Assembly: GCA_016873735.1 (NCBI GenBank)
Contig: VGWD01000003.1
Coordinates: 36,207 to 100,206, forward strand
From: Ignavibacteria bacterium
GTDB lineage: Bacteria > Bacteroidota > Ignavibacteria > Kapaibacteriales > UBA961
DNA length: 64,000 nucleotides
Reading direction: 5' to 3'
Shown here: positions 1 to 64,000 of the stretch, piece by piece
How positions within the stretch are numbered: the stretch's first letter is position 1
Layout of the letters: every line of letters starts with the position of its first letter
The notes under the pieces: model-generated
Databases searched by the model: none
What the model saw: the letters and a program-made list of their open reading frames with translations, nothing else
What the model was told of the DNA's origin: nothing
Made by a program: the position numbers and the translations under genes

Positions 1-603
1 CAAATTGTTTGCCATTTGGTAGCACCTAATGCCAAACTAGCTGCTCGTAATTCCTGAGGAACAGTACGGAGTGCTTCCTCCACAGATACGATTACAACCG
101 GTAGTGTAAGAACCGACAAGGTCGCGGCAGACCATAATAATGAAGGTTTGCTCCATATATCACTACCGGAAGCAGTATCAATGCCTTTTCCAATGAATTG
201 CATGAAAAATCCAACACCAAACAATCCAAACACAATCGAAGGAACTCCGGCCAAGGTATTGACGCCGAATCGAACCGATCGAGCAAACAAAGAAGACTGT
301 TTTGCATATTCACTGAGATAGACTGCTGTGGCAGTGCCAATCGGTACACCTAGTAATGACATCATGAATACTAAAATGACAGTCCCATATATGGCTGGAA
401 AAATGCCACCTTCCGTATTGTTGTTTCTTGGGGATTGGGTAAGGAACTCCCAAGTCAAACCAGGCAAGCCATGCCAAACAAAATGTGCAAGCAATAGTAT
501 GATCAGACCAACAAGTACAAAAGCAGAAAATGCCGGCAATCCCAGGGCGAGATATTCTTTTTTGGATCTCTTGATTGGTTTTCGTGTAATGAGTTCAGGA
601 TTC
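1..603 (-). CDS. pstA: phosphate ABC transporter permease PstA (3' partial; runs off the window start)
   Basis: The minus-strand frame is open from ATG (complement of 601-603) to position 1. Its translation contains the PstA motif ...SPRNNNTEGGIFPAIYGT... and the ABC permease EAA-like segment EEALRTVPQELRAASLALGATKWQT. It lies directly downstream of pstC. The ORF-track entries 92..349(-) and 328..630(+) are alternative frames over this gene. Confidence 0.8.
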
Positions 604-604
604 A

Positions 605-1756
605 TCAAGCACCTTGGAATTTTTTGGTGAGATATTTTTTCACAAAGAGCTCGGTAACGGCATTGATGGAGAAACTTACGATGAAGAGGAGAATACCAAG
701 GAAAAACAGAATATTGTAATGGAGTGAACCCCATTGCACTTCTCCTGTTTCAGATCCGATTGTTGCGGCAAGAGTTCGAACCGGATGAAAGATATTCCAT
801 GATAAAAGCGCAGCATTTCCTGTTGCCATCAATGCAATCATAGTTTCTCCGAAAGCCCTTCCAATACCAAGCAGAACGGCAGCCACAACACCGGGCAATG
901 CAGCAGGAAGCATCACTTTAAAGGCAGTCTCCCATTCTGTTGCTCCAAGGGCCAATGAGGCCTCTCTGTAACTTTTTGGTACTGCTGATAATGCATCCTC
1001 TGTTATTGTGAATATGATGGGAATAACAGCCAATCCAAGACCTATTCCACCAACAACACCTGAATAATGAAATTCGCTTATGGTACATGCTTCGTGGAGG
1101 TATTCTTTTGCAAAAGGAAGCAAGAAACCAAGCCCAGCTGCAAAAGCATCCAAACCCGATTGAATATAGGTGGTTATGAGATTTACACCGCGTACTATAG
1201 TTACCAAACAGAAAAATCCCAAAACAACTGATGGAAACCCGGCTAGAATTTCAACAGTTGGTTTTATCCACTCCCTGAACTTACGCTTGGCAAAAAATGC
1301 AGTGTAGATAGCAGCAAAAATACCAAGTGGGGTTGCTAACAACAATGCCACAAATGTCACTTTCAATGTTCCTGCCAGCAATGGCATGATGCCGTATTTA
1401 GGTTCCTTACCAACAGGTTGCCAAACTGTTCCAGCAATATTTTCCCAGATAGATTGTTTTTTTGTTTCTTTCTTTTTCTTGGATTCGGGTTCTTTTATCT
1501 TTTCGATTTCACCTGTTTCAGGATTGTAAACTTCGGGTTTCAAGATATCAGACTCTTTGACCTTCTTTTCAACTTTTGGTTTTAATTCTTTGGCAGTTCC
1601 AAAAATCAAACCACCAGCTTCTCTGAAAACAAAAATGAATATCAGAAAGATAACGATGATTGAAAAACTAGCTGTGATGCGTATTCCCCATTCGGCAAGC
1701 AACTCAATGATGATTTGCTTTTTAGATCGTTTTTTTTTTGATAAGAATTCAGGCAT
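605..1756 (-). CDS. pstC: phosphate ABC transporter permease PstC (with an unusually long K/E-rich first periplasmic loop)
   Basis: Multi-TM protein with the EAA-type motif EASLALGATEWETAFKVMLPAALPGVV. It is the first permease after pstS, matching the pstS-pstC-pstA order. The start/stop junction with pstA is immediate. Confidence 0.8.
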   Translation of the reverse strand: MPEFLSKKKRSKKQIIIELLAEWGIRITASFSIIVIFLIFIFVFREAGGLIFGTAKELKPKVEKKVKESDILKPEVYNPETGEIEKIKEPESKKKKETKKQSIWENIAGTVWQPVGKEPKYGIMPLLAGTLKVTFVALLLATPLGIFAAIYTAFFAKRKFREWIKPTVEILAGFPSVVLGFFCLVTIVRGVNLITTYIQSGLDAFAAGLGFLLPFAKEYLHEACTISEFHYSGVVGGIGLGLAVIPIIFTITEDALSAVPKSYREASLALGATEWETAFKVMLPAALPGVVAAVLLGIGRAFGETMIALMATGNAALLSWNIFHPVRTLAATIGSETGEVQWGSLHYNILFFLGILLFIVSFSINAVTELFVKKYLTKKFQGA

Positions 1757-1764
1757 GATGATAA

Positions 1765-2637
1765 TCAGAATTTCATTAATGGAAAATATCCAACATCGTT
1801 AACTACTTTCTGACCGCCTTTATCTATAACCCAATCTATGAATTCTTTCATTTGACCTTGGGGCTTGTCTTTGATGTAAAAGAATAAAAAACGAGAAATG
1901 GGGTATTTTCCTGAAAGGATATTTTCTTCTTTTGGAAAGTAATATGTTTTGTTTTCATCAAGCGCAACAGGTACTTCCTTTACTCCCACGGTATAAGCTG
2001 CTCCACCATATCCAATTCCCCATCTATCCATTGCAACTGCCCCAACTACTGCTGATGTCCCCGGCATATGTTGAGCAGTTGATGCAAAATCCTTTTTAGA
2101 AAGTACATGTTCTTTGAAAAACTCATATGTACCTGAATTGTTTTCTCGCGAGTATAGAATTATGTTGTGATCAGCACCACCTAATTGCTTCCAATTCTTG
2201 ATTTTGCCGGAGAAAATTTCCTTTAATTGCTTCAGGGTTATTTTCGAAATGGGATTGTCTTTATGCACATATATGCTGATACCATCTCTTGCTACTCTTA
2301 TCTCGACGGGTACGCGACCAAATTTTTCTTTCATTTGCGCAATTTCTGCCGGCTTCATTGGACGACTCGAGGAGCAAATGTCGGTAGTTCCATTAATCAA
2401 TGCAGCAATGCCAGTCCCGGATCCACCTCCAGTAACTTGAAATGAAACATTTTTAGTTGGGTACAATTCAGTCCAACGTTGAACCAAAATCACCATTGTA
2501 TCCGAACCTTTGATGGTCAAGGTAGATTGCTGGACAGCTGCTCCCATCAAAAAAAACATGCTGAAGATTGCTATCGAGGGGAAAAATCGCATAATGTTCA
2601 TTGAAGAAAAAAAAGTCATCAAATTTACTGTATTCAA
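1765..2637 (-). CDS. pstS: phosphate-binding periplasmic protein PstS
   Basis: Signal peptide, then motifs typical of the PstS family (GGGSGTGIAALINGTTDI, SSRPMK, NNSGTYEFF). The start may be one of several in-frame Met between 2592 and 2637. Confidence 0.85.
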   Translation of the reverse strand: MNTVNLMTFFSSMNIMRFFPSIAIFSMFFLMGAAVQQSTLTIKGSDTMVILVQRWTELYPTKNVSFQVTGGGSGTGIAALINGTTDICSSSRPMKPAEIAQMKEKFGRVPVEIRVARDGISIYVHKDNPISKITLKQLKEIFSGKIKNWKQLGGADHNIILYSRENNSGTYEFFKEHVLSKKDFASTAQHMPGTSAVVGAVAMDRWGIGYGGAAYTVGVKEVPVALDENKTYYFPKEENILSGKYPISRFLFFYIKDKPQGQMKEFIDWVIDKGGQKVVNDVGYFPLMKF

Positions 2638-2671
2638 ATGTGTATGAGGAGAGATCCAATGTTATGATTTC

Positions 2672-5600
2672 TTAATATAGACTTAAGTTATTGAAAATAT
2701 ATGGCTTTGTGTTTCCGTTTTTAGGAAATGTTAATACATATATGCCTTCTTGAAGATTATCCAATGAAAGTGAAGAACATGGAGAATCATTCAACATTCC
2801 CTGCTGAACCGTTCTTCCTGAAATATCTATGATGGAATAAGCCAAAGAATTACCTGCATGTACAATGATTAAGGAATTCCCCACTTGGTTCACGAGCGGT
2901 CTTTCATGTTCTTTGATTGATGCTACATTCCCTATGGTAAACGTGCGTATACCGGATGGTTCTGAATCACCGGCGGAATTTATTCCATAGACTCTCCAAT
3001 AATATCGTTTGCCGGTTCTTAATGCTGTTGAACCGGTGAATACTCCTGCAGGTATCATGGAACGTGAGAAGGTCAATGATGAAAATGTTGGAAACTCAGA
3101 TACTTCTATGCGAGAAAATACTGTTCCAATTGCAGTTTGCCATTGATATCGAATGAGAGTTGATTGTGAATTTGTGTCTTGCGAAGGATGGATGAGTATA
3201 GGTGAAGACACTTTTGAAGGAAGTGTATGAACTGAACCTGTAAACACACCTGCACCATGCGTGGCAATTGCCATATATCCATCAGAGATGCGATAATCCA
3301 ACATGGTGACAACAGCATTTCCTATTGAGTTCTGTCCTTCCTGTTGCCAACATGTAGCCATTCCTTGTAATGAGCCGGTTGAAAACAATCCAATACTGGT
3401 CCCAACATATACTTTAAAGCCCTGTTCAATGGGTACAATTTCTGCCCATCTGCATGATGGTCCTGCGCCTGAACCGGCTTGATTATCTTCAAGATTTCCA
3501 GCGATTGGAGTCCATTGCTCACCGCCATTCGAAGAATGAAACAATGAAATCACATTATAATTACTGAATACAGCAATGATTGACCTGGCATCTCTTGGAT
3601 CTATTGCAATACATTGAATGGTGCCATTTGAAAAACCAGATCCTGTGATATTCTTTGGAGTTGGATTACCTTGATGTGCTTGTTCAATCACAAAGAGATT
3701 ACCTTTATTCGTTCCATAATAAACCATATGTGCAGGGTTTCGTGATGCGGAAACGGCAGTTATAAGCTCTCCATCGGGTAAACGAGTTGCGGAAAGACTA
3801 TCCCAATTCACATTTGTTGAATCCCATCTATTCATGGGTATTGTAGAAAGATCATTGTTCCTCCATAATATGCTGCCTCCAGCAAGGTACATAATCTGTT
3901 CATTTTCCGGGTCTAGAATGAATGGATTGATGAACAGATAGTCTTTTCCTCCGATCGGATCTATCCGTCCCCGTTCAAGAATTGTTCCTGATTCATCGAG
4001 CTTCATGGCTACAACTCTGCCAAGTTGTGCCGACATAAAATATCGTGAGGCATTCTTTGCAATTGCACAAAATGCTCCATCATAAGTCAATGGCATTGTC
4101 CAAGGATTCAATGGATCCTTTCCTTGAGTGAAATAAGTCCCATTGTCCTGCAGTCCTCCAATGATCGTCTTCTTATGCTGTTCACCATGATCTATGGCGA
4201 TTGTATAAAATTGTGAAGTGATATATGAAGTATTGCAATCACTCCACACTGTTTTTCCTTCTAAGCAATTGTCTGTTATTTGTATTCCGCCATCATTGAA
4301 GGATATTGCTTTCAATGGATTTGACGGAAGAAACAATAGACCATGTTGATCAGGATGTTGTGAAGGATAAGTATCAAAATATGGCGTCATTGTACCGGGT
4401 TTATATCCGCCTATCCACTCAGTATTGACAGAGTCTACAAATCCTGATCTTGAACGATACAGATTTGTGCCACCTACAAAAATGGTATTGGTGTCCAAGG
4501 GGTGAACCTCGATCACAAGATCATAACCTGACTGCGTAATAAGATCACCAAAATGTCCGCCAAGTGTTGGGAGATTTACTGATCTATTTTCCCATGATCC
4601 GCCTGCGGAAGATCCATCTCCGGAAACATACTGATATTTCCAAAGGCTATTCCACTCTATGTCTCCTCTGAAATTTCTTGATTGTTTACCGCTGTTTGGA
4701 GTGTAACCGAAGAAATAGACTTGTCGTTCATCTTTGGGATTGACTCCAATTGCGATTTTGTAATATTGTTCTGGAAATCCAGTGGGTGTGATATTTGTCC
4801 ATTTTACTCCATCAATCGAACGCCAAATCCCTTTTACTTTGGAGATTGCTCCTCCCCCACCTATTTGACTCATTGTTGCATATACTATGCCTGTTGGAGT
4901 TATGGTAATGTCGGAAAACAATGATGATTGATTTCCAAGACTGCCCAAGACCGTTCGAAATGATTTGCCTCCATCGGTTGATCGTAGAATACCTCCTAAG
5001 GCAGTTGCAACATACAGTTCATCTTGTTGAAGATTGGAATAATCTTGTGCAATCTTGTTTACAAATTCAAATGATCCATCCCATGTTTGTGGTGTTTTGG
5101 ATTGTGTTGCAGAAAGCAAATTCCAGGATTCTCCATTATCTGAACTATGATAGATTCCATCACCGTTCAAATCCGATGAATTGCCATAAAATTCTCCGGT
5201 ACCTGCATACCAAGTGTTTTCTTTGCCCGGTCTCTTATCTTGAATGATGCAGGTAATACTCTGTAATTGATCATTCCTTAGTGTTTTCCTCCAGGACTTC
5301 CCTTGATCTGTAGATTTAAAAATACCGCTTGATACTCCTGCAGCTATGATGGTGTTTTCATCACGTATGTCCAAGTGTAATGCTCTTGTTCTTCCCCCCA
5401 CATTATTTGGTCCGGCAAATGTCCATTGATCATCATTTGCGACTTTGAAGTCATTAGTCACTTCAGAAGTATGAAATCGTTGCGCAAATGCCAATTCATC
5501 GGCTCTACTATGATGTGGGATTATGCCTGTTTTTGGATCGGCGAGCAACATATTCATATATAATTCTCTTGGACCAATATCCATTCCTTTCATAGGTGCA

Positions 5601-5677
5601 TTATTTGATTGCTTAGTGGAGCAGGAAAACAGCAATCCACAAAGACATATCATGAGAAATAGTACTGATTTGTTCAT
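2672..5677 (-). CDS. secreted BNR/Asp-box repeat protein (sortilin/GH74-like) with FN3-like region and T9SS C-terminal sorting domain
   Basis: Several S-x-D-x-G-x-S/T-W Asp-box repeats (STDQGKSW, SSDNGESW, STDGGKSF, SSNGGEQW). The C-terminal ~80 aa resembles a Por-secretion tail (IIDISGRTV...GIYVLTF). The start is taken at MNKSVLFLMICLCGLLFSC (lipoprotein-like signal). Its ATG overlaps the upstream stop as ATGA at 5674-5677. The ORF-track start at 5740 is a longer upstream extension. Confidence 0.75.
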   Translation of the reverse strand: MNKSVLFLMICLCGLLFSCSTKQSNNAPMKGMDIGPRELYMNMLLADPKTGIIPHHSRADELAFAQRFHTSEVTNDFKVANDDQWTFAGPNNVGGRTRALHLDIRDENTIIAAGVSSGIFKSTDQGKSWRKTLRNDQLQSITCIIQDKRPGKENTWYAGTGEFYGNSSDLNGDGIYHSSDNGESWNLLSATQSKTPQTWDGSFEFVNKIAQDYSNLQQDELYVATALGGILRSTDGGKSFRTVLGSLGNQSSLFSDITITPTGIVYATMSQIGGGGAISKVKGIWRSIDGVKWTNITPTGFPEQYYKIAIGVNPKDERQVYFFGYTPNSGKQSRNFRGDIEWNSLWKYQYVSGDGSSAGGSWENRSVNLPTLGGHFGDLITQSGYDLVIEVHPLDTNTIFVGGTNLYRSRSGFVDSVNTEWIGGYKPGTMTPYFDTYPSQHPDQHGLLFLPSNPLKAISFNDGGIQITDNCLEGKTVWSDCNTSYITSQFYTIAIDHGEQHKKTIIGGLQDNGTYFTQGKDPLNPWTMPLTYDGAFCAIAKNASRYFMSAQLGRVVAMKLDESGTILERGRIDPIGGKDYLFINPFILDPENEQIMYLAGGSILWRNNDLSTIPMNRWDSTNVNWDSLSATRLPDGELITAVSASRNPAHMVYYGTNKGNLFVIEQAHQGNPTPKNITGSGFSNGTIQCIAIDPRDARSIIAVFSNYNVISLFHSSNGGEQWTPIAGNLEDNQAGSGAGPSCRWAEIVPIEQGFKVYVGTSIGLFSTGSLQGMATCWQQEGQNSIGNAVVTMLDYRISDGYMAIATHGAGVFTGSVHTLPSKVSSPILIHPSQDTNSQSTLIRYQWQTAIGTVFSRIEVSEFPTFSSLTFSRSMIPAGVFTGSTALRTGKRYYWRVYGINSAGDSEPSGIRTFTIGNVASIKEHERPLVNQVGNSLIIVHAGNSLAYSIIDISGRTVQQGMLNDSPCSSLSLDNLQEGIYVLTFPKNGNTKPYIFNNLSLY

Positions 5678-6381
5678 CGCATTAACAGTGAATATGATTC
5701 TGCTTCCATCAAGAAATGTTCGCGGATGGAAGAGGAACAAGGTGAGGTATAATCCATTCTTTCAGGATGCCATTGAACACCCATGAAGAAAGGTTTGCCT
5801 ATAGGATCTGCCCATTCAATAGATTCAATGATTCCATCCGAAGAAAGTGAAGATGCTATTAATTCGGAAGGAAGTATCTTGATTGCTTGATGATGAGCAC
5901 TATTGACTATTGATTCATCCAAGCGAGTCAGTTTATGTAATAATGATTTCGCTTCGATTGATATAGAGTGATATGAATCTCGACCATCAACCTTTCCGTG
6001 TGTTATTGCATTTGGTATATCGGTTGGGATATCAACAACAAGACTTCCACCGTGCATAATGGCAAAGAATTGTTCACCCCTACAAATTGCTAGAATTGGT
6101 AAACGGAGTTGTAAAGCAATCTCGAGTAAAGCAGACTCCCGATCATCTCGTTCCGGCTCTATCGCGCATTCCGATATTCTATCTTCTGAACCATACCGTG
6201 ATGGATGAATGTCTGCACCACCCGTAAAAATAATGCCTGAACATGTGGATAATACATGCTCATACTCCTCAACTGCATAATCATTCATTGCAGAACAATC
6301 TACAGGTTGATGACTATTCAGCCAATGTTGATAGAGCATTGAATGTTCTGTTCCGGACCGATGTGATAATGCTATATTCAT
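5674..6381 (-). CDS. class I glutamine amidotransferase-like hydrolase (peptidase C26 / gamma-glutamyl-GABA hydrolase PuuD-like)
   Basis: Catalytic triad context LAICRGEQ (Cys nucleophile), HHQAI and GVQWHPE. The start is taken at MNIALSHR (ATG complement of 6379-6381), forming an ATGA overlap with the lpxK stop. The ORF-track start at 6405 would overlap lpxK by 28 nt. Confidence 0.7.
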   Translation of the reverse strand: MNIALSHRSGTEHSMLYQHWLNSHQPVDCSAMNDYAVEEYEHVLSTCSGIIFTGGADIHPSRYGSEDRISECAIEPERDDRESALLEIALQLRLPILAICRGEQFFAIMHGGSLVVDIPTDIPNAITHGKVDGRDSYHSISIEAKSLLHKLTRLDESIVNSAHHQAIKILPSELIASSLSSDGIIESIEWADPIGKPFFMGVQWHPERMDYTSPCSSSIREHFLMEAESYSLLMR

Positions 6382-7367
6382 TCTTTTACGATATACTGTG
6401 AACAAATTGAAAATAGTAGCTGCTGTACTAGTTGTTTACCTTCTATCAACTCAGCATGAATTGGAATCACCAATAATTGAATAGCGTATTTGTGAAAAAG
6501 CTTTATATAATCACGAAGTTTTACGATATCCTTTTCTGTAATTGCAATTGTTGAGCAACCTTGTTGCTTTGCTTCTTGACACAGAAGTTGAATAGTGCTT
6601 TCTGTATATTCTGCATGATCCTCAAACCATTTTACATGCTGTACATCATATTTATTATCAAGCAATGTTTGCAAAAATCTTTCCGGGTTCGCTATGCCTG
6701 CCACAGCCATTATTGGAGTTATATCAAATAACTCTGTGTATAGCTGTTCATCAAGAACATATGGAGTATCCATGTGTATGCTTACTCTGGCAAATACTGC
6801 CTGATCATTCATGAACATTCTTATTTCTTCTTCCGGCGTATCGTCAGTACAAATGATGATATGTGCTCTTTTAAGTGAAGTTTGTGATTCACGTAATCTT
6901 CCGATTGGCAATAGAACATCTTGTAAATCTTTTCTATTGATAAGCACAATGTCTATATCTCGAAAAATCTTTCTATGCTGAAACCCATCGTCTATCAGAA
7001 TCGGAGTGGAGAATTCAGCAAGGCCTTTGTATTTTGGTTGACAAGACAATACTGTATTGTAGAGTCCACTTTCTGCATGCATATATACTTCATCACCAAC
7101 AGTCGCCGGATTTATGCTTGATATTAGTTGTTTGTTTTGAACGATAGTTACAATGCCCTTCCCCAATCTTTTATAGCCACTTGAAAGCAAAGAGATGGGA
7201 ATTAGTACATCATGAAACATGCGTGCTATCATTAATGTACAGGGAGTTTTGCCGGTTCCTCCAACAGAAATATTACCAATGCTTATCACAGGGAATGGTG
7301 AGCGCATTTGTTTGATGATTCCGACATCATACAGTCGATTTCTTAAGTTGACAAAAAAGGATACCAT
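6378..7367 (-). CDS. lpxK: tetraacyldisaccharide 4'-kinase LpxK
   Basis: P-loop in LpxK context: ISIGNISVGGTGKTP. The start is taken at the ATG at 7367 (MVSFFVNLRN...), forming TAATG with the upstream stop. The ORF-track start at 7397 is a TTG codon. Confidence 0.85.
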   Translation of the reverse strand: MVSFFVNLRNRLYDVGIIKQMRSPFPVISIGNISVGGTGKTPCTLMIARMFHDVLIPISLLSSGYKRLGKGIVTIVQNKQLISSINPATVGDEVYMHAESGLYNTVLSCQPKYKGLAEFSTPILIDDGFQHRKIFRDIDIVLINRKDLQDVLLPIGRLRESQTSLKRAHIIICTDDTPEEEIRMFMNDQAVFARVSIHMDTPYVLDEQLYTELFDITPIMAVAGIANPERFLQTLLDNKYDVQHVKWFEDHAEYTESTIQLLCQEAKQQGCSTIAITEKDIVKLRDYIKLFHKYAIQLLVIPIHAELIEGKQLVQQLLFSICSQYIVKE

Positions 7368-7954
7368 TAGAGTTTTTCCTTTAATGTGTTTTCGCAAACT
7401 GATATAAAGGTTGAAACTTCTTCCTTGTCATTTGGATTGCCGGTAAATCTCAAGACATCATATGAAATCTCAATCTTAGAAAAGGGCAATGGCAATTTGA
7501 ATGCATCCCAACTTTTGCTGAAAGTGAAACAAGAAAGTTCATGTATTCTTGCCAAATATATTGGGACATCTGCTCGAATCGACGCTATGGCGGCGCCAGG
7601 CTTGAATACCTGTCTTGGTCCGCGAGGTCCATCAGGTGTCATCACGATGTGCATACCTGCTTCAAGACTGTCAATAACCTGTTCCAATGCTTCTTTTCCT
7701 GAATTCGAGCTGCTTCCTCTTATAGTATGAATTCCCCAACCATGAAGTATCTTGGACAATATCGCTCCGTCTTTACTCTTCGAAACAAGAGCACTTGGTT
7801 TGAAATATCTGTGCACATGCCAACCGGCAAGCATATGCTCATGCCAAAAGACAATGATGCTCGGTACATGCTTATCAGGTTGAGATCCAATATGCGAATA
7901 ACGCCAGCTGGAAGCAATCAATCGTAATAAGAGGATTCCTACATTAATCATCAT
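7367..7954 (-). CDS. DUF374-family lysophospholipid acyltransferase-like protein (commonly sits between Kdo/lipid A genes)
   Basis: About 195 aa. Wedged between lpxB and lpxK with an ATGA overlap at 7951-7954. Sequence style is that of DUF374 proteins (N-terminal hydrophobic segment; HEHML...MTPDGPRGP). Family assignment comes from pattern memory only. Confidence 0.55.
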   Translation of the reverse strand: MMINVGILLLRLIASSWRYSHIGSQPDKHVPSIIVFWHEHMLAGWHVHRYFKPSALVSKSKDGAILSKILHGWGIHTIRGSSSNSGKEALEQVIDSLEAGMHIVMTPDGPRGPRQVFKPGAAIASIRADVPIYLARIHELSCFTFSKSWDAFKLPLPFSKIEISYDVLRFTGNPNDKEEVSTFISVCENTLKEKL

Positions 7955-9054
7955 CGCTTTTCCCTGCTATTGATGATATCTGTAATTATCTCAGCGGCTC
8001 GCAAGGAGGCACCGGCTCCACCCAATTTTGCGCGTATTTCGGCAAATCCTTCCAATTGAAGTGCTCTTTCAGGTGTATCATTCAATAGATTCTGAAGAGA
8101 ATGCAACATGGAATGAGAAGTCGCATGTGATTGAATCAGTTCAGGAATAAGTGATTGCTCCAAAAGAATATTGGGAAGTGAAATCCATGGCAAGGTGATT
8201 TTCCTCTTTGAAATGGCATAGGATACATAGGAAGTGGAATAATAAGAGATGAATGGCATGCCATATAATGCAGCTTCAAGTGTGCTCGTGCCCATTTTTA
8301 CGCACCCGGCTTGAGAAGTTTGCAAAAGAGTAGAAGCTGCTTGGGTTATGTGAAAACTATGTGCTTTCATGCATATTTCCAGATTCCATAAATGTTCTGG
8401 TATGCAAAAAATCGGAGTGAATTGTTCAGATTTCAATTGTTGTGCAATTGGAATCAATAAAGGCAAATGATGAATCAATTCCTGTTTACGGGATCCAGGC
8501 ATCAAACAAATAGTCTTTTGATCCCTTTGAATGGTTGAAAGCTGCAGATCTATTCGGTCCAATAAAGGATGTCCGACAAAATGAGATTCAATTCCACAAT
8601 CTGAAAAAAAACCATCCTCAAAAGGCAGCACCGTGAGGAGTTTATCATATGATTGTTTAACGGATTCGGCTCGAGTTTTTCCCCATGCCCATAATTGAGG
8701 AGCTATATAACAAATGGACTTTATACCGAGAGATCGTGCATATCTCCCCAATCTCATATTGAATCCGGGATAATCTACAGCTATGAATGCATCATATGCT
8801 CCGTCTTTCAAAGCTAGTTTGCATTGATTGAGAATGCCGCTTAAAGCTGAGTAATGTTTAATGACTTCAAAAAATCCGGATACATTCAGTGTTGAAAAGT
8901 CTGCAATGGAATTAAGGCCTTTGGCATGCATCGAGGGACCACCGATTCCATCAATAATGCAATCGGGCATGAGTTTCCTGATCTGCTCGATCAATAAGGC
9001 ACCATGGGAATCACCGGACATTTCTCCGGCTACTATGAAAATTCTCTTTGTCAT
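7951..9054 (-). CDS. lpxB: lipid-A-disaccharide synthase LpxB
   Basis: N-terminal IFIVAGEMSGDSHGA motif (GExSGD), and length and architecture typical of LpxB. The start is taken at MTKRIFIV (ATG complement of 9052-9054). The longer ORF-track start at 9123 adds 23 codons. Confidence 0.85.
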   Translation of the reverse strand: MTKRIFIVAGEMSGDSHGALLIEQIRKLMPDCIIDGIGGPSMHAKGLNSIADFSTLNVSGFFEVIKHYSALSGILNQCKLALKDGAYDAFIAVDYPGFNMRLGRYARSLGIKSICYIAPQLWAWGKTRAESVKQSYDKLLTVLPFEDGFFSDCGIESHFVGHPLLDRIDLQLSTIQRDQKTICLMPGSRKQELIHHLPLLIPIAQQLKSEQFTPIFCIPEHLWNLEICMKAHSFHITQAASTLLQTSQAGCVKMGTSTLEAALYGMPFISYYSTSYVSYAISKRKITLPWISLPNILLEQSLIPELIQSHATSHSMLHSLQNLLNDTPERALQLEGFAEIRAKLGGAGASLRAAEIITDIINSREKR

Positions 9055-9184
9055 AGTGCAAAAATACATTCTAAGCCCATACATTAAGGTGCGTAAACGC
9101 AGTAAATCTCGTATTTTTGCCATTGGTCAATCTGACCAAATATATAGGACATTCACTCTAAAGAAGCATTTAAGGGTTTTGATC

Positions 9185-10063
9185 ATGAATCTGCATCTGT
9201 TTATTCCGGCCATTGTTTGCTTATTATTGATGGTTGGTTGTTCAAAAGGGCCTAGCTCTGCTGAGTTTCTTTCATTGAAAGCTGAGATGTATTTGCGCTC
9301 AGGTGAAACAGGCAGTGCCCAAAAATATGTCTCTAAAGCTCTTGAGGCTGATCCAAAGCTAATTGAAGCCCACCTTTTACAGAGTAAGGTCTATGTTGTT
9401 GAAAATAAAGCCGATAAGGCTATCGAACAATTAGAGCAAGCTCGCGGAATAGATGCACAAGATCTTGATGTTTTATATTCTCTTGGATTCATGTACACAA
9501 GAAAAGGCTCTTATGACAAAGCCTTGACAGTTTATAATGAGGCAATCACTGTATATCCCGATACCGCGCTTGGCTATAACAATATAGCTGTGACCTATCA
9601 TTCGAAAAAGGATTTCAAGAAGGCAGTCGAGAATTATAAGAAGGCATTGAATATCAATCCTTCATTTGTTGAAGCTCATTATAATATCGGCAATAGTTAT
9701 GCAATGATGGGAAAAATGAAGGAAGCAATTCAATCGTATAATAAATCTGTTGAATTGGATCCTAAATATACTGATGCTTATATAGAACTTTCTTCAGTAT
9801 ATGGAAAATTAGGCAATCAGTCCGAGGCAGGAAATAATGTGGGATTATTTTATTTCTGGAAAGAACAATATGAAAAAGCAGCAAAAGCTTTTGAGGATGT
9901 GATTAAATCAAATCCCAACTATGCAGTTGCTTATAATAATCTTGCAGTCACATATGATAAATTGGGCAATCGCGAATTATCAATGGAAAATTTGAAGAAG
10001 TCAGCTTCACTCGGATATTCACCTGCGATAGAAATTTGCAAGAAAAACAATATCCTTTTTTAA
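9185..10063 (+). CDS. TPR-repeat lipoprotein
   Basis: Lipoprotein signal MNLHLFIPAIVCLLLMVGC, followed by 6-7 TPR units (AxxYxxLG / AYNNLA patterns). The ORF-track start at 8861 overlaps lpxB on the other strand and is rejected. Confidence 0.7.
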   Translation: MNLHLFIPAIVCLLLMVGCSKGPSSAEFLSLKAEMYLRSGETGSAQKYVSKALEADPKLIEAHLLQSKVYVVENKADKAIEQLEQARGIDAQDLDVLYSLGFMYTRKGSYDKALTVYNEAITVYPDTALGYNNIAVTYHSKKDFKKAVENYKKALNINPSFVEAHYNIGNSYAMMGKMKEAIQSYNKSVELDPKYTDAYIELSSVYGKLGNQSEAGNNVGLFYFWKEQYEKAAKAFEDVIKSNPNYAVAYNNLAVTYDKLGNRELSMENLKKSASLGYSPAIEICKKNNILF

Positions 10064-10638
10064 AATGATATGTTCATTCCGATCCCGTTGCTTGTAAATG
10101 AAATGGATTGGATAATCGATTGCAACTGTTTTCCATGATGTGCATTCGCAGCATACAATGCGGCATCGAACAATAAAAGAAATGCACCTTGCAGAATGAT
10201 AGCATTGCCAAATCCACGCAGTCTTGTTTCTTGATCGGATGTTTTTGCTTTTTCACGAAGATAGAAACCACCAACAATATAAGCCAGGTCAAGTCCTGCA
10301 TTCACTGCAAGCAATGTTTCAATTGAATGTTGTTCTGCTATGGTTCCGGACAATGTAGTTGGCATGGACTGGGCAAAATATCCGAAGCCGGCAATCGATG
10401 CATTCACAATGTTCCAGCCGGCATTCATTTGCCAGAAGGCGGAACTCTCACCATGCGTCTGAGTTGAGTTGATTCCGCCAATGATGATATTTGCGAGAGC
10501 CCATGATCCCAAGACCTGCATGCCGGTTTGTTGGATTGAAATCCTTTCCGCATTGAACGTTTGCAGGACGCTATCTCCGGACATGGAGAATAATGGTTGA
10601 GTACAACAACATAACAGGATTATAATGGAGAAATACAT
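10060..10638 (-). CDS. hypothetical membrane protein (uncertain gene)
   Basis: Open frame with hydrophobic, membrane-like segments. Both of its ends overlap neighbouring genes on the opposite strand. Possible starts at 10638 or 10584 collide with the divergent TPR gene start (10625/10637). It may be spurious. Confidence 0.35.
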   Translation of the reverse strand: MYFSIIILLCCCTQPLFSMSGDSVLQTFNAERISIQQTGMQVLGSWALANIIIGGINSTQTHGESSAFWQMNAGWNIVNASIAGFGYFAQSMPTTLSGTIAEQHSIETLLAVNAGLDLAYIVGGFYLREKAKTSDQETRLRGFGNAIILQGAFLLLFDAALYAANAHHGKQLQSIIQSISFTSNGIGMNISF

Positions 10639-11827
10639 GAAGTGTATCCTTGTATTGATGTGTTTGTTTTTTTGTATTGGACAAAACATACTTCTTTCTG
10701 CGTCTGTTCCTTCCGATGTTGCAGATATGAAATACAGAGCGGACTCTCTAAAACGTACTAAATCTTACAATGAAGCATTGCAATTGTATGATTCATTACT
10801 CATTGAAGAGCCGAGTGATATGGATATCATGATCTCGAAAGGCATATGTCAGTCACAGATCGGTGAAATCAATAAAGCACTTGAAACATTCAAAAAAGTA
10901 AAGGACATAGATTCTACAAGCCCATTGCTCTGGAAAAGTATTGGCGATTCTTATCTCTTTGCCAATCTACCTCAATCCGCAATAATATCCTATGTCCGTT
11001 CAATATCACTTAATCCAAACTATTCACAGGCATATTCATCACTGGGCTCAGCTTATCAGAGAATCAATATGAGCGATACTGCCGAGCTAGCATTTAAAAA
11101 AGCGCTGGATATTGATTCAATGAATCATGAGGCCTGGTATAATTGGTCATTATTGCTGAATGCAAATGGTTCTGTTGATCAAGCAATGCAATGTTTGAAA
11201 AGATCCATCGCTGTTAAGCAAGATTTTGCTCCCGCATTCAATAATCTGGGTATGCTATATTATGGAGCCGGTTTTGCAGATAGTGCATTGTCTGCCTTCA
11301 ATGCTGCAATCATACTTGATAAATCAAATTCATATTATTACAATAATGCAGGTCTTGCTTGTTTGGACTTACGAGATACATTGCAAGCATATAATTTCTT
11401 CAAAAATGCATTACGCTATGATTCTGTGAATGTGAAGGCTCTTTTCAATACGGGATTGACTTCATACTTTCTTTTGCAATATAAGGATGGTATTGAGTAT
11501 ATCATGAAAGCTTTGCAATTACAACCTAATGTAGCAGATTATTGGTATACAGTTGGTTTAATTCATGCTGCAAACAATGAACAACACATTGCCTCGGGAT
11601 ATTGGATCCGATGTATGAATTTGGACAGTACCAATTCAAAATATAGCTATGCTATTGGATCCTTATATGATGATTCATCATCCGTCAAAAGAGAATACTA
11701 TACAATTGCTTCCTCTTTAGGTAATGAAAAAGCAAAATTATGGCTTGATGCACATCCTATCATGAAGGAAACCATTCCGGTTGATGAAGTTCCTCAGACA
11801 AAAAAGAAAAAGAAAAAAAAGCGATGA
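10625..11827 (+). CDS. TPR-repeat protein with signal peptide and poly-lysine C-terminus
   Basis: Signal peptide MKCILVLMCLFFCIG, about 9 TPR-like units, and a C-terminal QTKKKKKKKR encoded by an A-rich run. The start may be 10625 or 10637. Confidence 0.7.
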   Translation: MEKYMKCILVLMCLFFCIGQNILLSASVPSDVADMKYRADSLKRTKSYNEALQLYDSLLIEEPSDMDIMISKGICQSQIGEINKALETFKKVKDIDSTSPLLWKSIGDSYLFANLPQSAIISYVRSISLNPNYSQAYSSLGSAYQRINMSDTAELAFKKALDIDSMNHEAWYNWSLLLNANGSVDQAMQCLKRSIAVKQDFAPAFNNLGMLYYGAGFADSALSAFNAAIILDKSNSYYYNNAGLACLDLRDTLQAYNFFKNALRYDSVNVKALFNTGLTSYFLLQYKDGIEYIMKALQLQPNVADYWYTVGLIHAANNEQHIASGYWIRCMNLDSTNSKYSYAIGSLYDDSSSVKREYYTIASSLGNEKAKLWLDAHPIMKETIPVDEVPQTKKKKKKKR

Positions 11828-12267
11828 AATCCAGATTGTTCAAAGAGCGCTATGTGCGAGGATCATTAATCCCTGTGATAACACAAGTGTTATGGAGCAT
11901 TTCTTTCTTATGTTTTTGCTTCGCGCTCTTTTCGATCATTCAGGAATTACGGCATTTGTCGGACAGAAAATCAACAAATGGTGAAGTCATATCCTATATT
12001 GAGTCAGATGAAACCTCTCGTTTCCATCCAAGAATACGTTTCAAGGATCAACAAGGAATTGCCCATGAATTCATTGATGGTACGGGTGCCACTGCTCCTC
12101 TTTATGTTGTAGGTACAATAGTGCAAGTAGATTATCATCCCCAATATCCCAATATCGCAGAAATGACGACTTTATATTATCGTTGGGGCAGTTCCTTTGG
12201 ATTGCTGTGCATGTCTGCCCTTTGTTGGTTCATGGGTTCACGTTTCACCTATAGATTAACAGCATGA
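11824..12267 (+). CDS. DUF3592-family membrane protein
   Basis: TM helix, then a beta-rich core with the DUF3592-like pattern (YxPxIxF..G...F.DGTG...VGTIVQVDYHPQYP), then a second TM helix. ATGA overlaps at both ends (11824-11827 and 12264-12267). Confidence 0.55.
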   Translation: MKSRLFKERYVRGSLIPVITQVLWSISFLCFCFALFSIIQELRHLSDRKSTNGEVISYIESDETSRFHPRIRFKDQQGIAHEFIDGTGATAPLYVVGTIVQVDYHPQYPNIAEMTTLYYRWGSSFGLLCMSALCWFMGSRFTYRLTA

Positions 12268-13688
12268 AATCATTGTATTTCATTGGAATTGCAGGAACAG
12301 CAATGGGAAATCTCGCCATTGCACTTGCTCAACGTGGATTTAAGGTATTCGGTAGTGATACGGGGGTATATCCCCCAATGAGCTCGATGCTTGAGAATAA
12401 TGGTATTGGTTTCGCCACTTTTTTTGATGCCAAACATATCAAAAATTATGTGCCTGATCTTGTTATTATTGGAAATGCAATCAGCAGAGGAAATCCTGAA
12501 GTAGAATATGTTCTGAATGAAAAGATTCCATTCATTTCAATGTCTGAAATGATTCATGATGAGATCATTGGTAATAATGATGCCATCGTAATCACGGGTA
12601 CACATGGTAAGACGACAACATCTTCATTGACTACTACGATATTTGAACATGCAGGAAGAAAACCAGGATTTGTGATTGGAGCAAAACCCGGAAACTTTGA
12701 ATATGGATGCAGGCCAATTCCTGAACAGATGTTTTTATCCGGAACAGGAATATGCATTATCGAAGGTGATGAATATGATACTGCTTTTTGGGATAAAAGA
12801 AGCAAATTCTTTCATTATCCTCCACAGATAGCAGTTATCAATGCAATTGAATATGATCATAGTGATATATTTGCTTCCATTGATGAAATCCTGAAAACAT
12901 TCCGCTTATTTCTAAGACTGATTCCTGAAAAAGGCCTTGTTTTGCTTAATGCAGATGACCCCTTGGCTCTATCAATGAAAGATCATGCTTTTTCTCGAAT
13001 AGAGACATTTTCCACTCTTGGAAAAGGTGATTGGAATGCAACTATAGTCAGTCAAGATAAAGGCGGTACAATCTTCTCGTATCATCATAATGGAATATTG
13101 ATTGATACTGTTATAATTCCAATGATTGGAATGCATAATGTTCGTAATGCATTGGCATCAATTGCATGCTCTCTTCATTCGGGTATATCGAAGAATGACA
13201 TCAACAATGGTTTGAAAGAATTCATCCCACCTAAGAGAAGACTCGAATATCTAGGTGAATGGAAAAAACGTATCGTCATCGATGATTTTGCACATCATCC
13301 TACAGCTATCAAAGAAACATTGCATGCACTACGAAGTGTTTACCCCGAAAAGAACATTCATGCAGTTTTTGAGCCACGATCAAATACAACAACTCGCAAT
13401 ATATTTCAGAAAGAACTCGCTTCGTGTTTTTGGGGTGTGAACTCAATCTTTTTAGGTCCAATTAATAGACCGGAGAGATTTGCTCCTACTGAAAGACTTG
13501 ATGTGGATGCATTACAATATGCATATGAGCAGCAAGGCATATCTGTATTTGCAGTCAAGGAAGATATACCCACATGGGGCACCCATATCATTGACGATTT
13601 GGAGCGGCATACAAAACCAGGTGATATCATTGTGTTGATGAGCAATGGTAATATCGGTACTTTACGTACTCTTTTACTTTCAGTTTAA
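12264..13688 (+). CDS. mpl: UDP-N-acetylmuramate:L-alanyl-gamma-D-glutamyl-meso-diaminopimelate ligase (murein peptide ligase)
   Basis: The N-terminus closely parallels E. coli Mpl (FIGIAGTAMGNLA...GSDTGVYPPMSSMLE...LVIIGNAISRGNPEVE). It has the Mur ligase P-loop GTHGKTTTSS, and at about 474 aa it is Mpl-sized rather than MurC-sized. Confidence 0.8.
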   Translation: MKSLYFIGIAGTAMGNLAIALAQRGFKVFGSDTGVYPPMSSMLENNGIGFATFFDAKHIKNYVPDLVIIGNAISRGNPEVEYVLNEKIPFISMSEMIHDEIIGNNDAIVITGTHGKTTTSSLTTTIFEHAGRKPGFVIGAKPGNFEYGCRPIPEQMFLSGTGICIIEGDEYDTAFWDKRSKFFHYPPQIAVINAIEYDHSDIFASIDEILKTFRLFLRLIPEKGLVLLNADDPLALSMKDHAFSRIETFSTLGKGDWNATIVSQDKGGTIFSYHHNGILIDTVIIPMIGMHNVRNALASIACSLHSGISKNDINNGLKEFIPPKRRLEYLGEWKKRIVIDDFAHHPTAIKETLHALRSVYPEKNIHAVFEPRSNTTTRNIFQKELASCFWGVNSIFLGPINRPERFAPTERLDVDALQYAYEQQGISVFAVKEDIPTWGTHIIDDLERHTKPGDIIVLMSNGNIGTLRTLLLSV

Positions 13689-13704
13689 CAGTACAGTATT
13701 TGTC

Positions 13705-14676
13705 ATGTCAATACAATCATTACCATATAGAGTCCTGCTATACTATAAATATGTGACTATCGAAGATCCCATTCAGGAATGTGAAAAACATCGTGAACTA
13801 TGTAATGCACTTGGTTTGAAAGGTCGTATTCTTTTTGCACATGAAGGGATCAATGGTACTGTTTCAGGAACTATAGAAGCTACGGATGCATATATGAAAC
13901 ATATGCATTCCGATTCACGATTTTCAGATATGTGGTTCAAGATAGATGAAGAAGATCAGCATGTTTTTAGAAAAATGTTTGTTCGCCCCAAAAAAGAATT
14001 GGTAACATTTCGTTTGGAGAAAGATGTTAATCCATTGGAGAAAACCGGTACATATCTCAAACCAAAAGAATGGCGTGAATTAATGGATGATCCGAATGCT
14101 GTTATTATTGATGCACGAACCGATTATGAGTGGGATCTAGGACATTTTGAAGGAGCGATTAGGCCGCCGGTTGATTCCTTCAAAGATTTCCCAATGTGGG
14201 TTCGAGAAAATCTTCCTGCATTGAAAGATAAAAAAGTGATGACCTATTGCACAGGAGGCATTCGTTGTGAGAAATTCTCTGCTTTTCTTTTGCAGGAAGG
14301 ATTCCAAGATGTGTATCAGTTACATGGTGGAATCGTCACATATGGGAAGGATCCTGAAGTCAAAGGCGAGAAATTTGAAGGTATGTGTTATGTCTTTGAT
14401 GAACGCGTTTCCGTACCTGTAAATCATACAGATCATGCTCAGCTTATTTCGCATTGTGTGATTTGCGGAACCCCTACCGATTGGTATGTAAATTGTGCGA
14501 ATTTTGATTGTCATAGACAGCATTTTCAGTGTCCAGATTGCGTTGAAAAAACGCAATGCTCTTGTTCCCCTGCTTGTCAGGAATCACTGAGACATGAATA
14601 TAAAGAACCCTATGCGCAAAAGTTCATGGCTTATAAAAGGGTACCACGCAGAAACCAGAGTGCCGCTGAAAAATAA
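13705..14676 (+). CDS. trhO: rhodanese-domain tRNA uridine(34) hydroxylase TrhO (UPF0176/YceA family)
   Basis: YYKY...HEGINGT... then the rhodanese active-site loop MTYCTGGIRCEK, FDERVSV and a Cys-rich C-terminus. The start is taken at MSIQSLPYR (ATG 13705). The ORF-track start at 13645 overlaps mpl. Confidence 0.8.
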   Translation: MSIQSLPYRVLLYYKYVTIEDPIQECEKHRELCNALGLKGRILFAHEGINGTVSGTIEATDAYMKHMHSDSRFSDMWFKIDEEDQHVFRKMFVRPKKELVTFRLEKDVNPLEKTGTYLKPKEWRELMDDPNAVIIDARTDYEWDLGHFEGAIRPPVDSFKDFPMWVRENLPALKDKKVMTYCTGGIRCEKFSAFLLQEGFQDVYQLHGGIVTYGKDPEVKGEKFEGMCYVFDERVSVPVNHTDHAQLISHCVICGTPTDWYVNCANFDCHRQHFQCPDCVEKTQCSCSPACQESLRHEYKEPYAQKFMAYKRVPRRNQSAAEK

Positions 14677-16010
14677 ATGATGATACCGGTTACATCTACC
14701 AATGTTGCTACAAAAGGTGCTGATGAAGTTGCCGGATCAAAACCAAGTTTTTTCATGAGCAATGGTAGCATCGAGCCACTCAATGTACCCCACATGACTA
14801 CTCCGATTAGTGATGTACCAATCGTCAATCCTATGTGTATGGCTTGATCTCCATAAATTCCCGTCGCCATGGACCAAAGCATGATTCTAAAAAAGCCAAT
14901 ACATCCAAGGATCAATCCGAGCAATAATCCTGAAAAAAATTCTCTTTGAAGAACAAACCACCAATCTTTCAAGCCGATTTCATTGATAGATAGCGCGCGA
15001 ACAATCAAAGTAGCTGCCTGAGAACCGGAGTTTCCGCCACTAGATATGATCAAAGGTAAAAACAATGAAAGTATAACGGCTTTGTCCAATTCTTGTTCAA
15101 AATATGCAAGTGCCGTTGCTGTGAGCATTTCCCCAAGAAACAATAAGATAAGCCAACCGGCTCTTTTCTTTACCATCGCAATGAGTGCAGTTGCATCATA
15201 GGGTTTTTCTAGAGCTTCCATACCCCCGAATTTTTGAAAGTCTTCCGTGGCTTCTTCTTCTTGGATGTCCATAACATCATCAAATGTCACTATTCCAATC
15301 AGAACTCCGGCAGAATCAATCACTGGCAATTCAGAAATATCATATTTCTCCATTACTTGTACTGCTGCTTCCTGATCCTCAAATGCTGATAAAGAAACCA
15401 CGGATCCATCCATCAGTGAAGATATCTTCGCATCAGGATCTGCAAATATGAATGATCTCAATGGGATATCGTCTTGTAAGCAACCACGGGAATCTGTAAT
15501 ATAGATGCGATTGATTGATTCACTTTTCTTCCCATGTGTGCGAATATAGGAGAGACCTTCAGATACGGACCATTCGGCTCTAACAGATAAGAAATCAACG
15601 GTCATTAATCGACCGATGCTTTGCTCCGGATAACCAAGCAAAAATCGGGCTTCTTTTAAATCTTCAGGACTCAGGAGCGATAGCAATCGCTGAGTTATCT
15701 CCGCCGGTAATTCTTCAAGTAAGGTGGTTCTATCATCAGGTGACAATGCAGAAAGCAATTCACGTGTTTCATGATTTGTCAATACTTCAAGCAATGCATC
15801 CTGATCATCGGTTTCCATATAAGAAAACAATTCCGATGATAGGTCACGATCCAGAGATTTAAACAATAGAACTCTGTCACCCGGCTCAAGATCCAGAAGA
15901 AGATCTGCAATTTCGGGTGCCGACCATGAGGACAAAACTTCTCTTAATGCAGTCCAATTTCTGATTGCAATTAGGTCCTGAATATCGGGTTTAAGTAGTT
16001 CTTTCAGCAT
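14631..16010 (-). CDS. mgtE: magnesium transporter MgtE
   Basis: Acidic N-terminal MgtE_N domain, tandem CBS region, and a C-terminal 5-TM MgtE channel domain. The ATG start is at 16010. The ORF-track start at 16037 is TTG. The 3' end overlaps trhO convergently by 46 nt. Confidence 0.85.
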   Translation of the reverse strand: MLKELLKPDIQDLIAIRNWTALREVLSSWSAPEIADLLLDLEPGDRVLLFKSLDRDLSSELFSYMETDDQDALLEVLTNHETRELLSALSPDDRTTLLEELPAEITQRLLSLLSPEDLKEARFLLGYPEQSIGRLMTVDFLSVRAEWSVSEGLSYIRTHGKKSESINRIYITDSRGCLQDDIPLRSFIFADPDAKISSLMDGSVVSLSAFEDQEAAVQVMEKYDISELPVIDSAGVLIGIVTFDDVMDIQEEEATEDFQKFGGMEALEKPYDATALIAMVKKRAGWLILLFLGEMLTATALAYFEQELDKAVILSLFLPLIISSGGNSGSQAATLIVRALSINEIGLKDWWFVLQREFFSGLLLGLILGCIGFFRIMLWSMATGIYGDQAIHIGLTIGTSLIGVVMWGTLSGSMLPLLMKKLGFDPATSSAPFVATLVDVTGIIIYFSAALWFLRGTLL

Positions 16011-16052
16011 AAACCATTTTGATACGATTTGCTGCAAAATACGGAGTTATCG

Positions 16053-17951
16053 TCAGTTTGAGGCCGATTTCTCTGAAAGTTCGAGCCAGCGAACCATGGA
16101 TTCATCCAATATTTGTTGGGTTATTGCTTGTTTTTGGGAGAGATCTTCGAATTGTTTGAAGTCATGAGCAGGTACTTGATGCATCCTTATTTCAAGATCT
16201 TTCAATGCTGATTCTTGTTCTTGAATGGTATGTTCAAGAGCTTCAAATTCTCTTTTCTCATTGAAGGTAAGACCTTTCTTCTTCTGTGATGTTTGTTTAA
16301 TATATTGTTGTTTGGGCTCTGATGGAAGTACTTGCAATGGTCTTGCTTGTTGTTCCACTTTTTCAAGATATGCCGAATAATTTCCGGGATACTCTTTTAT
16401 CTTGTTTTGTTCAAAGGCATAAATTGTTTCTACCGTTCTATCCAAAAATGAGCGATCATGAGATACAATAAGCAAGACACCTTTGAAATATTCCAAATAT
16501 TCTTCCAATGCTGTTAATGTTGCAATATCGAAATCATTGGTAGGTTCATCAAACATCAACACATTGGGATTGCTCATCAATGTCATGAGCATGGCCAAAC
16601 GCCTTTTTTCCCCACCGGATAGTGTATGGACATATGAATGATGTTGCTTAGCTGGAAATTGAAATCGATCCAAGAGTTCCTTCGCAGTGATAAATCGATC
16701 TTTGCCGATTCCGGTATCGATATATTCCGCTATTTCACGGAGATTGCCTATGACTGTCATTTGCTCTTTAAGTGTTTTAACTTCTTGATCAAAATATCCG
16801 ATGCTGACTGTATCACCAATGCTTACATATCCTTCATCAGGTTGCATTCTTCCACTCAAGACATTGAGTAAAGTTGACTTTCCGGCTCCATTTGGACCTA
16901 TGATACCAATACGATCTCCGGGGGCAGCGCGATAGGTGAAATCCTGAAATAAGATATTCTCACTTATCTTCTTCGATATACCAATCGCATCTATGAGTTT
17001 TCCACCAAGAAATTTATTGCCAATCTCGATCTTGATATTTCTAATCTCAGTTTGCTGAGGTTTTTCCTGCATATTGGCAATCCAGTCAATTCTGCTCTTT
17101 TGCTTTGTTCTACGAGCTTTTGCTCCTTTTTGTAACCAAGCAAGTTCTCTTCTCAATGTATTTCTTTCATGTTCTGCCGTAGATTCCTCAATGGCTATTC
17201 TTTGCTCTTTCTTGAGGAGGTAATACTCGAAATTCCCTTCATACGTATAGAGTGAATGATTATCCAATTCGATGATCTTTGTGGATATTGTATCAAGAAA
17301 ATATCGATCATGAGTCACAAGTAAAATAGCTTTGGAATAATCACTTAAATGATCCTGAAGCCATTGTACTGAATCAGCATCCAAGTGATTTGTTGGTTCA
17401 TCCAAAATCAGTAAATCCGGTTCTGATAAGAGAGCTTTTGCAAGTGCAACTCGTTTTTTTTGACCTCCCGAGAGTGAATGCACAGAGCTATGAACATTCT
17501 GGATACCAAGTTTAGTCAATAAAATGATGGCTTGATTATCTAATGTCCAACCATTTTGAAGGTCAATCCTGACTGAAAGTTCATGAATCTCATCTGCAAT
17601 ATCTTTGTCTAAGTTGGATTCTTGAGTCGAACACAATTGTCTATGCAGTTCAAGCATTTCCATGATCTCGGGTTTTCCGGACATCACTGCCTGAATACAT
17701 GTATCATGTGTTTCGAATTGTGGTAATTGGGATAGATAGACAATGTGAACATCTTTTCCTCTTGTGACTATGCCTTCATCGGATTCTTCAATCCCTGCAA
17801 TGATTTTTAACAAGGAACTTTTACCGACTCCGTTTTTCCCAATTATCCCGATTCTTTCTCCTTCCATAATTCCTAAAGATATGGAAGTGAATAATGTCTT
17901 TTCATGATAAGACTTACTGAGTGATTGTGCCGAGAATAGATTTCTAGCCAT
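16053..17951 (-). CDS. ABC-F family ATPase (Uup/EttA-like, two ABC cassettes plus C-terminal coiled coil)
   Basis: Two Walker A motifs (GKNGVGKSS, GPNGAGKST) and two ABC signature motifs (LSGGQKKRVALAKAL, LSGGEKRRLAML). There are no TM segments, and there is a charged inter-domain linker. Confidence 0.85.
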   Translation of the reverse strand: MARNLFSAQSLSKSYHEKTLFTSISLGIMEGERIGIIGKNGVGKSSLLKIIAGIEESDEGIVTRGKDVHIVYLSQLPQFETHDTCIQAVMSGKPEIMEMLELHRQLCSTQESNLDKDIADEIHELSVRIDLQNGWTLDNQAIILLTKLGIQNVHSSVHSLSGGQKKRVALAKALLSEPDLLILDEPTNHLDADSVQWLQDHLSDYSKAILLVTHDRYFLDTISTKIIELDNHSLYTYEGNFEYYLLKKEQRIAIEESTAEHERNTLRRELAWLQKGAKARRTKQKSRIDWIANMQEKPQQTEIRNIKIEIGNKFLGGKLIDAIGISKKISENILFQDFTYRAAPGDRIGIIGPNGAGKSTLLNVLSGRMQPDEGYVSIGDTVSIGYFDQEVKTLKEQMTVIGNLREIAEYIDTGIGKDRFITAKELLDRFQFPAKQHHSYVHTLSGGEKRRLAMLMTLMSNPNVLMFDEPTNDFDIATLTALEEYLEYFKGVLLIVSHDRSFLDRTVETIYAFEQNKIKEYPGNYSAYLEKVEQQARPLQVLPSEPKQQYIKQTSQKKKGLTFNEKREFEALEHTIQEQESALKDLEIRMHQVPAHDFKQFEDLSQKQAITQQILDESMVRWLELSEKSASN

Positions 17952-19128
17952 GATATTCTGCTATTGACTGTGCTGCTGCATGTGCTGAAGACCATGCCCA
18001 TTGAAAATTATATCCACCGAGATGCCCTGTGACATCAACTACTTCACCAATGAAATAGAGCTTGTCGATCAAATTGGACATCATTGATTTTGATGATAAC
18101 TCATGGGTGTTCACTCCTCCGGCAGTTACCTCTGCTTTTGCATATCCTTCATTTCCATAAATTTCAGGACACCAGGATTGAAGATCATGTTTGAAGGACT
18201 CCAATGTTTTTGTTCCATAATGACCAATGGTATCTGTTTGTCCGTGTAAAGTTGTCCATACTTCTGCCAATCGTTTTGGAACAAATTGACCGAGTACTGT
18301 TTTCCATTCGGTTTTAGATGATCGCTCATTCATGGTATCTGCATCAACGTTTGGTATCAAATTGATGATCATCGATGTTTGCTTGTATAGATAAGAGGAG
18401 ATTTGCAAAATCGCAGGTCCGCTCAACCCTTTGTGAGTAAACAGCATTGATTCTTTAAATATTGGACTATCCCCTGCTGAAACTTCAACGGGTAATGAGA
18501 CACCGGCAATATCAGCGCAAGGAAATGCCTCCCGGTCGATGGTAAGCGGTACAAGTGCAGGTCTTGTATCAATGATTGAATGACCGAATTGTTGCGCTAT
18601 TTGATAACCAAGATTTGTAGCTCCCAATGATGGTATCGATAATCCTCCGGTTGCAATGATTACATGTTCAGCTTGATAGGTTCCATTGCTTGTTTCAATT
18701 GTAAAATTCTCAGCTTTTCTGACTGAGTAGACTTTAGTTCCATAGGAAATATCACAATATGATGTATTGCATTCACTAAGCAACATATCAATTACCTCTT
18801 GTGATGAACCATCACAAAATAGTTGACCAAGTGTTTTCTCATGATAGTCGATATTATGGGATTCAATCAAATTGATGAAATGATCGGGTGTATATCTTGA
18901 GAGAGCCGATACAGCGAAATGAGGATTTTCAGAAATGAAATGCTGAGCTTTTACTATGCGATTCGTGAAATTACATCTACCCCCGCCTGAGATGCGTATT
19001 TTCTTTCCGGGTTGAGCATTATGTTCCAATAATGTCACTGATTTATGTTGCTTGCTAAGCAGTCCTGCGCAAAAAAGTCCCGCTGCTCCGGCACCGATGA
19101 TAATGCAATCACTAACGGGAAATTTCAT
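17944..19128 (-). CDS. HI0933/BaiN-family NAD(P)/FAD-binding flavoprotein
   Basis: DCIIIGAGAAGLFCAG dinucleotide-binding motif and the family-typical GGGRCNFTN motif. The ATG start is at 19128. The ORF-track TTG start at 19185 would run into the tRNA gene. Confidence 0.75.
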   Translation of the reverse strand: MKFPVSDCIIIGAGAAGLFCAGLLSKQHKSVTLLEHNAQPGKKIRISGGGRCNFTNRIVKAQHFISENPHFAVSALSRYTPDHFINLIESHNIDYHEKTLGQLFCDGSSQEVIDMLLSECNTSYCDISYGTKVYSVRKAENFTIETSNGTYQAEHVIIATGGLSIPSLGATNLGYQIAQQFGHSIIDTRPALVPLTIDREAFPCADIAGVSLPVEVSAGDSPIFKESMLFTHKGLSGPAILQISSYLYKQTSMIINLIPNVDADTMNERSSKTEWKTVLGQFVPKRLAEVWTTLHGQTDTIGHYGTKTLESFKHDLQSWCPEIYGNEGYAKAEVTAGGVNTHELSSKSMMSNLIDKLYFIGEVVDVTGHLGGYNFQWAWSSAHAAAQSIAEYHG

Positions 19129-19180
19129 GGAGTCAATCTTTGAGAAATCTGATGAACATTGTAAATTCGCAATACTCAAA

Positions 19181-19252
19181 GCCAATTTAGCTCAGTGGTA
19201 GAGCAGCTCACTCGTAATGAGCAGGTCGCCGGTTCAAGTCCGGCAATTGGCT
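19181..19252 (+). tRNA. tRNA-Thr (anticodon CGU); no genomically encoded CCA
   Basis: Hand-folded cloverleaf: 7-bp acceptor stem gccaatt/aattggc, D-arm gctc-agtggta-gagc, anticodon stem gctca/tgagc with loop ctCGTaa, and T-arm gccgg-ttcaagt-ccggc. The discriminator T is followed by 'ca', not CCA. Confidence 0.85.
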
Positions 19253-19259
19253 CAATGCA

Positions 19260-20642
19260 TCACTTCTTGATCAATTCATTGATCCACTGGGCTATATCGG
19301 ACATGACCTCTTCCGGTATATGATCAAAGATAGCATACTCTGCAGGATGAGATTTACCTGCTCCTTCGAGAAATAAATAATTCAACAAAGGATAACTCTT
19401 TGCCTTACTATATGGAATGCCACCTTTTCCGGTAAGAGCTTTCATCCAGATAGAATAATCTTTCATATTAGCTTGAAAATCACGTCCCCCCTGTAGAATA
19501 AAAACGGGTTTTTGTGACTTCTTGATTGTCTGCACCGGGTCATAACCTCGCAAAGCTAACCAATATGAAGCGGGAGTTTCCAATAAGAGATATTTCGCAG
19601 GTGTTTCTTTCGTGAGTGTTTTTGCATTAACGGATTGATATTGTTTGCGCAAAGCTTCTATCTTTTTTTGAGCATCATTTTTCTCAATCAATGTATCAAG
19701 AGAAAGGACATATTCCAATTGCTCAATCAAGACATCAGGTAATGGTCTGGCTGGTGCTCCCATCAAAATGATGCCTTTAATATTCTTTGTTTGTTGCAAT
19801 GCTCGAGGAAGTATCATTCCACCTGTTCCGTGTCCTAAAAAGAAGATATTGGATGTATCAACTTCTCTATACATTGAAATTGCTTGAAAAGCAGCAATGG
19901 CATCCTCGGTACTTTCCAAATCGGGGGTAACTTCAAATCCCTTGTCTTTGATCGCAGAATAATATTTACGAGTTCTTTTGGGAAAACGTAAAACTCCTAT
20001 TCCTTTTGAAGCCAAACCCCAAGCTAGATCGGCATAGGGTTTATTTGCAACATAAGTACCATCTTCATCAAGCGGGCCACTGCCATGAATTATGATGACA
20101 ATCGGATATTTCCCTTGTTTAAGCGGCAAAGTTAGTATGCCGGTAGTCTCCCATTCAGTACCCTTTCCAATGAGGATATCTCGGATTTTAATCGAATCTG
20201 TTTGAATATAATCTGCGACTGTATATGCTCGCTTATCATAACGAGGTTTATATTCATCTATGTAGAAACCGTCTATGAGATGAGATCCTTTAAATGACAT
20301 ACGAATTTCCCAATTACCATTAGAGCAGCGTAATGCATGGATTACGGTTCGCAAATTGGAATCTTCAGGATCGATATCAATTCTTGTATCAAAAACTCTA
20401 TAAGGTTTACCAGCTTTTTTTTCGAATAGATTCCAAAAAATTGTAAAAGTGTCAACGGAAAACTCTCTTTTCATTTCCGGGGTGAATAAGTCATAAGCTT
20501 TAAGGAAATCCTTTTTTATGACTGAATTCAAGCACTTCTGAGATTGTGCTTTTTGCCAATCCAATAATTCTTGGTAGGGCTGAGCATCAATCGTAATCAG
20601 ACCAAGGAGTAAACTTATCACATAGAAAAGTATTGTTTTCAT
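19260..20642 (-). CDS. secreted alpha/beta-hydrolase fold protein (prolyl-oligopeptidase/dienelactone-hydrolase-like C-terminal domain)
   Basis: Signal peptide, then IIIHGSGPLDEDG (HG motif). The nucleophile-elbow position reads LGHGTGG, with Thr where Ser is expected. Confidence 0.6.
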   Translation of the reverse strand: MKTILFYVISLLLGLITIDAQPYQELLDWQKAQSQKCLNSVIKKDFLKAYDLFTPEMKREFSVDTFTIFWNLFEKKAGKPYRVFDTRIDIDPEDSNLRTVIHALRCSNGNWEIRMSFKGSHLIDGFYIDEYKPRYDKRAYTVADYIQTDSIKIRDILIGKGTEWETTGILTLPLKQGKYPIVIIIHGSGPLDEDGTYVANKPYADLAWGLASKGIGVLRFPKRTRKYYSAIKDKGFEVTPDLESTEDAIAAFQAISMYREVDTSNIFFLGHGTGGMILPRALQQTKNIKGIILMGAPARPLPDVLIEQLEYVLSLDTLIEKNDAQKKIEALRKQYQSVNAKTLTKETPAKYLLLETPASYWLALRGYDPVQTIKKSQKPVFILQGGRDFQANMKDYSIWMKALTGKGGIPYSKAKSYPLLNYLFLEGAGKSHPAEYAIFDHIPEEVMSDIAQWINELIKK

Positions 20643-20645
20643 ATC

Positions 20646-21536
20646 TCAATCATTGTCAGGTTTTGTAATGTCAAATTGCAAGATGACTGGGCAGTGATCT
20701 GATACTTTTTCAGCCACATCTTTGGGATACATCGAATGAATGTCAATCATATGTTCTGAACCAAGGGTAAATCTCATTGATGCAGCCGAGGAAGCATAAA
20801 TATGATCGATTGCATATAGATGTGGGTATTTGCAACTCTTCAAATCGCCGGTAAGGAATGTACCCAATGGAGATTCGGAAAGATTCTTAAGAGTTGGTTC
20901 TTTAGAACGTTTTGGAAAATCATTGAAATCACCAATGATGAATATGTCCTTCTCATTTTGTTTACGTAGAATTGAATCCATCCATGCAATTGCTCTTTTT
21001 GATTGTTCCATCCTCATAGTTCGTGACTCTGCTCGTAACTCATCGGTTGAATCAAATCTCGAGGTGGATTTGAAATGTACAGACATTATAATGCAATCAA
21101 AATTCCCTTTTTTTACTTGGATTACATAACCTGGTCTATTTCTTGAAGGATCGACTGCAAGTGGAAGATATTCTCCAATATTCTGAATCTGAAGCGATGA
21201 TTTATAAAGAAAACCAACATTTTGTGATTTTCCTCTTGTGCCGAGGACTCCTCCATAATCAGGTAGAAGTGCAAGAATCCTTTGAATTGCTTGGATATTC
21301 TCAATTTCTTGCAATGCTATGACATCAGCAGATGTTTCTTGAATGATATCTGCGATTCTGGCAATATCTTCATCGGAACGCTTTATTGTCTCGGGATCTT
21401 TGTCATCACCAAGCCAAGCTATATTGAACGTTGCAAGGGTGAGAACATCCTTGTTTGGATGTGTGTTGGAACAACCAAACAAAGGTTGGATGAATGTAAT
21501 GAGAAGCAAGAAACAATACACTGCCAATAAATGCAT
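20646..21536 (-). CDS. lipoprotein of the endonuclease/exonuclease/phosphatase (EEP) family
   Basis: Lipobox LFGCS; EEP motifs LTLATFNIAWLG, ADVIALQEIEN, and a C-terminal SDHCPV. The start is taken at the ATG at 21536 (MHLLAVY...), just after the upstream stop. Confidence 0.7.
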   Translation of the reverse strand: MHLLAVYCFLLLITFIQPLFGCSNTHPNKDVLTLATFNIAWLGDDKDPETIKRSDEDIARIADIIQETSADVIALQEIENIQAIQRILALLPDYGGVLGTRGKSQNVGFLYKSSLQIQNIGEYLPLAVDPSRNRPGYVIQVKKGNFDCIIMSVHFKSTSRFDSTDELRAESRTMRMEQSKRAIAWMDSILRKQNEKDIFIIGDFNDFPKRSKEPTLKNLSESPLGTFLTGDLKSCKYPHLYAIDHIYASSAASMRFTLGSEHMIDIHSMYPKDVAEKVSDHCPVILQFDITKPDND

Positions 21537-21537
21537 A

Positions 21538-22434
21538 TCACCCTTTTGTGAATATTGCTTTAAACACATATCCTGCAATTTTAGGATTTTCTTTGAGTCT
21601 TCTTGTTGAATATCCATACCAATCTTCCCCAAATGGTACATAAATCCGCATCTGATGGCCCATGCGTAGTAAGTTGTCCCTTCTTTCTTCTCTTACGCCA
21701 AGCAGCATTTGAAATTCATAATTATGCTTTGATACCGACTGTTCTGTGATCACATGCAAAGCATCATTTATAAGCACATCGTCATGAGTTGCTATTCCTG
21801 TTTTTGAAGCATGTTTCAGCAATAAACGAAGTAGTTTCTTATAATTATCACGTATATCATCCGGATCGGTAAATGCAATGTCGGGTGATTCGCGGTAGAT
21901 CCCTTTACATAATCTGATATTTGGATCCATTTCAAGCAATGATAAAATATCTGATTCACTGCGATGCAAATAAGCCTGAATCACAATGCCGCAATTGTCA
22001 AATCCGTCATGGCGAAGCCTTTTGTACATCGAAATGGTTTGAGATGTATAGGGTGAATTCTCCATATCCATGCGGACAAATGAACCTGAGCTCTTTGCAA
22101 TTTGCACCAGCGTGCGAATATTCTCATAAGCAAAATCAGGATCTATCGCCAATCCAAGCGATGTTGGTTTGATTGATAAATATGCCGGTAAAGAATGCAA
22201 GCGTATTGCTTCCAATACATCTTTTGAGCATTGAAATTCATGCAGTGAGCGATCTTTTGTTGTAACGAATTCACCAAGTACATCAATCGTTGAAGTTGCT
22301 CCAAGAAGTGAAAGAGACTGTACGGTTTTTACAGCTTCTTGTAATGTGGAGCCTGCTATGTATCGTGAAGCAACGGCCTTAACGATTGACTTTGGAATAT
22401 ATGGCAAAGAAGCGGCAATAAGTGTTTGCAACAT
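21538..22434 (-). CDS. proline dehydrogenase (monofunctional PutA-like)
   Basis: Proline-dehydrogenase-family TIM-barrel hallmarks (IAASLPYIPKSIVKAVASRYIAGSTLQEAV...DVLGEF...RMDMENS...GIVIQAYL). The start is taken at MLQTLI (ATG at 22434). Confidence 0.75.
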   Translation of the reverse strand: MLQTLIAASLPYIPKSIVKAVASRYIAGSTLQEAVKTVQSLSLLGATSTIDVLGEFVTTKDRSLHEFQCSKDVLEAIRLHSLPAYLSIKPTSLGLAIDPDFAYENIRTLVQIAKSSGSFVRMDMENSPYTSQTISMYKRLRHDGFDNCGIVIQAYLHRSESDILSLLEMDPNIRLCKGIYRESPDIAFTDPDDIRDNYKKLLRLLLKHASKTGIATHDDVLINDALHVITEQSVSKHNYEFQMLLGVREERRDNLLRMGHQMRIYVPFGEDWYGYSTRRLKENPKIAGYVFKAIFTKG

Positions 22435-22454
22435 GGTGATGTTCTGCAGTGATA

Positions 22455-24962
22455 TTATCGAGTAATGGTGAAAGGTGCCGAAAACGAAATTGATCCGCAC
22501 ATTACATGAATGAAATATGGTCCATTTGGCAAATCTCTGATTGATAATTCAATCGATTGCTGTGTTATTCTTATGGGGGTTAATGTTTCAATGACTGTTC
22601 TTCCTTTTCCATCTGTGATCATGACAAATGATGCATCGCAAATCATCGGAATATTGTGAACATTGATGATATCTTTCGCTGGATTAGGGAAAATAGAAAG
22701 TGCAGTCTCTTCAGTGATTCCTGCAACTTTTGCACAGGATCCCTGTGATGTGATGGCAATTGTTACAGGTGCAGATGCGATTGATGTGTCGAGTCTATAG
22801 CTAGCTCTGAATTGATAGAGCCCTTCAGTCATTGCCGGGACATTCCATACATAATTCCCGGGTACCGCATCATGACCTAGCGTCGATATTCTTTTCCAAG
22901 TGGTTTGCCCAAGAGTTCGGTATTCTAAAAAGACCTTGCTATTGTCCATGAATTGAGAGTTCCATAGGACTGAATCGGGTTGGCCAATACAAAGCGTGTC
23001 ATTATTGACGGGGCTTGTCAAAGCTATGGTCTCTTTTCCAATTTCAAATGGCCCTGTTTGACTCATTAATTTCCGACTTATGTCTAATACTCTAAACAAG
23101 CAATTCTTAGATTCAACATAGGGTATGTCAACTGTCATGGAAGAGGAAGAAATTGAATCAGTGATTAATGACCAAGTAGAACCATTATTGGAAGAAAATT
23201 CAATGTCAACTCTTTCTATGAATTCTTTGGTCCATGATAGATTTAATCGTTCTTTTTGACCAAATTTCTTTGAGCGTAAATCAGTTGTCAATACCAAACT
23301 TGCTTTGGCTATTGTAAAATCTGCCCATGAAGTATCTTTGATCTGACTATTATTTGCATCGACCACACGTATTCTTCCTTTTGTAGTTGGATTATCGGGT
23401 ATGGTCCATTTAAATATGCCGGTTCCATTAGCTTCAGTAACAGCCGGTCTCGATACAAATATTGCTCTCCAAGAAATTCCGCCATCTGTACTGAACTCGA
23501 TATTGATATTATTCACTCTGTGGGATGTCCATTCAATGTCGGTTTGATTTCCAACAATGAATGCTTGCTGACCCCACGGATAAATCATGCGAATGGATGG
23601 TTGAGTGGCAGCTTCGATACATGGACGGGTTTCAAGATAATTACGTAAATAGGTTGAGACACGTGGCAAAAATGTAAATGCGACGGAACGCGATGGATTA
23701 GTCAAGTGACAATAGCTCATGATTGAGCCGGGATTAGGTAGAGGTGTACTTTTATAGCATGCTTCGACTGAATAGTTTCCACGCCCTCTGAATGCGGAAC
23801 CGCTTGTCATGCATGAATCTAAACCTCTTGGAGGCCAAAAAGTACAATTATGTGTGTGATAAGACCCGATATTATGTCCGAGTTCATGTGCTATGGTTAC
23901 AATATCACCTACATAATCATTTATCTTGGACAATCCGTTTTTGAAAATGCCCGCAACTGAATATGCATTTGAAACACTACCCGAGCATACATTCCCAATG
24001 CCATTTGCAATGCCCAAAACAAAAAGACCACCTGTTGTTGGAACTGCATCCAAACAATGTACTATATCCCTTTTTATGGTTGTTAATTTGCTCCAACGAT
24101 TTTCAACTTCATCCAGAAGTGCCGGTGCATTTCCATCATTGGTGTATGGGTCAGGGGTAGTAGCTGTCCAAATTTGAAGTCTTGGAATCACGATTGCGAT
24201 GTTCAATTCCTTTCTATACAATGAATTGACGCCATTCATGAGTCCAATCATAAATTCAGCGGTTCTAATTGAGTCTTTTCTGCCGGGACCATTAAAGAAA
24301 GGAGTAGTGCCTTCTACGATAACCTGCAATTCAAGCAAGTTATTGCCAAATATTTTATCGGACTTTGGCAAATAAGCATATAAGTCCTCGGGGGTTGGAA
24401 TGGTAATAGCTGACTCATCAGTCATGCACGTACCACCGGACTTTCTCAATTCACCCTGAATCTGCTGATCATATAACATATGGTGGGAAGAATTGTCGAT
24501 TTCTTCCATTGGGGCTATATGTACCCGAGTTCCATTGGCTCTCTCTACCCACCCGCTCAACTCTCCATGTGCATGAGTCAAAAGAATGGTAGAACCAGGT
24601 TCATTCTTGACATGACCGGTAAATGTTCTAACCTGTGGAATCGGAAAGCGCTCATTGCCAATATATAATTCAGTGGAACCATCAACGATAGAAGGTACCA
24701 GTTGTAACTCAATTGTACCTGTTTCAGAAAGTGATATGGGAAAATTATCAATACGAATTTCTGAACCTGATTCAACAAATGCGATTGAGGTCCAAACCTG
24801 CTCCAAGATCATATGTCTTGCATGAACGCGATATTCTTCCGGAAGCGTGTGGGAGGATTGAAATGTTATTCCCAAACCTGCATCAATAGTTTTGGATGAT
24901 GCATCTGTGAACATTGACAAAACACAGAGAATTGTCACAATTCCGGACTTCATATATTGCAT
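22455..24962 (-). CDS. secreted metzincin-type zinc metalloprotease (reprolysin/M12B-M43-like) with Ig/FN3-like repeats and T9SS C-terminal domain, paralog A
   Basis: HELGHNIGSYH (HExxHxxGxxH) followed by a Met-turn-like SIMSYC. The C-terminal FPNPAKD...GPYFIHV is a T9SS tail. The start may be 24962 (MQYMKSG) or 24953 (MKSG). Confidence 0.75.
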   Translation of the reverse strand: MQYMKSGIVTILCVLSMFTDASSKTIDAGLGITFQSSHTLPEEYRVHARHMILEQVWTSIAFVESGSEIRIDNFPISLSETGTIELQLVPSIVDGSTELYIGNERFPIPQVRTFTGHVKNEPGSTILLTHAHGELSGWVERANGTRVHIAPMEEIDNSSHHMLYDQQIQGELRKSGGTCMTDESAITIPTPEDLYAYLPKSDKIFGNNLLELQVIVEGTTPFFNGPGRKDSIRTAEFMIGLMNGVNSLYRKELNIAIVIPRLQIWTATTPDPYTNDGNAPALLDEVENRWSKLTTIKRDIVHCLDAVPTTGGLFVLGIANGIGNVCSGSVSNAYSVAGIFKNGLSKINDYVGDIVTIAHELGHNIGSYHTHNCTFWPPRGLDSCMTSGSAFRGRGNYSVEACYKSTPLPNPGSIMSYCHLTNPSRSVAFTFLPRVSTYLRNYLETRPCIEAATQPSIRMIYPWGQQAFIVGNQTDIEWTSHRVNNINIEFSTDGGISWRAIFVSRPAVTEANGTGIFKWTIPDNPTTKGRIRVVDANNSQIKDTSWADFTIAKASLVLTTDLRSKKFGQKERLNLSWTKEFIERVDIEFSSNNGSTWSLITDSISSSSMTVDIPYVESKNCLFRVLDISRKLMSQTGPFEIGKETIALTSPVNNDTLCIGQPDSVLWNSQFMDNSKVFLEYRTLGQTTWKRISTLGHDAVPGNYVWNVPAMTEGLYQFRASYRLDTSIASAPVTIAITSQGSCAKVAGITEETALSIFPNPAKDIINVHNIPMICDASFVMITDGKGRTVIETLTPIRITQQSIELSIRDLPNGPYFIHVMCGSISFSAPFTITR

Positions 24963-24963
24963 A

Positions 24964-27504
24964 TTATCTCTCAATCGTAACAGGAATGCTTGTGGATTTA
25001 CCATTGCAGCGCAAGGTTAAGAAATATTTGCCCGAAGCAATTATTGGAACCTGAAGAGACAAAGAATGAGAACCTTCAGTGAATGAATATTCTCTTCCAA
25101 ACTCATGAACGACTGATCCTGTCAAATTTGTAAGTGTTAATTGCGCATTCAAGCATTGATGTATTGCATTGATTGTAATAGTACACGTATTTCCGGTGAT
25201 TGGATTTGGTGCAATCATCAATATTGGCAAATCTGGTACTTCATCAATTGAGGTGGCAATACATCCGGCTTCATTTGACAATTGGATTGGATTAGATACA
25301 CTGAATATTGTGGAATCAACTCTGCTTACGACTCTTATTCGTAATGAATCGGTTTGCAAAGAAGGTGGATTAAATCCAATCACACTCACCCATGGATCTA
25401 TTCCTGATGCAGTGGAGATATTTTGCCATGCAGAATTTCCATTAGCATATTGAACAAGCAATTTGCTATTGGCTATATTTTTATAAGTCCAGGCAATAAC
25501 GAATCGTTTGTTTGCGCATAATTTTTCGCCACCTTTGGGATTCAGTAATGTGATTTCTTCTTTACCAATTGAAAAAGGACCGGTTTGTGAAATGAGAGAC
25601 ATATCGGTAGCATCTGCTATTCTTACCCAACATTGTTGTGCACTGATATCAGGCATTTGAAAATTGAATACGGTACCGGTCGGGCGAGATATTGTTTCCC
25701 ATGTTGAACCATTATTGGAAGAAAACATGAACAATACCGTGTCTACATTGGTCTTAGTCCATTGGAATTGTAATGATTCTCTTTGTCCAAATGCTTTACC
25801 ATCCATATTTGTTGACAGTGACAGCGAAGGTTGAACAATTCTGAAATTAGCCCATGAAGTATCATTGATTGCTGCATTGGCCATGTCTGCAATTCGAAAT
25901 CTTCCGGAGTTTGTTGAAACACGTGGCACTGACCACATATACATTCCCTGACCATTGATTGTATTGGTTGATACAGCCGGGATACCGGAAGTGATATTAG
26001 ACCAAGAACCTCCCCCATCAGTTGAAAATTGAATGTTGACACTATTGACTCTTGTTGAAGTCCATTCGATGGGAATACTTTTTCCTGATATAAAGGTTTG
26101 ATTTCCCCATGGACCAATAACTCTGATTTGCGGTTCCTGTGCTTCTGTGATGCATTTGCTGTTTTCCAATCGATTTCTTAAGAATGTATATACCCTTGGA
26201 AGAAAAGTGAAAGGAACGGATTTCGATGTATTCGTTAAATCACAATAACTCATGATTGATCCGGGGACAGGTTTTGGTGCTCCCGTATTACATGTTTCAG
26301 AAGAGTATGCTATGTTGTTTTGATAAGCAGCTCCACTAGAAAGGCATGAATCAACAGCGGGTTTCCACTGATCACAATTATGTGTGTGAAAGGAACCCAT
26401 ATTATGCCCAAGTTCATGAGCCATAGTAGAAACATCTTTCATATAAGTTGTCACTGGTAAATTCGCAAAGGAAGATATGCCTGTGACAGAATAAGCATTG
26501 GATATTGCAGAATTACACAAGGCGCCGATACCATTTGCTATACCTGCCACGATTCCGGCTCCGGCGGATGAACTACCCATCGCATCCAAACAGTGGACAA
26601 TATCACGTGTTCTGTTTGTTATTTTGCCCCATCTGGTTTGCACTTCTTGAAGCAGTGCTGGGGTGTCACCACCATCTTTGGTATAGGGATCAGGGGTATC
26701 TTCTGTCCAAATTTGTATATATGGAATTACGATATTCAGATTCAATTCTCTTCTATAAAGAGCATTAGTAGCATTGGTCATGGCAATGAGTAGATTCATG
26801 GCCCTTGTTTCATTTCTGGATGCAACCTTTGTGAAATAGGAAGTTGTCGTTTCCATGATCACTTGCATTTCCAATAAACGATTGTCAAGTTTTCTTTCTC
26901 CCTTTGCTAGCGATGCTTCAACTTCCCATGTTTTGATGCCTGTATGAGATAACTCATTGGTTCCGCAAAGCTTTGCCGGTATTTGTAATTGTGCGGACAA
27001 AGCGGATTCATTATAAAGCATATGATCCTTCTTTGTATAAGAATCAGTCGTTTCCGGAAGGAATGTAATGTTAGACCCAGTGGATGAAGCAACCCAACCA
27101 TAGAGTTCGCCAAAGGCATATGTCATAAATACTCTGGAGCCCTCATCACCTTGTACAAATCCCTCATAGCTTATGATATGTGGGATAGGAACTTGTTTAT
27201 TTCCAACCATAATGACTGTTTTTGCATCAATAGATGATGGTACAACCTTCAATTGAATTGTCTTCTTGGCATCAAGTGAAACAGGGAAATTATTCAAAGT
27301 AAGTGACTGAGCATATGAGCCGAAAACTTTTTCAGCTGAAGTTGCATCAATCGTAAATGTTTGTGCAGACTTCTTTAACAATGCAGGTAACTTATTTGTC
27401 ATGTGAGCAGAAATGAATGAGTCAGCATTAAAGGTCTGAGAATCCAAACCAGTAATGTGCAGGAATAACATCATTCCGCAAAATAGAGCAAATGTGGTTT
27501 TCAT
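24964..27504 (-). CDS. secreted metzincin-type zinc metalloprotease with T9SS C-terminal domain, paralog B
   Basis: HELGHNMGSFH and SIMSYC. It is colinear with paralog A along its whole length (DIVHCLDA, IANGIG, PGSIMSYC, FTFLPRV shared). The start is taken at MKTTFALFCGMMLF (ATG at 27504). Confidence 0.75.
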   Translation of the reverse strand: MKTTFALFCGMMLFLHITGLDSQTFNADSFISAHMTNKLPALLKKSAQTFTIDATSAEKVFGSYAQSLTLNNFPVSLDAKKTIQLKVVPSSIDAKTVIMVGNKQVPIPHIISYEGFVQGDEGSRVFMTYAFGELYGWVASSTGSNITFLPETTDSYTKKDHMLYNESALSAQLQIPAKLCGTNELSHTGIKTWEVEASLAKGERKLDNRLLEMQVIMETTTSYFTKVASRNETRAMNLLIAMTNATNALYRRELNLNIVIPYIQIWTEDTPDPYTKDGGDTPALLQEVQTRWGKITNRTRDIVHCLDAMGSSSAGAGIVAGIANGIGALCNSAISNAYSVTGISSFANLPVTTYMKDVSTMAHELGHNMGSFHTHNCDQWKPAVDSCLSSGAAYQNNIAYSSETCNTGAPKPVPGSIMSYCDLTNTSKSVPFTFLPRVYTFLRNRLENSKCITEAQEPQIRVIGPWGNQTFISGKSIPIEWTSTRVNSVNIQFSTDGGGSWSNITSGIPAVSTNTINGQGMYMWSVPRVSTNSGRFRIADMANAAINDTSWANFRIVQPSLSLSTNMDGKAFGQRESLQFQWTKTNVDTVLFMFSSNNGSTWETISRPTGTVFNFQMPDISAQQCWVRIADATDMSLISQTGPFSIGKEEITLLNPKGGEKLCANKRFVIAWTYKNIANSKLLVQYANGNSAWQNISTASGIDPWVSVIGFNPPSLQTDSLRIRVVSRVDSTIFSVSNPIQLSNEAGCIATSIDEVPDLPILMIAPNPITGNTCTITINAIHQCLNAQLTLTNLTGSVVHEFGREYSFTEGSHSLSLQVPIIASGKYFLTLRCNGKSTSIPVTIER

Positions 27505-27558
27505 ATATCCATCCTTCAATTGAATAAAATCATAGGAAAGAATGTCAATCATTGTTGG

Positions 27559-27592
27559 CAAAAATACGGAAAAATAGCTCGTTAATTGGCAA
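27559..27592 (-). promoter_or_regulatory. candidate Bacteroidota-type sigma-A promoter for metzincin paralog B (TTG ... TATTTTTG)
   Basis: On the minus strand, TTGCCAATTAACGAGCTATTTTTCCGTATTTTTG matches the -33 TTG and -7 TAnnTTTG consensus, about 50 nt upstream of the ATG. The 23-nt spacer is longer than the usual 19-21. Confidence 0.25.
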
Positions 27593-27639
27593 GATAATGG
27601 GCAAATTGTAACGAAATTTCCCGAAAATTGACTTAGAAA

Positions 27640-29715
27640 TCATACAAATGGAACATCCTCTGTCTTCTTGATGGCGATGATTGTGATATCGTCTCGAATC
27701 ACATCATTTGGCAGTGCAGATACACTTTTAGATACAGCCTCTATGATTTGTTCAGGTTCCGGATCATGCATTTTAAAAAACTGCTCTGAATCTTGTTGTA
27801 TATCCAACATTTCCGTTAAGCCATCAGTAAACAAAAAACACAAATCCCCAGTTGAAAGTTGCAAGTGAAGTTCCTCCAAATGATCGGAAAAAACGTCAAT
27901 ATCTTTGGTAAGTCCGATTCCTATGCCTCGCGGCTTATATTCAGTTAATTCTCCACCTTTTAAATGAATCAACGGCATATGCCCTGCCCTTGCAAATTGT
28001 ATAGTACCCTTGGATTCTTCAATAATAAGACAGGATACAGTAATGAACATGTGAGATTCGAGAATTGAAGATAGATTTAGTTGTATTTCTGTAAGTATTT
28101 CTTTTGCTCCAAAATTTGCTGATTGAAAAGAGAGAATTGTACCTCGTAGTGTGGCCATCAAAAAGGCAGCCGGAATACCTTTACCGGACACATCGGCTAT
28201 GATAATACATGTATTTCCATTTGCCAAACGGAATACATCATAGAAGTCACCACCAACTTCTTTTGCTGATAATGAAAAGCATTTGATTGCATAACCGGTT
28301 GGTTGAATGATTGTTTGTGGTAATAGTGATTGATGCACGCTTTTGGCAATCATCATCTCGTTTTCCAAACGATCATGTTCTTTTGAAATGGATATCAATG
28401 CCATATGTTCAGTTGCAATATTGATGCTCTCACAGAAAGCACGTAATATTGCTTCATCTTCTGGTGTAAAATGATACGATTGAGTATCAGATAAGACTAT
28501 CTCACCGAATACTATTCCGTTTTTCTTCAAAGGTATTGCCAATATGGATTGAGAAAAAAACAGTGATTGAGGATTTGCAGGTATCGGTAATTCGTATAGA
28601 GTTTCAGGTTCATTTAGTCTTGAAATCCAATCAGAAATGAATGTGTTATTCAAGAGCAAAGACAATTCAGTACCCAATCGACCCGAAAAACGAATATGAT
28701 CTTCATTAAACGCATGTATTCTACAATATATCCCTTCAAGTTGAATTGATTTCGGCAGTAATTCCATGGTATCAGAGATAATCGCATCTATTCCTTCAGA
28801 ATGAATAGCATTTGATGTTAATTGAGCAAGTGTTGAGAACTCCAGTGATTTCCTGTCCAGTAATCCTGCGGTTGGTAATGAATACAATGACAATATTGCA
28901 AGCCTTGATGCATTGACAAACAGCCAGATGCCAATAGTTGCAATCAGAGGTTCAATGTAGTATGTTGTGATGTTCAATGCTTGCATTGTTCTCCCTTCAT
29001 AATCAATCGCAATCAATATCGTGGAGATTGAAATGATCATCATTGACCAGGCCAAATCGATTTTTTGATCACGCGAAATTCCTTCGAACCATGAAAGACC
29101 CCGAGTATTATAAATTGCCAAGAATGCAGTGCAAGCGCTCAAGAAATGTGCAAGGATCGATGAGCCATCGGGAATGATGATTTGTAATATCACCATGATT
29201 CCTCCCATAACATACATACACAATGTCAATCGTTTGATCTGAATATGCGGTCTTTGTTTCATCAACCTGATGAGTATGGAAAGAGCAAAACCTGAACAGA
29301 GTAAGATATAGCCAGCATATAAGAGAACCATTGCCAAAGTGAATATATTACCATACACTGTTGACACATTGTTAAATACTCCAAGAAGATTTAATAATCC
29401 AGCCATGGAAAGAATACTTGCCAGGGTCTTGGCATCTTCTATTATAGATTTACTGTCTTTGATGTATGCATTTGTAGAAAACCAATCCCTTTCTTTTTGA
29501 TAGAATCCAATAAGCAAAACCACCCACGCCATATGCATCGCAAATCCGGTTTCAGGATACCATGTATCAAAAACAAAAAAAGCAATCAATGAAATGATGA
29601 ATGCTGTTATGAATATGTATCCGGAAATGCTGAAACACAACGAGTATGGTATAGAACGGATAAATCGGAGTAATTTAGCCATCATGTCTGAATGGTGCCT
29701 TTTGAAGATCATCAT
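27640..29715 (-). CDS. membrane sensor serine phosphatase: N-terminal multi-TM (7TM-like) domain, GAF domain, PP2C/SpoIIE phosphatase domain
   Basis: About 300 aa of TM helices, a GAF-like middle region, and a C-terminal PP2C domain with GGDFYDVF and IIIADVSGKGIPAA motifs. An alternative start is at 29685 (MMAKLL). Confidence 0.75.
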   Translation of the reverse strand: MMIFKRHHSDMMAKLLRFIRSIPYSLCFSISGYIFITAFIISLIAFFVFDTWYPETGFAMHMAWVVLLIGFYQKERDWFSTNAYIKDSKSIIEDAKTLASILSMAGLLNLLGVFNNVSTVYGNIFTLAMVLLYAGYILLCSGFALSILIRLMKQRPHIQIKRLTLCMYVMGGIMVILQIIIPDGSSILAHFLSACTAFLAIYNTRGLSWFEGISRDQKIDLAWSMMIISISTILIAIDYEGRTMQALNITTYYIEPLIATIGIWLFVNASRLAILSLYSLPTAGLLDRKSLEFSTLAQLTSNAIHSEGIDAIISDTMELLPKSIQLEGIYCRIHAFNEDHIRFSGRLGTELSLLLNNTFISDWISRLNEPETLYELPIPANPQSLFFSQSILAIPLKKNGIVFGEIVLSDTQSYHFTPEDEAILRAFCESINIATEHMALISISKEHDRLENEMMIAKSVHQSLLPQTIIQPTGYAIKCFSLSAKEVGGDFYDVFRLANGNTCIIIADVSGKGIPAAFLMATLRGTILSFQSANFGAKEILTEIQLNLSSILESHMFITVSCLIIEESKGTIQFARAGHMPLIHLKGGELTEYKPRGIGIGLTKDIDVFSDHLEELHLQLSTGDLCFLFTDGLTEMLDIQQDSEQFFKMHDPEPEQIIEAVSKSVSALPNDVIRDDITIIAIKKTEDVPFV

Positions 29716-29813
29716 ATTATAACAAAACTACAACGCTCTCACATAATTCGAAGTTACAAACAAAAGAAATCGATCTTATATGAACCGAAACAGAATAATG
29801 TGCTCAATTTTTG

Positions 29814-29821
29814 TAAATTTG
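29814..29821 (+). promoter_or_regulatory. candidate -7 box TAAATTTG (Bacteroidota TAnnTTTG consensus) upstream of Wzz gene
   Basis: Exact 8-mer match, 30 nt upstream of ATG 29852. No convincing -33 TTG at the expected spacing. Confidence 0.2.
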
Positions 29822-29851
29822 CCAAATATGTAACCCCAAGAAGAGTATTGA

Positions 29852-31030
29852 ATGCAAGATCCTATCAAACGCAATATCACATCCTTGGCTTTGGATGGTG
29901 CTGAATTTCTGGGAATTCTCTCCTCAAAAAAATGGCTGTTAATCATCCTGACAATCAGTTCAGGCATGATTGCTTTCGGAATTTCATGGACTTTACCCAA
30001 TTGGTATGCTTCAACGGTAACCTTCGTTCCCCCAAACAATGCTAATTCGATGATAAGCGGGATGATGGGTAATGTATCAAGTGCATTGAAAGATCTGGGT
30101 TTGGGCAAAATGAATAAAGGAGAATCTTATTCATATATGGTCGTTCTGAATTCTCGGAGTTTGATGGACACCCTGATAAACAAATACAATCTATCTGCCG
30201 AATATGAAATTCCGAAAGAAGACAAAGAGGAATTATACAAAGAATTTTTGTCTAATTATGAAGTTGAATTGTCACCGGAAGGAAATTATAATGTAACGGT
30301 GCTTTCAAAGGATAAAGAAAATGCAGCGAAGATGGCAAATGATGTTGTGACAATCGCCAATAATATCTCCCTACGCCTTCAAAAAGCAGAAGCTGAAACC
30401 AATAGAGCATATATGGATTTGCGTCTCAAAAGAACTGATTCAATACTGAATTCCATTGCTCAGGAACTTGGTAGATTTTCATCGCAGAGTTTGGTTTTTT
30501 CTCCGCTTGATCAAGCACAAGCAGTTTCTCAAGCATTGGCTACATTGAAAGCATCTGCATTAAAACAAGAAATTCAAGTTGAGATTCTTAAAAACACCTA
30601 TGGTGATAAAGACCCCTCAACCATTGCAGGTGAGAAACTTCTCAGTGAAATGCGTCAACAGGTATATAAGGCTGAGAATAAACCTGGTTTTGCAGGTGAC
30701 TTTGCTTTAAGAGACGGTCTCAAAGTCGGTGCAAAATACATGAAACTATACACTGAATATGAAGCAATGTCCAAAGTAAAGGCATTCCTTATGCCAATGT
30801 TGGAGCAAGCAAAATTGGATGAAATACGTGAAGCTCCAATGATGTATGTTCTGGATTATGCCAAACCGGCTTTCAAAAAATCACGACCTAAACGTTTGAC
30901 AATTGCTGCCGGTACATCAATAGGTGTATTTGTGCTATCTTGCTTATATTTCATCATTGCAACTCAATTCAGAAAAGCAGTAACTATTCACTCACGTAGA
31001 ACAACAACAGAAAATGGAGACCTCGCATAA
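29852..31030 (+). CDS. polysaccharide chain-length determinant protein (Wzz/PCP family)
   Basis: N-terminal TM helix and Wzz-type segment LPNWYASTVTFVPP, a long coiled-coil periplasmic region, and a C-terminal TM helix (IGVFVLSCLYFIIA). Confidence 0.7.
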   Translation: MQDPIKRNITSLALDGAEFLGILSSKKWLLIILTISSGMIAFGISWTLPNWYASTVTFVPPNNANSMISGMMGNVSSALKDLGLGKMNKGESYSYMVVLNSRSLMDTLINKYNLSAEYEIPKEDKEELYKEFLSNYEVELSPEGNYNVTVLSKDKENAAKMANDVVTIANNISLRLQKAEAETNRAYMDLRLKRTDSILNSIAQELGRFSSQSLVFSPLDQAQAVSQALATLKASALKQEIQVEILKNTYGDKDPSTIAGEKLLSEMRQQVYKAENKPGFAGDFALRDGLKVGAKYMKLYTEYEAMSKVKAFLMPMLEQAKLDEIREAPMMYVLDYAKPAFKKSRPKRLTIAAGTSIGVFVLSCLYFIIATQFRKAVTIHSRRTTTENGDLA

Positions 31031-31995
31031 TGAGCGTATCCTCCAAGTTGCCAAGCTTCAGAGATGAAAATGGTTCACTTATCATGGGTATAGTTCGTTC
31101 ATTGGAATATGAACATCTAAGCCCATTTCTCAATACATTGCAAGCCACAGGATATTCCGGGGGTTTAGTCTTTTTCTGCGATGATATCAGTTCACCGACA
31201 TGCTCTGCATTTTCGTTTATGGGGATTCACTTACGTGATTTCAAAGAAGTGCGCATTTCGATTCCCTTTCTGAATAAAAAAGTCAATGCATATAGGATAT
31301 TCAGTCCTGTGCAAAAAATTTGGTTTTATGTCGCTTCAGAGGATTCAAAAAGACAATTCGCATCAAATGCATTTCATATTCATCAATCACGACATTTTCT
31401 TTATACCGATTATTTAGAGAAAAATCATTCTTATTCAAGAGTGATGTTGAGTGATACAAGAGATGTCGTTTTTCAAAGAGACCCATTCGACTTTACAATC
31501 AATGATTCATTATGCTGTTTTCTTGAGGACCCTTCAGTAACGATAGCTAATGAAGTTCATAATGCTGGATGGATCCGAAGAGGTTTTGGTCAAGATATAT
31601 TGAATGCTATTGGCAATTATCCCATTTCCTGCGCGGGAATCACCATGGGAAGTGCTGATGCTGTACTGGAATATACTCAGCGCATGTGTAGTATTCTTCT
31701 TACGCCAAGAATAAGATCTATTGCAGGAATAACTGGTTTGGATCAAGGAATACACAATTATGCAATTCGCATGAATGATTTTGGGGAGAGATTGCATCTG
31801 TTTGAGAACATGCATGGTCCCGTCATGACTATGGGGCTCATGAAACAAGAACTACGAAATATTGACCCAGATTCCGGCTTATTACTCAATTCAGATGGAT
31901 CAATATGTAATACCATTCATCAATATGATCGTCATCCCGATCTTTTGCATAATTTACCCAATAGGATTATTCAAGCACATTCCAATGGGCTATGA
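31030..31995 (+). CDS. hypothetical protein (possibly a sugar/nucleotide-transferase-like enzyme) embedded between Wzz and Wzx
   Basis: No motif I can name with confidence. It has an ATGA overlap with the Wzz stop and is followed immediately by the flippase gene. D-x-R / acidic clusters (LSDTRDVVFQRDPFDF) loosely resemble transferase folds. Confidence 0.45.
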   Translation: MSVSSKLPSFRDENGSLIMGIVRSLEYEHLSPFLNTLQATGYSGGLVFFCDDISSPTCSAFSFMGIHLRDFKEVRISIPFLNKKVNAYRIFSPVQKIWFYVASEDSKRQFASNAFHIHQSRHFLYTDYLEKNHSYSRVMLSDTRDVVFQRDPFDFTINDSLCCFLEDPSVTIANEVHNAGWIRRGFGQDILNAIGNYPISCAGITMGSADAVLEYTQRMCSILLTPRIRSIAGITGLDQGIHNYAIRMNDFGERLHLFENMHGPVMTMGLMKQELRNIDPDSGLLLNSDGSICNTIHQYDRHPDLLHNLPNRIIQAHSNGL

Positions 31996-33276
31996 ATGCG
32001 CAGCATAGTACATTCCGTGATAAAAGTCATCAGAGATGATCATGCGAGTGTCATGAAAAATTTTTTTTCATTGACATTCCTGAAAGGCTTGGAATATCTT
32101 GTCCCTCTTATTCTCGTTCCCTATCTCGTGCGCACTTTGGGCCTTGAACGCTATGGCATAGTTCAGACTGCTGTCTCCTTCATGTATATCTTCTTGGTGA
32201 TCACCAATTTTGGTTTCAATTATTCTGCTGCAAGGGAAATATCCATCAACAGAGATAATCCTGAAAAAGCTTCGCGAATTGCAGGTGCAATCATTGCCCT
32301 GAAATCATTATTGATGTGTTTGTCATTTATCATTATGCTCTTCATGGCAATTTCTTTGCCTTCATTGAATAGCGAATTGGGTCTGGTCATTATTACTTTT
32401 GGCTTTATCATTGGTGATGTTCTCTTTCCTGTATGGTTATATCAGGGATATGAAATGATGTATTACTTGTCAAGATTTCAAATCATTTCCAGAATCATCT
32501 TGTTCATTGGAGTGCTTTCCCTTGTAAATAAACCTGAAGACTATTTGCTCTATCCTTCACTGTATTATGGCACTCAAGTGATAATGGCTATCTCGACATT
32601 GGGATTTGCACATCGTTTGCTTGGAGTGAAGGTGAGAATGCCATCACTGGCCATCATGAAAGAGCAATTTAGATTGGGAATTCGCCCTTTTTTGTCTTCA
32701 GTAGCACAAGTTTTGTATACCCAACCACGTGTATTCTATGTTTCGTTGATTAGTACAAAGCTCATAACTGGGACTTATGCAATTGCTGATAAAGCAGCAG
32801 GAGTATTTCAATTGTTTCCGGTATGGCTCTTTGTTATATCTGCTTTGCCAAAATTGTCATATATGTTCGAACATGATCGGGAGGAATGTCTTCAAACACT
32901 ACGGACATATCAGCAATGGACTGTGATCTATGCACTAATAAGTACGCCAATCATTGTATTGTCTGCACCGTGGATCATTTTTGTCATTTCCGGTGAATAC
33001 AATGATCAGGCTGCAATGTACTTTAGATTATTATGTATTGAAACATTCATATTAACCTTAAATATCTTTCTCATACATTACTTTCCCATAGCTGGAAAAT
33101 TCGGTGTATTTGCCAAGATTTATGGTATTACATGTTTGATAACACTCGGATTGTTTTTTTTCTTGTCCCAGGCATTCGGAGTTTTGGGTTTGATTTGGGG
33201 TATCATAGCTTCATCCCTATTATTGCTTATTCTCACAATCTATTTTAGAAAAAAAGAAATAATGGCAAGTCTATGA
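31996..33276 (+). CDS. oligosaccharide flippase of the MOP superfamily (Wzx-like)
   Basis: Classic Wzx N-terminus (KNFFSLTFLKGLEYLVPLILVPYLVRTLGLERYGIV) and about 12 TM helices. The true start is possibly at 32053 (MKNFFSL). Confidence 0.75.
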   Translation: MRSIVHSVIKVIRDDHASVMKNFFSLTFLKGLEYLVPLILVPYLVRTLGLERYGIVQTAVSFMYIFLVITNFGFNYSAAREISINRDNPEKASRIAGAIIALKSLLMCLSFIIMLFMAISLPSLNSELGLVIITFGFIIGDVLFPVWLYQGYEMMYYLSRFQIISRIILFIGVLSLVNKPEDYLLYPSLYYGTQVIMAISTLGFAHRLLGVKVRMPSLAIMKEQFRLGIRPFLSSVAQVLYTQPRVFYVSLISTKLITGTYAIADKAAGVFQLFPVWLFVISALPKLSYMFEHDREECLQTLRTYQQWTVIYALISTPIIVLSAPWIIFVISGEYNDQAAMYFRLLCIETFILTLNIFLIHYFPIAGKFGVFAKIYGITCLITLGLFFFLSQAFGVLGLIWGIIASSLLLLILTIYFRKKEIMASL

Positions 33277-33323
33277 ATTGTACAGCTCATGCAGTCGATT
33301 TTCTGTAATTTGGACAAATATGA

Positions 33324-35201
33324 TTGGTTATGACGATGAATCTACACAATGAATCCATAAATATTGGTGGTAAAGATCGTATCCTCGTTTTACGAGTGAT
33401 AGTATTGGCTGTTTTAACCATCTATGTGGGTAGATTAGCATACTTGCAAATCATTCAGGGAAATGTCTATCGTCTAAAAGCTGAAACCCAAGCTATCAAG
33501 GAAGTGACGGTTGATCCATTCAGAGGGAATATATTCGATCGTAATGGGGAGAGAATGGTGCATAATTCCCCTTCTTTTTCAATTTCGATAACTCCAAATG
33601 AGTTCGAAGACTCTTCCATTCCTCTTTTGGCTTCAATTTTACAACTGAAACAAGATGAGATAAAACAATTCGTTGAGGATTCAAAGAAGATATCAAGAGT
33701 AAAGCCGAATAAGATTTATCGCGATGCCGATTGGTCCATCATTTCACTCATTGAAGAAAATCATGAGTTTCTTCCAGGAGTGGACATATCCGTTGAATCA
33801 AAACGATTGTATACGATTCAGGGAAATATGTCTCATATTTTGGGATATTCCAGAGAAATCAACAAGCGACAAATACAAACCATGGGTGACTATTATGCAC
33901 CCGGTGATATCGTTGGCTATGCTGGCCTAGAAAAGACATATGAAAACTTCTTACGTGGAACAAAAGGAGTCCAGTTTGTTGCGGTGAATTCAACAGGTCA
34001 GAAAGTATCTAGTTTTCAAGAAGGAAAAAACGACATACAAGCAGAAGAGGGATTTGATCTACGGTTGGGTATAGATAAACCACTTCAGGAATTGTCTGAA
34101 AAGCTTCTCAAAGGGAAAAGAGGCGGAATAGTTGCTTTGGATCCTAATACTGGCGAGATAATGGCATTAGTGAGTATGCCGGACTATGATATTCGAGAAT
34201 TTAGTGGGCGTACAAAAAGCAATTTATTTTCCAGATTATTGAAAGATGAAGGTAAGCCTCTTTTCAATCGTGCAACTCAAACAATATATCCCCCGGGTTC
34301 CACTTGGAAATTGCTCATGGGTATTGCAGCATTGAAAGAAGGAATCATCACACCCGAAAAGACAATTTATTGCTCAGGTTCTTATGAATTCGGTAGCCGT
34401 TCCTGGAAATGCCATGGTTCTCATGGTGCCACCAATTTGCAAAAAGCAATCCATGTTTCTTGCAATGTGTTTTTCAATAAGATCGGTCCTCAATTAGGAA
34501 TCATCAATTTTGAGAAATATGGTAGAGACTTTGGCTTTGGTCAAAAGACATTTGTTGATATCCCCGAAGATTCAAAAGGCAAGCTACCCGGAGAGAAATT
34601 TTATAAAAAACAGAATCTCTCAGCCGGTGAGATTCGAGGCCGTTTGGTAAATCTTGGTATCGGGCAAGGTGAGATTGGTGTTTCCCCGCTTCAAATGGCT
34701 GTGTATTGTGCATCACTCGCAAATAAGGGCATCATTCATCAACCGCATATTGTTCGTTCAATCTATAATCGTAAAACCAAACAATTACAAGATGTAGCAT
34801 ATGCGAGCAGGAAAGCTATAACCATGTCAGATGATTATTGGAATGTCATTCACAGAGGTATGTATGATGTTGTGAATACCGGTGGTGGTACTGCTTTGTC
34901 GGCCAAAGTTCCAGGAATAGCTGTTTGTGGTAAGACCGGCACTGCACAAAATCCTCATGGCGAAGATCATGCTTGGTTCATCGCTTTTGCTCCCAGAGAA
35001 AATCCAAGAATAGCTCTTTGTGTTCTCGTTGAAAATGCTGGTTTTGGTGGTACGGTGGCTGCGCCAATTGCGCAACGCTTACTCACCAAATTTTTCTATC
35101 CCTCATCCAAAGAGTCCGGTGATTCAATATTGCTTGATACAGCTATGAAGCCAAACAAAAAGCCAAATACTTCCAATCGACCGATGACGGCAAAAGATTA
35201 A
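33324..35201 (+). CDS. mrdA: penicillin-binding protein 2 (class B transpeptidase, MrdA-like)
   Basis: N-terminal TM helix, a PBP dimerisation-domain style N-half (FRGNIFDRNGE), and the three transpeptidase motifs: SxxK in GSTWKLL, SxN in HVSCNVFF, and KTG(T) in GKTGTAQ. Confidence 0.8.
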   Translation: MVMTMNLHNESINIGGKDRILVLRVIVLAVLTIYVGRLAYLQIIQGNVYRLKAETQAIKEVTVDPFRGNIFDRNGERMVHNSPSFSISITPNEFEDSSIPLLASILQLKQDEIKQFVEDSKKISRVKPNKIYRDADWSIISLIEENHEFLPGVDISVESKRLYTIQGNMSHILGYSREINKRQIQTMGDYYAPGDIVGYAGLEKTYENFLRGTKGVQFVAVNSTGQKVSSFQEGKNDIQAEEGFDLRLGIDKPLQELSEKLLKGKRGGIVALDPNTGEIMALVSMPDYDIREFSGRTKSNLFSRLLKDEGKPLFNRATQTIYPPGSTWKLLMGIAALKEGIITPEKTIYCSGSYEFGSRSWKCHGSHGATNLQKAIHVSCNVFFNKIGPQLGIINFEKYGRDFGFGQKTFVDIPEDSKGKLPGEKFYKKQNLSAGEIRGRLVNLGIGQGEIGVSPLQMAVYCASLANKGIIHQPHIVRSIYNRKTKQLQDVAYASRKAITMSDDYWNVIHRGMYDVVNTGGGTALSAKVPGIAVCGKTGTAQNPHGEDHAWFIAFAPRENPRIALCVLVENAGFGGTVAAPIAQRLLTKFFYPSSKESGDSILLDTAMKPNKKPNTSNRPMTAKD

Positions 35202-35204
35202 GTC

Positions 35205-36386
35205 ATGTTTCGAAAGATTACCATTCTTGCTTTTCTCTCTTTTCTTTGTTTGGGCTGCGGAAATCACTCGCAAACCTCAATCACACTGCAATTTTTGCAT
35301 TTCTGGACTGAACCTACACAACAAGCACTCATTGATTCGCTTGTAACTGCTTTTGAACAACGATATCCACAAATCAAGATTGAGCAGATTCCGGTTCAGT
35401 GGAGCGAAGGTCGAACCAAGCTTCTCTTGTCTCATTCTTCGGGTAATCCACCAGACATTACTCATTTAGGTATAGAATGGGCTCAAGAATTCATTGACAA
35501 TAATGTTTTTGCTCGCATTTCATTGGATAAAAAAAGAATTCCCCAGCAGTTTATTCTCCCAATTACAGGGAATGAAGGCAAACTGTATTGCAAACCTTGG
35601 ACAATGAACACTAGAGCATTGATATTCTGTCACAATCTCTCAACACTCGATACCATTGATTTGGGCTGGGATGATATTATTAAAAGATTGAATGCATCTA
35701 CCATTATCGGTATTAATTCAGCTGAACCACATAATGTATCAAAAAAGATATTGCCAATTATTTGGTCAACAGGTAGTACTTTGTTTCAAACATTACCTTT
35801 AAGTGCCACATGTGATAGTCAGTTGATTGAAGGATTACACTTAGTACGCAAATTGACCAAACATGCCAGAATTGAACAATCAAGAAAGCTTGATGACTAT
35901 GTTGTAAATGGCACAATTCAGGCAGTCATTACCGGTCAGTGGATTCTTCCAAGACTAACCAATATTCCTCATCTTATTGTATCCTCAATTCCCGGAAAGA
36001 GCGGAGCATCCATATTAAGTGGAGATTGTCTTGGAGTATCAGCATCTTCTCGATATCCGGAAGAAGCAGCATTGTTTGTTACTTTCATTACTGACTATGA
36101 CAAAGTCAAGAATATGTGCATGACATTGAAGGATATTGGATTGCCTGCCGATTTGCAATCATGGACTGACATAGATTTTCAAGCTAACCGAGATATTGCG
36201 CAGTTTACAAAACAAACAAGAATATCAAAGATCTTACCTTCTCCTCCATATTTTCTTGATGCTGAACGCATACTTGAAGAACAACTCATGCTATTCATTT
36301 ATGGTAAAGCGAATGAATATGAATTACTCAATTCATTGAAAAGTCAACTTCTAACATTGGAGAAAAGTCAAAAAAAAGGGTCGTAA
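35205..36386 (+). CDS. extracellular solute-binding lipoprotein (ABC-transporter SBP family 1-like), orphan
   Basis: Lipobox LCLGCG. Periplasmic-binding-protein-like pattern (WTEPTQQALIDSLVTAFEQRYPQIKIE...), about 390 aa. No adjacent permease or ATPase genes. Confidence 0.65.
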   Translation: MFRKITILAFLSFLCLGCGNHSQTSITLQFLHFWTEPTQQALIDSLVTAFEQRYPQIKIEQIPVQWSEGRTKLLLSHSSGNPPDITHLGIEWAQEFIDNNVFARISLDKKRIPQQFILPITGNEGKLYCKPWTMNTRALIFCHNLSTLDTIDLGWDDIIKRLNASTIIGINSAEPHNVSKKILPIIWSTGSTLFQTLPLSATCDSQLIEGLHLVRKLTKHARIEQSRKLDDYVVNGTIQAVITGQWILPRLTNIPHLIVSSIPGKSGASILSGDCLGVSASSRYPEEAALFVTFITDYDKVKNMCMTLKDIGLPADLQSWTDIDFQANRDIAQFTKQTRISKILPSPPYFLDAERILEEQLMLFIYGKANEYELLNSLKSQLLTLEKSQKKGS

Positions 36387-36405
36387 ACGACCCTGTGTGT
36401 TATTT
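36371..36405. terminator. bidirectional intrinsic terminator between convergent genes
   Basis: A8 run, then a perfect hairpin GGGTCG-taaa-CGACCC (36378-36393), then the T-rich tail tgtgtgttatttctt. The TAA stop of the upstream + gene (36384-36386) sits in the hairpin loop. Confidence 0.6.
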
Positions 36406-36780
36406 CTTCGGTTGAGCCGATGCTATGATTGCATCCGTAAACCGCTTGTATCTATCAGCAACCGCTCCTGTCAAAGGTGCCCTTTGTAGAAATGCCAACA
36501 AATTCTGGGCTTGATTGATGGTGAACTCCAATGTTGTTGATTCTTCCAGTTTCTTGTTTTCCTTCTCCGCTTTTTGTAATTGAATGATCATGATGGAGCG
36601 GACTTCCATCAATGCATCAACCTCACTCCCTCGCAATTCGATATTCTTTAATAACTGTAAACAAAAATCAATTTCAGAATATTGAATGACCGGTTTCAAT
36701 ATTTGTTGATTTTGTTGTTGTGCAAACAAGGTTGTAGCACCAATGATCGAAATGCAAATTAATGCAATAATGTTTTTCAT
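36400..36780 (-). CDS. small secreted hypothetical protein
   Basis: Signal peptide MKNIIALICISIIGATTLFAQ (ATG at 36780), then a helical, charged region. No recognised motif. Confidence 0.5.
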   Translation of the reverse strand: MKNIIALICISIIGATTLFAQQQNQQILKPVIQYSEIDFCLQLLKNIELRGSEVDALMEVRSIMIIQLQKAEKENKKLEESTTLEFTINQAQNLLAFLQRAPLTGAVADRYKRFTDAIIASAQPKK

Positions 36781-36796
36781 GAATGTGATCCTGTAA

Positions 36797-37738
36797 TTAT
36801 AAAGAAGCATGTAATGTTAATCTGTGAATAGAACCTGCTGTTCCAAGTGCGGAAACACCATAATCTATATTGACATATTCAGTTCTAACTCCGACGCCAG
36901 CTGAAAATCCTGAAAAGCGTCTTTGTCCTTGAATGCTAGTTGCGTCTCTTACATAATTGTCATAACCAAGTCTCATATCCAAAACCTTACTGAGTATAAA
37001 CTCACCACCAATACTAAAATTCCCTATTCTGTCAAAGAATGCATCGGCATCATCAGCAAGATGATGCAGTGAAAAGTTTAATAAGAGCGGAAGACCTCTC
37101 AAACGATGATTGATCCCTAAACGTATATCTACGGGTAATTCATCTGTAATATCGGTGAAAGTTGAAAGTTGAGTTCCGATATTCAGAATTGAAAAACCGA
37201 CATTTGTTCTCGTTGCAGGAATTCTATACAGTAACCCGGCATCTAAAGCAATCGCTGATGATGAAAGATCATCCAATGTTGCATAGAGTAATTTAGCATT
37301 GCAGCCATAACTTAATGTTGAGTCTAATTCATTGGAATAAGACCCCATTAATGCAACATTATTTGCGGAGAATGTTCCAAGTATTGTTCCAAATTCATCT
37401 GTTCTGTCAAAAGACCCATATGTCGTGTACATGGCACTAATTGCAAAACGCTCAGATGATTGTTTGTCGAATGGCAGTGTGTATACTGCTTGCCCGGAAC
37501 TTATGTCTAAAACATGTCTCATGAATGTTGCGGAAACAGAAGACTTTTCAACCGTTGAAAGTGCGCCCGGATTAAAGAAAACAGTTGTTTGATCATTGAT
37601 AATACTAGTAAAAGCTCCACCCAAAGCTGCCGAACGTGCACTTATGGATAATTGTACGAAATCAAATGGAGACTGCGCTTTAATCACATTAACTGTTATT
37701 GAAGCAAGGAGCAGTACTATAAACAAGGCCTTTTTCAT
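36797..37738 (-). CDS. outer-membrane beta-barrel protein of the PorQ/PorV (FadL-like) family, putative T9SS-associated
   Basis: Signal peptide, then the family-typical N-terminal SARSAALGGAFTS...NPGAL motif. It has an alternating-hydrophobic beta-strand pattern through to a C-terminal aromatic-rich strand. Its size (313 aa) is closer to PorQ than to PorV. Confidence 0.5.
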   Translation of the reverse strand: MKKALFIVLLLASITVNVIKAQSPFDFVQLSISARSAALGGAFTSIINDQTTVFFNPGALSTVEKSSVSATFMRHVLDISSGQAVYTLPFDKQSSERFAISAMYTTYGSFDRTDEFGTILGTFSANNVALMGSYSNELDSTLSYGCNAKLLYATLDDLSSSAIALDAGLLYRIPATRTNVGFSILNIGTQLSTFTDITDELPVDIRLGINHRLRGLPLLLNFSLHHLADDADAFFDRIGNFSIGGEFILSKVLDMRLGYDNYVRDATSIQGQRRFSGFSAGVGVRTEYVNIDYGVSALGTAGSIHRLTLHASL

Positions 37739-38175
37739 AAACGGATTTCCTTGTATATGGAATGTTCAGGTTCGCTTGATTCCCAGATTTCCATGAAGAA
37801 TGCCGGTGGTCGTATAGGTTTTCCTGTTTTGATGCCTATAAACGGATGAATTGTATAACCTGTTGTCAGCAATGTTGTGCCTCTTGTAATCTCATATGCA
37901 ATATGCAATAATAATCTCTTTTTCAGAGTACAGATAGCTAGTATGTCAAGAATCTCATCATATTGAGCAGGTGCTTTATAATCAATATGAGCTTCCATAA
38001 CAGGGAATTGTATTCCCTGTTCTTCAAGTTTTGCATAGGGCAAGCCCATTGATCGCAATAACTCGGTTCTTCCTATCTCGAAATAGGTGAGATAATTTCC
38101 ATTATACACTATACCCATTTTGTCGGTATCGGCATATCGAACGCGAATTGACGATATATGTGTATGCTTTTTCAT
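37735..38175 (-). CDS. acyl-CoA thioesterase, hotdog fold (YbgC/4HBT family)
   Basis: N-terminal IRVRYADTDKMGIVYNGNYLTYFEIGR matches the 4HBT thioesterase signature region with the catalytic Asp. Confidence 0.75.
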   Translation of the reverse strand: MKKHTHISSIRVRYADTDKMGIVYNGNYLTYFEIGRTELLRSMGLPYAKLEEQGIQFPVMEAHIDYKAPAQYDEILDILAICTLKKRLLLHIAYEITRGTTLLTTGYTIHPFIGIKTGKPIRPPAFFMEIWESSEPEHSIYKEIRL

Positions 38176-38182
38176 CCAAGTA

Positions 38183-39100
38183 TCATTGCTTATTGATGAT
38201 TAATTCAATAACTCTTTGCAAATCATCCAAAGAAAAGAATGTAATTTCAACTTTTCCAGTTTCATGATCTTTTAAATGAATAGAAACCTGCGTTGTAAAA
38301 TATTCTCTAAGTGCATCTTCCAAGGCCAATAGATCATTGTTTAAAGGTTGTCTGGTACTCGCGCTTTGGTTTGTTTTCTTTGCAGTTCTTTTCGCATTCT
38401 TTTTCGTCCCCCCCATCAATTCACGTATGATATCTTCAGTTTGACGAACAGATAATTGTTCAACAATGATTCTTTGAGCAATCAAACGTTGATTATCTGG
38501 CGATTGTAGCGACAATAAAGCACGAGCATGCCCATTTGACAATTCCTTCATAGCCACATGTTGTTGTATTTCAGAGGGTAGTTTCAGCAGTCTAAGAAAA
38601 TTTGCGACAGTCGCTCTATCCTTCCCTACTTTTGCTGCCACTTCTTCTTGTGTGAGTTTGCACTGATCTATCAATAGTTGATAGCCCATTGCCACTTCAA
38701 TGTCATTTAAGTTTTCTCTTTGAACATTTTCAATGATTGCAAGTTCGATCATTGCTTCATTTGAATCAACATCCATGATGAATGCAGGTATTTGCTCCAA
38801 ACCAACTTCTATGGAAGCGCGAATTCTTCTTTCACCGGAGATAAGTTCATATGTATTTCCAATGGACTTTCGCACTGTTATTGGTTGAATCACACCATGG
38901 AGCTTGATTGAATCGACCAATTCTTCCATTGCTGCCTGATCAAATATGACTCTGGGTTGAAAAGGATTTGTCTTGATTTTGGTTATATCAATCAAACCAA
39001 TGCGATTCTCATCTTGATGTTCGGTGTTCTTTTGTGGAGTACCTTGATTCCCAGGGATGAGGGCACCAAGCCCTTTGCCAAGGCCTAATGGAGATTTCAT
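38183..39100 (-). CDS. parB: chromosome partitioning protein ParB (Spo0J)
   Basis: GLGKGLGALI N-terminal motif, ParB box (GERRIRAS / ISGERR), and a helix-turn-helix region. Confidence 0.85.
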   Translation of the reverse strand: MKSPLGLGKGLGALIPGNQGTPQKNTEHQDENRIGLIDITKIKTNPFQPRVIFDQAAMEELVDSIKLHGVIQPITVRKSIGNTYELISGERRIRASIEVGLEQIPAFIMDVDSNEAMIELAIIENVQRENLNDIEVAMGYQLLIDQCKLTQEEVAAKVGKDRATVANFLRLLKLPSEIQQHVAMKELSNGHARALLSLQSPDNQRLIAQRIIVEQLSVRQTEDIIRELMGGTKKNAKRTAKKTNQSASTRQPLNNDLLALEDALREYFTTQVSIHLKDHETGKVEITFFSLDDLQRVIELIINKQ

Positions 39101-39888
39101 TATTCACTCCCTTTTGCAATGTGAGTTGTATTGTTTTGTATGATTTCCATAGCTAAATCAAGATAGTTTCTAGAGCCGGTGCTTAATGCATCATAAAGCA
39201 CAATTGGTTTTCCATGACTGGGTGATTCAGACAATCGAACATTGCGTTGTATGACAGTTTTCATCACTTTATCTTCAAAGTGTTTGCGAACTTCGATCTC
39301 AACTTGTTGGGAAAGCCGCAGTCTACCATCAAACATTGTGAGTAATACACCTTCAATCTCAAGATAAGGATTAAGATGATTGCGAACAATTGAGATCGTG
39401 TTTAACAATTGACCCAATCCTTCAAGTGCATAGTATTCACATTGAACAGGTATCAGAACCGAATGAGCAGCCGTTAATCCATTTAAAGTAAGAATTCCTA
39501 GTGATGGAGGACAATCGAACAATATGAAATCAAATGTATCAAGTATTGGTTGCAATGCTTTTTTGAGAACAAACTCGCGATCTTGCATTTCAATCATCTC
39601 TATCTCAGCGCCTACTAAATTTATATGCGATGGAAGAATTGATAAATTCGGCATCACTGTTGGAAGGATTGCATCGTGAATCGAAGTATTCCCAATAAGT
39701 ACTTCATAGACAGTGATATCCAAACTTTTGGTGTCAATGCCGAGTCCATTTGAGGCATTTGCTTGAGGATCTATGTCTATAAGCAACACTTTCTTTTCAG
39801 CAGCTGCAAGTGAAGCCGAGATATTGACTGCGGAAGTTGTTTTTCCAACTCCACCCTTTTGATTTGCTATTGCAATGATTTTCGCCAT
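39100..39888 (-). CDS. parA: chromosome partitioning ATPase ParA (Soj)
   Basis: Deviant Walker A KGGVGKTT in [17 protein letters not shown]. Overlaps parB in ATGA fashion. Confidence 0.85.
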
Positions 39889-39896
39889 TCGCTGTA

Positions 39897-40148
39897 TTAT
39901 TCCTGAGGAGGAGTCAATTGTTTATGTGCTCCATCACAAAATGGTTGATTTGCCGATAATTTGCAGGTACACCATGAGACAGTTTTTGTTTCGATTATTT
40001 CCACAGATTTCGGACTAAAGCTTGAACCCTTATGAGAACCATCGCAAAAAGGTTGATTAGATGATTTTCCGCATGAACACCAATAATACGTTCCCGGATT
40101 CATTTCCATTCTTAAGGATTTGTAACCACCTATTTCGGGTTTTTCCAT
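39897..40148 (-). CDS. CDGSH iron-sulfur domain protein (two CDGSH motifs)
   Basis: Two copies of C-x-C-x2-S/N-x3-P-F-C-D-G-(S/A)-H ([17 protein letters not shown] and [17 protein letters not shown]). Confidence 0.8.
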
Positions 40149-40160
40149 AGTAAAGGCTCC

Positions 40161-41802
40161 TTACATTGATTCGGGTGATGAAATTCCTAAAATTGTTAAT
40201 CCATTGTTCATGACCGTTTTTGTCAATAATGCTAAATGCACTCTAGATGACAATACGGTATGCTCAGATCCGAGAATTCTGCAATCATGGTAAAAAGAAT
40301 GAAATGCAGATGCGACTTCTCGTAAATATTCAGCCAACATTTGTGGTTCAAGATGATGAGCAGCTCTCATGGTGACTTCTTCAAATCTTGTCAATGCACC
40401 AATCAACGTTATTTCTGAAGGATGAGTCAAAGTCGAAAGATCCGGTTGTTCAAGAACATACAGATCATGATCATGTACTTGTTGCAAAAGCGAGCATATT
40501 CTTGCATGAACATATTGCAAATAATACACGGGATTTTTATCATTTTGCTCTCGTGCTATTTGAAGATCAAATTCCAATTGGGTTTGAGCACCGCGCATGA
40601 TAGAAAAATCTGACGACATCAGCTCCGACCTCATCTATGAGTTCATCAAGTGTGTAACTCTTGCCTGATCTCTTGGACATTTTGACTTGTACGCCATTAT
40701 CCCACAGCATCACAAATTGATAAATAAGAACTTTGAGCTTCGAAACATCATAGCCAAGGGCTTGTATTCCTGCTTTTACATCGGGAATGGTCGCGATATG
40801 GTCTGCGCCGAAGATATCGACTATCAAGTCATACCCTCTTTCGAATTTCGTACGATGATATGCAATGTCCGGTAAACGATATGTTGGTTCACCGGTACTT
40901 TTCACGATGACTCTGTCTGTGAGTGATTCATCTATTGAAGAGAATCTCATCCATGTTGCACCATCTTTCTCATAAGAAAGATCTTTTTCTATCAATTCAC
41001 TCAAAAGCGATGTTATGGTGCCATCTGTAAACAAGGAGTCTTCATTGAAATATGTATCCTGATGGATATTCATTTTTTTCAATGTTTCTAGAATTGATGA
41101 GAAACACCATTTCTCACCCATTTTTTTGCAAGTTTCAATATGCTCCTGATGTTCATCTGCTAATTGTTTTCCGTGAAGATCAAATGCTTGTTGAGCGATG
41201 TCTGTAATATAATCACCATGATATCCATCTTCGGGAAATGGGTATGTTGTATCACCTATCAAATGTCTATATCGAGCATAGATTGATGCTGCTAATAAAT
41301 TCATTTGATTGCCGGCATTATTGAAATAATATTCGCGAGTAACCGTATACCCGGACCACTCCAAAAGATTGGCCACAGTATCGCCGATAGCTGCATTTCT
41401 TCCATGACCAAGATGCAATTTTCCGGTTGGATTGGCACTTACATATTCAACAATTGCAGTTTTACCAGAGCCGACCATTGTTTTTCCCAATGATTCCTTT
41501 TTATTCATCATCATTTGCATTGCTTGATGAAAGGCTTTGGGTTGATATGTTACATTTATGAAACCTGCACCTGCTATTTCCACAGATTGTACCAAGTTTG
41601 AATCATATGCTACTTGAGACAATAACTCTTTTGCTATGTCCAGTGGTTTTTTCTTTAATTGTTTTGCAAGGACCATGGCAATATTGGTTGAAACATGACC
41701 ATGCTCTGCAACTTTGGGTCTTTCAAATGCAATTGATTGGTGTTCAATACCCATTGCATCAAGAGCTTGTTGAAAGGAAGCTTCGATGAATGTATGCATC
41801 AT
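40161..41802 (-). pseudogene. argS: arginyl-tRNA synthetase interrupted by a single-base frameshift in an A5/T5 homopolymer (either pseudogene or sequencing error)
   Basis: ORF 40567..41802 carries the class I HIGH region (HLGHGRNAAIGD) and KMSKS (MSKRSG) and stops after ...VVRFFYHARCSNPIGI. ORF 40161..40634 is the DALR anticodon-binding domain (YYLQYVHARICSLL). Removing one T from the TTTTT run (plus-strand AAAAA at 40604-40608) joins them as ...VVRFSIMRGAQTQLEFDL..., which matches ArgRS. Confidence 0.8.
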
Positions 41803-42305
41803 AAAAAATCCTCCTCAAAAGAGGAAGGTTGGCTAAAGCGTTCCGGCAGTCTATGCTCCTTGGATAATTCAGTGAGATAGGTCTGCTTGGCTGTCTTCGT
41901 CATTTTCGAAAGTTTATCTTCTTTGAGAATATAGAAATCAGCATCGCTCCAGAGTTTTTCGATTCTGTAGAAGTCACGAGCATCTGCATGAAATACATGT
42001 ACCACAACATCGAAATAATCCAGAATAACCCATTGTCTGGCATCCCAGCCTTCAGATTTGGGAAAACCTTGTCCGGCTTCTTTGCCTCCACGTTCGACTG
42101 CAGAAGAGACTGAATCGACTTGAACTTCCGATAAACAAGATCCAAGGACAAAGTATTCAGCCGGGGCGCCATCTGAATTTGACAAATCCAAGACTAGGAT
42201 ATTTTCTGCTTTCTTGTCTTCCATTATTCTTGCACAAAACAATGCAAAAGCTTTGCTTCGTGCAGCGGTTGACTTTGATGTTGATGACGCCAAGTGTAAC
42301 TCCAA
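41799..42305 (-). CDS. rsfS: ribosome silencing factor RsfS (Iojap family) with C-terminal extension
   Basis: ILVLDLS...EYFVLGS...WVILDYFDVVVHVF...DFYRIEKLW core, plus about 45 extra C-terminal residues. ATGA overlap with the argS start. Confidence 0.75.
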   Translation of the reverse strand: MELHLASSTSKSTAARSKAFALFCARIMEDKKAENILVLDLSNSDGAPAEYFVLGSCLSEVQVDSVSSAVERGGKEAGQGFPKSEGWDARQWVILDYFDVVVHVFHADARDFYRIEKLWSDADFYILKEDKLSKMTKTAKQTYLTELSKEHRLPERFSQPSSFEEDFL

Positions 42306-42309
42306 TAAA

Positions 42310-42927
42310 TTATGAATCGAGCAATTGTTGTTTGTTGAGAATGCTCATGGTTTGTCCGTCGAGTGTGTAGACAATTGGTTTTCCTGTGGCTATATTAAGT
42401 TCGAGTATTTCTTCTTTTGAGAGTTTGTCCAGTTCTGCTATGAGTGCTCTGAGTGAGTTGCCATGAGCAGTAATGAGGACATTCTTCCCTTCCTTGAGTA
42501 CAGGAATGATGTGCTCATGAAAGTATGGAAGTACGCGTTCTTGAGTCATTTTTAATGATTCCCCATTCGGAGGAGATGTATCATAACTTCTTCTCCATAT
42601 CTTTAACTGATCGGAGCCAAATTGTTTACCTACCTCGTCTTTATTGAGACCTTGCAAGTCTCCATAATGACGTTCATTCAACTTTTCGCTTCTTTGCGTT
42701 GGGATCATGCCTTTTCCGGCAGATTGCAAAGCAATGTCAGCAGTCCGTATTGCTCTCAGCAATGCTGAAGTGAATAACATATCAATGGGATAGTCTTTCA
42801 ATGCAAGACCGGCTTTACGAGCTTCTTCTTCGCCTTTAGATGTTATGTCGACATCAACCCAACCGGTGAATCGATTTTCGACATTCCACTGAGATTCTCC
42901 ATGACGGAGCAAAATGAGATAGACCAT
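42310..42927 (-). CDS. gpmA: 2,3-bisphosphoglycerate-dependent phosphoglycerate mutase
   Basis: LILLRHGESQWN...RFTGW catalytic His motif; histidine phosphatase family. Confidence 0.85.
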   Translation of the reverse strand: MVYLILLRHGESQWNVENRFTGWVDVDITSKGEEEARKAGLALKDYPIDMLFTSALLRAIRTADIALQSAGKGMIPTQRSEKLNERHYGDLQGLNKDEVGKQFGSDQLKIWRRSYDTSPPNGESLKMTQERVLPYFHEHIIPVLKEGKNVLITAHGNSLRALIAELDKLSKEEILELNIATGKPIVYTLDGQTMSILNKQQLLDS

Positions 42928-42930
42928 GAT

Positions 42931-43710
42931 TTATGAATTGCTCCAATTAGGTTTTCTTTTTTCTATGAATGCATTCATTCCTTCCTTTTGATCTTCGGAA
43001 GAAAACAAAAGGTAAAAATTCTTTCTTTCAAACTCCAAGCCACCTTCCAGAGTAGTACTGAATGATTTCAATACTGATTCCTTGATGAGCTTGACGGCAA
43101 TCGGTGCTTTTGTTGAAATTTCTGCGGCAAGAGCCATTGCTTCATGAAGATATGACTCTATCGGAACAACCTTGTTCACCAAGCCGCATCTCCAAGCTTC
43201 TTGAGCCGATATCATTCTACCGGTCAAGGCTAATTCCATGGCCCTCACTTTGCCTATTGCTCTGGTGAGTCTTTGCGTTCCACCGGCCCCGGGCATTACC
43301 CCAATGTTAATTTCCGGTTGACCAAATTGTGCGGATTCACTGGCAATCAGCATATCGCAATTCATTGCCAATTCGCATCCTCCACCTAAGGCAAAGCCGG
43401 ATATGGCTCCAATGATTGGTTTTTTGATTGCGCGTATTCTTTCCCACTTAGCAAATTGATCACGTTCCAGCATTTGCATTGAACCTGCGCCAGACATCTC
43501 TTTGATGTCCGCACCTGCTGCAAAAGCTTTTTCATTGCCATGAATTAAGATGCAGCGTATGTCATGCGATTGATCAAAATATTCCATTGCTTCCACTATT
43601 TCTGTCATTGTTTGCAAGCTTAAAGCATTCAACACTTGCGGTCGATTGATTTGTATTACTCCAATTCCCTTTAGAGGTTCAGAAGTAAGAATGCATGTCC
43701 AATTATTCAT
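42931..43710 (-). CDS. enoyl-CoA hydratase/isomerase (crotonase family)
   Basis: Crotonase oxyanion-hole motifs AFAAGADIKEM and GGGCELAMNCD. Confidence 0.8.
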   Translation of the reverse strand: MNNWTCILTSEPLKGIGVIQINRPQVLNALSLQTMTEIVEAMEYFDQSHDIRCILIHGNEKAFAAGADIKEMSGAGSMQMLERDQFAKWERIRAIKKPIIGAISGFALGGGCELAMNCDMLIASESAQFGQPEINIGVMPGAGGTQRLTRAIGKVRAMELALTGRMISAQEAWRCGLVNKVVPIESYLHEAMALAAEISTKAPIAVKLIKESVLKSFSTTLEGGLEFERKNFYLLFSSEDQKEGMNAFIEKRKPNWSNS

Positions 43711-43719
43711 GGTTGATCT

Positions 43720-44958
43720 TTAAAAAAGTAATCCGGCCAATGTGGCGGTCAAAAGATTACCCAAAGCTCCGGTAATCATTGCTTTGAGCCCCAACGCTGC
43801 TATATCTTTCTTGCGTTCAGGAATCATGGCTCCAATGCCTCCAATTTGAATGGCAATGGAACTAAAATTTGCAAATCCGCATAATGCAAAAGTAGCCATT
43901 GTAATCGTTTTTGGCATCAGATTTCCCTCTTTGATAAAAGTGGACAAATCTGCATAAGCCAAAAATTCATTCAGACTGATTTTGGTACCGACAAGTGATC
44001 CAAATGCTCGAATGTCTTGTTCAGGTACTCCAATAAGGTAGCCGATCGGTTGAAAAAGAAATCCAAAGAGTTCTTTCAAATTTGAAGGGAACCACACAGA
44101 ATATCCTTCAAATACTGCATGCATACCTGATAATCCTGCATTGATGCCGGCTATGATTGCAACAAAAGCAATCAGCATTGCAGCAATACCTGCTGCAAGT
44201 TTCAGTCCATCCATTGCACCATTCGCAGCAGCTTCAACTATGGTCGAACTTGATGGCAATACAGGTGATGAATCATGTAGTACACTTGCAGTGTTTTCTG
44301 CAGGTATGACGATTTTGGAGAGCATTAGGCCTGCCGGTGCAGACATCACACTTGCCGTGATCAATGCAGATGCCGGTACTCCCATTTGAATATATCCTGC
44401 CATTACACCCCCGGCAATCGTAATGAAGCCTCCAACCATGATGGTATTGAGTTCGGATCGAGTAGCAGAAGATAAATAGGGTTTTATGAGTAATGGGGCT
44501 TCTGTTTGACCAAGAAATATATTGGCTGATGCAGATAATGACTCAATTCCCGATGTTTTTAATGTCCGGCTCATGAACCAAGACATTGCCCGCACAATAT
44601 GCTGCATAATGCCAAGGTGATATAAAACGGACATAACGGAAGAGAAGAAAATGATAACGGGCAATACTGATAATGCAAACTGAAATCCGAATGTTGTTGA
44701 ATAGGCCGGATTTGCAAGATTCCCGAAAAGCATTTCAGCTCCATGAGAGGCCAAGCCAAGAAATCCTGTGACGGCATTGCCAAATCCGGACATCATGGAT
44801 ATTCCTATCGGCAGTTTCATCATTATGAAACCTAATGTGATCTGAAGAGAAAGTCCGATAAAGACCATTCTCCACGGGAATACCCTCTTGTTTTCTGACA
44901 TCAGCCAGCAACATAAGAATATCAATATCATTCCGAGTATCCCAATAAGTGATTGCAT
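43720..44958 (-). CDS. nupC: concentrative nucleoside transporter (NupC/CNT family)
   Basis: Multi-TM protein with CNT-family conserved segments (FGFQFALSVLPVIIFFSS..., GFANFSSIAIQIGG). The start is ambiguous: 44958 avoids overlap, while 44970 overlaps the upstream gene by 10 nt. Confidence 0.75.
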   Translation of the reverse strand: MQSLIGILGMILIFLCCWLMSENKRVFPWRMVFIGLSLQITLGFIMMKLPIGISMMSGFGNAVTGFLGLASHGAEMLFGNLANPAYSTTFGFQFALSVLPVIIFFSSVMSVLYHLGIMQHIVRAMSWFMSRTLKTSGIESLSASANIFLGQTEAPLLIKPYLSSATRSELNTIMVGGFITIAGGVMAGYIQMGVPASALITASVMSAPAGLMLSKIVIPAENTASVLHDSSPVLPSSSTIVEAAANGAMDGLKLAAGIAAMLIAFVAIIAGINAGLSGMHAVFEGYSVWFPSNLKELFGFLFQPIGYLIGVPEQDIRAFGSLVGTKISLNEFLAYADLSTFIKEGNLMPKTITMATFALCGFANFSSIAIQIGGIGAMIPERKKDIAALGLKAMITGALGNLLTATLAGLLF

Positions 44959-44960
44959 GA

Positions 44961-45947
44961 TCAAACCCACTTATTGTCTATGTACCAACGAACTGTACGC
45001 TCTATTCCTTCTTCAATCGGAATCTGTTGTTTCCATCCAAAATCTTTCTTTGCTTTCTCAACAGAGCAGATCCAATACGGTTGTATCAAATCTTTTCCTT
45101 TTTCATAATTAAGTACCGGTGGCTTGGAGGAAAATCTTCCGAATATCTCCGATAAACCGGCCAAAGTCATGACAATTCCATGAGGTACACGGATTGGAAT
45201 GATGAATGATTTACCAAAGGCATGTTTTGTTATATCTGCTATCTGCTTCCAAGTATAGAAATCTTCGCTGGAAACAAAATATGTTTCTCCGATGGTATTA
45301 CCATGAAATGCTGATTCAACGATACCTCTGGCCAAATCTACTCCATGAATCAGACTTACTCTCTTTTCATCAAAACCAATCAATGGAACAATGCCTTTGG
45401 ATACTGATTGAAAAAAGGTAAGGATTGCTGTATCGCGTTCTCCAAATACGGCAGGTGGGCGTATAATCGTCATGGGAATGGATTGTGCAAACGATTGCAC
45501 AACTTCTTCCGCTGCTTTTTTTGATCGACCATAAGCAGTTATTGGTTTTAATGGTGAATGCTCATTTACAGGATCATGTATTGAAGAGGATGGCCCGGTT
45601 ACTGTTTGACTGCTTACATGCAAAAATCTCTGCAAATTTGGAGCATGATCTCGAGCTACTTCCAACAGATATTGAGTTGCATCCCTATTCCCTTTGAGAA
45701 ATTCCTCGTCATTTCTGGCTGCAGTAAGTCCTGCGACATGAATGATCATGTCTACACCTTTGACCGCAGGAATCAATGACTCCTTATTGTGTAGCGATGC
45801 ATTCACGATATGAACCCCTTTGCCCTCTATCCATCGAAGATCGCTCGTAGGTCTAGCAATGCATACTATCTCTGTATCTGCTTGCTTGAGGATATCGACC
45901 ACATGGCTACCAATAAATCCTGTGGCACCGGTCACTAATGTTTTCAT
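44961..45947 (-). CDS. NAD-dependent epimerase/dehydratase (extended SDR)
   Basis: N-terminal Rossmann motif MKTLVTGATGFIGSHV and the YxxxK context (YGRSKKAAE). Confidence 0.75.
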   Translation of the reverse strand: MKTLVTGATGFIGSHVVDILKQADTEIVCIARPTSDLRWIEGKGVHIVNASLHNKESLIPAVKGVDMIIHVAGLTAARNDEEFLKGNRDATQYLLEVARDHAPNLQRFLHVSSQTVTGPSSSIHDPVNEHSPLKPITAYGRSKKAAEEVVQSFAQSIPMTIIRPPAVFGERDTAILTFFQSVSKGIVPLIGFDEKRVSLIHGVDLARGIVESAFHGNTIGETYFVSSEDFYTWKQIADITKHAFGKSFIIPIRVPHGIVMTLAGLSEIFGRFSSKPPVLNYEKGKDLIQPYWICSVEKAKKDFGWKQQIPIEEGIERTVRWYIDNKWV

Positions 45948-46522
45948 TCTTCATCATCTCCGGAAATGATTGATCCATCAGGAAGAACGATGGTATAGTC
46001 AGCAGATGTTTCCCCTTTACTTATTCTTCTTAAAGTGGCTTGGAGAAGAGTACGTTTCAACTGACTGAGTCTGTCAGTGAAATAGATACCATTTAAATGA
46101 TCGATTTCATGTTGCATGACCCTGGCCAAAAGGCCGTCGGCTTGCACTGTTTGGGGCTTAATGTGTTCATCAAAATATGAAACCTGAATAGCTTCGGGCC
46201 TAATTACAAGATCCCGTACATGTGGGAGACTTAGACATCCTTCCTCATAATCACTTTCTTCATCTGAATAATAGGTTATCTCTGGATTGATCATCACTAG
46301 TGGTTTTGTAGACTCATATCCTTCCACTGGTGAAATGTCAATGACAGTAATGGCCAATGGCGATCCAACTTGATTTGCTGCCAAACCTATACCTTCGGCA
46401 TTGTGCATTGTATGTTTCATGTCCTCAATGAATATTCTCGTTGATTCATCCATATGTTCAACTTTTTGAGCTTTCTTCTTCAAGATTGCATGATCATAGA
46501 CATATACAGGTAATACCTTCAT
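45944..46522 (-). CDS. def: peptide deformylase
   Basis: The three PDF motifs: GIGLAANQVG, EGCLSLP, HEIDHLNG. Confidence 0.85.
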   Translation of the reverse strand: MKVLPVYVYDHAILKKKAQKVEHMDESTRIFIEDMKHTMHNAEGIGLAANQVGSPLAITVIDISPVEGYESTKPLVMINPEITYYSDEESDYEEGCLSLPHVRDLVIRPEAIQVSYFDEHIKPQTVQADGLLARVMQHEIDHLNGIYFTDRLSQLKRTLLQATLRRISKGETSADYTIVLPDGSIISGDDEE

Positions 46523-46525
46523 CCA

Positions 46526-47833
46526 TTAAAATCCAAGTTGTAGCAAAGTTTCAGTTAAGTGTTTTGAGAAAAATGGTTGTATCAGTCCAATTTGTGCTCC
46601 TGCAGGATGAAATGTCAATCTACCAAGGGATTTTGGATTCCCGGCTTCATAATCCGAAGACTGGATTTGTGTCATCTCTTCAGGTCTGAAACGATTATCC
46701 GAATCAGTAAGGACTATTGTGCAGCCAATAGAATGGATATCTTTTCCCAAGGCTGATAGATCTATTTCGGGAATAAAAGAAAAAGGAATGACAATATCTA
46801 TAAAATATCCATCATTTTGGACTTTCAGATTCAATGACTCTTCAGAAAGTAGTTGTTTTCTGCCCGTCCGTTCTTCATGAAAGATTGCTCTGCTCGAAAA
46901 GGGTTGTTCAAATGAAGGAATGATATCAAGCACATAGAAACCTGGGGCATTCTTTACCTGCTTTTTTTCTATACGTTCAGGATCATATCCCGGAATTCTG
47001 TCATATAGAAGAATTGTCACTTTGTCTTGTATGCAAGAATCACAGTATTGCTCCGAAAGTGTATCATCCTTGATGAATAATTTCAAGCGCAATGCAGTAT
47101 CATCATACAAAGATTCTAGTAGATGTATGGAAGCATCCGAGGGACCTTTCCAATAAAAAGCACCTTTCACAACATCATCAGCTTTGTCAATGATACATGG
47201 TCCTGCATAGCAAGGCATGATGATGTCGCCTTTTTTAAACACCGGTATATCATGAAAATGATGATAATAGGAAGTCTCTTCATTTCTTGTGGAAAAAACA
47301 TGAATGTTATTTCTTCTCTGAACATGGTCACTGAATGTTTCCATTGTCTGAGTGCCAATTCGGCTGGTCGAAAATGTATCGGATTCAAAGAATATTCCAT
47401 GCCTATATCGGTAACCAACGATATTCCAATTGAATTGCTCTTTCTTTGACGTTACAAAACAAGAGGCATTTCTAATGGCAACCCCAACTTCTAAAGGTGA
47501 ATCAACAAAATCTCTAGTGATGGTTCCGGTGGGTATCAATGATCCATTTATATCAACAAAGAAGAAAATAGAGCATTGTTTGTTTTTTTCTTTGGAATAA
47601 CGGACCACACAAGCCATGTCATTGTGTTCATCTGATGAGAAATCACCAATATCCCAACTCCAGACCTTTGCTTGATCAGCAAATCCGATTGCTTGTACCA
47701 CATCTTCGATCAACTCTGGATCATAATAATCCGACAATTTTTTTTCAAAATCCTTCAAAGATGATCCGGATTGAGCATATATCGGAACAATGCTGATGAA
47801 CATAGACACTATGTATATAAATATTGTCTTCAA
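46526..47833 (-). CDS. secreted hypothetical protein (no recognisable domain)
   Basis: Signal peptide MKTIFIYIVSMFISIVPIYAQ, 435 aa. Tightly packed between pfkB-like and def genes, with an ATGA overlap at 47830-47833. Confidence 0.5.
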   Translation of the reverse strand: MKTIFIYIVSMFISIVPIYAQSGSSLKDFEKKLSDYYDPELIEDVVQAIGFADQAKVWSWDIGDFSSDEHNDMACVVRYSKEKNKQCSIFFFVDINGSLIPTGTITRDFVDSPLEVGVAIRNASCFVTSKKEQFNWNIVGYRYRHGIFFESDTFSTSRIGTQTMETFSDHVQRRNNIHVFSTRNEETSYYHHFHDIPVFKKGDIIMPCYAGPCIIDKADDVVKGAFYWKGPSDASIHLLESLYDDTALRLKLFIKDDTLSEQYCDSCIQDKVTILLYDRIPGYDPERIEKKQVKNAPGFYVLDIIPSFEQPFSSRAIFHEERTGRKQLLSEESLNLKVQNDGYFIDIVIPFSFIPEIDLSALGKDIHSIGCTIVLTDSDNRFRPEEMTQIQSSDYEAGNPKSLGRLTFHPAGAQIGLIQPFFSKHLTETLLQLGF

Positions 47834-48822
47834 GGAAATGTTGATAAAATTGTCTGATACATTGACTTGGGGGATTCTTGCAATCTAGCACCAAATTGAG
47901 AAACGATCTTTGATGATGCCATTGATGCAAGATGCCCTGAACGAGTAATTGAACAACCTTGAGTAATGCCAAAGAGGAAAGCCCCTGCAAACATATCGCC
48001 GGCCCCTGTTGTGTCTACGGCATTTGTTTCATATGCGGGAATGGATGCATGTTCTCCATTGAAGAATATATCGGCTCCTTGTTTCCCTTTAGTCATGACG
48101 ACATGTGAAAAATGTCGAATAAGTTCATGAAAAGCATCGTCGTATCGATCTTTTCCAGTGAAAGCACAAGCTTCGGCTTCATTGCAAAATACCATATCTG
48201 TTGATGCTGCTATTTCCAATACCACATCACGAAAAGCATTGACAACGAAAGTATCTGAAAATGTGAATGCTATGTTCGTGGAATGCTTTTTTGCCAAAGA
48301 AACTGCTTCTCGAATTGCATCGGCACCACCCGGTTCTGTTAATCTGTACCCTTCAATATAAAGCCATTCTGATCTTGAAATTGTTTCTTCAACCAGATGA
48401 TCACGATTATAGGTACTGTTAACACCCAATGAAGTCATCATCGTTCTTTCGGCATCGGGGGTAATCAGCACAAGACATGTACCTGTTTTTGAGTTCGGTA
48501 TGCATTCAGCTTCCAGCAAAATTCCCAAATCTTGAAACTCACTGGCATAAAAAGAACCGAGAGAATCATCACCGAGAATTGTTTTATAAGCGGCTTTCCC
48601 ACCAAATTGCCCAATAGCAATCATGGTATTCGCAGCCGAACCTCCGCTGGATCTATGATGCGACTTGTCGGACAATGATTGAATGACATTCGATTGATCC
48701 AATTCGGAAACCAATGCCATTGAACCCTTTTGTAAACCCAGTGATTCAAATGTATTTTCATCAATCGCAAATTCAATGTCAACGAGTGCATGGCCTATGC
48801 CACAAACATGGATATCTTTCAT
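47830..48822 (-). CDS. PfkB-family carbohydrate/nucleoside kinase (adenosine-kinase-like)
   Basis: PfkB signature 2 DTTGAGDMFAGAFLFG and the N-terminal GxGxALVD context. The start is taken at MKDIHVCGIG (ATG at 48822). Confidence 0.75.
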   Translation of the reverse strand: MKDIHVCGIGHALVDIEFAIDENTFESLGLQKGSMALVSELDQSNVIQSLSDKSHHRSSGGSAANTMIAIGQFGGKAAYKTILGDDSLGSFYASEFQDLGILLEAECIPNSKTGTCLVLITPDAERTMMTSLGVNSTYNRDHLVEETISRSEWLYIEGYRLTEPGGADAIREAVSLAKKHSTNIAFTFSDTFVVNAFRDVVLEIAASTDMVFCNEAEACAFTGKDRYDDAFHELIRHFSHVVMTKGKQGADIFFNGEHASIPAYETNAVDTTGAGDMFAGAFLFGITQGCSITRSGHLASMASSKIVSQFGARLQESPKSMYQTILSTFP

Positions 48823-49061
48823 GAAAGGAAAAGTAATGTTGATTTGGGTATAATACTGCAGTACAAAAATACGCATTCATACGGTAAATGTATGCGTTAG
48901 ATTCATCCTTTCTTTGATAGAGTAAGTTGTTTTTATTGGTAATTACAATGAAAAATCAGTATAATTGCCATGTATTGAATCTTCATGGACAAATGGCAGC
49001 ACATTGTTCGTGACATAATTCTCTGAAGAATACAAGTCTGTTTGACTAGTGCGGATACTCC

Positions 49062-52000
49062 ATGTATCAACCCTTACCTGAAAAACTACATTATCCCGAG
49101 TTGGAAAAGGAACTCCTTGCCTTTTGGGACGAGCGCGGAATTTTCGAGAAAACGCTTTCAGCGCGGAAAGATTCACCTGTCTTTAGTTTTTTCGAGGGCC
49201 CACCAACAGTCAATGGTAATCCCGGTATTCATCATTTAATGGCAAGAACTGATAAAGACCTTGTTTGTCGTTACAAAACGATGACAAATCATTATGTACG
49301 TCGCCAAGCCGGATGGGATACTCATGGTTTACCCGTCGAAATTGCAGTTGAAAAACAATTAGGCCTTGTTAACAAATCAGAAATCGAAGTCATGGGTATT
49401 GATAAATTCAATGCCACTTGCAGAGACTTTGTTTACAGCAATATAGAAAGAGACATGGGTTGGGGTGAGTTTACCAAGCGGATGGGTTATTGGGTGGACA
49501 TGAAAACTGCTTATGTAACATGCACCAATGAATATGTTGAGTCCGTCTGGTGGGCATTGAAGTCTTTTTTTGATAAAGGGCTTATTTACAAGGGCTACAA
49601 AGTTGTTCCACAATCTCCTACAATTGAAACCCCATTGAGTTCGCATGAACTCTCTTTGGGCTATCGAGAAGTAAAAGATCCTAGTGTCTATTTAAAACTT
49701 TCCATTTTGCATTCACCAATTCCTGAATTGGTCAATGCTTCAATCTTGGTGTGGACAACAACCCCGTGGACGCTTTTTTCAAATGTTGCCCTTGCTATAG
49801 GCGAAGATATCGACTATGTGCTTGCCGAATCGAAACATGCAGATAACGAACCTGCATATTATGTCATAGCTCAATCATTGCAGGGTTTACTTGGTGAAGG
49901 AATTATGATCTTAAAGACATTTAAGGGGAAAGACATAATAGGATCAACGTATGAACAGATATTCCCTTATTGCCAGATAGACAAAATTCTTCATCCGAAT
50001 GCTTTGACAATTCTGCCGGGTACATTTGTGTCAACCGAAGACGGTACAGGGGTAGTTCATATATCCCCTGCCTTTGGTGTAGATGACTTTGAATTGGCGA
50101 AGAAATACGACTTACCGGTCTTGCAGCCTGTTACTCCAAATGGACATTTTACTGATGAAATAACTCCATTTGCGGGTAGGGCTATCAAAACCTTTAAGTA
50201 TGCAGATCATGTTGAAGAAGGTTCCGACAAAGACATCATCATAGCATTAAAGACAGCAAAAAAGATTTATAAATCATCATTTGATTATGTGCACAGTTAT
50301 CCCCATTGTTGGCGCACAGACAATCCTGTGATGTATTATGCGAGAAATTCCTGGTTCATAAAGTCTCCTTCTTATAAGCAGTCAATGATTGATCTGAATA
50401 TGACAATACATTGGCAACCACAGGAAATTGGTACCGGTCGTTTCGGAAATTGGTTGGAAGAAGTAAAGGATTGGTCGCTCAGCAGAGACAGATATTGGGG
50501 TACTCCTTTGCCTATTTGGGTTAGTGAAGACAAAGAAGACATGTTTGCCATTGGATCGATCGAGGAATTGTCAAAGGGAGAGTATGAATGCCCCGATGGT
50601 TATTTTGTCCCTGTCCCGGAAGCCCCTTTGCCTTTGGATTTACATAGACCCTTTGTTGATAATGTAATTTTCAGAAAAAATGGCAAAGTGTATCGTAGAA
50701 CAACAGAAGTCATTGATGTTTGGTTTGATTCAGGATGTGTGCCTTTTGCGCAATTTCATTATCCATTCGAAAATGTAGAACTTTTCTCATCTCAATTTCC
50801 TGCGGATTTCATATCCGAAGGTATTGATCAAACCAGAGGTTGGTTTTACACACTTCACAATATAGCAACAGCATTATTCGAAAAGCCGGCTTTCAAAAGC
50901 ATCATCGTTAATGAACTTGTTTTGGATAAAAACGGCCTGAAAATGTCAAAAAGTAGGGGCAATACTGTTGATCCGTTTCAGATGATGGATCTATATGGTG
51001 CAGATGCGGTTCGTTGGTATTTCATGGTGAATAATCCACCTTGGAGGCCAACATTGTTCAATGAAACAGACATCGCAAAGACAGTGATTGCTGACTTTTT
51101 TCGAACATTGACCAATACCTACTCCTTTTATGCTCTTTATGCCAATATCGATCAAATTGATGGAAATGAGGGAGTAATTCCACATAATGAACGACCTGAG
51201 ATTGACAAATGGATCATTTCCAGAGTACATACCGTGCTTCGTCAATTTCATCAGTATATGGAGGCATATGATGTATTCAGAGCTTGCAGAATTGTTCAAG
51301 AATTCATGATAAATGATGTTTCGAATTGGTATGTGAGAAGAAATCGGAGAAGATTTTGGAAGGGTGAAAAGGATAGCGATAAACTCGCAGCCTATCAAAC
51401 TTTGCGTGATGTGCTGATTCATGTCTTGTCCATGATGGCACCTGCGGCGCCATTTTTACCAGAAGTTTTATTCAGAAGGTTGAGAGTTAATTCCGATGTT
51501 GAATCAATTCACATGAGACTCCTATCCCCTGGTGACTTGTCTTTGATAGATGTCGATTTTGAAAGAAGAATGTCATTGGCTCAAACAATCGTATTCTTGG
51601 CCAGATCACTTCGTGAAAAATCAAAAATCAAGACGCGTCAGCCACTTCGAAGAATACTTATTCCGGTGATTTCTCCTCAACAAAGAAGAGATATTCAAGC
51701 AGTTGAATCCATCATCAAAGATGAGATCAACATTAAAGAAGTAGAGTATGTAAGTGAAGAAGCAGGTATCGTAAAAAGGTCTGTAAAAGCCAATTTCAAG
51801 GCATTGGGCAAGAGATTTGGTAAACAAACTCAAACCGTTGCTACCATCATATCCACTTTGAGTGAGCAACAAATCAAGTCCCTGATTCAAGATCAAACAC
51901 TACCCATTTCTCTTGATGGAGTAGATCAGCTGATCAATTTGGATGAAGTAGATGTCATGACTCAAGACATGGAAGGTTGGCTTGTCGCAAATGAAGGATC

Positions 52001-52301
52001 ATTAACTGTAGCGCTTGATACAGAAATTGATGAATCTTTGAAACAAGAAGGCATAGCACGCGAATTTGTAAATAGAATTCAGAACCTCAGAAAGAGTATC
52101 GGACTACATGTAACAGATAGAGTAAATGTAAAATTTTCTGCATCAAAAGAAATTTGTGATGCAATTATCAAATTATCTGATTATGTTTGTAATGAAATTT
52201 TGTGCACAAGTTGTGAATATGTAGAACATATAGCTGAAGATGTTCACACACTTGAAATCGAACAAGACATCATTCTAGTCAACATCACAAAGTTTCATTG
52301 A
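49062..52301 (+). CDS. ileS: isoleucyl-tRNA synthetase (long, type 2-like form)
   Basis: Class I HIGH-region context (PPTVNGNPGIHHLMART), KMSKS (LKMSKSRGN), and the editing-domain and anticodon-binding organisation of IleRS. 1079 aa. Confidence 0.9.
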   Translation: MYQPLPEKLHYPELEKELLAFWDERGIFEKTLSARKDSPVFSFFEGPPTVNGNPGIHHLMARTDKDLVCRYKTMTNHYVRRQAGWDTHGLPVEIAVEKQLGLVNKSEIEVMGIDKFNATCRDFVYSNIERDMGWGEFTKRMGYWVDMKTAYVTCTNEYVESVWWALKSFFDKGLIYKGYKVVPQSPTIETPLSSHELSLGYREVKDPSVYLKLSILHSPIPELVNASILVWTTTPWTLFSNVALAIGEDIDYVLAESKHADNEPAYYVIAQSLQGLLGEGIMILKTFKGKDIIGSTYEQIFPYCQIDKILHPNALTILPGTFVSTEDGTGVVHISPAFGVDDFELAKKYDLPVLQPVTPNGHFTDEITPFAGRAIKTFKYADHVEEGSDKDIIIALKTAKKIYKSSFDYVHSYPHCWRTDNPVMYYARNSWFIKSPSYKQSMIDLNMTIHWQPQEIGTGRFGNWLEEVKDWSLSRDRYWGTPLPIWVSEDKEDMFAIGSIEELSKGEYECPDGYFVPVPEAPLPLDLHRPFVDNVIFRKNGKVYRRTTEVIDVWFDSGCVPFAQFHYPFENVELFSSQFPADFISEGIDQTRGWFYTLHNIATALFEKPAFKSIIVNELVLDKNGLKMSKSRGNTVDPFQMMDLYGADAVRWYFMVNNPPWRPTLFNETDIAKTVIADFFRTLTNTYSFYALYANIDQIDGNEGVIPHNERPEIDKWIISRVHTVLRQFHQYMEAYDVFRACRIVQEFMINDVSNWYVRRNRRRFWKGEKDSDKLAAYQTLRDVLIHVLSMMAPAAPFLPEVLFRRLRVNSDVESIHMRLLSPGDLSLIDVDFERRMSLAQTIVFLARSLREKSKIKTRQPLRRILIPVISPQQRRDIQAVESIIKDEINIKEVEYVSEEAGIVKRSVKANFKALGKRFGKQTQTVATIISTLSEQQIKSLIQDQTLPISLDGVDQLINLDEVDVMTQDMEGWLVANEGSLTVALDTEIDESLKQEGIAREFVNRIQNLRKSIGLHVTDRVNVKFSASKEICDAIIKLSDYVCNEILCTSCEYVEHIAEDVHTLEIEQDIILVNITKFH

Positions 52302-52368
52302 TAACAGAAAAAATAAATGCATCCCGCATTTAGTTTTGTTTTGTTTTATTATTTAAGGTGTATGCTGT

Positions 52369-52710
52369 ATGGCCTCAACTAAGAAACCCGCAGCTAAGAA
52401 AGCGGCTAAGAAAGCGGCTAAGCCAGCGGCTAAGAAAGCAGCTAAGCCAGCTGCTAAGAAAGCGGCTAAGCCAGCTGCTAAGAAAGCGGCTAAGCCAGCT
52501 GCTAAGAAAGCGGCTAAGCCAGCTGCCAAGAAAGCAGCTAGACCGGCTGCAAAGAAAGCTGCGAAAAAAGCAGCAAAACCGGCAGCAAGAAAAGCAGCTA
52601 AGCCGGCAGCAAAGAAAGTAGCGGCAAAACCGGCGGCTAAGAAAGCTAAGCCGGCAGCAAGAAAAGCAGCAAGACCGGCAGCTAAGAAAGCTGCCGTAAA
52701 AAAAAAGTAA
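52369..52710 (+). CDS. histone H1-like / nucleoid-associated Lys-Ala repeat protein
   Basis: 113 aa made almost entirely of AAKKAAKP-type octapeptide repeats. It ends AAVKKK-stop inside an A9 run. Confidence 0.65.
   Translation: MASTKKPAAKKAAKKAAKPAAKKAAKPAAKKAAKPAAKKAAKPAAKKAAKPAAKKAARPAAKKAAKKAAKPAARKAAKPAAKKVAAKPAAKKAKPAARKAARPAAKKAAVKKK
52390..52700 (+). repeat. 24-nt tandem repeat array (gctgctaagaaagcggctaagcca-like units) encoding the AAKKAAKP repeats
   Basis: At least three units are identical at DNA level (about 52446-52517). Flanking units become progressively more diverged towards 52700. Confidence 0.6.
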
Positions 52711-53018
52711 GTCCCAGTAAAGGACCGAAAACTGCTAAAGTCACAACCAAGAAGCAGATAAAGACTTCGCCAAAAACAATAGTCAGCAAGTCTCCTGTTT
52801 CAACTAAAAAGGTTGCGAAGTCATCTTCGGCGGCTGGTTCAGCCAAAGCCGGAAAAAAACAAGCGAAGCCAGTTGTTAAGAGTGCCAAGCCGGTATCTCC
52901 GAAGCGATCGGCTTCGCTTTCTGTTTCAAAGAGAGAAAAAGTCACATCAAAGTCACCTGTCACCACAACTACAAAAGCTACGGTCAAGCCCAATAAGGCT
53001 GCTGATCAAAAGAGCATT

Positions 53019-53753
53019 ATGCCCCAAAAAGAAAAAACAAATTCAAAATCAGCAAAGAATGTAAAGTCGGATGATACAAAGAAAGGCAAAGCAGACCAAC
53101 CAGAAGTAGTGCCTAGACCGGATGAGCCAATCATAGATTTGGGCATTCCAATGCCCCCTCTTCAATTGAATCTTCAAGAGAAGAAGCCGGCTGGTAGATC
53201 TAAATCAGGGAACAAGGCTTCTGAAAAACCAACGGCTGCAGGTCTTGAGGCGATGAAAATGCCAGAAGGAAAAGGAGCAGCTGCTTTTGCAATGAGACCT
53301 AAAGAGGAAAAACCAATAATCATCCCATCCAAAAAGAAGGTTCGTTATTCAGACACCGATCTTAAAATGTTCAAGCAACATATATTGAGGATCAAAGAAG
53401 ATGCTTTTGACGAAATGCGGATGCTCAGAGAACGTTTGGAGGATCTTACAAATGCAGAGTTGGCTTCTGAAACAATGATATATTCTGTGCATATGGCTGA
53501 ACAAGGTTCAGAAGCATTGGAAAAAGAAAAGACATATGCTCAAATGAACAGAATCATTGACTATATCAAGAAACTCGACGATGCTTTAAAGCGCATTGAT
53601 GACAAAACATATGGCATTTGCAAAGAATGTAATATTCTGATTGCGAAGGCTCGTCTGCTTGCTGTTCCAATTACGACTCAATCGGCATCATTTAAGATTC
53701 ATGGAAGATGTCCTGCAAATGGCGTTGATATTATTTCCGGTAGAAATGAATGA
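53019..53753 (+). CDS. DksA/TraR-family C4-type zinc-finger protein (conservative ATG start; the reading frame is open and H1-tail-like from 52707)
   Basis: C-terminal coiled-coil plus DksA/TraR-like finger region (DDALKRIDDKTYGICKECNILIAKARLL). The ileS - DksA-like - lspA order echoes Bacteroidota synteny. There is no ATG/GTG/TTG in frame between 52707 and 53019, although that stretch reads as SPKK-rich protein. Confidence 0.65.
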   Translation: MPQKEKTNSKSAKNVKSDDTKKGKADQPEVVPRPDEPIIDLGIPMPPLQLNLQEKKPAGRSKSGNKASEKPTAAGLEAMKMPEGKGAAAFAMRPKEEKPIIIPSKKKVRYSDTDLKMFKQHILRIKEDAFDEMRMLRERLEDLTNAELASETMIYSVHMAEQGSEALEKEKTYAQMNRIIDYIKKLDDALKRIDDKTYGICKECNILIAKARLLAVPITTQSASFKIHGRCPANGVDIISGRNE

Positions 53754-54352
53754 TTCGGCAGTCCACATCGGGGCAAACAACACCATATCTTGTAGTCGCT
53801 TTTGTACTTGTTCTCATTGATCAGATCACAAAGGTAGCTGTTAAGGGATATAATCTTTTTGGTTTTCGCCATGAAGGCATGCATTTGGGCGAGAGTTTCC
53901 CTGTTTTCGGAGAAATTGTTCGCATAACTTTTGTTGAAAATCCAGGCATGGCTTTTGGGGTTGAGTTTGGATCCGGTAAAATAGCTTTAACGCTATTTTC
54001 ATTGCTTGCTTCATTTGCTTTGGTGTATTATCTCAGAGTAATCAGTAATGCCAATAGATGGATTCGTATTGCAATAATGCTTATCCTCGCTGGCGCATTC
54101 GGAAATTTTATTGATCGAATGTTCTATGGTGTTCTATATGATGAGGGACCTCTATTCTATGGATTAGTGGTGGATTTTATACAAATCGACATACCCGATA
54201 CCACAATAGGAGCTTTGACCTATACTCATTGGCCAGTATTTAATGTTGCAGATTCATGTGTAACTTTCGGCATGATATTGCTGATATTGTTCAATAAGCA
54301 TCTACCCTATCCATTTACGGCTAAATCGCCAAATTTAGAAATCAAGGAGTAA
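53750..54352 (+). CDS. lspA: lipoprotein signal peptidase (signal peptidase II)
   Basis: LspA conserved boxes FVENPGMAFGV, NFIDRMFYG and FNVADSCVTFGMILLIL. ATGA overlap with the upstream stop. Confidence 0.85.
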   Translation: MIRQSTSGQTTPYLVVAFVLVLIDQITKVAVKGYNLFGFRHEGMHLGESFPVFGEIVRITFVENPGMAFGVEFGSGKIALTLFSLLASFALVYYLRVISNANRWIRIAIMLILAGAFGNFIDRMFYGVLYDEGPLFYGLVVDFIQIDIPDTTIGALTYTHWPVFNVADSCVTFGMILLILFNKHLPYPFTAKSPNLEIKE

Positions 54353-54353
54353 G

Positions 54354-55475
54354 GTGGACAGCATTAATCAATATCCTGATTATGTTGAAAAGACAGTTGA
54401 ACTCATCGTATCCAATGGTCAAGAGCCAATAAGACTCGATGTGTATATCACAAATGCCATCGCAAATGCAACACGTAACAAGGTTCAACTTGCCATAGAC
54501 AATGAGCAAGTGCATGTGCATGGAATTGCAAGAAAGGGTTCATACAAAGTTAAACCGGGAGATATAATCACCTGTGTATTTATGCGCCCTCCCCCATTGG
54601 AATTGCTGCCTGAAGATATTCCCCTCTCAATTCTGTATGAAGATGAATATGTACTTGTAATCAATAAACCTGCAGGACTTGTAGTTCATCCGGGTTTTGG
54701 AAACAGGTATGGTACACTTGTCAATGCGGTTCTTTGGCATATCGGTCATCGAGAAGCTATACCTCTGCTTGGATATAGCGAAGATGAAGATGAGTCAGAA
54801 ATCTCATTACCTGTAGATGATTTCATTGATGCAGTCAATATGAGTGATGATATTCTACGACCCGGAATAGTCCACAGATTGGATAAAGATACTTCAGGTT
54901 TAATGGTCATATCCAAACAAAGTTCTATCACACCTCAACTCACCAAACAATTCGCAGATAGAACAGTGCAAAGAGAATATATTGCATTGGCTTGGGGTAT
55001 TGTAAAAAAAGATCATGATATAATCGAGAATCAGTTAGCACCCTCGCCGAGAAATCGTAAGGTATTCGCTGTGGTGAACAAAGGTGGAAAAACAGCAAAG
55101 ACTGAATATGTCACGCGGTCAAGGGGGCCTTTTGCTTCCCTTCTTCAAATCAAACTTCATACCGGCAGAACACATCAGATTAGAGTCCATTGTTCAAGCA
55201 TGCATCATCCATTGATTGGCGATGCATCTTATGGAGGAAATGTAATTGCATATTCCGGTATAAAGTCTACAGCTTTGAAAAGAAAGGCTCAGGAATGCCT
55301 TGAAATAATGAAAAGGCAAGCGCTTCATGCCAGGATTCTGGGTTTTCAACATCCGGTTACACAAGAACATCTCCACTTTGAGCAACCCCCGCCAATGGAT
55401 TTTATACAGGTAGCCGAATTGGCTGGAATACAAATCCCCGATGATTTATTGGTATTCTACCCTGAGATAAAATAA
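54354..55475 (+). CDS. rluD: RluA-family 23S rRNA pseudouridine synthase (RluD-like) with S4 domain and an acidic insertion
   Basis: S4-like N-terminus (RLDVYITNAI...), catalytic Asp motif HRLDKDTSGLMV, and the HQIRVH motif. Confidence 0.8.
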   Translation: MDSINQYPDYVEKTVELIVSNGQEPIRLDVYITNAIANATRNKVQLAIDNEQVHVHGIARKGSYKVKPGDIITCVFMRPPPLELLPEDIPLSILYEDEYVLVINKPAGLVVHPGFGNRYGTLVNAVLWHIGHREAIPLLGYSEDEDESEISLPVDDFIDAVNMSDDILRPGIVHRLDKDTSGLMVISKQSSITPQLTKQFADRTVQREYIALAWGIVKKDHDIIENQLAPSPRNRKVFAVVNKGGKTAKTEYVTRSRGPFASLLQIKLHTGRTHQIRVHCSSMHHPLIGDASYGGNVIAYSGIKSTALKRKAQECLEIMKRQALHARILGFQHPVTQEHLHFEQPPPMDFIQVAELAGIQIPDDLLVFYPEIK

Positions 55476-55530
55476 CCTTCCTTTTACACCTCAAGATTTT
55501 TGTATTTTGATACAAAAAACTGGAGCAAAC

Positions 55531-58500
55531 ATGGTGCAGTTGTTCATTGCCATATTTCTTATTTGCTTTTCTTCATTGCTTGGCCAACAAACTCCTAATC
55601 AAACATGGTATTTTGGAAAATTCGGTGGTTTGAGGTTCAATAATGCAGTTGCAACACCAATTACAGGAAAATTGGATACATGGGAAGGGTGTGCAGTGCA
55701 TTCCGATCCGGCAACTGGAAATCCACTTCTATATTCAGATGGTAGAAAATTATATCAAGCAGATGGTACTGTTGTTCCCGGCGGTGATGCCATAAAGAGT
55801 GGTATATCCTCAACACAATGTTGCATCTTCATTCCTGATCCTGCTAATCCTCAAAGAGTTTACCTCTTTACCGCACCTGATCTCACAGGCATTGGAGCAA
55901 CTGAAACCAAGTCATTCTATTCCCACATAAGTTTGGAAGCTGCCCCTTCTATGCTATTGACAAATGCTGTCTTGCAGGATAATATGTCTGAAAAAATTGC
56001 CGGAACATATCATTGCGCCGACAATACTTACTGGGTACTGTATCACCATAAATCTCAATCGAGAATACTTGCTTATAAAGTTAGCGCTGGAGGAGTTTCA
56101 ACCAATCCGGTTATATCGACTTATAGCAACTTGAATAATTTCTATAATGTGGGAGCTATGAAAGTATCTCCCGATGGATCAAAACTCGTTGTTGTATCTG
56201 AAGCAGACGGTAATAGCTATTTACAAACAATCGTACTTTTTGATTTCAATTTGCAGACTGGACAGGCAACTAACCCTAAATTCATAGCCAAAAACAAATG
56301 TTATGGAAATTATGGAGCTGCATTTTCTCCCAATAACAATAAACTCTATACATCAGGGACTTTAGATAAACAACGATCTTCAGAATCAGCTTTGTTTCAA
56401 TTTGATTTATCTCAGAATAATGAAGCCGCAATTGCAGCATCAATGTGGACATTGCCTTTGGGGACCAGAAAGTTGTTCGGTCTGCAATTAGGGCCTGATG
56501 GAAAGATTTATGCTATATCAGATGTACCAAGCCATTTAGATGTGATCAATAAACCCAATATGTCCGGTCCTGATATTGGATATTCAATCAATGTGCTGAA
56601 TCACTTGGGTAGAACTGTTTTGGGATTACCTTCGGTGATTGACTATAATATTGCGGTCAGCAGTGATTCAGTTCTTGCATGTCCAAGTTCGGGTATAACG
56701 ATCGGTCCGGCATCATTACCTGGTTATACGTATTCATGGACCCCATCTGTGGGTTTGAGTAATCCAATGATTGCAAAACCAATAGCAAAACCAACACAAC
56801 CTACCACATATACTGTTTTTGTCACGAATCCTTTTGGATGCCAGATAAAACAGCAATATCATGTTAGTCTTCTTCCTCCGGTATCTGTAACTTATGAAGT
56901 GCCAACGAGCATCTGTAAGGGTGGAAAAGTCCAGTTGAAAGCTTTTGGAGCAAGTAGATATTCCTGGTTCCCATCATATGGATTGTCATCAACAACTATT
57001 TCAAATCCAATTGCTAGTCCTGATTCAACTACAACGTATTTTTTAGTTGCATCAAATAATGTTTGTTCAGATACAATACCAATTCGAGTAGATGTTGTTC
57101 CTTTTCCCATAGCTGATGCAGGATTAGATAAAGTAACATGTCCCGGAGGTAGTGTAGAAATTGGGTCAAAACCAAAATCAGGATATACATATGTTTGGTC
57201 TCCACAACAATATGTTTCAAATGCAAATTTATCCAAGACTATCGCTTCGCCTCCAACCAATAATTTTCCCTTTATCGTTAAAGTGACCAATGAATATGGT
57301 TGCATAGCTTATGATACTGTGCTCGTTCGGATAGAAAATACACTCACCGCAACTACATCTGCCGATACAACTATTTGTAGAGGAGATGCACTTCAATTGA
57401 GGGCATTCGGAGGCAGTACTTATAGATGGTTCCAAGGTAGTAATATATCGGATACAACTTCATCTTCCCCACTTGTCAGACCTGAAAAGAACACACTTTA
57501 TGGTGTTATCGTATCGAGTGGACTTTGTATAGATACTGCATTTGTAACTGTTAATGTTGTTGATGCAGTAGTTGCAGATGCAGGAAAAGATCAATCTACT
57601 TGCCCAGGTGAATCACTAAACTTAGGTACGGGTTTTCAAAATGGCGCTACTTATTCATGGTCTCCAACCACGTTTTTGAGTAATCCAAATAGCGCAACAC
57701 CCGTATGTACTCCAACTTTCTCAACTCAATATGTCTTGACCATTACATCTTCTTCAGGATGTACTTCTCGAGATACAATTACTGTTACTGTTGCTGATAA
57801 TTTGGAGATTGCATTACCTGCCGATACATCTACTTGTCCTGGAAAGCCAATTAGAATCAAAGCATCCGGTGGACAAACATATAGATGGTATCCACCCATT
57901 GGCATCGATGATACATTGTCCCCCCAACCAACTTTCTCTCCCGATCAAACAACAACTTATTATGTTGAAGCAAAAAATGGCAATTGCTCCGGATCCGATT
58001 CCATCACTATTCGCATTTTGCCATTACCTGCATTAGATGCCGGACAAAATCTTGCCATATGTAAGGGAGATTCAGTCTTATTGAAAGCAACAGGGGCAAC
58101 TTCGTATTCTTGGTTTATAAGTCAATTTGGCGATCTTGGTACTGGTGATCAAATTACCATTCAACCAAATACCTCTACACTGTATTATGTACGTGGTTCA
58201 AATGGTGCTTGTGAGGTCTTGGATAGTGTATTTGTGACTCTTAAATCACAACCTAAAATATCTGTAATTGGTGACACATTGATTTGTTTGGGTAAAACTG
58301 CTGCATTGAAGGCAACTGGTGCAGATACCTATGAATGGATAGACCATCCTTCAATTTTGTCCAAAAATGGTGATCAATCACTCGTTCAACCATCAGTCGA
58401 TACATATTTTTCTTTTAAAGGGATTAAAGATGGTTGTCCATCGATCATAGACAGCATACTTGTGAAAGTTCAGAAACAACTACCCATCATTCGATCATCA

Positions 58501-59580
58501 GATACAATTGTTTGTAAAAACTCTACAATTGTTTTGAAATTATTTCCATCATCCAATGTCAATGTTACAGGAGATTGCAATGTTCTTTCTACTTTCAATG
58601 ATTCACTCATCATTCTTCCAAAATCTTCTGGAATGATCTTTGTCAACGGAGATAGGAATGGTTGCCAATCAGTTGATTCGGTCTATGTTCAAGTACAAGA
58701 TATTCCACTTGTTACACTTCCGGTCGATACTGTGATTTGTAAAGGTAATGATATTGAATTGAATGCAAAAGGTGGGCTACAATACCTTTGGGAAAGCAAT
58801 GAGGCATTTGAAACACTGTCGAATGATAAAATCATCTTCAGAAAAGCATCGAAGACTATAAATGTCAAATTGATAGGTTCCAATGGTCTATGCTCTGCTA
58901 CAGATGAAATGTCGATCATTGTCAAAGATCCTTTGAATATACCGATAGCACTTACCTATTCAGGAGAAATGATTCCAGGTATTCGCTTTCCAATTATGCT
59001 GAATATACCTTCATACTCTTTTAACATAAGGCTGGCCATAGAATATGACTCCACTTCCGGTATCATTGAATCACATAGTATAAAATCTGGTTCTGTTATT
59101 GCAAAACAACTTCCATCACGGATCGGAGAATATCTACTTGAAATTGATAATACAAAGCAAGAGAGTGGTTTGATTGAATTACAACTCAATCCTTTATTAC
59201 CACATGATGTAATAACATCAAATACTTACAGACTGAAACTTGCAACAATGGATATGAATTGCGCCGAGGTACAATTACAAGATTGCACAATTCCTTATAT
59301 GCCCAGTTGTGCTTGGGCATATAGGCCGGTGAATGCTCTTCCAATGTATCAATGTATTGTGATAGATGATATGATTAATCTCCGTGCTCCTTTTAATGAA
59401 ACACTTCATTGCAGAATATCTACCATTGACGGAAGGACAATACATGATGAGCATATAAGCATGCATTCGGGAGAACAATATGTTGTAAAACTTCCGCCAA
59501 TGAATATTGGTATGTATGCTATCTCAATACACGGTCAATATTGGAATCAGATATTTTTGTACCCTAAAACAGATAAATAG
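55531..59580 (+). CDS. giant secreted surface protein: N-terminal YVTN-like beta-propeller region, about 10 tandem Ig-like (SprB/PKD-like) repeats, T9SS-type C-terminal tail
   Basis: Signal peptide MVQLFIAIFLICFSSLLGQ (ATG 55531; the ORF-track start at 55507 is TTG). Repeated blocks of about 76 aa each contain C.G....L.A.G...Y.W.P...LS......P......TTY.V......GC...D.V.V.V. The C-terminus (...STIDGRTIHDEHISMHSGEQYVVKLPPMNIGMYAISIHG) is CTD-like. Confidence 0.75.
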   Translation: MVQLFIAIFLICFSSLLGQQTPNQTWYFGKFGGLRFNNAVATPITGKLDTWEGCAVHSDPATGNPLLYSDGRKLYQADGTVVPGGDAIKSGISSTQCCIFIPDPANPQRVYLFTAPDLTGIGATETKSFYSHISLEAAPSMLLTNAVLQDNMSEKIAGTYHCADNTYWVLYHHKSQSRILAYKVSAGGVSTNPVISTYSNLNNFYNVGAMKVSPDGSKLVVVSEADGNSYLQTIVLFDFNLQTGQATNPKFIAKNKCYGNYGAAFSPNNNKLYTSGTLDKQRSSESALFQFDLSQNNEAAIAASMWTLPLGTRKLFGLQLGPDGKIYAISDVPSHLDVINKPNMSGPDIGYSINVLNHLGRTVLGLPSVIDYNIAVSSDSVLACPSSGITIGPASLPGYTYSWTPSVGLSNPMIAKPIAKPTQPTTYTVFVTNPFGCQIKQQYHVSLLPPVSVTYEVPTSICKGGKVQLKAFGASRYSWFPSYGLSSTTISNPIASPDSTTTYFLVASNNVCSDTIPIRVDVVPFPIADAGLDKVTCPGGSVEIGSKPKSGYTYVWSPQQYVSNANLSKTIASPPTNNFPFIVKVTNEYGCIAYDTVLVRIENTLTATTSADTTICRGDALQLRAFGGSTYRWFQGSNISDTTSSSPLVRPEKNTLYGVIVSSGLCIDTAFVTVNVVDAVVADAGKDQSTCPGESLNLGTGFQNGATYSWSPTTFLSNPNSATPVCTPTFSTQYVLTITSSSGCTSRDTITVTVADNLEIALPADTSTCPGKPIRIKASGGQTYRWYPPIGIDDTLSPQPTFSPDQTTTYYVEAKNGNCSGSDSITIRILPLPALDAGQNLAICKGDSVLLKATGATSYSWFISQFGDLGTGDQITIQPNTSTLYYVRGSNGACEVLDSVFVTLKSQPKISVIGDTLICLGKTAALKATGADTYEWIDHPSILSKNGDQSLVQPSVDTYFSFKGIKDGCPSIIDSILVKVQKQLPIIRSSDTIVCKNSTIVLKLFPSSNVNVTGDCNVLSTFNDSLIILPKSSGMIFVNGDRNGCQSVDSVYVQVQDIPLVTLPVDTVICKGNDIELNAKGGLQYLWESNEAFETLSNDKIIFRKASKTINVKLIGSNGLCSATDEMSIIVKDPLNIPIALTYSGEMIPGIRFPIMLNIPSYSFNIRLAIEYDSTSGIIESHSIKSGSVIAKQLPSRIGEYLLEIDNTKQESGLIELQLNPLLPHDVITSNTYRLKLATMDMNCAEVQLQDCTIPYMPSCAWAYRPVNALPMYQCIVIDDMINLRAPFNETLHCRISTIDGRTIHDEHISMHSGEQYVVKLPPMNIGMYAISIHGQYWNQIFLYPKTDK
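56674..58933 (+). repeat. about 10 tandem degenerate ~228-nt coding repeats (Ig-like domain array) inside the giant surface protein gene
   Basis: Repeat units were recognised at protein level (residues about 390-1142 of the ORF). They are diverged at DNA level, with no long identical stretches seen. Confidence 0.55.
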
Positions 59581-59614
59581 AACATTGTCGTATCTGTAAT
59601 CACCACAGTATTCA

Positions 59615-60847
59615 ATGACACCAGACATTCAGAGACTAATAATTTTCTTATCCGTGCTTATTGCCATTCAAGTTGGGATAGATTATTATCTCTTCAGAAC
59701 AATAAAGAAGTATGAACTAATGTACGGGACTTGGGTTCCAAAACTGTTGAACCTGTACAAACCCATGGCAATTATCATGCTCTTGGTTTTGATTGTGACA
59801 ACAACCGAACGCCTGATGACAGGAAGTAATGCTCTATCCGGGAGGGGGTCACAAATTGCAATTGCCATATGGTATCTACCTAAATACCCTATTGCTTTGA
59901 TTTTGTCTTTTTACACAGCTATAAAAGCAATAACAACATTTTTTCAATCCAGAATACATTCGAGTAACTTAAACGTCACAAATGTTGATGAAAAAAGACG
60001 AAAGGTTATTCACTCAATAGGTGTTGGCCTTGCATCAGTACCGTTCATAGGAACAGCTCAAGGGGTCCTACATACGATTTATGATATCGAAATCCGAACA
60101 TTGGAATTGATTATTCCACGACTATCGACAGTGTTTAATGGATATAAGGTCATACAAATATCCGATATTCATACCGGATCATTATTTGGTACAAAGTTCA
60201 TTGAAGAAGTTATTCAATCAATCAATCAATTATCACCCGATATCATAGCAATTACAGGTGACTTTGTAAACTTCGACCCACTTGAATTTGAACCATATGT
60301 AGCATTGTTCTCACAATTACAAGCAAAGCATGGGGTATATGGATCATTAGGTAATCATGATCACTATATGACAAATGATAAGCATATAAAACTTCAATCA
60401 TTGATATGCAAATCAAAGATAGATTTATTGGTGAATGAAGCGAGAACTATAACAGTAAATGGAGCTGATCTAATCATTGCAGGTACAGATAATACAGGGT
60501 TCAATCAACGCTTCGGAGATCTAGACAAGACTTTCCTTAATGTACCTAAGGATGCTCCTGCAATTTTAATGGCGCATGACCCAACATATTGGAATATGCA
60601 GATCGCAGATACACAAGTAGTTGACCTTACTTTGTCCGGACATACCCATGGAGGACAAATAGGTATTGAACTTTTGGGGTCATCTTATAGTCCTGCACAA
60701 TTTGTCTATCAACATTGGGCTGGATTATATGAAGCAAAAGGCAGTTATTTATATGTAAATCGCGGGATAGGAACTGTTGGACCACCTATTAGAATAGGTA
60801 TGAGACCGGAAATAACCGTTATTACATTGCGTGCTCCCGTAGCTTGA
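59615..60847 (+). CDS. membrane-anchored metallophosphoesterase (calcineurin-like, YkuE/YaeI-type)
   Basis: Four N-terminal TM helices, then the phosphoesterase motifs DIHTG, GDFVNF, LGNHDHY and GHTHGG. Confidence 0.75.
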   Translation: MTPDIQRLIIFLSVLIAIQVGIDYYLFRTIKKYELMYGTWVPKLLNLYKPMAIIMLLVLIVTTTERLMTGSNALSGRGSQIAIAIWYLPKYPIALILSFYTAIKAITTFFQSRIHSSNLNVTNVDEKRRKVIHSIGVGLASVPFIGTAQGVLHTIYDIEIRTLELIIPRLSTVFNGYKVIQISDIHTGSLFGTKFIEEVIQSINQLSPDIIAITGDFVNFDPLEFEPYVALFSQLQAKHGVYGSLGNHDHYMTNDKHIKLQSLICKSKIDLLVNEARTITVNGADLIIAGTDNTGFNQRFGDLDKTFLNVPKDAPAILMAHDPTYWNMQIADTQVVDLTLSGHTHGGQIGIELLGSSYSPAQFVYQHWAGLYEAKGSYLYVNRGIGTVGPPIRIGMRPEITVITLRAPVA

Positions 60848-60931
60848 TTGGATTTGAAATGTGAATAAATTCAATGGAATCTATGCCGCAAACTGACTAA
60901 ATTTACTTTAAATACTCACATAAATCTCTAC

Positions 60932-61732
60932 ATGATGCGCTCCATTTTAGTTATACTTACACTCTTTGTTTGTTCAACCCAAATTGCACTGTCCCAACAG
61001 TATAAATTACTCCAAACCGAATTGTATGGAATGCAGGTATATGGTGGTTTTTTATCTACATCATATGCTGCTGATTTCACGGATTTTTCCGGGACAGTTT
61101 CTTGTGACAAATTTACCAGTGGTCTTGGTAATGGGTTAACTGCCGGCTTTCAATTCGAACTTCCCGTATCGAATGCAATTTCAGTGGTTGGTGGACTTGG
61201 TTTTCATGATAGAAGTGGAACACTTCAAACAAATTCATCATTTCCCATTCGATATACTTCAAACTCGAATGGATTTGCACAAGTTGTCATGGAGCAATCC
61301 ATTGCCACTTCAATGAAGTTTCTTGAATCCCAATTTGATGTCCGATACATAGTACTAGAGCGATACTCATATGCGATAAGAGTATTGGGGGGTATTAGAA
61401 TCGGTTTCCCAATAAATGGTAGCTTTACTCAACAAGCCACAATTATTAGTCCGGATAATGCCGGATTCATTGTAAATAATCAAGTGGTTCAACAAAGAAC
61501 ATTGTCATCCGGTGACATTACTTCATTTGCAGGATTGCAAGCCGGTGGCGTGGTTGGATTAGAACCAATGATAAGGATTTCCCCTTCCATGCATTTGACC
61601 GGTTCTATACAATATGATATCCCATTCTCTTCTGCTTTTAACGATGTAAATCTAAACATTGCGGGACTCAGAGCTCAATGTGGTATCCGATATTCAATAC
61701 GGACATTTGCTCCAAGCCCACTTACCCCTTAA
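60932..61732 (+). CDS. outer-membrane beta-barrel protein (hypothetical)
   Basis: Signal peptide MMRSILVILTLFVCSTQIALSQQ, then alternating hydrophobic/polar beta-strand periodicity with an aromatic C-terminal strand. The family is not identified. Confidence 0.5.
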   Translation: MMRSILVILTLFVCSTQIALSQQYKLLQTELYGMQVYGGFLSTSYAADFTDFSGTVSCDKFTSGLGNGLTAGFQFELPVSNAISVVGGLGFHDRSGTLQTNSSFPIRYTSNSNGFAQVVMEQSIATSMKFLESQFDVRYIVLERYSYAIRVLGGIRIGFPINGSFTQQATIISPDNAGFIVNNQVVQQRTLSSGDITSFAGLQAGGVVGLEPMIRISPSMHLTGSIQYDIPFSSAFNDVNLNIAGLRAQCGIRYSIRTFAPSPLTP

Positions 61733-61735
61733 TAT

Positions 61736-62167
61736 TCATTCTTCGCTACATCTTTTACCACCTGCGATAGAAATGATCTCATCATCATAATGATCTGCTA
61801 TCACTGCAACAGATTGAATGCTCGTTATGATTTCATTTTCATCAGCATTGATTCCAGCAATCGAATGAGCAAAGCAAATCGTGTCATCAAACAACAATGA
61901 AAATGCCCCAAAATGAAGTTCTGCATTTTTTCTCATGAGAAATCGTAACAATTCTTCATTGACTTGAGCTCCTGACACTAGCGTAGCCATACATTCGATG
62001 CATGTATCAGAATCTGTAAAGGGTCTGACAATTATCATGAGACGAGAAGAACCAGCATCGATTGAATAAGAACCTTCGCCAAAATTAATATGGTCAGGAT
62101 AATGTGCATTCAGTACTTGCTCAACTTTTTGTTTGGTGATATCAATGAAATGTTCAGGAGTATGCAT
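61736..62167 (-). CDS. YbjN-domain-like protein (putative sensory-transduction regulator / chaperone-like fold)
   Basis: About 143 aa acidic protein directly downstream of pspA. The assignment rests on size, composition and the known PspA-YbjN neighbourhood. No strict motif. Confidence 0.4.
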   Translation of the reverse strand: MHTPEHFIDITKQKVEQVLNAHYPDHINFGEGSYSIDAGSSRLMIIVRPFTDSDTCIECMATLVSGAQVNEELLRFLMRKNAELHFGAFSLLFDDTICFAHSIAGINADENEIITSIQSVAVIADHYDDEIISIAGGKRCSEE

Positions 62168-62176
62168 GATAAATCC

Positions 62177-62881
62177 TTATTGTTGATGTGGTGGAAGTGC
62201 ATCTCTGCTTGCTGAAGGCAATTTGCCCATAGAAGCCTTTAATTCCAATAATTGTTGTTCAACCTGTGAAGATGAGGATAGTTTTTTAAACTCATCGTCT
62301 AAACTGGTAGATGATCCACCCAATTGTTCAAATGCCTCTGCTTCTGATTCGAGTGTTTCTATTTTAGCTTCGAATTTGTCAAATTTCGAAAATGCATCAG
62401 AACCAACACCGCTAAAGGTTTGGGCAATCTGCTTCTGCGCTTTTGCTGCTTGTGAACGTGCTACTAGCGTCCCTTGTCTTCCACGAGCTTCATCTAGTTT
62501 TGCCTTCAATGCATCCAATTGTGTTTTCAATTTTTCTGATGTAGATTTAGCTGTAATATAAAGCGGCTCCAAATCAATGATGTTTTTGTCATGCACAGCT
62601 TTCTTTTCCAAAGCGGCACGAGCCAAATCTTCCCTACCGGCAGTTACCGCTTGTTGGGCTTTGAACAGCCATTCAGCAGATTCACTTTTTGCCTTTTCAA
62701 TCTTTCTATACAATGACTTTTCATGTGCCATGGAATTCGCAACGGCCAATGTAGCTTTATTCACTGATTCTTCCATCTCCAAGACCATTTGCTTAAGCAT
62801 TTTTTCAGGATCTTCTGCTTTGTCTAAGGTATCATTGACATTAGCTTTGAATACATCGGCTATTCTAGAAAATATACTCAT
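62177..62881 (-). CDS. pspA: PspA/IM30 family protein (phage shock protein A / Vipp1-like)
   Basis: N-terminus MSIFSRIADVFKANVNDTLDKAEDPEKMLKQMVLEMEE is canonical PspA. The rest is coiled coil. The start is at the ATG at 62881 (the ORF track adds two residues). Confidence 0.8.
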   Translation of the reverse strand: MSIFSRIADVFKANVNDTLDKAEDPEKMLKQMVLEMEESVNKATLAVANSMAHEKSLYRKIEKAKSESAEWLFKAQQAVTAGREDLARAALEKKAVHDKNIIDLEPLYITAKSTSEKLKTQLDALKAKLDEARGRQGTLVARSQAAKAQKQIAQTFSGVGSDAFSKFDKFEAKIETLESEAEAFEQLGGSSTSLDDEFKKLSSSSQVEQQLLELKASMGKLPSASRDALPPHQQ

Positions 62882-63007
62882 AAACACTCCATATTATCAA
62901 TTATGTATACTGTAAAATAACGGATTATTATTGGTTTTTTGGCTGACATTAACGTATAGAGGGATAACTTAGTAAATTTGCAAGTCATTAATCAAGAGAA
63001 TACATCC

Positions 63008-63604
63008 ATGAGTCTTCAGTCTGAGGCCATAGAAGCTGTTGTGGAACACTTTGCTTCCCTGCCATCCATTGGAAGAAAAACAGCTCAAAGACTGGCTTTC
63101 TTCCTTTTAAGACAATCTGAAGAATATATTCGTTCCTTTAGTGCATCCCTGATACACATGAAGGAGACAGTAAAATCTTGTTCAATTTGTTTTACATATA
63201 CCGAGCAGGATCCATGTCCGATTTGTTCTTCTCCTAAAAGAGATCGATCCCTTATTTGCGTGGTTGAACAGCCGACAGATGTACTAATTATTGAAAGGAT
63301 GAGTGAATTTAAGGGATTATTCCATGTAATTCACGGTAATATCAATCCATTGGAAGGAATTAGCCCGGATGACCTTAAGATTAGAGAATTGATTTCCCGT
63401 TTAAATACCGATGTAAAAGAGGTGATACTTGCTTTAAATCCAACAGTAGAAGGTGAGGTCACAATGCAATACCTTGCACGAATGATCAAACCGCTTGATA
63501 TTACTGTGAGTAGACCTGCAAGAGGTATACCAATAGGTAGTGAATTGGAGTATACAGATGAAGCAACGCTTTCTAAAGCTTTGGAATCAAGAATTACAAT
63601 GTAA
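63008..63604 (+). CDS. recR: recombination protein RecR
   Basis: N-terminal helix-hairpin-helix region (LPSIGRKTAQRLAFFLL), a C4 zinc finger (CSICFTYTEQDPCPICS) and a Toprim domain. The start is taken at MSLQSEAIE (ATG 63008). Confidence 0.85.
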   Translation: MSLQSEAIEAVVEHFASLPSIGRKTAQRLAFFLLRQSEEYIRSFSASLIHMKETVKSCSICFTYTEQDPCPICSSPKRDRSLICVVEQPTDVLIIERMSEFKGLFHVIHGNINPLEGISPDDLKIRELISRLNTDVKEVILALNPTVEGEVTMQYLARMIKPLDITVSRPARGIPIGSELEYTDEATLSKALESRITM

Positions 63605-63623
63605 TGTCATTGTATCGAATATA

Positions 63624-64000
63624 TTGATCCTGATTCTTTGGGGTTGTATGTCATGCTCATTGCTGGATACAAGATCACCGGAACCTCCCGGAAATGCAGT
63701 GCAGTATGATCCTGCTTTCGATTATCAAACTGTTTTGGTCAATTTAAAAAAATCTATACAGTTTAAAGATCCAACAGGATATGTACGGTGTTTATCCGAT
63801 ACACTTGAACAAAATGCTCAACTATTTGTATTTGAACCGAGCATTGAAGTATTGACCAGATACTCAGGATTATTTCAACAATGGTCAATCAATCAAGAAC
63901 GAGCCTATTTTCAAAATGTCCTATCCAAAATACCAAAAGATGCAATAACTGAATTGAAGTTGAATAATACAGTGTTTGATGGCATTACACCGGATTCAGT
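63624..64000 (+). CDS. putative lipoprotein, 3' partial (continues past the window end)
   Basis: The frame is open from TTG 63624 (or ATG 63648) to the window end. The lipobox-like ILWGCMSCS is followed by a soluble domain. The start codon is uncertain. Confidence 0.35.
   Translation, partial: MILILWGCMSCSLLDTRSPEPPGNAVQYDPAFDYQTVLVNLKKSIQFKDPTGYVRCLSDTLEQNAQLFVFEPSIEVLTRYSGLFQQWSINQERAYFQNVLSKIPKDAITELKLNNTVFDGITPDS

Follow-up and report, generated by a model that had tools for sequence, protein, structure and literature searches.

A Peptidase_C26 hydrolase gene adjoining lpxK in a compact lipid A gene array of an Ignavibacteria bacterium

Five co-directional genes are encoded on the minus strand of the window (the whole 64,000-nucleotide stretch of DNA that was analysed), namely lpxB, a DUF374 gene, lpxK, a Peptidase_C26 gene and a gene coding for a 1001-aa BNR-repeat protein, as read from its list of open reading frames. 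Taken jointly, the data lean towards one compact, probably polycistronic housekeeping/envelope array, in which the C26 protein is a generic hydrolase and its linkage to lpxK would reflect operon inheritance. From its sequence, the best reading of the C26 protein itself is a generic gamma-glutamyl-amide hydrolase inside one housekeeping operon. Its persistence beside lpxK provides a genuine lead, still unproven, to a new lipid A-associated enzyme; the features of the locus other than this pairing are ordinary.

Lipid A genes and organisation of the array

The first gene, lpxB (7951..9054, minus strand), encodes a lipid-A-disaccharide synthase (PF02684, 262.7 bits) at equivalog level (TIGR00215, 223.7 against a cut-off of 190.25). 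Its longest ORF reaches 9123; the start at 9054 fits the beginning of the family profile, and the gene is called at 363-377 aa in relatives. It is followed by the DUF374 gene (7367..7954, minus strand; PF04028, 82 bits, cut-off 26.8), which encodes a putative LpxJ-family lipid A late (3'-secondary) acyltransferase, DUF374 having been equated with LpxJ, the lipid A late acyltransferase family (PMC6148475). The annotation is corrected here to LpxJ, so that lpxB-lpxJ-lpxK constitutes a coherent lipid A block. The third gene, lpxK (6378..7367, minus strand), codes for a canonical tetraacyldisaccharide 4'-kinase, without extra domain, supported by PF02606 (218.5 bits) and at equivalog level by TIGR00682 (162, cut-off 91.95); the residues of its P-loop, GGTGKT, are invariant in the LpxK alignment A2. 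The three products would act as disaccharide synthase, late acyltransferase and 4'-kinase of the Raetz lipid A pathway. Family profile scores thus bear out the gene identities given in an earlier note on this DNA, which had however overlooked the lipid A role of DUF374.

In Escherichia coli, lpx genes are found in clusters such as lpxD-fabZ-lpxA-lpxB and msbA-lpxK, and mixing with unrelated housekeeping genes is typical. As in the Raetz lipid A clusters and with the LpxJ of Helicobacter, Campylobacter and Rickettsia (PMC6148475), lpxB, lpxK and the LpxJ-family gene are clustered co-directionally in the window, which differs by the order lpxB-lpxJ-lpxK and by a conserved C26 gene directly after lpxK.

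Stop and start codons overlap at every junction of the array. Indeed, the sequence reads ATGA between lpxB and the DUF374 gene (7954-7951), TAATG between the latter and lpxK (7369-7365), ATGA between lpxK and the C26 gene (6381-6378) and ATGA between the C26 and BNR genes (5677-5674). The five-gene order on one strand and all four overlaps had been reported in the earlier note at these coordinates and were recovered here. The "tight coupling" deduced from them is another matter: the overlaps are real, but a 1- or 4-nt overlap is possible at about 15 of the 40 co-directional junctions of the window and more than half of these 40 have at most 10 nt between the genes. Overlapping junctions being the norm, they constitute weak evidence of coupling and by themselves say little on function, and four consecutive ones are unremarkable for an operon of this genome.

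A scan of positions 500-10200 revealed no terminator-like or promoter-like excess inside the array, and sigma-70-type signal never rose above chance there, a promoter type that may not be that of the host group. With its co-directional genes, overlapping or minimal junctions and lack of an internal terminator, the array has the gene layout of an operon. Its promoter likely lies in the intergenic stretch that separates lpxB from a divergent TPR-protein gene (9055..9184, no strand assigned, delimited on the sequence); the whole array would be co-transcribed from there, upstream of lpxB, and termination-reinitiation at the overlapping stop/start codons could couple translation. Shine-Dalgarno sequences appear weak or absent.

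The Peptidase_C26 hydrolase

The fourth gene (5674..6381, minus strand) is predicted to encode a cytoplasmic gamma-glutamyl amidohydrolase of the Peptidase_C26 family, PuuD/SpuA/Lin1909-like and with a class I GATase fold. Its product passes the PF07722 gathering score by a wide margin (149.3 versus 20.5 bits). An intact Cys-His-Glu triad (C100, H205 and E207), invariant in the C26 alignment A1 and retained by 69-71 of the 71 homologs compared, aligns with the motifs of PuuD and Lin1909, and the motifs ICRG, HHQ and VQWHPE are present. The AF2 model (pLDDT 96.2) has the class I GATase alpha/beta fold; its query-normalised TM-score is 0.83 against 3fij and 0.82 against PuuD (6vtv).

Family, fold, triad and motifs are common to the C26 protein and to E. 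coli PuuD (gamma-glutamyl-GABA hydrolase, 6vtv), Pseudomonas aeruginosa SpuA (7d4r/7d53) and Listeria Lin1909 (3fij). Query-normalised TM-scores to the three are 0.80-0.83, with an identity of only 21-32%; the N-terminus of the C26 protein is shorter, its score against the PuuD equivalog NF008471 (72.8 bits) is under the cut-off of 266, and its gene is tied to lpxK, without adjacent PuuA/PuuB/PuuC-type partners. PuuA-like ligase and dehydrogenase genes are likewise absent beside C26 in the lpxK-linked loci, and no Puu partner gene was found beside C26 in any Ignavibacteria/Kapaibacteria-type locus, which was counted against a generic hydrolase.

Conservation of the lpxK-C26 pair

The earlier note would have judged the association incidental had close relatives lacked the C26 gene here. 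They do not: C26 follows lpxK in the close relatives L087-L092 and L097, and also in many deep Ignavibacteria/Kapaibacteria-type lineages. In total, the pair is retained in about 20 such lineages, across which LpxK is only 21-35% identical to that of the window, and the junction is mostly overlapping (ATGA, GTGA or TAATG in at least 8 lineages). The flanking genes differ among lineages. Indeed, the pair is kept without adjacent lpxB in L003 (where it comes after mltG/yceG), L006 and L013, and it is followed variously by genes for an M23 peptidase, a DUF4292/LolA-like protein, YitT, PPDK or a BNR protein. It is thus much more deeply conserved than its surroundings, which was also counted against the generic-hydrolase reading, such conservation being usually read as a sign of functional association. 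In one MAG (L037), LpxK and C26 are fused in a single reading frame; no further fusion was found among the 120 matches listed of 4276 database matches (E <= 1e-20).

The synteny that the earlier note proposed to check over the FCB group holds in Ignavibacteria/Kapaibacteria-type lineages, with exceptions (lpxK without adjacent C26 in L085/L086 and C26 without lpxK in L045), but not in the recovered homologs from Bacteroidales and Chitinophagales. In the former, the C26 gene comes after rpsP-rimM-tRNA methyltransferase, neighbours assigned by reading the sequences. In the latter, it has genes for a GlnA-like ligase and an Fe-alcohol dehydrogenase on one side, for an aldehyde dehydrogenase on the other and for an APC permease nearby; with these four identities assigned by reading the sequences, without family search, the genes are laid out as in a Puu-type gamma-glutamylation pathway. 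Within the group itself, mixed arrays such as smc-HAD-methyltransferase-lpxB-TPR-lpxK-C26-ppdK-queA occur, and this mixing of unrelated housekeeping genes in conserved order was counted for the operon-inheritance explanation. According to that explanation, C26 and lpxK would have been inherited throughout the group as a tight two-gene unit, the linkage reflecting stable operon inheritance and co-expression without shared chemistry, and C26 would act not on a lipid A intermediate but on a generic substrate, either gamma-glutamylated amines or amides of a similar kind.

Possible role in lipid A biosynthesis and other explanations

Among the alternatives, the one that survives best is that C26 is a true lipid A/LPS accessory enzyme of Ignavibacteria and Kapaibacteria, performing hydrolysis or nitrogen transfer near the LpxK step at the cytoplasmic face; we regard this as unlikely, and the same low probability is given to its presumed target, a gamma-glutamyl or amide group on lipid A, on Kdo or on a precursor substituent. 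The coupled pair, deep, tight and independent of its flanks, and the single fused ORF of L037 would be the genomic signature of such an enzyme. Envelope-related neighbours in several lineages (lpxB, lpxJ, mltG, M23 peptidase and DUF4292/LolA-like genes) and, in one clade, genes for an ICMT/PEMT-type methyltransferase and a HAD phosphatase upstream of lpxB point the same way. There is also a precedent for C26 enzymes in glycan modification. The capsule O-methyl-phosphoramidate pathway of Campylobacter jejuni includes such an enzyme, the gamma-glutamyl-CDP-amidate hydrolase Cj1417. Like the C26 gene of the window, it would represent a C26-type gene beside kinases, in its case modifying a surface glycoconjugate; however, companion glutamine kinase and cytidylyltransferase genes were not seen, and the match to NF045546, the profile of the Campylobacter enzyme, is weak (49.6 bits, E = 5e-13) and far from reaching its cut-off of 250. 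The parallel with Cj1417 is offered as a lead. C26 might conceivably be an unrecognised lipid A/LPS enzyme specific to Ignavibacteria and Kapaibacteria that acts with LpxK and takes a gamma-glutamyl group off a lipid A/Kdo substituent or supplies it with amide nitrogen, for example to generate an amidated or phosphoramidate-type head-group, a proposal to which we give little credence.

Against a lipid A role, C26 homologs of other lipid A-making Bacteroidota are unlinked to lpx genes, some of them lying in Puu-like clusters, some lineages have lpxK without C26 beside it, and the fusion is a singleton among the matches listed. The alignment of C26 homologs yielded no subfamily-specific conserved residues, that is, no position at which the lpxK-linked and Puu-linked groups differ while both reach at least 80% conservation, which was counted for the generic reading. 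A literature search found no link of lpxK to a C26/GATase enzyme and no description of an lpxK-C26 pairing, and we know of no Raetz-pathway intermediate or lipid A modification with a gamma-glutamyl amide.

It is less probable still that the arrangement is incidental, a product of compact-genome packing with separate internal promoters and biologically meaningless adjacency. In its favour, genes of the window normally overlap or lie within 10 nt of each other, the BNR and pst genes plainly have no functional tie to lipid A, and the promoter scan was of a sigma-70 type that may not match the promoters of the host group. However, the interior of the array is free of terminator-like or promoter-like excess, and lpxK and C26 have stayed adjacent across very deep divergence despite extensive reshuffling on either side, which neutral packing does not predict.

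Finally, it is highly improbable that C26 serves a two-component amidotransferase as its glutaminase, delivering ammonia to LpxK or another synthase partner: the class I GATase fold with its intact triad, the adjacent P-loop kinase, the one fused ORF and the structural neighbours beyond PuuD/SpuA (GATase subunits of GMP, CTP and ADC synthases) speak for it, but Peptidase_C26 (149 bits) far outscores GATase PF00117 (39.7 bits), the nearest structures are stand-alone hydrolases (target-normalised TM-scores 0.74-0.88), partner-dependent GATase subunits being comparable (0.74-0.83) but farther in E-value, identity and query coverage, LpxK is canonical and carries no additional domain, and we know of no amination chemistry at the 4' position.

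The generic hydrolase in an inherited operon is retained as the preferred reading. We know of no experimental study of lipid A structure or biosynthesis in Ignavibacteria/Kapaibacteria, and none of the papers listed by a literature search covering these groups mentioned either. Having stayed with lpxK across class-level divergence, C26 makes a concrete candidate, open to experimental test, for a new accessory step. Should it act on lipid A, gamma-glutamyl/amide chemistry would be added to the known lipid A modifications; otherwise there is nothing unusual in this compact housekeeping operon, and as a passenger C26 would offer a clean case of deep synteny misleading function prediction.

The BNR/GH74-like protein and the flanking pst genes

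The last gene of the array (2672..5677, minus strand) encodes a 1001-aa BNR/Asp-box protein with a lipoprotein signal and four strict Asp boxes; BNR/Sortilin-like Pfam profile matches are weak, every one under threshold. In identical contigs, the gene caller starts it 28 codons later (973 aa), leaving an 81-nt gap. The overlapping start is preferred because it gives a lipoprotein-type signal peptide, MNKSVLFLMICLCGLLFSC, conserved in orthologs as judged by eye, and because the same start is called in relatives (L087-L090); the start codon of this BNR/T9SS gene is set accordingly.

A GH74-like tandem beta-propeller core is predicted for the protein, along with an Fn3-like domain and, at the C-terminus, a divergent T9SS type A domain (AF2 pLDDT 85.5). 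Foldseek assigned the core to the tandem 7-bladed beta-propeller fold of GH74, with GH74 xyloglucanases as top matches (E = 1e-23, target-normalised TM-score about 0.65, and 0.60-0.67 over GH74 structures). The predicted core thus resembles that of 5fkt, 2cn2 and 6p2l, likewise tandem 7-bladed propellers with Asp boxes; with only 14-16% identity the likeness is at fold level, and the protein differs by its lipoprotein signal, Fn3-like domain and T9SS-type tail. The C-terminal 70 residues form a beta-sandwich in the AF2 model, and the protein scores 21.3 bits against Por_Secre_tail (PF18962; Pfam threshold 27) and 16.7 against TIGR04183 (23). Tail scores of orthologs are 18-22.5 bits, and most homologs at about 45% identity carry PF18962. 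More than 3000 homologs are unnamed or merely designated "T9SS type A sorting domain-containing protein". The protein, called T9SS cargo in the earlier note, is probably just that; it has an N-terminal Sec signal peptide as judged by eye, and its tail score stays under threshold.

The BNR gene lies next to C26 only in relatives whose BNR protein shares at least 52% identity and whose C26 shares about 48-51%, and was not found after C26 in deeper relatives. Coupled to the lipid A genes according to the earlier note, the gene is a lineage-specific neighbour outside the conserved unit; its product would be secreted or exposed at the surface and contain a GH74-like double propeller, and a pst phosphate-uptake operon comes next. 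Indeed, the pst genes lie directly downstream, as previously noted: pstS, coding for a phosphate-binding protein (1765..2637, minus strand; TIGR02136, 246.7, cut-off 206.6), begins 34-52 nt past the BNR stop codon and is followed by pstC, coding for a phosphate ABC permease (605..1756, minus strand; TIGR02138, 238.1, cut-off 196.45), while pstA would be truncated by the window start, judging from the genes tabulated for L001, an identical contig.

Gene content and organization of the array

A co-directional array without interruption in the ORF list is encoded on the minus strand of the window (605-9123). Indeed, the array includes an lpxB gene (7951-9054, or to 9123; TIGR00215, score 223.7 for a cut-off of 190.25), a DUF374 gene (7367-7954; PF04028, 82 bits), an lpxK gene (6378-7367; TIGR00682, 162 for a cut-off of 91.95), a Peptidase_C26/class I GATase gene, hereafter C26 (5674-6381; PF07722, 149.3 bits), a gene for a 1001-aa BNR/Sortilin-like protein (2672-5677), whose family matches are all below threshold, pstS (1765-2637; TIGR02136, 246.7 for a cut-off of 206.6) and pstC (605-1756; TIGR02138, 238.1 for a cut-off of 196.45), all on the minus strand. 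On the same strand, stop and start codons overlap, as read from the sequence, as ATGA (7954-7951), TAATG (7369-7365), ATGA (6381-6378) and ATGA (5677-5674). Family searches and junction reading thus bear out the five co-directional genes and four overlaps that an earlier note had described. DUF374 corresponds to LpxJ, a family of late (3'-secondary) acyltransferases acting on lipid A (PMC6148475), so that lpxB-lpxJ-lpxK form a coherent lipid A block, and all parts of the array belong to known families.

The earlier note had taken this tight coupling to imply co-translation. When junctions were measured throughout the 64-kb window, the four overlaps were dropped as special evidence of co-translation: an overlap of 1 or 4 nt between stop and start is possible at about 15 of the about 40 co-directional junctions, and gaps are of 10 nt or less at more than half of them. 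The genes neighbouring the array have mixed housekeeping functions. Shine-Dalgarno sequences, read from the junction sequences, are weak or absent 5' of the array starts, which makes translational coupling via overlapping stop and start codons plausible. No excess over shuffled controls was found between 500 and 10200, either for intrinsic terminators (7 versus 6.1) or for promoters (27 sites versus 31.9 expected), the promoter scan being uninformative and weak evidence either way since its consensus was that of sigma-70 and the host group probably uses other promoter types.

Rfam and tRNA scans gave no match in the array region; the sole RNA gene detected in the window is a tRNA-Thr (CGT) on the plus strand (19181-19253), flanked by two genes of the minus strand. 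Divergent from lpxB, the region 9185-11827 encodes a TPR protein, a DUF6992 membrane protein (10060-10689, minus strand) and a second TPR protein. Five loci of relatives (L087-L091) keep the order of the DUF6992 gene, ORFs at the TPR-gene positions and a Mur-ligase gene, a TPR match being recorded only in L091.

Conservation of the lpxK-C26 pair

Judged by the names that its close homologs bear, the host belongs to Ignavibacteria/Kapaibacteria. The array lpxB-DUF374-lpxK-C26-BNR-pstSCAB-phoU is kept whole in close relatives whose C26 identity is 81%, 61% or 51%, and also in locus L097 (BNR protein identity, 52%). The C26 gene, whose absence from this position in close relatives would have made the association incidental according to the earlier note, is thus present there. 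A scan of species-representative genomes with the C26 alignment gave 80 loci, whose neighbours were identified by tblastn of the window's proteins. In 14 of these, lpxK lies directly 5' of C26 (L003-L007, L013, L017, L018, L028, L032, L034, L037, L058 and L070), and in L062 the two genes are separated by a 1.1-kb insertion. According to their titles, 8 of these 15 loci are from Kapaibacterium or Ignavibacteria, and the titles of the others are broader or say little (Bacteroidota/Bacteroidetes bacterium, "bacterium"); the Hyphomicrobiales title of L007 is taken to be a mislabel. Their LpxK proteins share only 21-35% identity with that of the window. In at least eight lineages, lpxK and C26 meet in an ATGA, GTGA or TAATG; in others, the junction lies between -41 and +138 nt. 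Furthermore, the flanks of the pair vary by lineage, both on the 5' side (lpxJ; a TPR protein; mltG/yceG in L003; an unrelated S74-domain protein in L006) and on the 3' side (M23 peptidase; DUF4292/LolA-like; YitT; PPDK; convergent T9SS proteins; the BNR gene). Because adjacency is kept across lineages with differing flanks, the lpxK-C26 pair is a conserved core and not an incidental association. The linked lineages number roughly 20 in all.

In a reverse test from LpxK proteins, C26 directly follows lpxK in five of the six sampled lineages, the exception being L085/L086, in which lpxK leads straight to ppdK without C26; all six were selected for their relatedness to the LpxK of L037 and have in common the array smc-HAD-ICMT/PEMT-lpxB-TPR-lpxK-(C26)-ppdK, so that this test samples one clade.

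The most economical reading, which we consider on balance probable, is that the array would be one housekeeping operon with translational coupling through its overlapping stop and start codons, that C26 would be a generic PuuD/SpuA-like gamma-glutamyl-amide hydrolase inherited with lpxK as a stable unit, and that the lineage-specific BNR surface protein and the pst operon would be downstream additions. The deep and tight lpxK-C26 linkage also speaks for a genuine role of C26 in lipid A/LPS, as proposed in the earlier note, but such a role is backed by no known chemistry and by no data of this analysis, and appears rather unlikely; in the literature, no link of lpxK to a C26/GATase enzyme was found, nor of peptidase C26 to LPS. 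Pure coincidence, with separate transcripts, is at odds with the conservation pattern of the pair and is more doubtful still. The observation made in the earlier note therefore stands, its interpretation is only partly supported, and the lpxK-C26 pairing constitutes an undescribed but modest comparative-genomics lead.

The synteny, which the earlier note proposed to check across FCB-group genomes, holds within Ignavibacteria/Kapaibacteria-type lineages but not outside them; among the scanned loci, C26 homologs outside this group are without lpxK linkage and occur in other contexts. In Bacteroidales (L008-L025, L061), rpsP, rimM and a tRNA methyltransferase-like gene lie upstream of C26, and in Chitinophagales C26 belongs to a cluster encoding an APC permease, a glutamine-synthetase-like (GlnA-like) ligase, an Fe-alcohol dehydrogenase, C26 and an aldehyde dehydrogenase, the neighbours in both orders having been identified by sequence reading of representatives and not by family search. 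The Chitinophagales cluster is conserved in L029, L036, L039, L041, L042, L049, L054 and L055 (within about 5 kb of position 10001 on each side) and, as read from the sequence, resembles the gene layout of the Puu-type gamma-glutamylation pathway. Within the Ignavibacteria/Kapaibacteria-type group, one Kapaibacterium locus (L045) has C26 without lpxK. In several Bacteroidales loci, C26 is then followed, by sequence reading, by genes for a MarC-like membrane protein and a MORN-repeat-like protein and by gdhA.

In one Bacteroidota MAG (L037:8933-10687), LpxK and C26 form a single 584-aa ORF with no stop codon between them, and the usual C26 start (MRPVIGFT) is in frame within it. A database search with this ORF gave only stand-alone LpxK among the 120 matches listed, of 4276 at E <= 1e-20, and the L037 fusion itself is absent from those 120. 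Treated as a singleton, it was set aside as Rosetta-stone evidence and may reflect the loss of a stop codon or a misassembly.

In another Ignavibacteria-type clade (L083:2643-3967, also L084, L093 and L095), genes for a HAD/Put_Phosphatase protein and a methyltransferase of the ICMT/PEMT family precede lpxB, in the conserved order smc-HAD-methyltransferase-lpxB-TPR-lpxK-C26-ppdK-queA. LmtA, the lipid A 1-phosphate methyltransferase of Leptospira, is an ICMT-family enzyme, and by analogy the methyltransferase gene 5' of lpxB may serve in lipid A modification. Directly 3' of C26 lies, in three Ignavibacteria-type lineages (L028, L032, L034), a gene for a DUF4292/LolA-like protein of the outer-membrane lipoprotein-sorting type and, in L005 and L018, one for an M23 peptidase, both of which are envelope-related.

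Properties of the C26 protein

The C26 protein lacks a signal peptide. Across 32 homologs its Cys100-His205-Glu207 triad does not vary, and in a set of 71 homologs it is found in 69-71. Among solved structures, its model (pLDDT 96.2) comes closest to Lin1909 (3fij), PuuD of E. coli (6vtv) and SpuA of P. aeruginosa (TM-scores of 0.80-0.83, normalised to the query). An equivalog assignment to PuuD was ruled out (72.8 bits for a cut-off of 266). A function as glutaminase subunit of an amidotransferase is very improbable, because the Peptidase_C26 score is far above the GATase score and stand-alone hydrolases are the nearest relatives in sequence and E-value. In a comparison of lpxK-linked with Puu-linked C26 proteins for specificity-determining residues, no alignment position separated the two sets. 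According to a rough neighbour-joining tree, the genes linked to lpxK are paraphyletic and fall into two groups within the FCB clade; one of these has most of the Bacteroidales genes nested inside it, and the sister of the other is a cluster of the Chitinophagales genes with L037.

BNR protein and T9SS

On metagenome contigs from freshwater-lake samples that are identical in sequence to the window, the gene caller starts the BNR protein at Met29 (L001:4863-7784; L002:4408-5745; sequence of window 2672-5593), yielding 973 aa and losing the signal peptide. The start at the overlap restores a lipoprotein-type signal peptide, MNKSVLFLMICLCGLLFSC, which is conserved in orthologs, and is the better one because of this conservation and because the same start is called in L087-L090. 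Four strict Asp boxes are present. A database search revealed an unusually well conserved family of T9SS cargo proteins with a GH74-like double beta-propeller; it has more than 3000 members with about 45% identity over 80-90% of the length (800+ residues), most of which carry PF18962 and the name 'T9SS type A sorting domain-containing protein'. Many Asp, Trp and Gly residues are invariant among the homologs retrieved (P0241-P0360), the Asp residues being D47, D147, D180, D443, D462, D511 and D533. The predicted core (pLDDT 85.5) resembles the tandem beta-propellers of GH74 enzymes (E = 1e-23; identity 14-16%; TM-score about 0.65 when normalised to the target). A sialidase and a Pho-regulon phosphatase were both dropped as candidates, with no family match and a GH74-like fold.

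The BNR gene accompanies lpxK-C26 in a lineage-specific manner and does not belong to the conserved unit: only close relatives keep it after C26, and a homolog at 46% identity lies in an unrelated gene context. The T9SS tail of the protein scores 21.3 bits for a threshold of 27, and those of orthologs 18-22.5 bits. A reprolysin-like M12 metalloprotease (22455-25004, minus strand), whose Por_Secre_tail match of 33.5 bits is above threshold, supports the presence of T9SS cargo proteins in this organism.

Follow-up and report, generated by a model that had tools for sequence, protein, structure and literature searches.

A conserved poly-A run as a predicted site of programmed -1 recoding between H1-like and DksA-like reading frames in Kapabacteria

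Two adjacent open reading frames in the window (the whole 64,000-nt stretch of DNA analyzed here), one encoding an H1-like and the other a DksA-like protein, probably constitute a single gene with a programmed -1 recoding site, giving rise to both a 113-aa protein and a 461-aa fusion. Standard decoding would yield the 113-aa Lys/Ala-rich protein, with a stop codon right after a run of nine A residues, and a fraction of expression events would enter the -1 frame at that run and yield the 461-aa protein. The latter would comprise the H1-like N-terminus, which is of a DNA-binding type, a disordered basic linker of ~210 aa, and a domain resembling the one with which DksA proteins enter the secondary channel of RNA polymerase, such binding being a prediction here. 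The original prediction offered programmed recoding to these two products as one of two explanations; comparative evidence supports it, and the dnaX-type ribosomal route proposed with it is one candidate. The analysis establishes the conservation of the arrangement, the relation of the frames, the selection on the run, and the DksA fold; the occurrence of the shift, its efficiency, its route, and the function of the fusion are what we infer.

Reading frames at the A9 run

The features of the locus are as follows:

52302-52368, + strand: intergenic leader from ileS to the H1-like ORF, nearly invariant across the A9 clade
52369-52710, + strand: zero-frame H1-like ORF of 113 aa, (AAKKAAKP)n, rich in Lys, Ala, and Pro; stop TAA at 52708-52710
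52676-52696, + strand: RNA hairpin CGGCAGCU-AAGAA-AGCUGCCG, 8 bp, ending 1 nt 5' of the A run
52698-52706, + strand: slippery A9 run, without variation among 35 independent contigs from the clade
52707-53336, + strand: -1-frame linker rich in Lys, Ser, Thr, and Pro, predicted to be disordered; trans-frame residues 1-210
52711-52725, + strand: small hairpin GUCC-N7-GGAC, 4 nt 3' of the run; stem conserved, loop variable
52900-52926, + strand: terminator-like hairpin with a T-rich tail within the linker; 20 nt, TCGGCTTCGCTTTCTGTTTC, essentially invariant
53019-53021, + strand: ATG, the first canonical start in the -1 frame, taken by the ORF track as the start of a 244-aa product
53337-53753, + strand: DksA/TraR-like domain, with a coiled-coil hairpin, an HMAEQGSE tip, a CxxC at 53619-53630, and a third invariant Cys

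As originally described, the H1-like ORF, which opens with an ATG, ends within the A9 run, its terminal codons being GTA AAA AAA AAG TAA. There are two overlapping -1 heptamers at the run, A_AAA_AAA (52698-52704) and A_AAA_AAG (52701-52707), and both conform to X_XXY_YYZ in the zero-frame phase; the phase is identical in a second clade, in which the run is A10. The open stretch of the -1 frame extends over 52686-53753, with 348 codons counted from 52707, and reads ...KKK VSPSKGPKTAK... across the run. The predicted length of the fusion is 113 + 348 = 461 aa, and at the predicted trans-frame junction AAVKKK is followed by VSPSKGPK, i.e., ...AAVKKKVSPSKGPK....

Lys, Ala, and Pro make up 92% of the residues of the 113-aa product. 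Since the ORF had no match in Pfam or NCBIfam, "H1-like" is a label of composition only. Orthologous ORFs encode 113-170 aa, with a common MASTKKPAAKK start and AAVKKK end. The leader is almost identical in 15 distinct A9-clade sequences, whereas the proteins are only 68%-91% identical, and it carries a Shine-Dalgarno (SD)-like AAGGTG at 52355-52360, 8 nt ahead of the ATG. It also contains the motif TAGTTTTG at 52331-52338, for which a promoter role is only a conjecture from sequence. Matches to the Bacteroidota-type promoter motif (TAnnTTTG), at 52331 and 53134, were uninformative, the motif not being enriched in the window.

The only other run of at least nine A or T residues in the window is an A10 at 1730-1739 on the minus strand. 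Because it lies in frame in another gene, there is no strict avoidance of long A runs here, and the window showed no significant shortage of A9 runs (two loci, against ~5 matches expected).

Conservation of the out-of-frame arrangement

Metagenome contigs were scanned with a pattern permitting runs of 8-12 A, which gave 23 relevant matches and two unrelated ones with A7GG. In these 23 metagenome contigs, as in seven Logan/ENA contigs and five species genomes, we found exactly A9 and the out-of-frame arrangement. These 35 of 35 independent assemblies of the A9 clade, drawn from JGI, ENA, Logan, and NCBI MAGs, included none with a run of another length, which refutes the explanation that had originally been favored, i.e., that a true A10 run in one ordinary fused gene had been undercalled as A9 during sequencing or assembly. 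The argument had been made from argS, elsewhere in the window, and argS is indeed split at ~40600-40612, adjoining a T5 run; this indicates that the assembly may include indel errors, but is irrelevant to the A9 site. In addition, there was no fused protein of ~460 aa among 32 close protein clusters, and the -1 configuration is also kept in the second clade with its A10 run. An error in the sequence is, in our judgment, extremely unlikely.

The equivalent junction in the second Kapabacteria clade was present in 29 species, with A10 in 28 and A11 in one. Altogether, 34 of 75 species-level Kapabacteria loci had the split arrangement (five with A9, 28 with A10, one with A11). Relative to the Lys/Ala-rich ORF, the DksA frame was -1 in every case, the zero-frame stop lay 0-3 codons past the run, and every locus with a separate upstream Lys/Ala-rich ORF showed the run and the -1 arrangement. 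The comparison of orthologs that had been suggested as a check thus found the A run, the nearby stop, and the -1 relation conserved and the linker free of stops, with start codons that were not conserved. The locus shows, among non-identical homologs, the conserved overlapping ORFs and the conserved 9A run that Baranov et al. (2005) used as a criterion for programmed transcriptional slippage (PMC1088944). On a neighbor-joining tree the split arrangement fell in two clades; because these did not group together, the A9 and A10 arrangements may have arisen twice.

In the A10 clade, ~90% of Lys codons outside the run are AAG, and the run was GCA AAA AAA AAA in all 25 loci tested, indicating that it has been selected against codon preference. 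No in-frame allele occurred in either clade. Because runs of A9-A10 are indel hot spots and yet no in-frame variant was seen, the out-of-frame state appears to be kept by selection.

Homopolymer tracts 9-11 nt long are typical of phase variation, and the locus might be a contingency locus at which changes of tract length in the DNA switch the fusion, or else a decaying pseudogene. However, length polymorphism was absent within both clades, as was an ON allele, although consensus assemblies could mask minor variants. The sole A11 run came about by a G>A substitution with the frame relation kept, and the downstream DksA-like domain is under strong purifying selection (80/60/241 changes at the three codon positions). 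We consider this reading very unlikely.

The prediction that a stretch of ~100 codons without a start precedes the ATG at 53019 was confirmed. The -1 frame contains no ATG, GTG, or TTG for 104 codons, this ATG being codon 105 after the run. It occupies its alignment column in 11 of 23 distinct A9-clade sequences; in relatives the first ATG, GTG, or TTG lies 7-104 codons downstream of the run, in differing columns, and a canonical start is absent for 104 codons in the window and in two relatives, L090 and L110. In these three, the stretch without a start has 89%-91% protein identity to relatives and contains conserved motifs. In 42 distinct related sequences, the 1601 DksA-frame codons that separate the run from the first possible start included no stops, versus 78 and 108 in the other two frames. 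Linker lengths vary (741-777 nt in the A9 clade, 407-707 nt in the A10 clade), but all indels, including those upstream of any start, are in frame. Minimum changes per codon position in the linker were 83/84/112, and 30/33/49 in a second set, an excess at third positions that is modest because the region is disordered and evolves fast. Directly after the run, Ser codons alternate between AGT and TCT, and Pro is encoded by CCC, CCA, or CCT.

These data bear on the reading that there are two separate genes, the H1-like one ending at the TAA and the DksA-like one starting at ATG 53019 or at a noncanonical start, e.g., ATA 52758, so that neither the run nor the open frame leading back to it would have a decoding role. 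Gene prediction gives separate genes in every relative, and most relatives have internal start codons. Unusual starts also occur in the family, one relative (L066) seeming to need an ATT, and two others (L088 and L096) have ATG where the window has ATA at linker codon 18. Against this, the position of the start is nowhere conserved, an SD-like element was seen ahead of the H1-like ATG but none before ATG 53019, and two separate genes would account neither for the frame-preserving indels and missing stops upstream of any start nor for the persistence of an A run that goes against codon bias in 29 species. We think that two wholly separate genes are improbable. A shorter, independently initiated DksA-like protein may, however, be made alongside the fusion, since a GTG, TTG, or ATG occurs within the linker of most relatives, as does ATG 53019 in that of the window.

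The DksA-like domain and its family

The original assignment of the C-terminus as DksA/TraR-like held up, although the protein falls below the thresholds of the DksA/TraR family (PF01258, TIGR02420): 21.6-23.2 bits for Pfam zf-dksA_traR, just below the cut-off of 24.9, and, for NCBIfam, 58.5 versus 134.4 (yteA) and 40.6 versus 115.5 (dksA). A profile of the family matched Chlamydia DksA (6ptg, E = 1.4e-9) in a PDB profile search, and a relative with a single ORF, P0073, passed Pfam (25.4 bits); because of these matches we consider homology to DksA to be supported. The AlphaFold2 model shows a coiled-coil hairpin and a finger, with block-mean pLDDT of up to 93 on the helices (aa 216-253 and 266-298). 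The top Foldseek matches to the model were DksA2 (4ijj; TM 0.76, target-normalized) and then DksA in 1tjl (the E. coli protein), 5vsw, and 7khi. The predicted structure has the long antiparallel coiled coil and C-terminal globule of the DksA fold.

The only invariant cysteines are C305, C308, and C335 (trans-frame numbering), and the second CxxC of a four-cysteine CxxC...CxxC finger was absent among the relatives compared. The acidic DxxDxA motif of the coiled-coil tip was also absent; the tip is instead HMAEQGSE, invariant across 27 sequences and resembling the segment HQADQGTD of Chlamydia DksA in the PDB profile alignment. The stop codon of the DksA-like frame (TGA, 53751-53753) overlaps the ATG of lspA at 53750.

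The architecture of the fusion and its position between ileS and lspA had been called unusual, a view that our comparison does not support. Single-ORF proteins with a Lys-rich N-terminus and a DksA-like domain are common in Kapabacteria. P0073 passes Pfam for both HC2 and zf-dksA_traR, and a sister group (L014-L016) has a single-ORF DksA-like protein that starts MASTKK, like the H1-like ORF here. In Streptomyces coelicolor, DdbA (SCO2075) likewise has a Lys-rich N-terminus and a DksA-like domain in one ORF (PMC3643593). With these proteins and other relatives encoding it in one ORF, the combination is the normal architecture for the family. The two-domain design is that of DdbA, except that here the domains are joined only if recoding occurs. 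Whereas DdbA has no recoding, a canonical C4 finger, and DxxD tip residues, the present protein combines a CxxC with one more invariant Cys, and has the HMAEQGSE tip and a linker of ~210 aa. SCO2075, too, is presumably flanked by ileS and lsp.

A single ORF appears to be the ancestral state, given the sister group and the many single-ORF relatives. An old 1-nt indel in the poly-A tract may then have split an H1-DksA gene, slippage now restoring enough of the fusion for the lesion to be tolerated and the short product not being under selection for any separate role; there are published cases in which 9A/9T runs restore disrupted ORFs (PMC1088944). We regard such a "savior" frameshift as unlikely. 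A single indel in a hypermutable tract would suffice for reversion, yet 34 species and ~30 further contigs are out of frame, and the arrangement occurs in two clades that do not group on the tree. The zero-frame ORF, moreover, keeps its start, its leader, and the position of its stop, varying by whole repeats only.

Candidate routes to the -1 frame and their implications

Given that recoding occurs, we lean toward slippage of RNA polymerase, which would add one A on the run of 9-11 A residues, as the most likely route. An alternative or additional route would be a -1 ribosomal shift or slide on A_AAA_AAA or A_AAA_AAG, and the protein produced would be identical. Runs of nine A or T residues slip efficiently in vivo (PMC5009743), and in the A9 clade slippage might be helped by the hairpin in the nascent RNA that ends 1 nt upstream. 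This hairpin has a predicted energy of -14.6 kcal/mol (z = -6.45), and none of 200 shuffled sequences was equally stable. It was found in 11 of 11 A9-clade sequences tested (-9.5 to -14.6 kcal/mol), with variants that had a G.U pair or an A.A mismatch and no double compensatory changes. Chance hairpins form easily here because of the GCNGCN Ala codons, and on average ~8% of windows in the same ORF were as stable. In the A10 clade, structure upstream of the run was not above background (z -0.8).

Downstream of the run, the 52711-52725 hairpin was weak (-4.2 to -5.8 kcal/mol) and not significant alone (z ~ -0.9). Of 23 A10-clade loci, 20 have a hairpin that begins directly 3' of the run; the mean z was -1.6. 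The 45 nt of 3' flank are conserved in the A9 clade, and in one A10 subclade the 28 nt 3' of the run are nearly invariant, so that covariation is uninformative there. RNAalifold predicted no pairs 3' of the run in 24 A10-clade sequences, because the alignment of that clade was too heterogeneous, and a search of Rfam gave no score near the gathering threshold. Within the linker, TCGGCTTCGCTTTCTGTTTC in the terminator-like element was essentially invariant in 23 sequences, at synonymous sites too, although the fold was not significant (z -1.2). We also considered a minus-strand terminator, since the reverse complement of the small hairpin and the run is a hairpin followed by T9, and rejected it, given the short stem (4-5 bp) and the absence of a gene on the minus strand whose transcription it could end.

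A purely ribosomal event, in which tRNA-Lys slips on a homogeneous A9 mRNA by dnaX-type -1 frameshifting or by poly-A sliding, is a possible reading, although to us a doubtful one. Points in its favor are the same codon phase of the heptamers in both clades, the adjacent zero-frame stop, the conserved 3' flanks, and the hairpin directly 3' of the run in most A10-clade loci. AAA is the rare Lys codon in the A10 clade, and E. coli ribosomes slide on iterated AAA codons (PMC4363877). However, the 3' structure in the clade of the window has only 4 bp and is not significant, every run is at least 9 nt although 7 would do, and the strongest structure is 5' of the run, where its effect would be felt by RNA polymerase rather than the ribosome. 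The usual spacing of stimulators of -1 frameshifting is 5-9 nt, whereas the spacing from run to hairpin here is 0-4 nt. Runs of nine A are, besides, expected to slip in transcription anyway (PMC5009743). The run of 9-11 A with a hairpin adjacent on its 5' side would fit slippage by RNA polymerase at least as well as ribosomal frameshifting.

E. coli dnaX has the identical A_AAA_AAG heptamer, in phase, and is also a cellular gene whose products have a common N-terminus. There, the shift is stimulated by an SD-like element upstream and by a strong stem-loop lying 6 nt to the 3' side, whereas the 3' hairpin here has 4 bp and is not significant; in addition, the shifted product of E. coli dnaX is the short one, and the predicted shifted product here is the long one. 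The single tRNA-Lys of E. coli explains its shiftiness (PMC5009743); the only tRNA encoded in the window is tRNA-Thr.

Slippage by RNA polymerase, the route that we prefer, has a counterpart in Thermus thermophilus dnaX, another cellular, non-mobile gene with two products that have a common N-terminus, where transcriptional slippage at a 9-nt A/T run gives mixed mRNAs (PMC5009743). The gene family is different, slippage is demonstrated there and predicted here, and the long T. thermophilus product is the zero-frame one, truncated by slippage, whereas here the zero frame is short and the shift would give the long product. In Roseiflexus IS630, a 5'-adjacent hairpin enables slippage (PMC5009743). 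The present site likewise has a GC-rich hairpin immediately 5' of the motif (the 52676-52696 stem, a U, then A9), although ours is without covariation support. IS630 is a mobile element in which one C is lost at a U5C5 motif, whereas here the gene is chromosomal and an A run would gain one base. In Shigella spa13 and mxiE, homopolymer slippage fuses a short ORF with the longer C-terminal extension encoded downstream of it (PMC5009743), and it is proposed that a fraction of products gains its extension in the same way here. Those are plasmid-borne virulence genes; the present arrangement is conserved far more widely, in 34 species of two clades.

In the literature on frameshifting and DksA in Kapabacteria, and on DksA frameshifting, the site was not reported, and the main text of the GeneTack survey mentions neither DksA nor histones. 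To our knowledge, few conserved sites of programmed frameshifting or slippage have been described in ordinary bacterial genes that are neither mobile nor of phage origin, dnaX, prfB, and copA being the main examples.

The fusion might serve as a DksA-like factor tethered to the nucleoid, a role suggested by analogy with DdbA. Slippage by RNA polymerase increases when the next NTP is scarce, and the run is followed by G throughout the A9 clade and in almost all of the species with A10. It is conceivable, although speculative, that the A run is a tunable sensor rather than a device with a fixed ratio, the fall in GTP during the stringent response leading to more A+1 transcripts, so that a nucleoid protein abundant in its free form would be turned into a DksA-like RNA polymerase regulator tethered to the nucleoid. 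Autoregulation via control of slippage by DksA was also considered and is unsupported by precedent, E. coli DksA leaving slippage at lacI-A9 unchanged (PMC4666387).

In at least 34 Kapabacteria species, what would be one gene is annotated as two, with arbitrary GTG or TTG starts for the DksA-like part, and the annotation of the window omits ~100 conserved residues. The two clades, one with A9 and a 5' hairpin and the other with A10 and a 3' hairpin, would form a natural test case in which slippage and ribosomal shifting can be compared. If our interpretation is correct, this would be a new case in which a histone-like basic protein is paired with the same protein fused to a DksA-type RNA polymerase factor, and the recoding ratio would directly set the share of the transcription regulator that is tethered to the nucleoid.

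The junction in the window and its run length

The histone H1-like ORF in the window lies between ileS and lspA and ends in gta aaa aaa aag TAA.

49062-52301: ileS, upstream neighbour of the H1-like ORF
52369-52710, + strand: H1-like ORF, 113 aa, AAKKAAKP-type repeats, 92% Lys/Ala/Pro
52676-52696, + strand: upstream hairpin, 8 bp, -14.6 kcal/mol, z -6.45, ending 1 nt 5' of the run
52698-52706, + strand: A9 run, two overlapping zero-frame -1 heptamers, A_AAA_AAA and A_AAA_AAG
53750-54352, + strand: lspA, with an ATGA overlap with the DksA-like ORF

The -1 frame has stops throughout the repeat region and is open from 52686 to 53753. Over 348 codons from 52707 it would encode VSPSKGPKTAK..., and its first ATG, GTG or TTG after the run is the ATG at 53019, 104 codons in. 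The original prediction had described the ORF end, the A9 run, the open -1 frame and the start-less stretch, and all of these details were confirmed. The gene order (ileS, H1-like ORF, DksA-like ORF, lspA, and a gene for a PseudoU_synth_2-family pseudouridine synthase) is, from ileS to the synthase gene, common to relatives.

The 67-nt region between ileS and the H1-like ORF (52302-52368, + strand) is almost identical in 15 distinct sequences of the A9 clade, i.e., the window and its close relatives with a nine-A junction; their proteins are 68-91% identical. It contains an SD-like AAGGTG and, at 52331-52338, TAGTTTTG, which matches the Bacteroidota -7 promoter consensus; the region probably combines a promoter with a leader that is structured or regulated.

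Homologs of the -1-frame product come from Candidatus Kapaibacteriota. Close ones (68-91% identity) are annotated as 288-336 aa, with three exceptions at 214-256 aa, and span 87-94% of the 348-aa translation. Gene callers place their starts at varying TTG, GTG or ATG codons within the linker, i.e., the -1-frame stretch between the run and the DksA-like domain, and no ~460-aa protein was found among 32 close clusters. In the DNA of three close homologs (Logan and ENA assemblies), the junction gccgtaaaaaaaaagtaagtcc is identical, with a 130-131 aa H1-like ORF 5' of it and a -1 frame open from the run onward.

A metagenome collection was scanned with the pattern GCCGTAAAAAAAN{1,5}GTAAGTCC, which permitted run lengths of 8-12. 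All 23 relevant contigs carried A9 (two extra matches, with A7GG, were unrelated), as did five species genomes of the clade. The H1-like ORF ranges from 113 to 170 aa in this clade, differing by whole repeats, while the junction is constant. A sequencing error and phase variation are both contradicted by the scan and by the run lengths across loci. The original prediction had favoured an undercall of A9 for A10 over a programmed -1 frameshift; this did not hold up, A9 being present in every clade contig and genome examined.

Its remark on a frameshift in argS (40161-41802, - strand) was correct. Two ORFs overlapping at 40567-40634 make up this gene, one of 411 aa (Arg_tRNA_synt_N plus the catalytic domain) and one of 157 aa (DALR_1), with the frame changing beside a T5 run (about 40600-40612, aga ttt ttc tat cat gcg). 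The change could be a single extra T or the loss of two bases, and could stem from an assembly error or from a genuine lesion in an essential gene. Only one more A/T run in the window reaches 9 nt or more, that at 1730-1739 (- strand) in ORF 605-1756; it is an in-frame A10 (TCA AAA AAA AAA CGA, giving MPEFLSKKKRSKK...) at codons 6-9 of this 383-aa ORF. Should RNA polymerase be prone to slip on A10 tracts here, part of the ORF 605-1756 mRNA would be out of frame.

Conservation of the run and the open link

Among 75 species-level loci with the domain motif, 34 had a separate upstream Lys/Ala-rich ORF (42-168 aa where the contig reaches the ORF start). All 34 end in 9-11 A's, which fall where the ORF overlaps the open DksA frame, and the DksA frame is -1 relative to the upstream ORF in 34/34. 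The run is A10 in 28 species (GCA AAA AAA AAA, 0-3 codons, stop) and A11 in one, via a G>A substitution that keeps the frame relation. A10-clade genomes are GC-richer, and Lys codons elsewhere in the ORF are ~90% AAG; because every species nonetheless has only A's in the run, always preceded by Ala GCA, the run is held by selection against codon preference. A neighbour-joining tree built from the domain places the A10/A11 loci in one clade and the A9 loci in another, beside the single-ORF loci L014-L016; the tree carries no support values, and thus one origin with loss and two origins are both possible.

In the A10 clade, 13 species share an almost unchanging stretch of 28 nt 3' of the run (GCCAAGTAAGGGTAACTCCTAACTCGGC; e.g., 2735-2762 of locus L033), which folds as a three-part hairpin around the zero-frame stop. 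The sequence differs in other A10 lineages, where it again folds directly 3' of the run (GAGCT...AGCTC, GCAGCC...GGCTGC).

The first canonical start lies 7-104 codons 3' of the run, in alignment columns that differ among close relatives. In the window and the related loci L090 and L110, no start occurs within 104 codons, a stretch with 89-91% protein identity to relatives and conserved motifs including KKQAKP and SASLSVS. In the 1601 codons between run and first start (42 distinct sequences), the DksA frame contains 0 stops and the other frames 78 and 108; the count avoids circularity, since every locus with a Lys/Ala-rich upstream ORF also has the open link. The run-to-domain distance is 741-777 nt in the A9 clade and 407-707 nt in the A10 clade, with the frame always kept, and in-frame indels are found 5' of any start codon. 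Directly 3' of the run, Pro is encoded by CCC, CCA or CCT, and Ser alternates between AGT and TCT. Minimum substitutions per codon position were 83/84/112 before Met 53019 in the A9 clade and 30/33/49 in an A10-subclade linker, versus 80/60/241 in the DksA-like domain, so that the linker appears to be a weakly constrained, disordered coding region. On these comparisons, the run, and not a start codon, would mark where coding of the DksA frame begins.

That the two are separate genes, with the DksA-like protein started internally, is improbable: it leaves the selected run, the invariable open link and the frame-keeping indels without explanation. An internally initiated protein could also be made alongside, as a third product. 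An ancient frameshift that is merely tolerated is possible, but zero in-frame revertants were seen across the 34 species and some 30 additional contigs; their complete absence at a hypermutable tract suggests that the out-of-frame state is itself favoured.

Within the linker, a terminator-like hairpin, CGAAGC-GATCG-GCTTCG, at 52900-52926 (+ strand) is followed by CTTTCTGTTT. The 20-nt segment TCGGCTTCGCTTTCTGTTTC hardly varies among 23 distinct sequences, even at every synonymous site of Ser/Ala/Ser/Leu/Ser/Val, which suggests nucleotide-level constraint (an attenuator, a binding site or other). A second conserved island, ~135-180 nt 3' of the run (roughly 52842-52886), contains an A7 run.

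Candidate routes of recoding

The DksA frame might be reached by RNA polymerase adding an extra A at the run, or by a -1 ribosomal shift there. Sequence analysis cannot separate these routes, because both would yield an identical 461-aa protein; given recoding, we lean slightly towards slippage, the remainder going to the ribosomal route or to both acting together. For slippage, all runs are at least 9 nt, the length of efficient bacterial RNA polymerase slippage in vivo; T. thermophilus dnaX, which exploits it, likewise has a run of this length (PMC5009743; PMC1088944). The hairpin at 52676-52696 and the run share the geometry of the Roseiflexus IS630 stimulator (PMC5009743). This hairpin was present in all A9-clade sequences tested, some with a G.U pair or A.A mismatch, and no compensatory double change was found among them. 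For the ribosomal route, the heptamer phase is the same in both clades, the stop follows within 3 codons (0-3) of the run, and the sequence 3' of the run is conserved. Of 23 A10-clade species, 20 have a hairpin that starts directly 3' of the run (mean z -1.6), and ribosome sliding on iterated AAA codons is known (PMC4363877).

The DksA-like domain and the fused architecture

The C-terminal domain scored slightly under the Pfam zf-dksA_traR threshold and matched the NCBIfam yteA and dksA models far under their cut-offs. Against the PDB, a 27-homolog profile matched DksA from Chlamydia (6ptg, E=1.4e-9), Agrobacterium and E. coli. In the AlphaFold2 model, residues 1-210 are disordered, followed by long helices (216-253, 266-298) and a small finger region; top Foldseek matches were DksA2 from P. 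aeruginosa and DksA from E. coli, with RNA polymerase-bound chains among them. The domain is DksA-like, though atypical, with only three invariant Cys (CxxC plus one) and a coiled-coil tip of HMAEQGSE instead of DxxDxA.

In forty-odd relatives a single ORF encodes a Lys-rich N-terminus followed by the DksA-like domain, and the fused protein is the norm for the family here; one related protein, P0073, passes both Pfam HC2 (histone H1-like) and zf-dksA_traR. L014-L016 (about 2905-3417), the sister group of the A9 clade, encode a 165-aa single-ORF DksA-like protein. Because its N-terminus (MASTKK or MAATKK) is the same as that of the window's H1-like ORF, and the leaders are similar (SD-like AAGGT(G)), the H1-like start codon looks like the ancestral DksA-like gene start. 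L014-L016 also carry an in-frame A7-A8 run at codons 4-7.

A further related locus, L066 (1908-3426), has one open frame of 505 codons in which a very large TAKKPA-repeat N-terminus is in frame with the DksA-like domain. There is no ATG, GTG or TTG in its first 311 codons, and the start is likely ATT (AAT ATT GCT AAA GCA...); non-canonical initiation may be another means of keeping the fused protein low in this family.

The kind of event is already known, as is the two-domain architecture, from the experimentally studied Streptomyces DdbA, which has an H1-like N-terminus that binds and condenses DNA and a DksA-like C-terminus (PMC3643593). In the parts of the literature searched, recoding was not described for any DksA-family gene or for Kapabacteria. 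What appears to be new is the candidate site in a Kapabacteria DksA-like gene, with unusually broad comparative support. We infer that the shift occurs, and with what efficiency, and that the fusion would tether a DksA-like factor to the nucleoid.
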